Assembly: GCA_019456245.1 (NCBI GenBank)
Contig: VRUF01000009.1
Location: 1-30,009 of the forward strand
Direction of reading: 5' to 3'
Length of the DNA stretch: 30,009 nucleotides
From: Planctomycetota bacterium
GTDB taxonomy: Bacteria; Planctomycetota; Phycisphaerae; Sedimentisphaerales; Anaerohalosphaeraceae
Shown here: positions 1 to 30,009 of the stretch, in pieces
Layout: every line of letters begins with the position of its first letter
Numbering within the stretch: the first letter of the stretch is position 1
Position numbers and translations under genes: made by a program
Notes under the pieces: model-generated
What the model was told of the DNA's origin: nothing
Databases searched by the model: none
Seen by the model: only the letters and a program-made list of their open reading frames with translations

Positions 1-1740
1 CAAACTGAAAATGAGATCTTCAATGAGACCGTTCATCTGTTGACGCAGGCTTTAGCATACGCCCGTTACATGCCATTGACCTATTACGAGGGCAAGCGTG
101 AACAACGAGAAATTCAGAGCCAGCGGAACCTTGCTAGGTTCATGAAAATTCTCATGATCAAGCGCCTTGAGAGCAGTTTCCATGCGTTTCGCTTGACCCT
201 TAATCGCTTCATCCACACTTATGATCGTGTCATTGAGGAGTATCACAAAGGGCACGTCTATATCAGCCGGAAGCATATCAATAAGATTTTCGATCTACTG
301 GAAACTGACGACCAAGAAGCAATTGAGCGCTTACTAGAGGCGGATAAAGCAGAGCGATTGGATGCGAAGGACTTCACCCCGGAGTACATCCAGGACCTGG
401 AGCATGATCGGAGTATTCTTCGAAAGATATCCTCCGACTGGAAAAGGATTAAGCGCGATCCCAAATGGGAGGCTTTCAGGACGGTGCTTCAAAAGGAATC
501 CATACTGCAGGAGGGCAAGATCGTCATATTCACGGAGTCGAAGGAGACGGCTGAATACCTTGCCGACAGGATATCGCAGGAAGTCGAGAGCAAGGAGCTG
601 CTATTTACCGGCAGTTCTGATGAGTCTATCCGCAGGAAGGTGATCGCCAATTTCGACGCCCGGGCGTATAAGCCCCAGGACGAATATCGGATACTGGTTG
701 CTACCGAAGTACTCTCCGAAGGGGTCAATCTGCACCGCTCCAATATTGTGATCAACTACGACATCCCTTGGAATCCGACCCGCCTCATCCAACGCGTCGG
801 GCGTGTGAACCGTGTGGATACTGAATTTGACACGATTTATACCTATAACTTTTTTCCGACGGAAGAGAGTAATGATCAGATCAAACTAAAGGAGGCAGCC
901 GAAGCCAAGATCCACGCTTTCATCGAGATGCTCGGTGCAGATTCCCGTCTTCTTACCGAAGGTGAGGAGATTAAGTCACATGACTTGTTCGCCAAGTTGA
1001 CCTCTAAAAAGACCATCACCGGCGAGGACGAAGAGGAAGAGAGCGAACTGGAATACCTGACTGAGATCCGGGAGGTGCGCGACAATCAACCTGAACTCTT
1101 CACCCGTATCAAACGCCTACCGAAGAAGGCCCGGTCGACCAGGCTTGTATCGGAAGACAATCGTGGAGACGTGAATCAAGTCCCATCGTTGCTGACTTAT
1201 TTCCGTCAAGGCCGGCTCGATAAATTTTTTCTGGCCCAGCCCAATGCTGACGAGGCTATAGAGCTTGATTTCTTTGCTACAGCGAACATTCTCAAACCGA
1301 TTGAGCCCACAGAGACACGTCAAAATATCCCCCGTGACTTTTACACACTATTAGAGAAGAATCGGCACGCATTTGAGATTGCCACCAGTTTCGACTTTGA
1401 CGACGCCATCCCCAAACACCGTGGCGGAGCGAACGATGCATATATTCTGAAGCGCCTGAGAACAAGAGAGATTCGTCAATATCACGGCTTCACTGAGGAC
1501 GACGAGCAATACATTCAGCGTGTGGTACAACTCCTGATTGATGGTGCACTTCCCAAGCCTACTACGAAGAAGGTGGCCGCTGCTCTGAAGAAAGAGATTG
1601 AACCATTGAAAGTGCTGGGAATTCTACAGCGAGATATACCGGCGGAATTCTTCCAGGCTCCCCGTGCCGCGCAAACCTCGAATGTCTTCAGCCCGCGTGA
1701 GGTCATACTTTCCTCATACCTGCTGGAAGAGACCAAATGA
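1..1740 (+). CDS. SF2/SNF2-type helicase, C-terminal part (5' truncated by window edge)
   Basis: Frame open from base 1 (QTENEIFNETVHLL...); motif IV KIVIFTESKETAEYL, V ILVATEVLSEGVNLH, VI WNPTRLIQRVGRVNR. Confidence 0.9.
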   Translation, partial: QTENEIFNETVHLLTQALAYARYMPLTYYEGKREQREIQSQRNLARFMKILMIKRLESSFHAFRLTLNRFIHTYDRVIEEYHKGHVYISRKHINKIFDLLETDDQEAIERLLEADKAERLDAKDFTPEYIQDLEHDRSILRKISSDWKRIKRDPKWEAFRTVLQKESILQEGKIVIFTESKETAEYLADRISQEVESKELLFTGSSDESIRRKVIANFDARAYKPQDEYRILVATEVLSEGVNLHRSNIVINYDIPWNPTRLIQRVGRVNRVDTEFDTIYTYNFFPTEESNDQIKLKEAAEAKIHAFIEMLGADSRLLTEGEEIKSHDLFAKLTSKKTITGEDEEEESELEYLTEIREVRDNQPELFTRIKRLPKKARSTRLVSEDNRGDVNQVPSLLTYFRQGRLDKFFLAQPNADEAIELDFFATANILKPIEPTETRQNIPRDFYTLLEKNRHAFEIATSFDFDDAIPKHRGGANDAYILKRLRTREIRQYHGFTEDDEQYIQRVVQLLIDGALPKPTTKKVAAALKKEIEPLKVLGILQRDIPAEFFQAPRAAQTSNVFSPREVILSSYLLEETK

Positions 1741-4700
1741 ACCGCAAGCAGGCGTACCATATCGTTCAGGAGACCTTCCCCCAGACCTTCGATAAAGCCA
1801 GATTCCGCAATTTCATCATCAACCTGCTCAACCAGGTGGATGAGTCAAAGGCCTCCGCATGGGGCAACCAGTATATCAAGAACGCCTTCAAGAATTACGT
1901 CAGCCGATACGAAAGAATCGGCACCTATTCAACACCTGATCAGGATAGGCTGGATGTACTCATCGTGCATCTCACCCACGAATCCAAACTGGATCGTGCC
2001 CGGACTGCCATCCGCGACTTTGTTGCCGATCATTTGAAGCAACGCGACGAGAAGGAAGCGGCGCTGGTTGCCTTCGTATCACCGACGGAAACACTGTGGC
2101 GTTTCTCCTATGTGAAAATGGAGTATGCGGCCGTCAGAAAAGATACAGGTAACGTAGGCGTTGAGACCCGTCTAACACCTGCTCGCCGTTTCTCCTATAT
2201 CGTTGGCGAAGGGGAGAGTTGCCACACGGCCCAGACGCGCTTCCTGGATATTCTCCAGAATACACACACTGATCCTAGCCTCGCAGAGATTGAGAAGGCC
2301 TTCAGCGTTGAGGCTGTTACCAAGGAATTCTTCAAGCTGTACACCGGTTTGTTCGAGGAACTTCATGACGCCCTGGAGAAACTCACGGAGAAGGATGCAA
2401 CCATTCGTGAAGAGTTTGAAAACAAAAGCATCAGCAGAGTGGACTTTGCCAAGAAGCTAATGGGACAGATCGTATTTCTTTATTTCCTCCAAAAAAAGGG
2501 TTGGCTTGGTGTTGAAAGAGGCCAAGAATGGGGCACAGGTCCGCGCAACTTCCTGGGCCGGTTGGCAAAAGGAGAGTATAGCCAGTACAGGAATTTCTTT
2601 AACGATGTCCTTGAACCGCTGTTCTACGATACGCTGGCCCATGACCGGGGGCATGAAGCCTGGGAGGATCGTTTCAATTGCCGTATCCCTTTCCTGAACG
2701 GTGGATTGTTCGAACCACTTGGGAACTATGACTGGGAAAAAACCGATATTGTCCTGCCGGATAGTCTCTTCACCAACTCCGAACCTGTTGAAGAGGGGAT
2801 CACCGGTACCGGTATATTTGATGTTTTCGACCGCTACAACTTCACAGTGAACGAGGCAGAGCCCCTAGAAAAAGAGGTGGCCATCGATCCCGAGATGCTG
2901 GGGAAAGTGTTTGAAAACCTGATCGAAGAAAACCGGCGTAAGGGGATGGGAGCCTACTACACGCCCCGTGAAATTGTCCACTATATGTGCCAGGAGAGTT
3001 TAATCCAATATCTCGACAATTCTATTAACATTCAATCCGAATCAATCGTCCCTGGCAAACCGGTTCAGGAAAACCTGCTCGGCCCCACTGAACCGAAGCA
3101 AGGTACCCTGAAGACCGCCGCCTATAAAGAACGTGTACCACGAGGCGACCTAGAAACGTTCGTCCATCTGGGGGAACAGATTTCCCACTACGAAGCCGTT
3201 GAAACCGAATATCGCGTAAAAATGCCCAAGAGTATTGATCAACATGCCCGGCTTATCGATGAGAAGCTCCAGGAGATCAGGATCTGTGACCCTGCCGTCG
3301 GTTCTGGAGCATTCCCTATAGGGATGATGATGGAAATCGTCCGTGCCCGCTCCGCCCTTACACCCTATTTCAATGACATCCATGAGCGCACGCCATACCA
3401 TTTCAAACGCCATGCTATTCAAAACTGTCTCTATGGTGTGGATATCGATGCCGGGGCTATTGAGATTGCGAGACTTCGAGCCTGGCTCTCGTTGGTTGTG
3501 GATGAGGAAGACGTTCAACAGATCAAGCCATTGCCGAACCTGGATTATAAGATGGTTGTCGGGAACTCCCTTTTCGGTGTCGAGAGGACCGTTTTCACCG
3601 GCCCGCTTTTCGACAGACTGGAGAAGTTGAAACCAACATTTTTCGATGAAACCGACACGTCCATGAAGGCGGAGTTGAAAATTGAAATAGACGACCTGAT
3701 CCATCAACTCACCGGCGGTAATCAAGTATTCGACTTTGAAATCTACTTCTCAGAAGTGTACCACGAGAAAAACGGATTTGATGTGGTGATTGCCAATCCA
3801 CCTTATGTCCGTCAGGAGAAGATCAAGGAGATAAAGCCCGAACTCAAGAAACGTTATGACTGCTATACCGGTGTGGCGGACATCTACGTGTACTTCTATG
3901 AGCGCGGCTTTCGATTACTAAGGCAAAATGGGACGCTGACCTTCATATCCTCCAATAAATATTTCCGCTCCGGCTACGGAGAGAAGCTGCGTCAATTTCT
4001 AGGCAGCAAGGCCACCGTACATCACCTGATCGATTTCGGGGATGCACCCATCTTTGAGGCCATCGCGTACCCAAGCGTCATTCTATTGAGTAGAAAACCA
4101 CCCTACTCCAACCAGACCCGTGCGCTGAACTGGCAGACCAATCTCCCGCTGGAAGACTTTAATACGGTCTTCCAATCCCGAAGCTTCCTCATTGCCCAAA
4201 AGGAACTCACTGCGGACGGCTGGCGACTGGAATCGCCGGCGGTGTTACGCCTCCTGGAGAAATTGCGCCGAGCAGGCCAGCCCTTGGGTGAATATGTGAA
4301 CGGCCGTTTTTACCGAGGAATCTTGACCGGTTATAACAAGGCTTTCGTGGTAGACCGGGAGACGCGGGACCGATTGATTGCCGAACATCCGTCCTCCGCG
4401 GATGTGTTAAAACCCTTTCTACACGGTAAAGATGTGAAGCGGTGGTGTGTTGAACCGAAGGACTTATGGCTTATTTTTACGCGACGGGGGATAAACATCG
4501 ATGAATACCCTGCAATCCGAGGACATCTCGAAGACTTCCGAGAGAAACTAGAACCTAAGCCCAACGATTGGAATGATGAGAAACAAGGCAAGTGGCCGGG
4601 CCGAAAAGGAGGTAGCTACAAGTGGTATGAAATTCAGGATAACATTGCCTACTGGCAGGAGTTCGAGGAGCCGAAGATAATCTATCCAGATATTGCGCAA

Positions 4701-5069
4701 AGGGCAGAATTTGCCTTCGATAAATATAACCTATATCCGATAAATACACTTTATATCATGCCCACCACGAAGACATGGCTGGTCGGTATGCTAAATAGCA
4801 AAGTCCTGTTTTGGTATTATACAAAAATCAGTTCCCAGATCAGGGGAGGGTTTGTACGGTATATCGCACAGTATATCTCACAGATTCCCATTCCTGCCTG
4901 CACGCCAGTTGAAAGTCAGGCATTGGAAGGCCTGGTAGAGAATGTCCTGTCTGCAAAGAAGCAGGACTCCGATGCCGATACAGCAGGGCTCGAGCAGGAG
5001 ATTGATCGAATTGTATACAAACTGTATGTATTGACAGAGGAGGAGATACGAATTGTGGAGGATTGTTAA
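1737..5069 (+). CDS. Eco57I/type IIG-like N6-adenine DNA methyltransferase with TaqI_C-like target recognition region
   Basis: GAYYTPREIV, motif I DPAVGSGAF, motif IV DVVIANPPY; 1110 aa; ATGA overlap with helicase stop (1737-1740). Confidence 0.9.
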   Translation: MNRKQAYHIVQETFPQTFDKARFRNFIINLLNQVDESKASAWGNQYIKNAFKNYVSRYERIGTYSTPDQDRLDVLIVHLTHESKLDRARTAIRDFVADHLKQRDEKEAALVAFVSPTETLWRFSYVKMEYAAVRKDTGNVGVETRLTPARRFSYIVGEGESCHTAQTRFLDILQNTHTDPSLAEIEKAFSVEAVTKEFFKLYTGLFEELHDALEKLTEKDATIREEFENKSISRVDFAKKLMGQIVFLYFLQKKGWLGVERGQEWGTGPRNFLGRLAKGEYSQYRNFFNDVLEPLFYDTLAHDRGHEAWEDRFNCRIPFLNGGLFEPLGNYDWEKTDIVLPDSLFTNSEPVEEGITGTGIFDVFDRYNFTVNEAEPLEKEVAIDPEMLGKVFENLIEENRRKGMGAYYTPREIVHYMCQESLIQYLDNSINIQSESIVPGKPVQENLLGPTEPKQGTLKTAAYKERVPRGDLETFVHLGEQISHYEAVETEYRVKMPKSIDQHARLIDEKLQEIRICDPAVGSGAFPIGMMMEIVRARSALTPYFNDIHERTPYHFKRHAIQNCLYGVDIDAGAIEIARLRAWLSLVVDEEDVQQIKPLPNLDYKMVVGNSLFGVERTVFTGPLFDRLEKLKPTFFDETDTSMKAELKIEIDDLIHQLTGGNQVFDFEIYFSEVYHEKNGFDVVIANPPYVRQEKIKEIKPELKKRYDCYTGVADIYVYFYERGFRLLRQNGTLTFISSNKYFRSGYGEKLRQFLGSKATVHHLIDFGDAPIFEAIAYPSVILLSRKPPYSNQTRALNWQTNLPLEDFNTVFQSRSFLIAQKELTADGWRLESPAVLRLLEKLRRAGQPLGEYVNGRFYRGILTGYNKAFVVDRETRDRLIAEHPSSADVLKPFLHGKDVKRWCVEPKDLWLIFTRRGINIDEYPAIRGHLEDFREKLEPKPNDWNDEKQGKWPGRKGGSYKWYEIQDNIAYWQEFEEPKIIYPDIAQRAEFAFDKYNLYPINTLYIMPTTKTWLVGMLNSKVLFWYYTKISSQIRGGFVRYIAQYISQIPIPACTPVESQALEGLVENVLSAKKQDSDADTAGLEQEIDRIVYKLYVLTEEEIRIVEDC

Positions 5070-5072
5070 GTC

Positions 5073-5384
5073 TCATGCTTTACCACCTGTTCCTGGATGA
5101 GAGCGGGAAATGATGGCCCCGATTCCTTTGACCTTCCCACTCCACACCTTCCTAAATCTAACCCTATATCTATTAAAGTGTGGCAAAGCAATCTCTTTCG
5201 TCCAGAACACTACAATCTTCTCCTCAGGCTTCAAGCCGTACTGTTCTTGTAGTATCTGAGCCATATTCGGGTACGGGTACTTGAAGGTTGTCACATATAC
5301 CGCCTTACGCAGGTTTAGCCATTGCTTCGGCACCTTATCCCCCGGCTTATATACAGGCACTAACTTCTTTACAATAAGCACCAT
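5073..5384 (-). CDS. Hypothetical basic protein, last gene of the minus-strand core operon
   Basis: 103 aa ORF starting 9 bp after the ATPase stop; no family recognised. Confidence 0.6.
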   Translation of the reverse strand: MVLIVKKLVPVYKPGDKVPKQWLNLRKAVYVTTFKYPYPNMAQILQEQYGLKPEEKIVVFWTKEIALPHFNRYRVRFRKVWSGKVKGIGAIISRSHPGTGGKA

Positions 5385-5393
5385 CTTCTTACC

Positions 5394-6746
5394 CTAAGGG
5401 GAACCTACAGAGGCATTTACTTCATCATTAGAATCCAAATAAAGTCCTTTCTTTATACGAACCAGAGGGAACCTCACATGTACTGGATCAACAAACCTGT
5501 CCTTCATCTTCACAATAGCATGTCCTACTTCAAGATGATCTATCATCCTCCTCTGCTCTGGCATAAGACTCATCGAACGAGCGATGCTTGAAATATCAGC
5601 ACCATTACCAAGAGTGAAGCAGAATTTGGAGTTTGTATTCGCGATGATAGAGTCACTCAATTTCTTGGGCTCTTGGTCAATCACAATAGCACTTTCACCA
5701 AACTCACGGATCATTCTGATAACAGTCTCCATGATGGTTTCAGTGCCTGACTTATGCTCTTTCCCCTTTGAAAGAACGTGGTGGGCCTCTTCGATAACTA
5801 TGGCGTGTTTGAACTCCTCCCTCTTGCCTTCCTGTTTCCTGAACTCGTAAATCCACAGCAGCAGGGCCTCGACAAAGAAAATCTTCTCAATCGTTGCCAG
5901 GTTATCCATTTCAATAACCACATTCTGTTGAAGCAGCGTCTCAATGCCCTCGTGCTGTCGAACATTGAGGACATTTCCCAGCAAACCTGAAAACGTCAGA
6001 CTGGCCAAGGTTCTCTTGACAGAACTCATCCATAGCATCTCTCTCCCGCGGACGAATTCCTTTCTCAGAGACTTCTCAAGATCCCTAAATGTTGGATAAC
6101 TTCCTTTCCCATCATAAATCCCAAATTGCTCGTAGAGATAGTCGATTCCTTTTCTGAGGAAATACTCCACACCATGACCGACGAAGAATGCGTGCTTCAT
6201 CACGTCCACGAGCATGGCCATCCAGTGTTTTGCGTGAACTCCTGGTGGCGGTATTAGAGGATTGAACTTGAAGTCACACAGGGGATCGCCCAGACGTATC
6301 ACTTTCAGATCCTGAAACTCTGGCAGCTGCTTCAAGTCCCGATAGTTTCTCTTCCAATCAAAGACCAGGAAGGGCTTTTTATGCCTGGCCAACTCTCTCA
6401 AAATGTGAAAGCTCAGATTCGTCTTCCCTGTACCAGTCATTCCAACGATCAGGATGTGTTTGATGAATTCATCTTCCCGCAGTCCGAACTCTGCAAATTC
6501 TTTATCAGGATATATCACAGAGCCTATATGGTAGTCCCCGGCCAATTTCTCCGACACCGGTGGAGGCAGCCTAATACTCTCCTGGTAATCCTGTTTCGCC
6601 TTCCTATCAGCGAGGAGCCTGAGCAGATCCTTATTGCCCTGGGCTGCCTTGGAATCCTTCGACAGCAGGTTCAGATACCACAAGCCTCTGGCTTTTTCAC
6701 CCATCACAGGTTCCAATTTCCTCAGTAAATCTTTAATCTCTTTCAT
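5394..6746 (-). CDS. HerA/FtsK/VirB4-superfamily ATPase (DUF87-like)
   Basis: Walker A HILIVGMTGTGKT, Walker B IVIEEAH, IREFGESAIVIDQEP, IIANTNSK. Confidence 0.85.
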   Translation of the reverse strand: MKEIKDLLRKLEPVMGEKARGLWYLNLLSKDSKAAQGNKDLLRLLADRKAKQDYQESIRLPPPVSEKLAGDYHIGSVIYPDKEFAEFGLREDEFIKHILIVGMTGTGKTNLSFHILRELARHKKPFLVFDWKRNYRDLKQLPEFQDLKVIRLGDPLCDFKFNPLIPPPGVHAKHWMAMLVDVMKHAFFVGHGVEYFLRKGIDYLYEQFGIYDGKGSYPTFRDLEKSLRKEFVRGREMLWMSSVKRTLASLTFSGLLGNVLNVRQHEGIETLLQQNVVIEMDNLATIEKIFFVEALLLWIYEFRKQEGKREEFKHAIVIEEAHHVLSKGKEHKSGTETIMETVIRMIREFGESAIVIDQEPKKLSDSIIANTNSKFCFTLGNGADISSIARSMSLMPEQRRMIDHLEVGHAIVKMKDRFVDPVHVRFPLVRIKKGLYLDSNDEVNASVGSP

Positions 6747-7342
6747 GATTCTGTGTGCAGTTGGGTTTGAGCTAGTCGTCTGTTCGCTATCTTAACAGAT
6801 TCCGGATCAATCTCAAATCCAATGAATTTTCTATTGAGCCTTTTGCAGGCAAGCGCGGTTGTCCCCGAACCGATAAACGGGTCCAGAACGAGATCGCACT
6901 CTTTGAACATGCCGATAATAAGTTTGTATAATTCGACTGGATCCTGGTACTTATGCTTTTTCCCGTCACCAACCAGGCTCTGAGCGTTGTAACAATCACT
7001 CCATATCCTTCTGTTCACCTTGTACCCGTCATCCATCTGGTACACCAGGATTGGATTCCACCGGTACGAATAGTGGCTGAACCCCTTCGCCCAGACCAGA
7101 ACTCTATGAGGTGGATACTCTCGAATCAGATGGTTCAGTTTCGTCGCAGAGTGGATGATGATCAGAACCTTGCCGCATACTCTGCTACATTCCTTAAAGA
7201 AAGAGTCATAAAACTCCCAGTAATCCCCCTGGACATCCTCCTGTTTGAAAGGGGGACTCGTCATGACCATATCAATGCTATTGTCCTTCAGTCCCTTCAT
7301 CAATTCCAGGCAGTCGCCCTGATAAATTCTGTTCGGTTTCAT
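6743..7342 (-). CDS. Small orphan beta-class N4/N6 DNA methyltransferase
   Basis: IYQGDCLELM, motif IV DMVMTSPPF before motif I VLDPFIGSGTT, GFEID; ATGA overlap with ATPase start. Confidence 0.9.
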   Translation of the reverse strand: MKPNRIYQGDCLELMKGLKDNSIDMVMTSPPFKQEDVQGDYWEFYDSFFKECSRVCGKVLIIIHSATKLNHLIREYPPHRVLVWAKGFSHYSYRWNPILVYQMDDGYKVNRRIWSDCYNAQSLVGDGKKHKYQDPVELYKLIIGMFKECDLVLDPFIGSGTTALACKRLNRKFIGFEIDPESVKIANRRLAQTQLHTES

Positions 7343-7357
7343 TTTGTCAATTGAGTT

Positions 7358-7750
7358 CTATTTCACCAACCTCCTTTTCTCACGTTCGAGGGCAAGTTCT
7401 TCCCTGGTATGCTGTAGATCATCTTGCAGCTTGATAACATCTTTAAAGTACGCGAGCCATTCGTCAATCTTCCTGAACTCTGTCCGTGCCATTTCCTGTT
7501 CAAGGGCTGTCTTCCGAGCCAAGGCAGAGCCGTTGATTGCGCTCCGATAATGCACCTGCCGGAGTTTTTCTTTTAATCTGAGTTGGTGAGTCCCAAAGCT
7601 GGATAAGGCGCCATTTCGAATGATTGCTCTCATTTGGATCTCTGTCTCCAGCTGCTTTATCCGCTCTTCGAGATTCTTGACAGGCATGTCCAGGAGAGTA
7701 TCAACTATCTCATCGACTTCATCCTCTTTTTTCAAGTTCCTCTTTTCCAT
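7358..7750 (-). CDS. Hypothetical coiled-coil protein
   Basis: 130 aa, E/K/R/L-rich, co-oriented within the operon. Confidence 0.65.
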   Translation of the reverse strand: MEKRNLKKEDEVDEIVDTLLDMPVKNLEERIKQLETEIQMRAIIRNGALSSFGTHQLRLKEKLRQVHYRSAINGSALARKTALEQEMARTEFRKIDEWLAYFKDVIKLQDDLQHTREELALEREKRRLVK

Positions 7751-7802
7751 TCTATTATTTGGTGAGCGTTAATTAATCGCCGAAGGCTGAATGCATCTTC
7801 AA

Positions 7803-8684
7803 TTATAGGAACTCCCGTAGGTAGTTTTGCCCATAGTGATCCGGTTGCATGTTCTCAGGAAGGTAGATTGCTTTAATCGGCCGCTTCTCATGCAGAGCGT
7901 CGATTGCTTGGCGCATCCCACGCCTGCCGGCTTCGTCTCCGTCAAACATGAATGCAAGCCTTTGTTCAAGTGAGAGCAACTGCTTCTTCTGATGATGACT
8001 CATTGAACTGCCCATCAGGGCGACACTTTCAAGACCTGCTGCATAAAGAGCAAACACGTCGAAAAAGCCCTCGACAACAACTACTTCTTTACCTTGATCC
8101 TTGACAACATGATTGAGATTGTAAACAACCCTATTCTTAGGAAATCCACGAGGGAAACGATATTTAGGCTGGGTGTCATCGACCGCACGACCGCAATAGG
8201 CTACCAGGTTACCGTCCACGTCATGTATGGGTATGGCAATCCTTCCAGTCATTATCCCTCTATTGCAATATCCAATACCGAAGTACTGCGCCGTCTCAGG
8301 TGATATATTTCGCGACTTCTGATAGTTATGATCAGGTTCCAGGGTTAGCCTGAACCTAAGCGGCTTCAGGACAGATCCAGCAGGCCTGCCTTCTTCATAA
8401 CAAATGCCTAGAAGATCATTTCCAATCTGAGCAGCTTCTCGCACTCCTACATTCTCAATTGCCATCAGCAGGTCAATAACAGATCCACCACCACAATGCG
8501 TAAAACAATTCCATAGATTCTTTTCAAGACTGACGTTGAAAGCCCTGGGATTGTCTCCGTTGTGAATCGGGCAGCGTCCATAAAGTTGTGATCCACTTTT
8601 TTTCAGGTCCAGTGACATGCCGTACTCGCGAAGCACTCGCTCTATCGAGAGTTCCCGTTTAATTCTTTCATAGTCTGGTTTCAT
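7803..8684 (-). CDS. DnaG-like primase (CHC2 zinc finger + Toprim)
   Basis: GRCPIH...WNCFTHCGGGSVID zinc finger; VVVVEGFFD and MFDGDEAG Toprim motifs. Confidence 0.9.
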   Translation of the reverse strand: MKPDYERIKRELSIERVLREYGMSLDLKKSGSQLYGRCPIHNGDNPRAFNVSLEKNLWNCFTHCGGGSVIDLLMAIENVGVREAAQIGNDLLGICYEEGRPAGSVLKPLRFRLTLEPDHNYQKSRNISPETAQYFGIGYCNRGIMTGRIAIPIHDVDGNLVAYCGRAVDDTQPKYRFPRGFPKNRVVYNLNHVVKDQGKEVVVVEGFFDVFALYAAGLESVALMGSSMSHHQKKQLLSLEQRLAFMFDGDEAGRRGMRQAIDALHEKRPIKAIYLPENMQPDHYGQNYLREFL

Positions 8685-8941
8685 CTTAATTCAGATTTGA
8701 TATTTTGTACTGCAACTGCAATTCGCTTGCCTTTATCGGTCATTATAATTCTCTTTATCTTTTTCGTAGGGACGATCTCTACGAGTTTTTTCTCAGCAAG
8801 ACGCTTGACAATAGCCCTTAGATGATTTATTGATGTATCGACTTCCCGGCTCAGTCTTTGGCAATATCTCTTGCTGTCTGGTGCTCTATGCAAGTGCACA
8901 AGTACGTTTATCCAAACCGGGAGATAAATTGAACTGCTCAT
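8681..8941 (-). CDS. Winged helix-turn-helix protein
   Basis: LSREVDTSINHLRAIVKRLAEKKLVEI...IIMTDKGKRIA pattern; 4-bp overlaps with both neighbours. Confidence 0.75.
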   Translation of the reverse strand: MSSSIYLPVWINVLVHLHRAPDSKRYCQRLSREVDTSINHLRAIVKRLAEKKLVEIVPTKKIKRIIMTDKGKRIAVAVQNIKSELR

Positions 8942-9633
8942 TTCCCAAACATGGTGAGCTGATCACCGCTTTTTACTTCTGATTTCGACCCACCATGAGT
9001 TTTAATTGGCTTCAATTGATCTATACTGGAATACCACTTGTTGGCATACTGCCAGTTATGAAATCCTTCGTCAGTGGATATGTCTGTCTCATGTCGAAGG
9101 CTGTCTGCGTGAAGCAAGTAGCCTGAAATATCGTGAATAGCGAAATTGGTGAAAGCTATACGTAGTGCTCTAAGATCAACGTCAACTCCAAACAACCTGG
9201 CATTTGGTGCCTGCTTGTGAGCTGCCATCAGGAGCCGTCCGGTTCCCACACATGGATCGAGGACATTGACCTTGTCCTTGGTTTCTCCTATGGTCATGGC
9301 AGCCATTGATTCAGCCACGTTCATCGGAGTAAGGAATAGGCCTTGGCGCTGCACTTGCGAAGGGCCTACCACTTTGTCCAGGTACATCTCTCCCAGATGA
9401 TCATAATAGTCTGACCGCAGTTTTTCAGGGTCATAGGTATTCATCAGCCTGTCAGCCAGTCTGCTGTCCTCAAACAGCCACTCGAACTTGTGGTCTAGCT
9501 GATGAATCAGACTCCCGCAGTTATCCGTGGCCAGGAAGTCAATAAAGTGATCCCAGGCTTCGTACCTATCATGAAACTTCTCAGTAAGTAAATCATACAT
9601 ATGCTCCAGCATCTTTCGAACTTCTTGTTTCAT
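8938..9633 (-). CDS. HsdM/N6_Mtase-like SAM-binding protein lacking the NPP(Y/F) catalytic motif
   Basis: LGEMY, GLFLTP, motif I VLDPCVGTG, FGVDVD and ADSL present; no (N/D/S)PP(Y/F) in 231 aa. Confidence 0.8.
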   Translation of the reverse strand: MKQEVRKMLEHMYDLLTEKFHDRYEAWDHFIDFLATDNCGSLIHQLDHKFEWLFEDSRLADRLMNTYDPEKLRSDYYDHLGEMYLDKVVGPSQVQRQGLFLTPMNVAESMAAMTIGETKDKVNVLDPCVGTGRLLMAAHKQAPNARLFGVDVDLRALRIAFTNFAIHDISGYLLHADSLRHETDISTDEGFHNWQYANKWYSSIDQLKPIKTHGGSKSEVKSGDQLTMFGK

Positions 9634-9680
9634 TTTGCTTACGTAGAATCACCCCTTCCGTACTTAGGCTATCCATTATT

Positions 9681-9896
9681 CTAAGCCTCTCCATTGTTTC
9701 TCATTCCTCTTATTTCAGCATCCAGCTTGTCAATTTTCTGATGCACTATTTCCAGGGAGGATTTTATTTCATCGACATCTGCGCTTTGCTTTGCGGTAAT
9801 TGCAAGATTCTTTATTACTCGGTCTTCAGTGCTCCAAATAGCCTGTTGTATTAAATCGAGCCTCGATGCCAAATCTTCAAGGGTCATTTCAGCCAT
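9681..9896 (-). CDS. Small hypothetical coiled-coil protein (probable start MAEMTLED at 9896)
   Basis: Heptad-like sequence; first gene of the minus-strand operon; start is uncertain. Confidence 0.5.
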   Translation of the reverse strand: MAEMTLEDLASRLDLIQQAIWSTEDRVIKNLAITAKQSADVDEIKSSLEIVHQKIDKLDAEIRGMRNNGEA

Positions 9897-9988
9897 AATA
9901 CAGTCGTGGTAATTCTTGTTTTTATACTTTGTGTAACTCGAGAGTGACAAAGTTTATAAGTCGGGCAGTTTTTCACTTCTTATACAAA

Positions 9989-10654
9989 ATGGGCAATACA
10001 GGATTGGTAGCCAAGTTCCTCAAGAACGGCTTTTACAATTGTGAAGACGTGGAGATCATCGAACTGCTGCTAAGACTTCATCTCGATACTCTTGACTATC
10101 GTTTCGAGGCCCAAGTGCTCCTTGATCACTATGGCAGTTTGTCCAAGGTGATTGATGCTGCCGCAGATACTCCCTTCGACGGTTCACCCATCAGGAATGA
10201 TTATCGCCTCGGACTAAGACTTCCTCACGAGATAGCCAACAGATACCTGTTTGACAGATTGAAGCAGAAACCCCTGGTCGGATCGCCAGAGTCTGTTGTG
10301 GATTATCTCACACACTCAATGAAAGGGCTAAAAAGAGAACATTTCAAGGTGTTGTACTTGGATGGCATGAACAGACTTATAGCAGATGAAGACGTTTCCA
10401 CCGGAACAGTTGGCCAGGCAATGGTCTATCCTCGTGAGGTTATGAAGTCCGCTTTAAGGCATAGTGCGGCAGGACTCATACTTGCCCACAATCATGTTTC
10501 TGGGAATCCCAAGCCAAGCCAGGATGATATCAGGATAACCGAGAAACTAAGTAATGCGGCAAGCCTGTTCGACATTGTTGTTCATGATCATATCCTCATA
10601 GGTGGAAACAGTTATTTCAGCTTTGCTGATAAAGGGCTGATTCAGAAGGCCTAA
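9989..10654 (+). CDS. radC: RadC-family JAB-domain protein
   Basis: EHFKVLYLD, VYPREV, LAHNHVSG..PSQDD, HDHILIG, YFSF..KGLI; start placed at ATG 9989 (uncertain). Confidence 0.9.
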   Translation: MGNTGLVAKFLKNGFYNCEDVEIIELLLRLHLDTLDYRFEAQVLLDHYGSLSKVIDAAADTPFDGSPIRNDYRLGLRLPHEIANRYLFDRLKQKPLVGSPESVVDYLTHSMKGLKREHFKVLYLDGMNRLIADEDVSTGTVGQAMVYPREVMKSALRHSAAGLILAHNHVSGNPKPSQDDIRITEKLSNAASLFDIVVHDHILIGGNSYFSFADKGLIQKA

Positions 10655-10667
10655 TCAAATATAGAAG

Positions 10668-10943
10668 ATGGTGACCGATTACCAATTGCGGAGGGCTGTA
10701 ACGTCTTTGGCATACAGGAGAAAATTGCTCGACGGAATGGAAGAACTAGAAGACATAGTTCGGAAGTATCTGGTTGACCACGATTTCAGCATAATCAGAA
10801 TTGGTGGCTATGATGTATTAGCTGAGAACGGCCAGATCATGTTGGCCGAAGCACCTATGGTGGATGTGAGCCAATTACACCTGCCGCTTTATGCGGCTCA
10901 CGATAATGAAAAAGATAGATCAGAAGCACGTAACCTGGACTGA
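10668..10943 (+). CDS. Hypothetical small protein, copy 1
   Basis: 91 aa; paralog at 12157 with synonymous differences at the 5' end, supporting coding status. Confidence 0.75.
   Translation: MVTDYQLRRAVTSLAYRRKLLDGMEELEDIVRKYLVDHDFSIIRIGGYDVLAENGQIMLAEAPMVDVSQLHLPLYAAHDNEKDRSEARNLD
10713..10814 (+). repeat. 102-bp perfect direct repeat, copy 1 (copy 2 at 12202-12303)
   Basis: TACAGGAGAAAATTG...GGCTATGAT identical at both loci, offset 1489 bp. Confidence 0.95.
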
Positions 10944-10958
10944 GGTAGGAGGGATTCG

Positions 10959-11288
10959 ATGAACCTGCTGCCAGACGAAATCATAAGGAAGCTACCGACT
11001 TTATACGAGCAGGAAAACCTCGGAGCAGACGCCATCGCCTATGTGAAGTACTTCACACCCGATTCGAGTTGGACCTGGTACGCCACTGAATTCGACGGTA
11101 AGGACACATTCTTCGGTCTCGTGGATGGATTCGAGAAAGAACTCGGATATTTCAGCCTCTTGGAACTGAAGGCCGCGCATGGTCCGCTGGGGCTTCCCAT
11201 CGAACGTGACCTGTACTGGAATCCAAAGACGCTCAGAGAGATCAGCCCGGAGCTGTTTGGAGGACCAGATAGGGATTATACTCTTTAG
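10959..11288 (+). CDS. DUF2958-family protein
   Basis: KYFTPDSSWTWYATEFD...FFGLVDG..ELGYFSL.EL...LPIERDL; RBS AGGAGG upstream. Confidence 0.85.
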   Translation: MNLLPDEIIRKLPTLYEQENLGADAIAYVKYFTPDSSWTWYATEFDGKDTFFGLVDGFEKELGYFSLLELKAAHGPLGLPIERDLYWNPKTLREISPELFGGPDRDYTL

Positions 11289-11421
11289 GTGCCTCCTGAG
11301 CGATTGGAGGGGAAAAGGCCCAAGGAGTTTTCAACAGAGTGGGTTGATGGAGAAGGTATAGTCTATCCGCAAAAGTCTATAGGGAATCCCGAATAAAGAA
11401 AGACTTAATAATGACTGAAGT

Positions 11422-11718
11422 TTGGTCATGGTAATGGTTTCGAGAATTGAGATAGATGTTAGAAATACAATAGCGCTTCTCCTTAGACAATTCCTGCAAC
11501 AATCGAAGGGGCAGAGGAAGTACTTATCAAGAGTGATAGAAGAATATATTTCTCAAGTACTATTCTATAATGAAAGTCAGTTAAGTAATCCTATAAAGTC
11601 AATTTTGGATAAATTCAATGGATTTCATCACTGGGGGAGTGCCACGCATAAGCCACTCTATACGTTAAGAGAGCTAAGAATAATAATGAATCTTCTAAAC
11701 GAAGAAGCCCCAAATTGA
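11422..11718 (+). CDS. Possible hypothetical protein
   Basis: 98 aa AT-rich ORF ending inside a hairpin; no family recognised. Confidence 0.35.
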   Translation: MVMVMVSRIEIDVRNTIALLLRQFLQQSKGQRKYLSRVIEEYISQVLFYNESQLSNPIKSILDKFNGFHHWGSATHKPLYTLRELRIIMNLLNEEAPN

Positions 11719-11729
11719 ATTGGGGCTTC
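11704..11729. terminator. Hairpin, possible bidirectional terminator
   Basis: GAAGCCCCAA-attgaa-TTGGGGCTTC, 10-bp perfect stem between convergent ORFs. Confidence 0.6.
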
Positions 11730-11791
11730 ACCGGCTAGTTTGTTGGCGTAATCTCGAGCATGCTCTCTAAGATTACAGACCAATTCCTCTA

Positions 11792-11992
11792 TCAATCGTC
11801 ACCCCAATCAGAATCTACTTGCCCGTTCTGATCAATGCGCGTGACGATATGGACTGGAACAGGATCTGGTCCCTTATCCAAGTGGTCAACCACATCTACA
11901 TACGGTCCCTTATGCTGAATCTGGGTTAGATGGTCAGGGGTGCCAATATCGAAAGTCTGACCAGGGTTAATCTGTCCTAGAGACTTTTCCAT
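11792..11992 (-). CDS. Small hypothetical protein
   Basis: 66 aa with AAAGGGAG RBS ahead of the ATG. Confidence 0.45.
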   Translation of the reverse strand: MEKSLGQINPGQTFDIGTPDHLTQIQHKGPYVDVVDHLDKGPDPVPVHIVTRIDQNGQVDSDWGDD

Positions 11993-12064
11993 TGTTTCTC
12001 CCTTTCATTATGGGGTTTCGTGCGGACTTCACGGACTGATACGCATGAATCCTACATTTGTTCC

Positions 12065-12156
12065 ATCCTGTTCAACGCGATACTCATGTAAACATCATTG
12101 TCGGCTGGAACGGGTATACCAGTTTTCAGAAGGAGGGGTTGATAAAGAAGGTTTGA
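12065..12156 (+). pseudogene. Degenerate radC C-terminal remnant
   Basis: Translates ILFNAILM*/IIVGWNGYTSFQKEGLIKKV* (one stop, one frameshift) and aligns with SLFDIVVHDHILIGGNSYFSFADKGLIQKA* of the intact radC; directly precedes the second copy of the small gene. Confidence 0.7.
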
Positions 12157-12396
12157 ATGGTAACTGACTACCAGCTCCTTCGGGCAGCGCAATCTTTGGC
12201 GTACAGGAGAAAATTGCTCGACGGAATGGAAGAACTAGAAGACATAGTTCGGAAGTATCTGGTTGACCACGATTTCAGCATAATCAGAATTGGTGGCTAT
12301 GATTTATTAGCTGAGAACGGTCAGATCAGGTTGGCCGAAGCACCGATGGTGCTTGCAGATCAGTTACGGCTTCCGCTGGAAATTGTTGGAGATTAA
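12157..12396 (+). CDS. Hypothetical small protein, copy 2 (paralog of 10668-10943)
   Basis: 79 aa, near-identical central region. Confidence 0.75.
   Translation: MVTDYQLLRAAQSLAYRRKLLDGMEELEDIVRKYLVDHDFSIIRIGGYDLLAENGQIRLAEAPMVLADQLRLPLEIVGD
12202..12303 (+). repeat. 102-bp perfect direct repeat, copy 2
   Basis: Identical to 10713-10814. Confidence 0.95.
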
Positions 12397-12508
12397 GAAG
12401 AAGAGGAGATTTCTTCCGAGTGAACCCCTCTTCGCTCAATACCAACTTTTTAATCTTATATCTTACGAGAGCATTCTCTCGTTAGGGATGTGGTGGCACT
12501 GTGCTCGT

Positions 12509-12670
12509 CTACCCATCATCACTCCCAGTGTCATCACCCGTATCTATTTCCTGATCAATAGTAGGAGTAGCGTCCGATTCTGAAGGCTCAGACGGCCCCT
12601 CATAGCTTTTTCCAATATCTACACTCCCTTCGTCAATGCGTTCTCGTTCTTCATGCTCACGCTCGCTCAA
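12509..12670 (-). CDS. 53-aa highly acidic peptide (below ORF-track cutoff)
   Basis: AGGAAGGAG RBS 7 nt before TTG; MSEREHEERERIDEGSVDIGKSYEGPSEPSESDATPTIDQEIDTGDDTGSDDG*; 19 D/E versus 4 K/R. Confidence 0.55.
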   Translation of the reverse strand: MSEREHEERERIDEGSVDIGKSYEGPSEPSESDATPTIDQEIDTGDDTGSDDG

Positions 12671-12713
12671 CTGGTATCTCCTTCCTGTTATCTTTGTTAC
12701 AAAGCACTTTCTC

Positions 12714-13310
12714 TTATTTTATGAATTGTATAAAACTGATTTCATCCCAAGGTACATAGACACCGCCGCTCCCACGGTGTTCTATCCATTTCTTTTTATT
12801 TACATAAAATGTCTTGTTTAAATATATGTCCCTGCCTATCTCAGGGTTCGCTCCGATGAACGCCTTTGAATCTAATTTTCCTCTTATTACCTTACCAGAT
12901 TTAAGTAGTATTTTCAGATAAACTTCCCTTTTCTGAAGATAAAAATAGTTGTCCCACGCTGAAGGCATGGACGAAATTGTCATCGATAACTTCTTTCTTA
13001 TCCATCGAGTGGAATGACTCCCAATGAAATTTACTCCAATCGCAGAAGTGATTGGGCTTATCACAAGGAGAACTGATAGTAAAAACCAGAACAATAAAGG
13101 AGAATCATTAAGAAGGGTCGATTCTGCCAGTAAAAAAAATGCCCACCCCCAAATAGCCAAGTTAATGGATCCGTAAGTCAAAGTCTGAATTAAAAACCTC
13201 GTTCCCTCGGTAGTCTGACGAGGTCTGATCACTCCCATGAAGGCAGTGCATATAAACCCTGGTACAAAAAACACTATAGCAATGAAGAGCCCTTCTAGCG
13301 TTGTTGGCAT
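12714..13310 (-). CDS. DUF6338-like membrane protein
   Basis: IAIVFFVPGFI, three hydrophobic segments, SAWDNYF, LKSGKVIRG, RDIYL, GGVYVPWDEISFIQF. Confidence 0.75.
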   Translation of the reverse strand: MPTTLEGLFIAIVFFVPGFICTAFMGVIRPRQTTEGTRFLIQTLTYGSINLAIWGWAFFLLAESTLLNDSPLLFWFLLSVLLVISPITSAIGVNFIGSHSTRWIRKKLSMTISSMPSAWDNYFYLQKREVYLKILLKSGKVIRGKLDSKAFIGANPEIGRDIYLNKTFYVNKKKWIEHRGSGGVYVPWDEISFIQFIK

Positions 13311-13614
13311 TTTGTCCCGCTTGACTTACATGGCATAGTGAATTGGATCTCCTCTCAAATTTAATGATCGATTGGAAGAGCATCAACCCATATCCCCCAA
13401 GTAATAGTCTCCGGTCTCAAGCGCAACAAGCACACTAAGCGCACAGAGCAAACGCCCCCTTCGACACTGAAGGGTATGTTCCCTTCAAGAAAGGAACCTA
13501 ACATGAACAATCCATTTGATCCAGATAGAATCGAATCCTTTATGGAGCAGATGGCTCACTGAGAAAATCAAAGGTCATGTTAAATCTAGAAAAACTGGAT
13601 GATGAAGAAGTATT

Positions 13615-13686
13615 GACTACGTCCCCTTGGGACAAGGCTTGAGATTTTTCAGGGAGTATTTGGAGTATGTGGTTGGGATCTTGTAA
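13615..13686 (+). repeat. Dispersed repeat copy A (DYVPLGQGLRFFREYLEYVVGIL*)
   Basis: 26 bp (13654-13679) identical to 18397-18422; peptide-level match to copies B and C. Confidence 0.85.
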
Positions 13687-13736
13687 CTCTAGGATTAAAG
13701 AAATTTAGGCAAACAACCGAATGAACAGACAAGTGT

Positions 13737-15152
13737 TCAAGCAAATGGGATATGGCGCAAGCGAGAAATAATATGCTGTTTTATATCTTCCCTTCTCCCT
13801 AATGAAACAATATCTGGGAAAAGCACATAGAGTCGCAATATATAAAGAAAATGATCAGAAAGGATTTTCATTAGCGAGTTATCCATTTCCATTATGGTCC
13901 TTGGCTCATCATTATCTTCTTTTATGAAGATTGATCTTCCAAGTTGCTCATAATGACTCTCTTTTGGATCTAACATTTCGGATACTGGCATTCTACTACC
14001 CATCGAAGTTATCGAGTTTATGGGAATTTCAACAACTTCCCAAAGGTCTTCAGGAATATCATATCTCTTTGCTAAATCCGGTATGAGACTTTCCAACTCG
14101 TTGACCATTGAAGCAAATCCCTGCTGATGATCACGAGTCCCGAGATGCTCATAAGATACAATTGCCTTAGGAGGCTGCCTATATAGTATAGAATCTGCTT
14201 TTATTTTCAGAATCCTATCATTATTTCTTATCTGTTTTATCTTCTCGAGTATGAAATGATCGTTAAAATCGCGCCATGCTCCATTTTCAATCTTATCTTG
14301 AATTACAGATTTTGTGCAATCGAGATCATCATCTAATAATGCCATAATTAGGTCTTGAAGAATTTTTTCAATACCAGAAGTTGTCTTATGATAAACGATT
14401 TGCTTGTATTGAAAATACCGAGAGATTAAGAAGTGATCAGCAGCTGCCAAAGCCTTATAAGGAAGGCACAACCTATTATTTTTACCGCCGACTGTAAACT
14501 GGCTAATTAAGTAATTAATATCATGTAAGCCGTAAGGAAGGGCTGTTAGGTGAGCAGTACGTAGTAAATAATCAATGCGGTCTGCGTCTAAATCGGAGTT
14601 GAGAAGACTAGGGAAACGAACTTCGGGACTATGAGGTCTTAGTAATTCGGAAATTAACTTGGCGCTAATATTTTCAGAATCTAACACTTGGTTTATGCCT
14701 GGATCTTTGAGTATTATTTGCCTGCCAAGCCTATCATGGGAATAATATTCTTGGATTGAATGACCGTTTCTATGAGAATTAGAATTTATTGTCTGCAATG
14801 TGTAGTAATTACTTACGGATTTTTCCATAACATGAGAAAATGGATAATGGCCAATATCATGGAGTAGTGCTGCCAGTCGATAATATTGGATCTCGTCTTC
14901 TGATATACCCAAACTTTTATTTTTCATTCTTAACGAATTGAGTATGCGTCCAGCGATGTGGCACGTACCAATAGAATGGGTCAACCGAGAACACTCAGCG
15001 CTGGGGTAAACGTAATGAATTAAACCCAGTTGTCTTATGTTACGAAGGCGTTGAAAGGTAGGAGTACGGATGATTTTGGTCTCGAGCTCACTAAGTCCTA
15101 TTAATCCATGAAGAGGATCAGATATATTTATATGGTGGTATCTACTGGACAA
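13737..15152 (-). CDS. HD-domain phosphohydrolase, YwfO/SAMHD1-like (putative dNTP triphosphohydrolase)
   Basis: DPLHG, FQRLRNIRQLG, RLTHSIG, LLHDIGHYPFSH, DADRIDYLLR. Confidence 0.9.
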   Translation of the reverse strand: MSSRYHHINISDPLHGLIGLSELETKIIRTPTFQRLRNIRQLGLIHYVYPSAECSRLTHSIGTCHIAGRILNSLRMKNKSLGISEDEIQYYRLAALLHDIGHYPFSHVMEKSVSNYYTLQTINSNSHRNGHSIQEYYSHDRLGRQIILKDPGINQVLDSENISAKLISELLRPHSPEVRFPSLLNSDLDADRIDYLLRTAHLTALPYGLHDINYLISQFTVGGKNNRLCLPYKALAAADHFLISRYFQYKQIVYHKTTSGIEKILQDLIMALLDDDLDCTKSVIQDKIENGAWRDFNDHFILEKIKQIRNNDRILKIKADSILYRQPPKAIVSYEHLGTRDHQQGFASMVNELESLIPDLAKRYDIPEDLWEVVEIPINSITSMGSRMPVSEMLDPKESHYEQLGRSIFIKEDNDEPRTIMEMDNSLMKILSDHFLYILRLYVLFPDIVSLGRREDIKQHIISRLRHIPFA

Positions 15153-15175
15153 TTAGCAAAATATCGATTATCAAA

Positions 15176-15664
15176 CTACAATAGGCTTACATTCTTTAGT
15201 TCGGCCTCTGCCTTAGAAATATACTTAGATAATTCAGGTTTTTCCCTCCCTAGATAGGTCCGTGACTTCCGATAAGAGAACTCGGAAACTTTCTGCAAGT
15301 AATGAAGAGATGCTAGTAGCTCCACCCACTGATGAGTCTCCAGATCAGGTTTGTCTTTTGAATAGATCAGGTCACATATCTTATGAATAACTGAGGTATA
15401 AGATTCGATTATTGTCTTACCTTCGAGCAATTTAGGATTGATCAAATAGGCTTGCATTAAGGCATTGTAATCCTCTGCCAGCGCTGGACTATATGGTCCC
15501 TTTGAATCCCATATATACCTATACCCGAGGTCTGCTCCATCATATTGAGCTAAATAAACAGCTTTTTGCGTCATTTTTCGTCCTTCAAACTTTTCAATAT
15601 CATGGGGCTCGATTCTAAGTTCTCTAAGATATACCCCTAGTGCGATAAGTCTAGCGTCCTTCAT
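15176..15664 (-). CDS. YwgA/SocA(DUF4065)-like protein
   Basis: RKMTQKAVYL...LGYRY.W...GPYS..L pattern; ELLASLHY; RBS AAGGAGG. Confidence 0.7.
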   Translation of the reverse strand: MKDARLIALGVYLRELRIEPHDIEKFEGRKMTQKAVYLAQYDGADLGYRYIWDSKGPYSPALAEDYNALMQAYLINPKLLEGKTIIESYTSVIHKICDLIYSKDKPDLETHQWVELLASLHYLQKVSEFSYRKSRTYLGREKPELSKYISKAEAELKNVSLL

Positions 15665-16166
15665 TTTGCCTCCTTCTGTGATATTGAATTGAGTTCATAT
15701 ATACTTGGTCAAAGCATCGAATGCTTAATTTGCCCTAATTGTCTTATAATATCAAATATCCTTCATATAATCTACGTGAAATTCATTTATCGTAAGTCGC
15801 TGTTATATATAAACTTAACACATTTCATAGAATAAGCGCATACCTCTTCATTGAGTTGCCTCAACATCGATATCGGCAGAAAATATGATACCTTGAGTTT
15901 CACAACCGGTCTGACCTTGGATAGTACTATCTTCTCTTCCTATTTACAAGAGCTTTCTGTGAAATAAATCACACGCTTTGGGTCATCCCTTATTCTATCG
16001 AGGTCCTGCCCGAGCACCCTATGACATGGTGTAGATTAGGTTTTGTGAAGTAGAATACCTGTCTGTCCACAAGGCTCTCAGTGATGGTCAACCAAAGAGT
16101 ATGCTTGAAGAAGCCTGTAGGTTTACTCACCACCTCAGAACCAGGATACTTTATGACGGCAGAATC

Positions 16167-16238
16167 GACGGCGTTGGTATGGGTCAGGGATTGAGATTCC
16201 TAAAGGAGTATTTGGGGTATATTGTAATCAGCCTGTGA
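16167..16238 (+). repeat. Dispersed repeat copy B (end of a 45-aa mini-ORF, 16101-16238)
   Basis: DGVGMGQGLRFLKEYLGYIVISL*. Confidence 0.75.
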
Positions 16239-16324
16239 TCGATGAAGGCTATGCACGAATTCTAACATTGAGGTTTACGTACTCTTGAGCAATATTATTC
16301 GTAAATTCAATTGTAGGAGGTACT

Positions 16325-18259
16325 ATGAAACTAGAGAAGATAACGATAAAGAACGTAAGAAGTTTTAAATCCCAGACACCTGTATCATTTGGCGAAAAAG
16401 TCTCAATCTTGATAGGCCCAAACGCCGGAGGAAAGAGCAATCTTTTAGACATCATTACTATTGCTATGAGATCCTTTTTATTTAAGACGTATGCAGAATA
16501 TAGGCGTGAAAGAAATGGATATTTCTATACTGACATCGAGGAAAAGTCAGTTTTTAAAGATACAAGTATAATTCTGGAGAAATTTTCTGGTGACGATTCA
16601 GACTCAAGCATTATCATTACTATTCGACCAAGCCATGAAGACTTGTTGAACATGAGAATGATACAAGACAACACTGAAAGGTTCCTTGACCTGCTAGGTA
16701 CTAAATACAAAAATAAGCCATTGAGCGACCTTTCTTTCCTGGCAACGTGGGATTTTGAGGATTTGGAACAACTTCCCTCCTTATCATATAGATATATCAA
16801 TAACCAGCTCCAAAGTCCAGAACTGGCTACACCAGCTGATTTCTATCTCCAATACCTTCAATATTTTGATTTTTTCCTGCTGCTATCTCGTCGCTTGCCG
16901 GACATAGATCTAAAGCCAACGTTTCTCTATTTTTCTCCCTATAGACAAGCAACTCAAGAAAGTCTAAGGATCTCATTGTCAGGACAAACATACTCCGACC
17001 TGTTGACGAGCTACTTTGGTTCTACATCCCATTCTCCACAGACGACAATCATTCAATTGGCAACTAGTTATTTCGCCCAAAAGAGGCGCGAATACGAAAT
17101 TCAAGGCCGAACTGAAGGATGGGAAAATAGCTGGATCAACGATGAAGAGGTAGGTCTTTTAACCAAGTATTTGAACCTCTTAGGGTACGACTGGGACATG
17201 GAGATTCTTCATGACTCCAGTAACATCTATGCCATTCAATTAAAAAGGGGTAGTTCTCTACTAGAATTGAATAGGGCAAGTTCTGGGGAGAAAGAAATAG
17301 TCAATTTTCTTATGGGAATATTTTCATTTAATATTAGAAATGGACTCATTATCATAGACGAGCCGGAATTACATCTTCATCCTAAGTGGCAAAGGACGTT
17401 GATAGATTTATTCCAAACTATGGCAGAAGATACAGGGAATCAATTCATATTAGCAACTCATTCACCAGCATTAATTACTGAAAAAACAATTGATAGCGTA
17501 TTAAGAGTCTATAGTGATAATACAGGATCGAGTAAGGTCATGAAGATAGTTAATGAGTCAATTGGCGATGCAAGAGACATTCTTCACATTGTTAACTCAC
17601 ACCATAATGAGAAACTATTTTTCGCAGACAGGGTAGTGTTGGTCGAAGGACCGACAGATAGACTGATATTTGAATCGATGATAGGAAAATATCTAGCGAA
17701 AAAAGAAATAGTTATTGAAGTGTTAGATGTAGGAGGGAAACACAATTTTGATAAGTATATAAATTTCTTGAATAGTATCGAAGTTAAAAATGCAATAGTA
17801 GGGGATTTGGACTACGTCTTTGATATTGGAAATGAGGTGATTAAGAAGCTGTTTTTAACGGACTATCAAGGAATAGACGAGAAAATAATTAAGAAAAAGA
17901 AGAGTAAGGACAGAAAAACACTTGCTGAGAAGTTGGAAAGTGCATTAGAAACAAACCAATTAGGTGAACTTAAGGAATTCTGGAAGTACCTAAAGAGCAG
18001 GCAATACAAGCTACGTGGTGATCTAAGCCGAATAGAAAAACAAACATTAGATGATTTTATCAATGAGCTAAGGGAGCGTTTAATATTCATATTACGTCAA
18101 GGAGAAATAGAAGATTACCTACCTGACGGCTATAAGGATTTGGACGGAGTAATTGAGTTGGTTATAGAAGAGAACTTTGATAAATGGTTGAAAGATATGG
18201 AGTGCACCGAAGGATTGGAGGAATTGAAACTAATAGTAAGAGCAATCATCGATGCCTGA
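16325..18259 (+). CDS. OLD-family ATP-dependent nuclease (ABC ATPase + Toprim)
   Basis: Walker A GPNAGGKS, signature SSGEKE, Walker B IIIDEPELHLHP, ATHSP; Toprim VVLVEGPTD, VGGK, IVGDLD. Confidence 0.9.
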   Translation: MKLEKITIKNVRSFKSQTPVSFGEKVSILIGPNAGGKSNLLDIITIAMRSFLFKTYAEYRRERNGYFYTDIEEKSVFKDTSIILEKFSGDDSDSSIIITIRPSHEDLLNMRMIQDNTERFLDLLGTKYKNKPLSDLSFLATWDFEDLEQLPSLSYRYINNQLQSPELATPADFYLQYLQYFDFFLLLSRRLPDIDLKPTFLYFSPYRQATQESLRISLSGQTYSDLLTSYFGSTSHSPQTTIIQLATSYFAQKRREYEIQGRTEGWENSWINDEEVGLLTKYLNLLGYDWDMEILHDSSNIYAIQLKRGSSLLELNRASSGEKEIVNFLMGIFSFNIRNGLIIIDEPELHLHPKWQRTLIDLFQTMAEDTGNQFILATHSPALITEKTIDSVLRVYSDNTGSSKVMKIVNESIGDARDILHIVNSHHNEKLFFADRVVLVEGPTDRLIFESMIGKYLAKKEIVIEVLDVGGKHNFDKYINFLNSIEVKNAIVGDLDYVFDIGNEVIKKLFLTDYQGIDEKIIKKKKSKDRKTLAEKLESALETNQLGELKEFWKYLKSRQYKLRGDLSRIEKQTLDDFINELRERLIFILRQGEIEDYLPDGYKDLDGVIELVIEENFDKWLKDMECTEGLEELKLIVRAIIDA

Positions 18260-18357
18260 TGATCATTTTATTGATACTGACGCATAATCAACCATTCATA
18301 GAGCTCAGAAAAGCTTAACGCTATTCATTTACTCAGAAAAAGGCCATGAGAAAAATG

Positions 18358-18441
18358 GACTACATCACCATAGGACAGGGCCTGAGATTCCTCAAAGAGT
18401 ATTTGGAGTATGTGGTTGGGATAGAGGATTGTCACCGATGA
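18358..18441 (+). repeat. Dispersed repeat copy C (end of a 31-aa mini-ORF, 18346-18441)
   Basis: DYITIGQGLRFLKEYLEYVVGIEDCHR*. Confidence 0.85.
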
Positions 18442-18503
18442 ACATTGATAGTTATTGCTTTAGTGAGAGATGAAACCTTTGCTCTTCAAAAACATATACT
18501 TAT

Positions 18504-19511
18504 ATGATAGTGAATTATGAGCATTCATATGTAGAACCTTTCTTACGTCTCGTTCCGAGTGTTATTGTCGGTAAGCATCGTATTCGAGCGGTTTTTGACA
18601 AGCTCCGCGTTCGGCCAATAGAAGAGACCTTCCACGAGTTCCTGATTGCAATTGTGCAATGGACTTTTGGGGAGCCGTGGTGGAAACGTCAAGTAGGGAT
18701 GCCAAAAACTGAGCGTCATGTGGTTGTTCGTTGGTGGTTTGACTTCAACAATCTAAGACAAAAGAGGATCGGTGAGGTTAAGGAGGGGCCAGGTGGCCCA
18801 ATTTATTCCGCCAATGCAACAGGGAATATTTGGTCGTTGCTCCTGTTCGGTTGGGACTTATATTGTTTGCAAACAAAAAACATGCTCCCTGATTTTCTTC
18901 GTGAAAAACTACGTGATCACAAGAGCTTCCAGGCAGCGAGGTATGAGATTGCCGTGGCCGCTGTCATAGCACGCGCTGGATTTGAAATTGATTTCCTTGA
19001 TGAGGCTGGTGTTCAGGAGAAGCACTGTGAGTTTATCGCTAAGCATCGAGACCATATCACGCAATTAGGCATTGAAGCCAAAAGTCGTATTCGACCGGGT
19101 GTTCTCAATGAACCCGGGGATTTTAACTATACTGGGGATTGGAAGGGGATGCGCAAACTTATAAGATCCGCAAAGAAGCAAAAGCCACCGGATCTTGCGT
19201 TCCTTATCTTTATTGATGTTAATCTTCCATTAACTCCTGGGATTCCACCATTACAAAAGCCTTGGTTAGTTGACCTTCAGAAAGCCCTCGCAATCCTCGG
19301 TGAACCATCGACTAAAAATCCCGACCCTTTTAATGCATTAATCCCCACTAATTTTGCCCGCTATTTTTTAGATGCTAGTGTTGAATCTCCACCACTGGAA
19401 TTCGGTTTTGTACTTTCAGGATTCCCTCAGACGTCACTACCGAACCACGAAGTGCTTAATGCCATATGGGATAGCCTTGATAGGTATGGCAAAATCCCTG
19501 ATGATATATAG
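18504..19511 (+). CDS. Hypothetical protein with a PD-(D/E)xK restriction-endonuclease-like region
   Basis: ARYEIAVA...HCEFIAK...GIEAKSR, plus IFIDVN. Confidence 0.6.
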   Translation: MIVNYEHSYVEPFLRLVPSVIVGKHRIRAVFDKLRVRPIEETFHEFLIAIVQWTFGEPWWKRQVGMPKTERHVVVRWWFDFNNLRQKRIGEVKEGPGGPIYSANATGNIWSLLLFGWDLYCLQTKNMLPDFLREKLRDHKSFQAARYEIAVAAVIARAGFEIDFLDEAGVQEKHCEFIAKHRDHITQLGIEAKSRIRPGVLNEPGDFNYTGDWKGMRKLIRSAKKQKPPDLAFLIFIDVNLPLTPGIPPLQKPWLVDLQKALAILGEPSTKNPDPFNALIPTNFARYFLDASVESPPLEFGFVLSGFPQTSLPNHEVLNAIWDSLDRYGKIPDDI

Positions 19512-19743
19512 TACTGAAGCTTCTCTTCCTTTTTAAAACCAAAACATTTAAATACTTCAATGCCTTAATGGTCTTCATCACTTAAGTCAAAACGTCATGT
19601 ACGTTAATTGCCGGCTCTTTAAATGTGACACTTTCTAAGGAAGCCTGGTCCGGGCGTCCTCTGATTCTGTCACACAATAAGAGCTGAAATACAACTCAAC
19701 TGCCACAAAATTATAAAACCCAGTGATTGTCACTAACAGGAAA

Positions 19744-20940
19744 ATGCCAGATCCTGAAAAGAAAGATATACATAATCGGAAAAGAGGTTACCAAACTGCT
19801 TTGAAGAACTTGGAAGGTAATACAGAGATCATTCCTCGTAATAAGGAACTTATTCTAAAATTTATTCGGGACTGTCGTCTCGGGAAAACGCTTAGGAACA
19901 GGCAGAAGAAGAGTATTGGAGTTGCTCGATGCCTGAAGTATATCTGCATTTTAAAGAAACTATCCTCATGGTTAAATAAACCATTTGATCAAGTTGTCCA
20001 AAGGGACATGGAAAAACTCATAGAAAATTTAGAAAATGACAATTATACGAGTGAACTGCGTGGAAAGAATGGTCAAGTTATAAAAATAAAAAAACTAGCT
20101 CATTCCACGAAGCTGGATTATAAGAAGACGATCAGGAAATTCTACAAGTGGCTCCTTGGCAATAATGACCATTTCCCTGAGTTGGTTGACTGGATTGATA
20201 CTTATGATTTACCACGAGAGGTCTCTGCCTTGACCAGGGATGAAGTTGAGAGGCTTGCCGATGCGTCGAAAATTCGAGATAAAGCCATCATCATGTTATT
20301 GTTCGACAGCGGCGCGAGAGCAGAGGAATTCCTGAACATCAAGATAAGTGATCTCACGAAGCGCGACGATATCTACAGGATGAGGATAGTCCACTCCAAG
20401 ACAAAGCCCAGGACGATCCACCTACCGATAGGCACCAAGTACCTTGATCTGTGGCTCCAAGGATTTACGGACAGGGACGATCAGAGTTACCTCTTCCCGA
20501 TAACCTATGAGGGGCTTAGAATGATGCTGCACAGAGTAGGGAAGAGAGTACTGAATAAGAGGGTCACGCCCCATATACTGCGTCACACCAGTGCCACATA
20601 CTACGCCAACTTGTTGAACCACCACCAGCTTTGTTATCGGTACGGGTGGGCGATGGCAAGTAATATGCCCAACCGCTATATTGATCGTGAGGGCATTCTC
20701 GAAGAGGAAACGCGCCATATCGTGAAAACGAATGACTTAGCTACCCTAGAGAGGCAGAACCAGGTGCTGCAGGAGGAGCTGGCTCTTCTCAAGCAAGGAA
20801 ATGAGCAGGTGAATAGGGAACTCGCTGATCTGCGGAGAAAGTACGATGGACTTTTTGCGGGAAAGGGACTGATGAGATTGCTAGCAGCGTTATCTAAAGA
20901 TCGAAAGGGTGGTTGGATGGTGAATTCTCAGTACTCGTAG
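19744..20940 (+). CDS. Tyrosine recombinase/integrase with C-terminal coiled coil
   Basis: RDKAIIMLLFDSGARAEE (Arg I), SKTK, PHILRH (HxxR), YGW...MPNRY (catalytic Tyr); ATG at 19744 follows AGGA. Confidence 0.92.
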   Translation: MPDPEKKDIHNRKRGYQTALKNLEGNTEIIPRNKELILKFIRDCRLGKTLRNRQKKSIGVARCLKYICILKKLSSWLNKPFDQVVQRDMEKLIENLENDNYTSELRGKNGQVIKIKKLAHSTKLDYKKTIRKFYKWLLGNNDHFPELVDWIDTYDLPREVSALTRDEVERLADASKIRDKAIIMLLFDSGARAEEFLNIKISDLTKRDDIYRMRIVHSKTKPRTIHLPIGTKYLDLWLQGFTDRDDQSYLFPITYEGLRMMLHRVGKRVLNKRVTPHILRHTSATYYANLLNHHQLCYRYGWAMASNMPNRYIDREGILEEETRHIVKTNDLATLERQNQVLQEELALLKQGNEQVNRELADLRRKYDGLFAGKGLMRLLAALSKDRKGGWMVNSQYS

Positions 20941-21809
20941 GGATCGTTCCATTTTTCCGATGGAAGTCGAATCTGAAGTTCATCATCTTCATTTGCCACA
21001 TCCGTTGAAAGCGGCTCAATAAGTGCCAGGTACAGTTGATTATACCCCAAGTCTATAATTGATTCCATTGCCTCAATCTCTCCCCCAAAATCTTGATACC
21101 ACTCGCTTAGAGACAATTGAACAGTGACCCTATCATGAACACCCCGAATGAATTCGCTTGCCAATGTGGATGAATTTATCGGAAGGGAATTCAATGATCG
21201 ATGGCCTCGAACCAGATTTTTCATTCCATCCGACCGTATTTCATATTTGACTGTTCCATTTTCATGACATGCAATAAGACTACATGCACATTTCCCAGCC
21301 AGTTCGACGAAGCGATGTGCAGTTGCATAGGCGGAAATATTGAAAGTGTCCGATAGCGAAGCTATAGAAGTATTTGTATACCCCATCGGTGCCATCGCTG
21401 TTTGAAAAGCAGATTTGGGGACCAAAAAATTGATGGCAAACTTATCCGCTTCTCTCTCCACAATCCTATCGGAAGAAAACTCAGTTGTCGAAAAGTGGAT
21501 TCCTTGTTCATTGAGCATGGCACGATGGGAGGGGAGAGTCAGGTGACCTAGTTCATGGGCAAGCGTGAAGCGCCTGAACTTTTCGCTCCAGTTTTGATTC
21601 TTATTATAAAGGATTAGATAATCCCCCGAGCCGAGGGACCTTGAGGCAGCGGAAAATGAGTCGTGAAACTCCCCTTCCTCATATCTGTAGTCCGTCGATT
21701 CAATGAAAGCATCGATATTTGGAACGAGGCTATCCTTACCAAGCCCAACTTCTTCTTTTAAGTAGTTGACAAGTGTCTCTATTTCATGTTCGTGGAGTGT
21801 TCTGTTCAT
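20928..21809 (-). CDS. ImmA/IrrE-family metallopeptidase (CapP-like)
   Basis: RRFTLAHELGH (HExxH), EREADKFAINFLVP, extended C-terminal domain. Confidence 0.9.
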   Translation of the reverse strand: MNRTLHEHEIETLVNYLKEEVGLGKDSLVPNIDAFIESTDYRYEEGEFHDSFSAASRSLGSGDYLILYNKNQNWSEKFRRFTLAHELGHLTLPSHRAMLNEQGIHFSTTEFSSDRIVEREADKFAINFLVPKSAFQTAMAPMGYTNTSIASLSDTFNISAYATAHRFVELAGKCACSLIACHENGTVKYEIRSDGMKNLVRGHRSLNSLPINSSTLASEFIRGVHDRVTVQLSLSEWYQDFGGEIEAMESIIDLGYNQLYLALIEPLSTDVANEDDELQIRLPSEKWNDPYEY

Positions 21810-22119
21810 CTTTGCCTTCGGCTCTCAAGTATTTTTCTACTATTTTTGTAATCTCCCTGCGAGACTCAGGAGAAAGCTCCTTTAAGTTCCTCATGAGAAT
21901 CTTGGCTTGACCTGCAACCTCTTCGTGTCCTACGAGTAACTCCCTTTCGACACCAAGAAACTTTGCTAGTTTATCAGTCGTCGAAGGTGTGGGCACCCTC
22001 TCGCCCTTTTCGAATTGTGAAATAGCTGCCTGACTGAGACCCGTTGCCTCGGCCAGTTTTTCTTGGGTTAGATTTTTTGTTCTTCGAGTGTCCCGCAAGC
22101 GAATCCCAAAAATAGACAT
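21784..22119 (-). CDS. XRE-family HTH repressor (ImmR/CapH-like)
   Basis: LTQEKLAEATGLSQAAISQFEKGERVP; AGGAG RBS; overlaps the peptidase start by 26 bp. Confidence 0.92.
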   Translation of the reverse strand: MSIFGIRLRDTRRTKNLTQEKLAEATGLSQAAISQFEKGERVPTPSTTDKLAKFLGVERELLVGHEEVAGQAKILMRNLKELSPESRREITKIVEKYLRAEGKDEQNTPRT

Positions 22120-22237
22120 GAAAAACTCCTTGCAGTTATATTATTACAGAAGTAAGTTATACCGCCACCAAGGTGATAATATAACCTATACCGAGGTGGG
22201 TAGTCAACTAAAAACGGTTATGATAAGGAGTATTTCG
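22120..22237. promoter_or_regulatory. Divergent promoter/operator region
   Basis: TTGCAG(22130)-17 bp-TAAGTT(22153); GTTATA at 22135 and 22156, inverse TATAAC at 22180; AAGGAG RBS before 22238. Confidence 0.5.
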
Positions 22238-22474
22238 ATGAAAATAAAAGAGAATGGCCCCTTCTACACCTTCTTTGTTGATGGGGTAGAATATCATATT
22301 GAAGAATCCACGATTACTGGCGGTGGGATCATGGACCTTGCAGGCATACCGTATGAAGTTGGGTTACTTCAACTTCTTGAGGATGGAACCCAACGAGCAG
22401 TTGCAGTGGACGAAGTGGTCGAGCTTAAGCCTGGCCGTCGGTTCAAGAAAGCCCCCCGATACAAGAGAGGATAG
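22238..22474 (+). CDS. Ubiquitin-like beta-grasp protein (multi-ubiquitin-domain type), ends in Gly
   Basis: 78 aa from RBS-supported ATG 22238: FFVDGVEY...TITGGGIMDLAGIP...DEVVEL...KAPRYKRG*. Confidence 0.8.
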   Translation: MKIKENGPFYTFFVDGVEYHIEESTITGGGIMDLAGIPYEVGLLQLLEDGTQRAVAVDEVVELKPGRRFKKAPRYKRG

Positions 22475-22475
22475 C

Positions 22476-22868
22476 ATGCGCCAACGATTGCGACAGGAAA
22501 TCGAATTACTGCAAAAGGCGTATGGTACTGTAGAATCCGATCCAGATATCTCGTGGATAGTTGTGAAAAATGTTCAGCTTCCGGATGGTTGGAATAGAGA
22601 CCAGACTGATATTCTAATTAAAATCCCTCCGGGTTACCCAACCACCCAGCCAGACAACTTTTTTGTCGATTCAACACTAAGGCTTTCCAATGACCAAAAG
22701 CCCAACAGGGCTCCCCAAGAGGAATCCATAGGGAGCAGGGATTGGTTAATGTTCTCCTTTCACCTTGATGGTTCGGGAGAATGGCAACCAGAAGCCGAAA
22801 TTGAGAATGGTCACAACCTCTTAACCTACCTCGAAGGGATAAAGGGGCGGCTCGCGGAGCCGGATTAA
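22476..22868 (+). CDS. Prokaryotic E2/UBC-fold protein (Prok-E2 family E-like), no cysteine
   Basis: 130 aa from ATG 22476: LPDGWN, IPPGYPTTQPDNFF, WLMFSFH, HNLLTYL. Confidence 0.8.
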   Translation: MRQRLRQEIELLQKAYGTVESDPDISWIVVKNVQLPDGWNRDQTDILIKIPPGYPTTQPDNFFVDSTLRLSNDQKPNRAPQEESIGSRDWLMFSFHLDGSGEWQPEAEIENGHNLLTYLEGIKGRLAEPD

Positions 22869-22869
22869 T

Positions 22870-24255
22870 TTGGCCGCTATAAAAATCACAGAGAGTGTCC
22901 GCGAGGAAGTGCTTCAATACCTATTCTCCAAACCGGGTGAGCATTTTGGTTTCCTCTCAGCTAATGCATACCCAAGCACGAAGGGACCTGTCTTTTTAGT
23001 TCGTGAGTTTCTGCCAATTCGAGATGAACTGGTATCCGTTTCTAATGAAGGATGGGAGGTACATACCGAAGCGATTCTAGAGGTGGTAAACCATGCGGTG
23101 CTAAATCAAAGAGCCCTTATCGAAGTGCATAATCATGCTACGGGGATTGCACAATTCTCAACTATTGATCGTGATGGGTTGGAACAATTTATTCCCTATA
23201 TCCTCGATTCCCTGCCTGGTCGTCCATACGGGGCAACCGTCTGGACCCTGAGCGATGTGTATGGGGAGTACTTTGAAACGAGCGCACGAGGTAATCCGGT
23301 CCGGAGTATTACTACAGTGGGGGCCTCCTTCACACAATTGAATGCTGGACCAGGCAAGGCGGTACTGGACCCCCGCTTCATTCGCCAAGAATCTTGGCTT
23401 ACGTCTGCTGGACAAGCAGCTCTGGGCAAGCTCCGTATCGGGATTGTTGGTCTCGGTGGCACTGGCTCACTTGTTGTCCAAAACTTGGCATATCTTGGGA
23501 TCCAAGATTTTGTGTTGGTGGATGGTGACGACGCTGAAGAATCGAATATGAATAGACTTGTAACGGCATCTTTTGCCGATATGGAGACGCCGAAGACAAT
23601 CCTTGGGCGCAGGCTAATAAGGGGTATCAATCCTAAGGCATCGGTGATGGCTTTGAGAGCTGACCTGAGAACACTGCCTGTCATCGCTCTCTTGAAGGAA
23701 GTCGATGTTATTTTTGGCTGTGTGGACAATGATGGGGCGAGGTTGGTTTTGAACGAACTGTGTCGTGCCTATTATATACCTCTGTTCGATCTCGGTGTGG
23801 GATTGGATGCTGAAGATGGCAAAGTCATATCAGCGGGTGGGCGTGTCGTATCGGCTATCCCTGAAGGGCCTTGCCTTCACTGTCTTGGTGAAATTGACCA
23901 AAATGAAGCTCGATACTTACTTAGTTCCTCAAAGGAACAGGAGGTAGAGCATCGTCTTGGATATGTTGAGGGGCTGGATGTGCCGGCACCTGCAGTGATT
24001 TCCCTGAATGCCACAATTGCCTCCATAGCTGTGAATGAGTTTACTGTATTCATTACAGGAGCTCGTCCTCTGAATTATCTGCTCGATTATGACATGCTTG
24101 GAATGGCATACTCTGTTCCTTCCCAACGGTTAGATCCCCGGACGTCAACCCGGAAAACGGGGTGTGTTCAATGCTCCATCGAGGGAGAAGGAGACGAAGC
24201 ACAGATTGAACGTTACGTGAAAATAAGCAAAACAGGAGATACCCAAAATGACTAG
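22870..24255 (+). CDS. Fused JAB/JAMM peptidase + ThiF/E1 adenylyltransferase
   Basis: E...HNH-x7-S-x2-D JAMM motif (EVHNHATGIAQFSTID); GLGGTG, DGD, SNMNR, GCVD; two CxxC pairs (CLHC, CVQC). Confidence 0.9.
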   Translation: MAAIKITESVREEVLQYLFSKPGEHFGFLSANAYPSTKGPVFLVREFLPIRDELVSVSNEGWEVHTEAILEVVNHAVLNQRALIEVHNHATGIAQFSTIDRDGLEQFIPYILDSLPGRPYGATVWTLSDVYGEYFETSARGNPVRSITTVGASFTQLNAGPGKAVLDPRFIRQESWLTSAGQAALGKLRIGIVGLGGTGSLVVQNLAYLGIQDFVLVDGDDAEESNMNRLVTASFADMETPKTILGRRLIRGINPKASVMALRADLRTLPVIALLKEVDVIFGCVDNDGARLVLNELCRAYYIPLFDLGVGLDAEDGKVISAGGRVVSAIPEGPCLHCLGEIDQNEARYLLSSSKEQEVEHRLGYVEGLDVPAPAVISLNATIASIAVNEFTVFITGARPLNYLLDYDMLGMAYSVPSQRLDPRTSTRKTGCVQCSIEGEGDEAQIERYVKISKTGDTQND

Positions 24256-24598
24256 TCACCAAACATGTGATTGGATAGGAAATAGTGGTAAACGGTATAA
24301 TTACTACATCCACTCGCTACCTACATCAATTGATCCTGGTCAGGACGGTAACTACATCTATGCCAAATTGAATAATCAGCAGCAGTGGATCCCAGTTTAT
24401 GTTGGCGAGGGTGATCTTGCGGATCGTTCAAGCAGTAGTCATCATCAAGCAGATTGTATAAGGAGAAAAGGTGCAACTCATTTTCATTGCCACTTAAATG
24501 CCAGCAAACAAGATCGTCGTTCTGAGGAACAGGACCTTCTCTCCAATTATCAAAACGCTTATCAGCCAAACGGGTGCAATGAACAGCTTGGTGGCTAG
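24248..24598 (+). CDS. Small GIY-YIG-like protein ending in Leu-Gly-Gly
   Basis: GNYIY...YVGEGDLADR...HH...EEQDLL...PNGCN; overlaps the E1 stop by 8 bp; ends CTT GGT GGC TAG. Confidence 0.7.
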   Translation: MTSHQTCDWIGNSGKRYNYYIHSLPTSIDPGQDGNYIYAKLNNQQQWIPVYVGEGDLADRSSSSHHQADCIRRKGATHFHCHLNASKQDRRSEEQDLLSNYQNAYQPNGCNEQLGG

Positions 24599-24620
24599 CC
24601 GTTTTTCTATCTGGAATGAA

Positions 24621-24652
24621 AAGCCCCACCGATCTTCCGACCAGTGGGGCTT
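24621..24652. terminator. Hairpin closing the Ubl operon
   Basis: AAGCCCCAC-14 nt-GTGGGGCTT, 22 bp after the GIY-YIG-like stop. Confidence 0.55.
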
Positions 24653-24847
24653 CATGTCAGGTTGGCAGATAGCCAACTATCTTAGCAGTGAGGTCACATT
24701 TTGGTCATAGTAGCATCGTAAGATGTTGTTATTCATTGAGATAATAAACCGCAGCTCTGGCTCTTCGATAAACTTATCATCACACTCCCACATTGAGTTT
24801 CATAGTCTTTCGATCTTACATTTCTGGGTATCAAAAAGGGAATAATT

Positions 24848-26299
24848 ATGCCTTCTCTCTCAAAATCCAAGTTCCTTGCTGGCTGGCAATGTCCCAAAAA
24901 GCTATGGCTTGACGTTCACGAGCCAGATTTGGCTGAGCCCACATCGGCAGCACAACAACGTAGATTCGATCAGGGGATCAAAGTTGGGGAAATAGCTCGG
25001 AGATATTTCCCTGGCGGTGTTCTTATTGACGCAGACCACTTACACATCCCTGATGCCTTAGTTCAAACTCATGAGGCACTAATGAATCATGTAGATGTAG
25101 TCTTTGAGGGAGCATTTGACTTTGACAGCGTAGTTGTACGCCCTGACGTGATGCGTCGTAATGGGGGTGGATGGGAATTAATCGAAGTTAAGTCCTCAGC
25201 TAAGGTGAAGGATGAGCATATCCCAGATGTAGCGATCCAGCACTATGTTCTTAATGGAGCGGGCCTTACCATTGTCCGAGATTACCTGATGCATATTAAC
25301 AATCAGTGCGTCTATCCCGATCTCTCCAATTTGTTTACTATTGAGGATGTTACAAAGCATGTGAGCGCTCAATTACCCTCGATGGCTACTCAGGTTGCTG
25401 AATTTCGTCAACTATTAGAACTGACCGAGGCACCTAGTGTTAAAATCGGGAAGCAGTGTACCAATCCATTCGACTGTCCCTTCGTTGTTCACTGCTGGGA
25501 TTGGGTTCCAGAGAACTCCATTTATACTGTTCCACGCTTGACTTGGACTAAGAAGGATCAATTATCTAACAACGGTGTAGTCAAGGTTGTCGACTTGCCA
25601 ACAGGTTACCGTCTAACCGCTGCTCAAGAAAAATACGTCGATAGTGTGGTGAAAGAAGAGCCAACTATCCATTGGCCTGATATCAGGGATACATTATCAG
25701 AACTCAATTATCCGATTCACTTCCTTGATTTCGAAACAGATGCCCCGGCGATCCCCCGGTTTGACGGAATGCGGCCGTATGAGAAGTATCCATTCCAATT
25801 CAGTTGTCATATCCTTGCTGAGAATGACAACCTTAGGCACAAAGACTATTTGCATGAGGAGGAATCTGATCCCCGTGATACGATCCTGCACGCTCTTCTA
25901 GATGCTATTGACCAATCAGGTTCAGTAGTCGTATACCATGCCAGCTTTGAAACGGGAGTTCTCAAATCAATGGTCCATTGGTTTCCCGGATCCACGCAGC
26001 AAATTCAATCAATTATTGATCGGATCTGGGATATGGAGCTCATCTTCAAAGACCACTATATGGACTATCGATTTGGCGGCTCGAGTAGCTTTAAGGCGGT
26101 GTTGCCAGTACTGATACCCTCAATGAGTTACCAAGACCTTTTCGTACATAGCGGGGATGACGCTCAGGCTGTATGGAATAATATGATCGTACTGCCAGGG
26201 GGAGAAGAGAAGACAAGACTCATCTCCAATCTTAAAGAGTACTGTGGGCAGGACACCCTTGGAATGGTGGAAATATACAGGGTACTCAAAACTCATTAA
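24848..26299 (+). CDS. DUF2779-type protein: Cas4/RecB-like nuclease + DEDD exonuclease-like domain
   Basis: LSKSKF...QCPKKLWL, RPDVM...LIEVKSS, C-x5-C-x5-C cluster, FLDFET, YHASFE, YCGQDT. Confidence 0.85.
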   Translation: MPSLSKSKFLAGWQCPKKLWLDVHEPDLAEPTSAAQQRRFDQGIKVGEIARRYFPGGVLIDADHLHIPDALVQTHEALMNHVDVVFEGAFDFDSVVVRPDVMRRNGGGWELIEVKSSAKVKDEHIPDVAIQHYVLNGAGLTIVRDYLMHINNQCVYPDLSNLFTIEDVTKHVSAQLPSMATQVAEFRQLLELTEAPSVKIGKQCTNPFDCPFVVHCWDWVPENSIYTVPRLTWTKKDQLSNNGVVKVVDLPTGYRLTAAQEKYVDSVVKEEPTIHWPDIRDTLSELNYPIHFLDFETDAPAIPRFDGMRPYEKYPFQFSCHILAENDNLRHKDYLHEEESDPRDTILHALLDAIDQSGSVVVYHASFETGVLKSMVHWFPGSTQQIQSIIDRIWDMELIFKDHYMDYRFGGSSSFKAVLPVLIPSMSYQDLFVHSGDDAQAVWNNMIVLPGGEEKTRLISNLKEYCGQDTLGMVEIYRVLKTH

Positions 26300-26412
26300 A
26301 AGGGCACAAGCCTCCTCTGCCTGGAGAAGAACACCCCAGAATATCGATACCAACCTAGATCAAATTGTTACCCCATTGCAACCATCAGGTCTTTTTCCGA
26401 CGGACGGAGTGT

Positions 26413-26458
26413 GCCCTTACAAGGCGGAGGTCGCAGGTTCGAGTCCTGCAGCGTCCAC
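26413..26458 (+). pseudogene. 3' half of tRNA-Val(TAC); probable attR core
   Basis: Anticodon loop CTTACAA, 3' strand GGCGG, T-arm GCAGG-TTCGAGT-CCTGC, acceptor 3' strand AGCGTCCA; no D-arm or matching 5' acceptor strand upstream. Confidence 0.85.
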
Positions 26459-26462
26459 GACG

Positions 26463-26489
26463 AAAGCCCTGCAAGAAGCGGGGCTTTTT
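26463..26489 (+). terminator. Rho-independent terminator after the tRNA fragment
   Basis: AAAGCCCTGC-aagaa-GCGGGGCTTT-TT. Confidence 0.75.
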
Positions 26490-26554
26490 CGTTTTCTGAT
26501 GAGCGCCGCCCTTATCCGTCTGCGTCCCGGAGGACCGGGACTACGCCGGACAGG

Positions 26555-26656
26555 CAAGGCGGAGGTCGCAGGTTCGCCCCGCCCCGCCTCCAGCGGGATT
26601 TGAACACATCCTGCGGGATTTGTCCCGCCAGCGGCGGGAAGTCCTGCAGCGTCCAC
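26555..26656 (+). pseudogene. Second tRNA-Val 3' remnant split by a 63-bp insertion in the T-loop
   Basis: 26555-26576 equals 26420-26441; 26640-26656 equals 26442-26458; insertion at 26577-26639. Confidence 0.85.
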
Positions 26657-26665
26657 ACATCAAAG

Positions 26666-26690
26666 AAAGCCTCCATTTACGGGAGGCTTT
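26666..26690 (+). terminator. Terminator-like hairpin after the second remnant
   Basis: AAAGCCTCC-atttacg-GGAGGCTTT. Confidence 0.65.
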
Positions 26691-26809
26691 GTGTTTATTC
26701 GGAGGTCGGCCTCAGCATAGTTCTAAATCATCTCAGCAGCACCCCCGCCGCCCCGCCGGAAGGCGGGACTGGTCCCGCAGGAAGCGGGGTTGGCGGGACT
26801 TGCGTATCT

Positions 26810-29800
26810 CTATTTCAACAAAAGCATCTTCCGGGTCAGCATGAGGCCATCGGCCTGCAGCACGACAAAATACACCCCCGAAGCCACGCTCCGTCCTGCC
26901 CGGTCCCGGCCATGCCAGACGATCTCGTGGTAGCCCAGGTCCTGCCAGTCATCGATGAGGGCAGCGATCTCCCGGCCCAGCAGGTTGTAGACCCGCAGGG
27001 AGACCTTCGCAGGCTTCGGCAGCGCGTACTCGATGGTAGTGGAGGGGTTGAAGGGGTTGGGATAGTTCTGCGACAGGGCGAACTCCTCCGGCAGCTGGGC
27101 CAGGGCCTCCTCGATGGCCCCCTGCACGTAATCGGGCGTACCGGTGATGACCTTAAAGTGGTAGGGCAGCTCCCCGCGGTAGTCCGTGATGGCTTCAGGC
27201 GGCACGCCGGCGGTGAGGTCGTATACCTGCCTCTGGGCGAGATCAAGGAGCACCACCTGCACACCCGGCGGCACTTCGCCCTGGAGCTCGCAGGCGAGGG
27301 TAATAGGGCCGGTCTCTCCCCGGCTCCGTAGATCCAGGTCCCAGACGCCGTTGGCCTCATCCAGGGCACGCACATCGGAGGTGAACAGGGACATCCCGGA
27401 GTTCGGCGACCAATCCGGCCGGTCCATGGCCAGGGAGACATACCCTTCCAGGTAAGGCGGCTCGGGGTGGTCATACTCATCCCGGTCCTCCGACGCGCCC
27501 TGGATACGACCGACGGTGTTGCCCTCGTCGAAGTAGTGGGTACCCTCAACGGTGATCTCCAGGAGCCAGCCATCGACCGGTTGCTCCGCGCTTTTAGCCA
27601 GGAGCGTCTTGGCCAGGCTGGGCGGCCTGAGCTCCAGGGTCTGGTCCTGGTCGGTGTCGTTGTAGATGATGTAGCCGCCCCAGGGTCTGAAAGTGTCCTG
27701 CACCTGCCCCAGGGACCAGCCCTCCTGCCCGCCGGAACCGAACGCGCCGTAGGCGTAGGGCCCGATGAAGGTGCCCTGGTCGGCGGCTACCGTCACCGGG
27801 AAGGGATAGGGCGAGGAGACCAGGCGCCACTTGCGCGAGGGCAGGGTCAGGCTCCAGCCGGTTAAGTCCACCGACTGCCCGGCGCCCAGGGTGAAGTGGA
27901 CCTCCTCTTCAACGACCTGCTTGAGGAAGTAGCTCTGTCCGGAGGCGAAGCTACCGGCCGCGGCATAATCATCCGGCCCCGGCCCTACGTACTGGAAGAT
28001 CTTCCACGTCTCGTCCGAAGGGGCGCTTTCCAGCGGGGACTGGATGATACTGCTCACAGAGGTATCCGCAATATCGCCGGGGATGGATATGAGCCGCCAC
28101 TTGTTCTTGGGGAAGCCGTAGCGAAAGGCGCTGCCGGCCGTGCTGGAAGTGATGGTGCCGGGTGGGTACTGAACCTGGATGGAGGCCGTATCCGAGCGGC
28201 TGACGTTGCCGGAACTGTCCTCAGCAGCGATGTAGTAGACCACGCCCGCCGGGGTTACGGCGGTCATGGGGACGGTACCGCTATAGGTGTCGGCACTCGG
28301 GCTGGACATGGACACCTGGCTGTAGCTGCTCGCGCCGCCCCTGGCATAGTAGAGCGTGGCCGATTGGATGCCGCCCCCATCGGTGACCGTGGCGGAGACG
28401 GTGATTGCATTGCCGATACTGGGACTGGTGGTAGCCGCCACGTTCGCAATCGCCGGTCCCTCGGTATCCGACCACCGCCCGATAGCGAACTGGCTGAAGC
28501 CGGTGAGACCCGCGAAGGTCACCGTGCTGTCGATGGCCGTAGCCCCCGACCGGATGGCCGCCCACTCGCCGCTGCCGTTGCTTTCCCGCCGGAGCAGTTT
28601 CAGGTTCCCCGGTGCGCTCTGCTCACCGGCGTCAAAGGCGCCCGTACCCAGGTTGAGGGTCATGTCTACCATGAAGGTCCCGCTGCCGGTGTGGGTGATG
28701 GTCCAGTAGCGATCGGCGACCAGGGTGATATTGGCAGGCAGGGTGCCGCCGGGATCGGCATCGAAGGCGGCCACCTGGATGGTATCGGTGCCGGACTGAC
28801 TGGTGAAGTTCAGGACTATATCAGTGCCGGGGAAGGCCACCTCACCGGTGCCGGTAATATACCCGGTTGCCGTGCCCAGCCAGCCGCCCTCCTGGTACAG
28901 CGCCCCAATTTCAGCCTCGCTCAGGGCGCGGTTGTAGATGCGGGCATCGTCCACCTGGCCGTTTAAATAATGATATGCACCAGCTTCGTCTGATGCAATA
29001 TACAAAGGGTATGAACTATCAAGAATCGTACCTACTAAGTTCTTGTCTCCTTTAAGCGCGCCATTTACATATAGCTTCATAACAGTTCCATCGTAAGAGG
29101 CTAGAACATGAGTCCACTCATTAAGCGGTGGCACGACGTTCACCCACATGATTCCCACACCAGCCAAGTAAAATCCTGTCGAATCACCCAGACCCTTTAC
29201 GTAAAATTCTTCGTGTTTGTTGAAAAGTGGATTATCCTCGGTGTTCCACGCATTTATTCTCGTCCATATGGAGAGTGTAATAGAATCGGTCCAACTATGG
29301 AAATCGTCAATCCTAAGCACATCATCCACCCCGTCAAAACTGTATGCGCTGCCGGCATTCCCGAACCGGTCCGCTTCCAGCGCGGCCCCGTAAACCGTGC
29401 CGTTGTTCCCATTCCCGCTCTCGTCGTTGGCATTGCCGCTGAAGGGGTAGTAGGCCACGAGGCCGACCCGCAGGGGATCATAAGGCGTGGCGTTTACCTC
29501 CTCTGTGGCCGCACTGTAGTTCCCGCTCTCATCCACAGCCGCCACCTTGAAGTAGTAGGTGGTGTCGTTGGTCAGGCCCGTTGCGGTGAAGCTGGTGTCG
29601 GGCGGGAGCACCTTCCCCACCGAGTCGGCGCTGGTAGGGGTAAAGCCTTGCGTGGTGTCCTGGTAGACCACGTAGTGGGAGAGGTCCAGCTCAGTATTTG
29701 GCGACCAGGTGAGGGTGACCTGCCCGTTGCCGGTGGCGGCGGCCAGGCCGGTGGGGGCGGCGGGGAGCGGCCAGCCGTCCTCGTAATACAGGGCCTCGAT

Positions 29801-30009
29801 CTCGGCGGCGCTCAGGGCGCGGCTGTAGATGCGGATGTCGTCGATCAGGCCGTCGAAATTATTGCCACCAGACGTATACTGCCCAATGTAGACATCATTA
29901 CTCGTTGTATCTATTGATCCGGTAAATGCCTCGCTGGTATCCAGACTTCCATTGATGTAAATGGCCATCTGCGAGCCGTCATAATTCATTATGAAATGGT
30001 ATTGCTTAT
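26810..30009 (-). CDS. Large secreted/surface protein: LamG-like domains, fibronectin type III, C-terminal FlgD-Ig/T9SS-like tail (5' end beyond window)
   Basis: DDIRIYSRALS and DDARIYNRALS (LamG); PAAPTGL..V.LTW (FN3); LSQNYPNPFNPSTTI...SGVYF...RKMLLLK tail; frame stays open to the window edge. Confidence 0.9.
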   Translation of the reverse strand, partial: KQYHFIMNYDGSQMAIYINGSLDTSEAFTGSIDTTSNDVYIGQYTSGGNNFDGLIDDIRIYSRALSAAEIEALYYEDGWPLPAAPTGLAAATGNGQVTLTWSPNTELDLSHYVVYQDTTQGFTPTSADSVGKVLPPDTSFTATGLTNDTTYYFKVAAVDESGNYSAATEEVNATPYDPLRVGLVAYYPFSGNANDESGNGNNGTVYGAALEADRFGNAGSAYSFDGVDDVLRIDDFHSWTDSITLSIWTRINAWNTEDNPLFNKHEEFYVKGLGDSTGFYLAGVGIMWVNVVPPLNEWTHVLASYDGTVMKLYVNGALKGDKNLVGTILDSSYPLYIASDEAGAYHYLNGQVDDARIYNRALSEAEIGALYQEGGWLGTATGYITGTGEVAFPGTDIVLNFTSQSGTDTIQVAAFDADPGGTLPANITLVADRYWTITHTGSGTFMVDMTLNLGTGAFDAGEQSAPGNLKLLRRESNGSGEWAAIRSGATAIDSTVTFAGLTGFSQFAIGRWSDTEGPAIANVAATTSPSIGNAITVSATVTDGGGIQSATLYYARGGASSYSQVSMSSPSADTYSGTVPMTAVTPAGVVYYIAAEDSSGNVSRSDTASIQVQYPPGTITSSTAGSAFRYGFPKNKWRLISIPGDIADTSVSSIIQSPLESAPSDETWKIFQYVGPGPDDYAAAGSFASGQSYFLKQVVEEEVHFTLGAGQSVDLTGWSLTLPSRKWRLVSSPYPFPVTVAADQGTFIGPYAYGAFGSGGQEGWSLGQVQDTFRPWGGYIIYNDTDQDQTLELRPPSLAKTLLAKSAEQPVDGWLLEITVEGTHYFDEGNTVGRIQGASEDRDEYDHPEPPYLEGYVSLAMDRPDWSPNSGMSLFTSDVRALDEANGVWDLDLRSRGETGPITLACELQGEVPPGVQVVLLDLAQRQVYDLTAGVPPEAITDYRGELPYHFKVITGTPDYVQGAIEEALAQLPEEFALSQNYPNPFNPSTTIEYALPKPAKVSLRVYNLLGREIAALIDDWQDLGYHEIVWHGRDRAGRSVASGVYFVVLQADGLMLTRKMLLLK

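Follow-up and report, generated by a model that had tools for sequence, protein, structure and literature searches.

Several kinds of region in which variable DNA lies between conserved genes are known from bacterial genomes and mobile elements. The minimal mobile elements of Neisseria are reportedly hotspots of this kind, and the hotspots of SXT/R391 ICEs also hold variable DNA between conserved genes. Tandem accretion of integrative elements is a further known process, and includes integrase-less CIMEs. In the T6SS effector-immunity clusters of Vibrio cholerae, effector genes are proposed to undergo sequential displacement, by which their 3′ ends are shifted and immunity genes become orphans (PMC5361080). 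The locus described here lies within a window of 30,009 nucleotides (the whole stretch of DNA that was analysed) from a Planctomycetota bacterium, and carries short repeats between defence-type genes. Serial displacement or accretion, driven by homology-anchored recombination of related elements with one another, has probably left these repeats behind as scars. Such scars are of a familiar type and reveal neither a new recombination mechanism nor an integron-like capture system.

A repeat search identified one 74-nt repeat family with three copies on the same strand, copy A at 13606-13679, copy B at 16158-16231 and copy C at 18349-18422. The spacing of 2552 nt (A to B) and 2191 nt (B to C) agrees with the original prediction, and the 26 identical bases that it had reported between A and C were reproduced. 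Over the 74 nt, B is 65% and C 82% identical to A. No other repeat family near this length occurs between 12 and 21 kb, and tblastn against the whole 3.0-Mb assembly found no copies of the motif beyond these three. All three share a reading frame, xIDYVxxGQGLRFLKEYL(E/G)YVV.., which is followed by a stop. The ORF map places each of them at a boundary of cargo modules, as had been claimed, in the order A, HD protein with 162-aa protein, B, OLD, C, 335-aa protein and integrase.

Judged by their sequence, the copies are stumps, that is, remnants of the 3′ end of a parent gene, here called X, which was found outside the window. X represents a rare, unnamed family of proteins of 105-137 aa and, in related elements, is located after RadC or after RadC, a small gene and DUF2958, as the last backbone gene before the variable region. 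Its predicted fold comprises four beta strands followed by four helices, of which the last and most conserved is the motif (model pLDDT 79). X belongs to no Pfam, PHROG or NCBIfam family and its model has no fold match in PDB or AFDB; protein-atlas scores of 0.83 for X are a lead only. The earlier statement that the window contains no full-length parent gene extends to the 3.0-Mb assembly, where tblastn gave chance matches only (a galactokinase and one other ORF), and the motif was not found in 60 relatives, GTDB representative genomes, viral contigs or plasmids. Within the window, the candidate at 11422-11718 is a homologue of the gene following X in contig L006 and was ruled out as the parent. 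The segment at 13311-13605, including the ATG at 13503 which had been assigned to copy A, matches the X family in no frame and was rejected as a decayed X.

The stumps correspond to the last 25-63 codons of X and each is a different allele. Copy A (13606-13686, plus strand) is a short stump of 26 codons with TAA at the natural stop position, covering positions 99-119 of the X-family HMM; it has no in-frame start codon, and its left 47 nt show 91% identity with a metagenome copy, L005. Copy B (about 16047-16238, plus strand) was correctly placed by the original prediction but is longer than claimed, with about 63 codons and TGA, covering HMM positions 60-120. Its homology to the parent gene begins at ~16047 at the protein level and at 16065 at the DNA level. 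This P0001/L006-like allele matches the intact X gene at L006:1764-2174 over its final 156 nt with 93.6% nucleotide identity, whereas the backbone reaches 85%, and shows 10 synonymous and 6 non-synonymous codon changes. Copy C (18349-18441, plus strand) is again short, its homology to X being confined to 18349-18423, beyond which the frame runs through 6 unrelated codons (including the stop) to end in TGA. These allelic differences among A, B and C support the view that the copies derive from different donors.

Conservation of the motif is at the peptide level and not at the DNA level. Across 12 core codons in nine copies, three from the window and six from metagenomes, pairwise differences at codon positions 1, 2 and 3 number 24, 28 and 155, respectively (permutation p = 2e-5), with 75% falling at position 3, and differing codon pairs are synonymous in 147 cases versus 44 non-synonymous. 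This bears out the earlier proposal that many differences between the copies are synonymous and reflect peptide-level selection, a bias which is expected if divergence occurred while the parent genes were still intact. The DNA sequence itself is not conserved, because 10 of the 12 wobble positions vary. The codons GAG-TAT-TTG are nearly invariant in DNA across copies, and inspection of the motif shows an imperfect inverted pair, CCTCAA/TTGGGG, around a 7-nt spacer.

The elements that harbor X share a common layout, consisting of a HerA-like ATPase operon, RadC, an optional small gene with DUF2958, X, a variable region and a tyrosine integrase. In the window, the backbone operon (5073-9950, minus strand) encodes a 103-aa protein, a HerA/CedD-like ATPase, a methyltransferase, a 130-aa protein, a DnaG-like primase, an 86-aa protein, an MTase-like gene and an 89-aa protein, and is syntenic in L011, L014 and the contexts of P0007 and P0008. 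The genes for RadC, a 91-aa protein and DUF2958 (9929-11288, plus strand) have 85% nucleotide identity to L006:1-1631. X is missing between 11289 and 11421, its place in relatives, and the part of L006 that holds it (about 1660-2290) has no counterpart in the window. The variable region opens with semi-conserved content at 11422-11992, a 98-aa gene on the plus strand and a 66-aa gene on the minus strand, with 49% and 71% amino acid identity to their L006 counterparts. A stump of a second backbone copy follows at 12085-12396 (plus strand), where a decayed radC 3′ tail (12085-12156) precedes a 79-aa copy of the 91-aa backbone gene, a central 159-nt patch of which is 97% identical to 10704-10862.

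The cargo proper comprises a DUF6338 protein (12714-13310, minus strand); after copy A, a minus-strand module (13737-15664) of an HD/dGTPase-like 471-aa protein (13737-15152) and a 162-aa protein (15176-15664); after copy B, an OLD-family ATPase-TOPRIM nuclease (16325-18259, plus strand); and after copy C, a 335-aa protein (18504-19511, plus strand). The 162-aa gene and a 143-aa gene of L007, each upstream of a long stump, are unrelated. The 335-aa protein belongs to a widespread unnamed family, many members of which bear a C-terminal SEC-C motif; it has no Pfam, PADLOC, NCBIfam or PHROG match, and its previous label of PD-(D/E)xK-like could not be reproduced. The family is large, yet the only close relative sits on a 1.3-kb contig. 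The right border of the variable region (19613-20940, plus strand) is a 110-nt block containing inverted TGTGACA/TGTCACA, followed by the gene for a 405-aa tyrosine integrase (19723-20940), which matches Pfam Phage_integrase and has a XerA-like best NCBIfam match below cutoff (87.9 bits vs 220).

Relatives of the element occur in MAGs of Armatimonadota, Zixibacteriota, Cloacimonadota, Neomarinimicrobiota and Ignavibacteria, and the order RadC-(small gene-DUF2958)-X-variable region-integrase is kept in L006 with L008, in L011 and in the contexts of P0007 and P0008. The original prediction proposed finding the parent gene, tabulating what follows it and looking for variable cargo; what follows X is indeed a variable region of differing cargo, and the same kind of remnant punctuates it. 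Stumps lie between different cargo in four arrays: that of the window, L006 with L008 (Abi_alpha-like and Mrr-like), L007 with L009 (GIY-YIG-like and a Pycsar-like cyclase) and L011. The X of L011 shares just 28% identity with that of L006, and this array yet contains a 143-nt stump of its own. These four arrays are a small and not independent sample: most stem from marine-sediment metagenomes, and some share a project. The integrases of stump-bearing metagenomic and MAG elements are 59-88% identical to that of the window. Elements with integrases of 44-70% identity (L010 and L012-L016, with a partial L017 match of 52%) carry no motif, and no internal gene-end repeats were found in L010 or L012-L017. 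In some relatives, X and the integrase are only 1.7 kb apart, with small genes in between.

In the window, L006 with L008, L011 and the P0008 contexts, the stop codon of X forms the left border and the block at 19611-19614 the right one, with unlike cargo between them; homology at the right border starts sharply at 19611-19614 in three comparisons, with L008 (88%), L010 and a contig of run X6. The stumps end, on their right, at or near the natural stop of X, except that L005 and L007 are without the last six X codons, and sequence beyond the stump stop codons is unrelated between copies. Counted back from the stop, their left ends lie between about 48 and about 185 nt away, or up to about 198 nt if the 65-aa ORF P0004 on a 531-nt contig is counted as a stump. 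They are not evenly spread but form one group at about 50-80 nt and another at 125-200 nt. An IS3-like OrfA fragment joined to an X stump makes up a 125-nt composite that is present in both L005 and L007 with both flanks different; its recurrence in two contexts is more suggestive of a junction used repeatedly than of a scar formed at random.

The arrangement supports the conclusion that the stumps mark boundaries of serially accumulated cargo. What is observed comprises the identity of the parent gene, the synteny and the different alleles, together with peptide-level conservation, left ends that vary and right ends at the natural stop, a radC stump and, as described below, the clustering of differences in copy C. 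On arrival of a related element, one crossover would be homologous and fall within either the integrase block or conserved backbone, while the second join would be illegitimate and lie within X, resident or incoming, or immediately before it. Tandem residence of two elements, followed by deletion of duplicated backbone, is an alternative. By either route a truncated X tail would remain attached to the cargo natively downstream of X, and repetition with different donors would produce the order stump-cargo-stump-cargo-integrase. We infer the order of events, the side of the homologous anchor and joining by homologous recombination of host or element rather than by the integrase. The radC stump with its copied small gene would record the same process one gene further upstream, and the survival of short stumps alone would follow from the loss of any longer backbone duplication by recombination.

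With 40-75 nt of peptide-constrained sequence in common, the stumps may still exchange sequence among themselves, and could thereby serve in addition as short patches of homology through which cassettes are later swapped or lost. Compared with L022, a 98%-identical orthologue, copy C differs at 12 of 75 positions, while its non-coding flanks differ at 7 of 161 (Fisher p = 0.004); at 8 of the 12 positions the window has the state of copy A. For this one pair, the clustered changes fit gene conversion between stumps. The idea of serial addition through a conserved landing sequence is supported as far as gene 3′-end remnants are concerned, and its homologous-recombination version gains from the copy-C tract; its integron-like form is not supported. 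No recombination intermediate and no joints at the stumps were found in assembled short contigs of other runs. One contig, X4, breaks inside copy C (18386), which is ambiguous, as an L022-type diverged motif would also clip there. Every stump has an open frame, and the long ones run from at or before a conserved Met, which counts against serial displacement and could reflect a function or a preferred cut site.

It is unlikely that the motif is instead the recombination site of the adjacent tyrosine integrase or of another enzyme, through which cassettes of stump plus cargo are inserted and excised as in integrons. The motif does stand at every module boundary in four arrays, always on the integrase strand, with related integrases where the contig reaches one, and its precise right end, the GAG-TAT-TTG codons and the inverted pair could all belong to such a site. 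On the other hand, its wobble positions vary and its left ends are unlike from copy to copy, while single-stranded DNA folding shows no attC-like hairpin (z-scores of +1.53 to -1.20 vs shuffles, in ten folds of five copies on both strands), so the fold check that had been suggested gave nothing above shuffles. The integrase is not IntI (TIGR02249, 28.4 bits vs a cutoff of 265) and lies downstream of the array and co-oriented with it, with no motif copy after it, while cargo occupies both strands, the HD and 162-aa module, the L009 cyclase and a T9SS-tail gene of L011 being opposite. Related integrases serve elements free of the motif; L011 displays the same phenomenon with a motif too diverged for a common DNA site, and the radC stump indicates a process not bound to the X-tail sequence. 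It appears very improbable that the X tail is a genuine coding-embedded recombination site at which defence cassettes are captured and shuffled by a host factor or the XerA-like integrase; if true, uncultured sediment bacteria from several phyla would possess a platform that resembles an integron but has neither IntI nor attC.

Accretion at attachment sites is an equally doubtful account, in which the 3′ end of X would hold an attB targeted by small integrase-bearing islets. Every islet would have brought along an X tail as replacement, in the manner of islands that target tRNA genes, and loss of the integrases would later have left CIME-like units. The stumps would suit it as direct repeats in one orientation, of different alleles and ending at the natural gene end, in a topology like that of the partial-tRNA repeats scattered in tycheposon islands (10.1101/2020.12.28.424599). 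Against this, the repeat blocks have no common left boundary, no integrase remnants were found between the stumps, and the one integrase, which in the relatives with 1.7 kb of small genes is part of the backbone, is followed by no motif copy in the window, in about 400 nt of L008 or in about 200 nt of L011 (nhmmer and six-frame HMM).

Similarly little probability attaches to the view that the stumps persist because they function as mini-ORFs, whose products of 29-46 aa would be the last helix or helical hairpin of X and might, for instance, bind a partner or regulate beside defence modules. In all stumps the frame remains open up to a stop near the natural place, an in-frame Met is present in C, L008a, B, L009a and the L011 stump, the long stumps start at or before a family-conserved Met, and changes between stumps are mostly synonymous. 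This last bias is expected, however, if divergence predates truncation of X; copy A and L007 have no start codon, L005 and L007 have lost their final codons, no promoter-like signal rises above chance, and X itself is dispensable in the element of the window. A recurrent leader peptide or regulatory RNA, which the original prediction held as an alternative, finds no match, structure or signal, since Rfam in E-value mode on 11-23 kb returned one chance-level miRNA match located elsewhere, and promoter and terminator scans gave counts equal to those of shuffles, with none on the stumps. Nor is the motif part of a known IS or MITE, having only three copies, all in the array, no inverted-repeat partner and the character of protein-gene fragments.

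Read as the product of serial displacement, the array documents legibly how an HD/dGTPase-like module, an OLD nuclease and the 335-aa gene were collected by a small, little-known integrative element of marine-sediment bacteria, each cargo module still bearing the stump of the gene that formerly preceded it. The extent of cargo units, as well as the date and order of acquisitions, may be read from stumps, and unannotated defence candidates may be found as whatever falls between two of them. The finding also establishes X as a new family of small proteins and delineates a defence hotspot by its borders.

Among described systems, integrons share with this locus one- or two-gene modules, a recurring element of 50-170 nt, a nearby tyrosine recombinase and defence-type cargo. 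They differ in that an integron has a divergent integrase with attI and Pc and cassettes that mostly face one way, whereas here the integrase is downstream, co-oriented and not of IntI type, gene orientations are mixed, and peptide-level conservation takes the place of a folded attC-like site. The Neisseria minimal mobile elements and SXT/R391 hotspots have the same sharp conserved borders, unrelated content and homologous recombination in the flanks, but there the content is usually swapped cleanly, whereas in the window it has accumulated and left flank-derived stumps. Tycheposon islands (10.1101/2020.12.28.424599) and tandemly accreted integrative elements, integrase-less CIMEs included, likewise show partial repeats of gene 3′ ends separating stacked cargo near a tyrosine recombinase, with newcomers pushing older units along. 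Their repeats, however, are att sites with fixed boundaries, arising by site-specific integration at a tRNA or gene end, with degenerate integrases between units, while here boundaries vary, integrase relics are absent between stumps and no repeat follows the integrase. In the sequential displacement at T6SS clusters of Vibrio cholerae and the C-terminal displacement at Rhs loci (PMC5361080), where the mechanism is inferred as it is here, the displaced gene is a toxin and the kept neighbours are immunity genes; in the window, a small accessory gene of an integrative element is displaced, defence modules are kept and the far border is the integrase gene. Both systems combine a conserved upstream anchor with an illegitimate downstream join, so that the earlier gene is cut, its 3′ end and the following gene are pushed downstream, and repetition gives rise to stump-punctuated arrays.

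A repeat search of the window returned one outstanding family, a 74-nt direct repeat on the plus strand starting at 13606 (copy A), 16158 (copy B) and 18349 (copy C), spaced by 2552 nt and then 2191 nt, with B and C showing 65% and 82% identity to A. All three read in a single frame as xIDYVxxGQGLRFLKEYL(E/G)YVV.. followed by a stop, and the minus-strand frame of the motif shows no conservation. On the ORF and domain map the order from 5' to 3' is a DUF6338 gene (-), copy A (13606-13686), an HD/dGTPase-like gene plus a 162-aa protein (-), copy B (~16047-16238), an OLD nuclease, copy C (18349-18441), a 335-aa protein and a tyrosine integrase (19723-20940, +), so that every copy lies between modules, as the original prediction had proposed. 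The 335-aa protein (18504-19511) belongs to a large unnamed family (506 matches at E <= 1e-10), many members of which carry a C-terminal SEC-C motif (PF02810) that is absent from the window copy, and it had no match in the defence library.

The parent gene proposed for these copies was searched for by tblastn of the three copy peptides against the assembly (3.0 Mb in 399 contigs, 71% complete, the window being one entire 30-kb contig), which gave matches at these three places only; two weaker matches, in galactokinase and another ORF, were due to chance. A degenerate-pattern scan of metagenome contigs then yielded five loci with the motif, of which L006 holds it at the end of a complete 136-aa gene, termed X. 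Its final 156 nt match copy B at 93.6% identity, and the homology ends abruptly near window position 16065. A full HMMER search found only eight relatives of X among 1.84 billion representative proteins, four of them full-length (106–121 aa, 29–51% identity), with a C-terminal helix as the best-conserved part of their alignment. X fell into no Pfam, PHROG or NCBIfam family. Its AlphaFold model (pLDDT 79) has four strands followed by four helices, where the motif is the predicted last helix and the longer copies correspond to the last two, and Foldseek gave no match to this model in PDB or AFDB clusters.

When nine copies were compared over 12 codons, codon position 3 accounted for 155 of the 207 differences between pairs (permutation p = 2e-5). 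The conserved entity is the peptide rather than a DNA site, which explains the synonymous differences noticed earlier. The same data bear on a dedicated cassette site, since 10 of the 12 wobble sites vary. Single-strand folds of five copies, on both strands, were no better than shuffles, an Rfam search found nothing, and promoter and terminator patterns occurred at chance level, leaving the suggested covariance and fold check without a positive result. The integrase scored 28 bits on the model for integron integrases, which has a cutoff of 265; its nearest match is to XerA-type recombinases, and this too falls short of the cutoff. No motif copy lies 3' of the integrase in the window, nor in the 200–400 nt after it in the related loci L008 and L011, and cargo genes occupy both strands. 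Folds, integrase score, copy positions, strands and null scans together argue against a dedicated recombination site; integron-like capture was not borne out, and such a site is improbable, if the best placed of the rival explanations.

Gene order in L006 is RadC, an 84-aa gene, DUF2958, X, a 93-aa gene and a 66-aa gene (-). The window, with 85% nucleotide identity in this backbone, has RadC (9929-10654), a 91-aa gene and DUF2958 (to 11288) followed directly by the 98-aa and 66-aa (-) homologues, and the ~630 nt holding X in L006 are without counterpart. Gene maps of the Armatimonadota MAG locus L011 and of the surroundings of two distant X members, P0007 and P0008, show a compact element. It consists of a minus-strand operon (a small gene, a HerA/CedD-like ATPase and further genes), RadC and X (+), variable content spanning 1.7 to about 6 kb and, last, a tyrosine integrase (+). 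The window operon at 5073-9950 is the same backbone, and from this shared layout it follows that the X stop is the left border of the variable region. The right border is just as sharp: L008, L010 and a contig of sequencing run X6 all become homologous to the window at 19611-19614, 110 nt ahead of the integrase start, with integrase identities to the window of 88% (L008) and 70% (L010).

Further features accompany these borders. The 110-nt conserved block before the integrase contains an inverted pair, TGTGACA ... TGTCACA (19625-19681), which could serve as an operator or else as an arm or core site. The HerA-like ATPase gene (5394-6746, -) adjoins a DnaG-like primase gene, and the best NCBIfam match of its product, at 88 bits and far below cutoff, is CedD, the ATPase that translocates DNA in the crenarchaeal Ced system; the genes scanned included none recognisable as relaxase or T4SS genes. 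Positions 1-5069 encode a helicase-C protein and a 1110-aa Eco57I/TaqI_C-type methyltransferase fusion, and since only 3 nt separate these genes from the left-most backbone gene, the left end of the element may lie beyond the contig. E2-like, E1-like and DUF2779 genes lie between backbone and integrase in a Zixibacteriota relative (L014:6221-9707), and the window has their homologues right of the integrase (22299-26299), hence this cargo occupies different integrase sides in related elements. A 34-nt GC-rich hairpin after a GIY-YIG-like gene (24619-24652), single-copy in the assembly, matches at 94% identity a site that lies 7.2 kb past the integrase in the Neomarinimicrobiota locus L010. It also turns up in contigs from runs X3 and X4, flanked left and right by unrelated sequence, and could represent either a conserved terminator or an att core or end of the element.

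The right ends of the stumps, as these retained 3' ends of X are called, coincide with the natural X stop. A, B, L008a, L009a, L009b and the L011 stump end six codons past EYLG, C is without the last two codons, and those in L005 and L007 break directly after EYLG, and in L005 a run of roughly five tandem 69-nt units (5584-5934) begins at precisely that point. Left ends differ in every stump, lying ~48, 54–72, 66–75, 72 and 81 nt before the stop in short stumps and ~148, 151 and 173–185 nt in long ones among the contigs read; the proteins P0005 (join ~125–135 nt before the stop) and P0004 (a 65-aa ORF, ~198 nt, known as a predicted protein alone) may be further long stumps. These two size classes and the intact frames keep the rivals alive, among them the reading of stumps as functional mini-ORFs, which is unlikely. 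Three alleles stand behind the window copies, A resembling L005/L007, B resembling P0001/L006 and C being nearest L008a. The same part of the window contains a scar of this kind from another backbone gene: at 12085-12156 lies a degraded radC 3' end, and after it comes a second, 79-aa version of the 91-aa backbone gene, which shares a 159-nt patch with the resident one at 97% identity. The process therefore does not depend on the X motif. In L005:5463-5586, L007:5936-6060 and P0005, IS3-type OrfA fragments (HTH_Tnp_1-like) run in frame into X tails, with two distinct fusion points, and as the P0005 join falls in a shared EACR stretch, the sequences suggest microhomology-mediated joins.

Contig-end overlaps, perfect over 123 nt, join L006 with L008 and L007 with L009 into two longer metagenomic arrays, whose stumps were mapped with nhmmer and a six-frame X-family HMM. 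The first reads X, 93 aa, 66 aa (-), short stump, Abi_alpha-like gene, degenerate stump, Mrr-like nuclease, 119 aa, 226 aa and integrase; the second reads IS3-OrfA fragment fused to a short stump, GIY-YIG-like gene (-), long stump, Pycsar-like cyclase (-), short stump and DUF3262 genes. L011 has RadC, X, five genes, a 143-nt stump 85% identical to its resident X, three genes and the integrase. Since X of L011 is only 28% identical to that of L006, the phenomenon tracks gene and element architecture and not one DNA sequence. X-less elements with 44–70% identical integrases (L010, L012–L016, partial match L017) contained no gene-end repeats. Cargo also turns over without stumps: directly behind the X stop, L011 and L021 differ by a two-gene module (100 aa +, 86 aa -; L011:4392-5170 versus L021:589-603) with no stump left behind, a clean swap at this border. 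The array sample is small and partly non-independent, which likewise sustains the rivals; att-type accretion of integrase-bearing islets has as slim a chance as functional mini-ORFs.

Exchange between stumps is suggested by a single comparison, that with L022, a 1.3-kb contig from another sample, colinear with window 18268-19555 at ~98% identity. Of the 75 positions in copy C, 12 differ from it, compared with 7 of 161 in the non-coding sequence on either side (Fisher p = 0.004; p = 1e-5 against all other positions). At 8 of the 12 sites the window has the state of copy A, and these include the stretch giving A and C the 26 identical bases originally remarked upon. As the differences cluster in copy C and mostly match copy A, the simplest reading would be gene conversion between stumps, i.e., homologous exchange at short patches. 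A 125-nt OrfA-plus-stump composite common to L005 and L007, with both flanks different, would fit reuse of junctions, and the stumps appear not to be inert.

The most probable account is serial displacement or accretion driven by homology, in which the stumps are scars that also act as short homology patches. A homologous crossover at one flank, paired with an illegitimate join at the opposite flank, would shift the X tail and its neighbour; alternatively, two elements in tandem, with the duplicated backbone then deleted, could give the same picture. This kind of structure is already known. New are the X family as the source of the stumps, the placing of both borders of a defence hotspot within a group of compact elements that spans several phyla of sediment bacteria, and the apparent conversion signal between stumps. 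The window pattern matches the model of sequential displacement published for the T6SS effector-immunity arrays of V. cholerae and for Rhs C-terminal displacement, in which one flank is anchored by homology, the opposite flank is joined illegitimately, the 3' end of the displaced gene and its downstream neighbour are pushed along, and repetition produces an array (PMC5361080). The scattered partial tRNAs of tycheposon islands are the site-specific counterpart of the window stumps (10.1101/2020.12.28.424599).

Follow-up and report, generated by a model that had tools for sequence, protein, structure and literature searches.

Oxyester-based conjugation of ubiquitin-like proteins (Ubls) was described recently, and only for operons found via their DUF6527 gene. 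In Citrobacter, the BubCD and BubB proteins characterised by Ye et al. work via tyrosine and serine oxyester intermediates: the Ser/His pair of BubB is required for conjugation in vitro and in cells, and the substitutions Y370F and S333A/H335A abolish it (10.1101/2024.11.21.623953). The oxyester chemistry itself is therefore not new, having been published in 2024, with structures released in 2025.

We analysed a stretch of 30,009 nucleotides from a Planctomycetota bacterium (contig VRUF01000009.1), referred to as the window. By its sequence, it carries what appears to be a bacterial ubiquitin-like tagging system of this Bub kind, with tyrosine and serine in place of cysteine. The features discussed below are the following:

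20928..21809, minus strand: CapP-like IrrE/M78 zinc metallopeptidase with a HELGH motif, 293 aa (Peptidase_M78, PADLOC capP)
21784..22119, minus strand: CapH-like XRE-family HTH repressor, divergent to the Ubl gene, 111 aa (HTH_3, PADLOC capH)
22120..22237, no strand assigned: divergent promoter/operator region; contains an inverted repeat of 13 nt and, on each strand, promoter-like hexamers
22238-24255, plus strand: three-gene cassette of Ubl, E2 and JAB-E1, all three reading frames intact
22238..22474, plus strand: BubA-like Ubl, 78 aa, one beta-grasp domain, basic tail ...KPGRRFKKAPRYKRG, free Gly78 (translation, Multi_ubiq)
22476..22868, plus strand: BubB-like E2 (130 aa, UBC fold), devoid of Cys; putative catalytic Ser94 with His96 and Asp60 (Prok-E2_E)
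22870-24255, plus strand: JAB-E1 fusion gene, TTG start, 461 aa
22870..23370, plus strand: JAB/JAMM zinc peptidase domain, about residues 1-165, catalytic E24, H87, H89, S97 and D100
23371..24255, plus strand: E1 adenylation domain of ThiF/MoeB type, with GxGGxGS nucleotide loop 194-200, Arg229, Asp286, zinc site and Tyr365 loop
24248..24598, plus strand: 116-aa gene overlapping the E1 stop codon by 8 nt; its family ends in ...GCNExxGG and is without a Pfam model

Like Bub Type I operons, the cassette combines a JAB-E1 fusion equal to theirs in length and fold, a Cys-free crossover loop with an invariant Tyr, a Cys-free UBC-fold E2 with an equally spaced Asp...Ser-x-His and a Multi_ubiq-type Ubl with a terminal Gly; frequent CapH/CapP regulators and a position on tRNA-associated mobile islands are shared as well. 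It differs from them in lacking DUF6527 (BubE) and in an E1 of a separate clade. Its Ubl, one beta-grasp domain, is synthesised in mature form and has a basic Arg-Gly tail, whereas those of DUF6527-linked loci end in a ...TEG-type sequence. Both CxxC pairs of the zinc site persist in the E1 of the cassette but have been lost from the DUF6527-linked Type I E1s. Bub Type II shares the oxyester logic (an E1-loop Tyr and an E2 Ser) and a Ubl encoded by its own gene, but there the E2 is fused to the E1, no JAB is present, the helper residues are Lys and His, and BubE always occurs; Type II E1s form a distant outgroup in our E1 tree.

Three other described systems share parts of this layout. The '6e' neighbourhood of Iyer, Burroughs and Aravind (2006, PMC1779556) likewise has a polyUbl or Ubl, a Cys-less E2-like fold and a JAB-E1 fusion (Pfam Multi_ubiq PF14452 and Prok-E2_E PF14462), but it includes a metal-binding protein, now DUF6527, its Ubls are mostly poly-Ubls, and its E2 was read as inactive. 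Bil operons (BilABCD, bacterial ISG15-like) also place Ubl, E2, JAB and E1 together on defence islands and conjugate the Ubl to proteins; unlike our cassette, they rely on catalytic cysteines, a large IAD-AAD-CYS E1 with a Cys-bearing E2, and a separate JAB. The window E1 is a single adenylation domain of 300 aa with no inserted Cys domain. Type II CBASS Cap2/Cap3 shares the E1/E2/JAB enzymology and CapH/CapP-type control, but Cap2 is an E2-E1 fusion that uses Cys chemistry and conjugates a CD-NTase rather than a Ubl. In the window the E2 is a separate gene, and Pfam and PADLOC found neither a CD-NTase nor an effector family there. Neither the Ubl nor the E2 is covered by a PADLOC 2023 model, and the E1 yields only weak matches to the CBASS 'E1-E2' models.

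The Ubl gene is preceded by AAGGAG, located 8 nt 5' of its ATG, and its product matches Pfam Multi_ubiq (E 3.7e-8). A free C-terminal Gly had been proposed in the first-pass annotation; the translation indeed ends in ...KRG, followed by a stop codon. This type of end is widespread: 25 of the 26 distinct intact Ubls of the clade finish in a free Arg-Gly, within a conserved basic tail ...[KR]F[KS]RG. Ubl and E2 are separate genes in different frames and not a BubAB pre-protein cut by the JAB; about 30 unfused Type I operons appear in Table S1 of Ye et al., so fusion is not strictly defining. Ubl-E2 fusions or short extensions do occur within the same clade (locus L002; 25 of 150 E2 representatives), and in these relatives Ubl maturation would thus also be a task of the JAB.

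The E2 matches Pfam Prok-E2_E (E 1e-15), and its best sequence match in the PDB is Citrobacter BubB (9eae_C, E 1.5e-5, with D60 aligned). The same chain is the best fold match of its model (pLDDT 92; TM 0.73, rmsd 2.9 A). As had been claimed, the translation has no Cys and places Ser94 within WLMFSFH. The spacing of Asp60, Ser94 and His96 equals that of D299, S333 and H335 in BubB, and Type I E2s from DUF6527 loci have WSRH aligned at the Ser94 site. A word-indexed homologue search with the E2 returned 5 proteins only; in its place, ORFs were extracted from the related loci and all cluster representatives were searched with a profile, which collected 1296 of them at E<=1e-3. Conservation of Ser94, proposed earlier as a check, proved high: of 150 E2 cluster representatives, 143 have Ser in this column and 4 have Cys. 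More distant E2 relatives also have Cys there, which marks the column as the catalytic position. The two putative helper residues are not universal in the wider clade: among its representatives, the His96 column is His in 55/150, and the Asp60 column is Asp in 56/150 and Tyr in 91/150.

Could the E2-like protein be a dead RWD/UEV-like adaptor, with the E1 only adenylating the Ubl for direct transfer or for a role outside conjugation such as sulfur carrying, as in ThiS and MoaD? Cys-less UBC folds were indeed judged inactive by Iyer et al. in 2006 (PMC1779556), and, after BubCD, the next sequence and fold matches of the E1 are MoeB, ThiF and UBA5, whose zinc site it keeps. However, the Ser column is 95% conserved and exchanged only for Cys, the Ser/His of the homologous BubB are needed for conjugation, and the window annotation has no sulfurtransferase or cofactor-biosynthesis genes near the cassette. 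The JAB peptidase and the CapH/CapP regulators also suit a conjugation cycle. We consider an inactive adaptor quite unlikely and retain the reading of an active serine E2.

The E1 domain (Pfam ThiF, E 1.2e-35) belongs to a protein whose closest PDB relative by sequence is Citrobacter BubCD (E 5.8e-24). BubCD is also the best fold match of the JAB-E1 model (E 2e-35, TM 0.73-0.75 over 461 columns), far above ThiF and UBA5; the model has a pLDDT of 88.5, lower in the loop of about residues 361-380. Translation bears out the earlier count of six Cys (C284, C298, C335, C338, C432 and C435), of which C335/C338 and C432/C435 form the two CxxC pairs of the zinc site, invariant or nearly so in 119 homologues. 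The crossover loop was said to carry RLGYV and no Cys. Both hold: none of the residues between 339 and 431 is a Cys, and RLGYVEG puts a Tyr at position 365, in the loop. Alignment to BubCD (9ea4) sets Tyr365 on Y370 and Arg229 on R227. When its conservation was checked as had been proposed, Tyr365 was retained in 118 of the 119 E1 homologues, and no loop Cys occurred among them.

A thioester pathway would load the Ubl on an E1 Cys outside the loop, either C284 (in GCVDND) or a zinc-site Cys, and would not use Tyr365. C284 is invariant in the 119 homologues, and the ThiF/MoeB relatives do employ Cys chemistry. Yet Citrobacter BubCD also has a Cys at this position (CCVDT), and its Y370F variant is dead all the same; the position belongs to the conserved Mg/ATP-site motif shared with MoeB/ThiF-type E1s (DCTDN). 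The other four conserved Cys make up a classic structural CxxC...CxxC zinc site, and the E2 is entirely devoid of Cys. Thioester transfer is thus extremely improbable here, and we keep Tyr365 as the putative acceptor.

A prediction of the complex formed by E1 (residues 165-461), Ubl and E2 scored 0.64, against 0.00 for the best control; 55 of 80 solved complexes reach the score mark applied, as do 3 of 110 mismatched pairs. In the model, the E2 docks on E1 residues 337-359 (crossover loop) and 430-449 (zinc region). This check, suggested in the first-pass annotation, came out in part: E1-E2 docking is predicted, but Tyr365 contacts neither Ser94 nor Gly78 directly, and neither Tyr365 nor Ser94 is among the confident contacts. 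The predicted complex supports E1-E2 docking only, not a transfer geometry, and its passing score may reflect memory of the solved BubCD-BubB complex.

The fusion has the BubCD architecture, an N-terminal JAB/JAMM domain joined to a homodimeric-type E1. Pfam JAB gave no match for residues 1-177, even at E 10, so the domain was assigned via the BubCD alignment and the fold. The JAMM motif is intact, as noted earlier: E24, H87, H89, S97 and D100 are invariant or nearly so in the 119 homologues, the motif residues are positioned as E28/H91/H93/D104 of BubCD, and the phmmer alignment to BubCD spans them. The domain is left as the only peptidase of the cassette and is probably a deconjugase, an idea strengthened by the lack of BubE in the clade, the free Arg-Gly of 25/26 Ubls and the invariant JAMM. 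The wild-type Citrobacter JAB gave no visible removal of conjugates (10.1101/2024.11.21.623953), so a deconjugase role here is not derivable from that homologue.

We searched for BubE at several levels. DUF6527 (PF20137) had no match in the genome of the window (71% complete) or in five other cassette-bearing genomes, nor in about 45 related loci, and a scan of ten genes downstream likewise gave no PF20137; a BubE HMM constructed for this analysis matches only DUF6527-seeded loci. In a quick maximum-likelihood tree of E1s, rooted on Type II, all 26 BubE-less rows form a clade of their own (26/26, SH-aLRT 97), while the eight Type I rows linked to DUF6527 group separately (96). The tree thus places the window E1 in a sister clade, outside the characterised Type I clade.

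One might see in this a decayed Type I operon that has lost bubE and is heading to inactivation. Every one of the 544 Bub operons catalogued in a preprint is reported to have bubE (10.1101/2024.11.21.623953), and the window belongs to a mosaic mobile island, one of whose module boundaries is visible where the 116-aa gene is truncated in locus L006. But the catalogue was seeded on DUF6527, which makes the universality of bubE in it circular. Moreover, the BubE-less arrangement is that of a large, old clade, judging from its support in the tree and the 1296 E2 representatives; its catalytic residues are all under conservation, and the three reading frames are intact. Decay is very unlikely, and we favour a functional cassette.

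The gene order Ubl/E2/JAB-E1 recurs in dozens of unrelated genomes; together with the conservation of Tyr365 and Ser94, this shows that the assembly of genes is not due to chance. In loci of Methanocella, Ktedonobacter and Bythopirellula, distant relatives retain the E1 Tyr but the E2 site is Cys. We see about an even chance that the cassette represents a third, BubE-less Bub type: a minimal Ubl/Ser-E2/JAB-Tyr-E1 module common in uncultivated lineages (Omnitrophota, Planctomycetota, Chloroflexota, Nitrospirota, Latescibacterota and Marinimicrobia-like MAGs), in which the JAB, not DUF6527, would be the deconjugase and the basic Arg-Gly tail the recognition element. If so, the Cys-E2/Tyr-E1 relatives would be living intermediates between thioester and oxyester chemistry. 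Because Ser and Cys alternate at the catalytic column of the E2 while the E1 Tyr stays constant, these proteins can help to trace the evolution of the switch from thioester to oxyester.

That a large sister clade devoid of DUF6527 shares these catalytic residues widens the known range of this chemistry. The clade also provides a simpler, three-protein system for reconstitution, since the Ubl needs no processing, and a natural test of the JAB as sole peptidase.

Upstream and divergent to the operon lies a CapH/CapP pair. The CapH-like gene (Pfam HTH_3, E 2e-15; best PADLOC match capH, E 4.5e-16) is found again beside related cassettes, and homologues of the CapP-like gene (Peptidase_M78, E 5e-14; best PADLOC match capP, E 1.4e-32) adjoin most of them. 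The CapP-like protein is a putative DNA-damage-activated protease cutting the repressor. A repeat search located a 13-nt inverted repeat, 92% complementary, at 22135-22147 and 22173-22185; the region 22120..22237 around it is a candidate CapH operator. Promoter-like sites at 22113-22142 (+) and 22207-22178 (-) are consensus matches only. DNA damage would then be the trigger of the cassette. We infer a defence or stress function, while phage protection has so far been demonstrated in the literature for no Bub operon.

Anatomy, homology, residue conservation, the absence of DUF6527 and the separate clade are established here. The thioester-free, Bub-like pathway first proposed, in which the E2 would use Ser and the E1 possibly Tyr, is supported by the homology to Citrobacter BubCD and BubB, at an identity of only about 21-23% to these characterised proteins. 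By analogy with them, the same Tyr/Ser chemistry would operate in the window cassette, in five steps. The E1 domain would bind the Ubl and adenylate its free Gly78 with ATP, using loop 194-200, Arg229 and Asp286. Tyr365 of the flexible, Cys-free crossover loop would then attack the adenylate, giving a Ubl~Tyr oxyester. The E2 would dock on the crossover loop and the zinc region, where Ser94, helped by His96 and Asp60, would accept the Ubl as a Ubl~Ser oxyester and hand it to target lysines. Finally, the invariant JAMM domain would most likely be the deconjugating and recycling peptidase, since the Ubl is made mature and no BubE is present. We hold it highly probable that the stretch encodes a complete three-gene Bub-type conjugation cassette working by these steps, probably DNA-damage-induced via the upstream CapH/CapP.

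Downstream of the cassette, two tRNA-Val 3' remnants only were detected, at 26421 and 26556; the rest of the assembly has no full att partner. The GC content of the operon is 48%, compared with 46.6% for the genome, and its composition gives no mark of foreign origin. The compositional outlier is the right flank, at 61% GC.

A conserved fourth gene 3' of the E1 is unsupported: downstream genes vary between loci (DUF5788, TPR/YfiO, enoyl-CoA hydratase, DUF748 and unknowns). We considered whether the 116-aa gene might be a fourth component or encode a second substrate of the E1, and rejected this, since it is absent from all related cassettes except L001. Only the window and this nearest relative link it to the cassette, and in L006 it is cut off. 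Its relatives, among 37 homologues, occupy unrelated neighbourhoods, and its Gly-Gly end is a family trait, independent of a nearby E1.

Three closely packed genes on the + strand occupy window positions 22238-24255, present in one copy in the assembly:

22238-22474, + strand: Ubl gene, 78 aa, C-terminus ...KPGRRFKKAPRYKRG followed by a stop codon; Pfam Multi_ubiq match
22476-22868, + strand: E2 gene, 130 aa, zero cysteine; Prok-E2_E match
22870 onward, + strand: JAB-E1 gene, TTG start, 461 aa; ThiF domain at residues 178-416

A ribosome-binding site, AAGGAG, lies 8 nt ahead of the Ubl gene, and the E2 gene begins 1 base past the Ubl stop codon in a different frame. Translation bears out what the first-pass annotation had read in these proteins: the Ubl ends at a free Gly with the stop codon next to it, the E2 lacks Cys and carries Ser94 within WLMFSFH, and JAB-E1 has a complete JAMM motif, made up of E24, H87, H89, S97 and D100. 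As it also stated, JAB-E1 possesses six cysteines, none of them in the crossover loop; they are C284, C298, C335, C338, C432 and C435, and the loop carries RLGYVEG with Tyr365.

Among all PDB sequences, JAB-E1 is closest to the Citrobacter BubCD entries (E 5.8e-24), with MoeB, ThiF and UBA5 far lower; the sole significant match of the E2 is Citrobacter BubB (E 1.5e-5). In these alignments, corrected for two extra residues starting the deposited BubCD chain, window Tyr365 corresponds to BubCD Y370, which lies in a GYITG motif, Arg229 to R227 and the HxH...S..D motif to H91/H93/D104. Asp60 of the E2 matches the BubB Asp, and the spacing Asp60...Ser94-x-His96 is identical in BubB (D299...S333-x-H335). 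With aligned homologues as input, AlphaFold gave confident models, at pLDDT 88.5 (JAB-E1) and 92 (E2). Foldseek's top match to the entire two-domain JAB-E1 is BubCD (E 2e-35, TM 0.73-0.75); to the E2 it is BubB (TM 0.73, rmsd 2.9 A), and typical eukaryotic E2s reach no better than marginal E-values.

Citrobacter Bub conjugates without a catalytic Cys (Ye et al., 10.1101/2024.11.21.623953): the loop Tyr of BubCD (Y370F dead) and the Ser/His of BubB (S333A/H335A dead) are required, with an invariant Asp close by. Since residues and spacing match, the window is predicted to encode the same enzymology, which supports the Bub-like, Ser-E2/Tyr-E1 reading proposed earlier. The Cys-free chemistry itself is not new, being already published and structurally characterised.

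The two residues on which that reading stood or fell are conserved. Tyr365 is kept in 118/119 JAB-E1 homologues (about 450-470 aa). The same set varies little or not at all at the JAMM residues, at C284 and at the four Cys of the zinc site, and shows no conservation of C298. A profile search with 19 E2s against 1.84 billion cluster representatives gave 1296 matches at E<=1e-3, of which 485 reach E<=1e-10; among the best 150 of the 1296, 143 have Ser in the Ser94 column and 4 have Cys. Asp60 and His96, present in the window, are in the minority in the same 150 (56 and 55, respectively, with Tyr at the Asp60 column in 91), pointing to two helper sets: the window E2 has the Type-I-like Asp/His set, and a sister subgroup employs another. 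Around the catalytic Ser, these aligned representatives (P0166-P0315) carry either Asp60 and His96, the combination shared by the window and Type I Bub, or Tyr at 60 with Ser, Ala, Gln or Thr at 96. The split suggests two possible routes of Ser activation.

Distant loci of Methanocella (L026, L028, L031, L033), Ktedonobacter (L030, L032) and Bythopirellula (L035, L038) have Cys at the E2 Ser94 column and keep the E1 loop Tyr. Such a swap of Ser and Cys in one column gives good grounds for taking Ser94 as the catalytic position; these relatives would use a mixed Tyr-E1/Cys-E2 relay. Their motifs at this column are FCTGH, FCIHL and LCYEQ, and their E1 crossover loop has a conserved Gly-Tyr and zero Cys. 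The Methanocella E2s are Ubl-E2 fusions (junction ...FTKG followed by S), and no DUF6527 lies near any of these loci.

BubE (DUF6527), a Ser-His protease removing conjugates, is reported in all Bub operons (10.1101/2024.11.21.623953). This universality is built in, because the catalogue is made up of those operons of Millman et al. that contain DUF6527. Neither the window's genome (71% complete) nor five other cassette-bearing genomes gave a PF20137 match, and an HMM for BubE, constructed on DUF6527-seeded loci, gave zero matches to the ORFs of the window and related loci L001-L048. Within the window's phylum, 16/401 sampled genomes have a Prok-E2_E match, 8 with DUF6527 and 8, including the window's genome, without. 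The cassette is missing from 6/6 same-family genomes and is therefore an accessory element.

In a quick ML tree of the E1 domain (51 rows, after removal of frameshifted, short and paralogous ones; Type II Bub as root), all 26/26 BubE-less rows fall in a single clade (SH-aLRT 97), from which the eight DUF6527-linked Type I rows are separate (SH-aLRT 96). BubE-less E1s retain both CxxC pairs of the zinc site, whereas in DUF6527-linked E1s these are lost; Ubls end in RG in the former group and are of TEG type in the latter. All four zinc-site Cys are present in the BubE-less clade; in the DUF6527-linked E1s (L069-L077) the first CxxC of the MoeB/ThiF-type site, at window residues 335-338, is replaced (SSLLSR, AGLVQR). 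The BubE-less clade was found neither in the Bub catalogue (10.1101/2024.11.21.623953) nor in the 2006 '6e' description (PMC1779556). What is new here is that the window belongs to this large sister clade, which lacks BubE and has a Ubl made in mature form.

Three exact-sequence look-ups and 43 genome loci give a common order, in contigs of close and distant E1 relatives, of Ubl (about 80 aa), E2 (about 128-130 aa) and JAB-E1 (about 455 aa), with no conserved fourth gene in the related loci. Omnitrophota and Planctomycetota loci encode JAB and E1 separately, so the fusion is not fixed inside the BubE-less clade; there and in some others (L017-L025, L027, L034, L036) JAB of about 155-185 aa adjoins E1 of about 280-300 aa. 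A free Arg-Gly end after a conserved basic tail is found in 25/26 distinct intact Ubls of the window group, the sole exception (L002) having two additional Arg, and 25 of the best 150 E2 representatives (of 1296) are fused to a Ubl through the same ...RG junction. Because the Ubl is made without a part to trim, the cassette has no second peptidase and JAMM is invariant, we infer that in the BubE-less clade the JAB domain recycles or limits conjugates. In some relatives, where the Ubl is fused or extended, maturation is a further task of JAB. Conjugates in Citrobacter, by contrast, stayed intact with wild-type JAB (10.1101/2024.11.21.623953).

Upstream of the cassette lie divergent genes for a 111-aa XRE-type HTH protein and a 293-aa M78/IrrE peptidase, whose top PADLOC matches are capH and capP; the 118 bp that separate the HTH gene from the Ubl gene contain a 13-nt inverted repeat, and CapH-/CapP-like genes adjoin most cassettes in the related loci compared. 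The most likely course is that, by analogy with these families, DNA damage or infection would activate CapP, removing CapH and derepressing the operon. E1 would then adenylate Gly78 of the Ubl, which would pass to Tyr365 as an oxyester; the E2 would dock, Ser94 would receive the Ubl, and the Ubl would finish on target lysines.

Modelled together, E1(165-461), Ubl and E2 gave a complex that scored 0.64 (best control 0.00), a mark reached by 55/80 solved complexes and 3/110 mismatched pairs; the prediction may simply reproduce a like complex that is already solved. In the model, E2 residues 51-61, 92 and 103-111 contact E1 337-359 (crossover loop) and 430-449 (zinc region), in parallel with the described BubCD-BubB crystal structure. 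The model, proposed in the first-pass annotation, thus places E2 on the E1 loop and zinc region. Its confident contacts include neither Tyr365 nor Ser94, so it lends no direct support to the geometry of the hand-off.

On contig C137, which the window covers in full, the left side of the operon holds a tyrosine integrase, OLD-family ATPase-nuclease, HD-domain protein, RadC, primase, HerA-like ATPase, several methyltransferases and a restriction-modification enzyme resembling type IIG; the right side holds a 116-aa gene, a nuclease of DUF2779/Cas4-like type and two 3' remnants of tRNA-Val. The surroundings are a mobile, defence-rich island, as likewise reported for Bub operons (10.1101/2024.11.21.623953).

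1737-5069, + strand: Eco57I/MmeI-like fused restriction-modification enzyme, 1110 aa; defence-type cargo
13737-15152, - strand: HD-domain protein; defence-type cargo
16325-18259, + strand: OLD-family ATPase-TOPRIM nuclease (PADLOC Old, E 1e-42); defence-type cargo
24248-24598, + strand: 116-aa gene, overlapping the E1 stop codon by 8 nt
within 26700-30009, right contig end: putative surface-protein gene, 1059 aa, 61% GC

The tRNA-Val at 26388-26458 (ARAGORN) resembles a 3' remnant fused to island sequence; a second, insert-interrupted remnant (26556-26655) lies about 135 bp beyond, and their 21-nt core has no additional copy in the assembly. Coinciding with the remnants, GC shifts to 61% at the right end vs 46.6% for the genome (contigs 44.5-48.7%, 5th-95th percentile), which may reflect a foreign gene, chimerism of the contig or its mis-binning. 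The surface protein was called LamG-like in the first-pass annotation, and its C-terminus resembles a T9SS sorting tail by eye.

The 116-aa family (37 homologues, 48-84% identity) is without a Pfam model; nearly all members end in ...GCNE[KR]xGG, and elsewhere they stand alone in mobile-element or defence-like neighbourhoods, away from E1/E2 genes. The N-terminal half has a GIY-YIG-like appearance (GNYIYAK...VYVGE). In an 85%-identical, Neomarinimicrobiota-labelled locus (L006, 7379-7527), the homologue ends after 7 codons (MTQNQTC) and the frame continues into unrelated sequence, anti-sigma-like by eye; this cut-off marks a recombination boundary immediately past E1.
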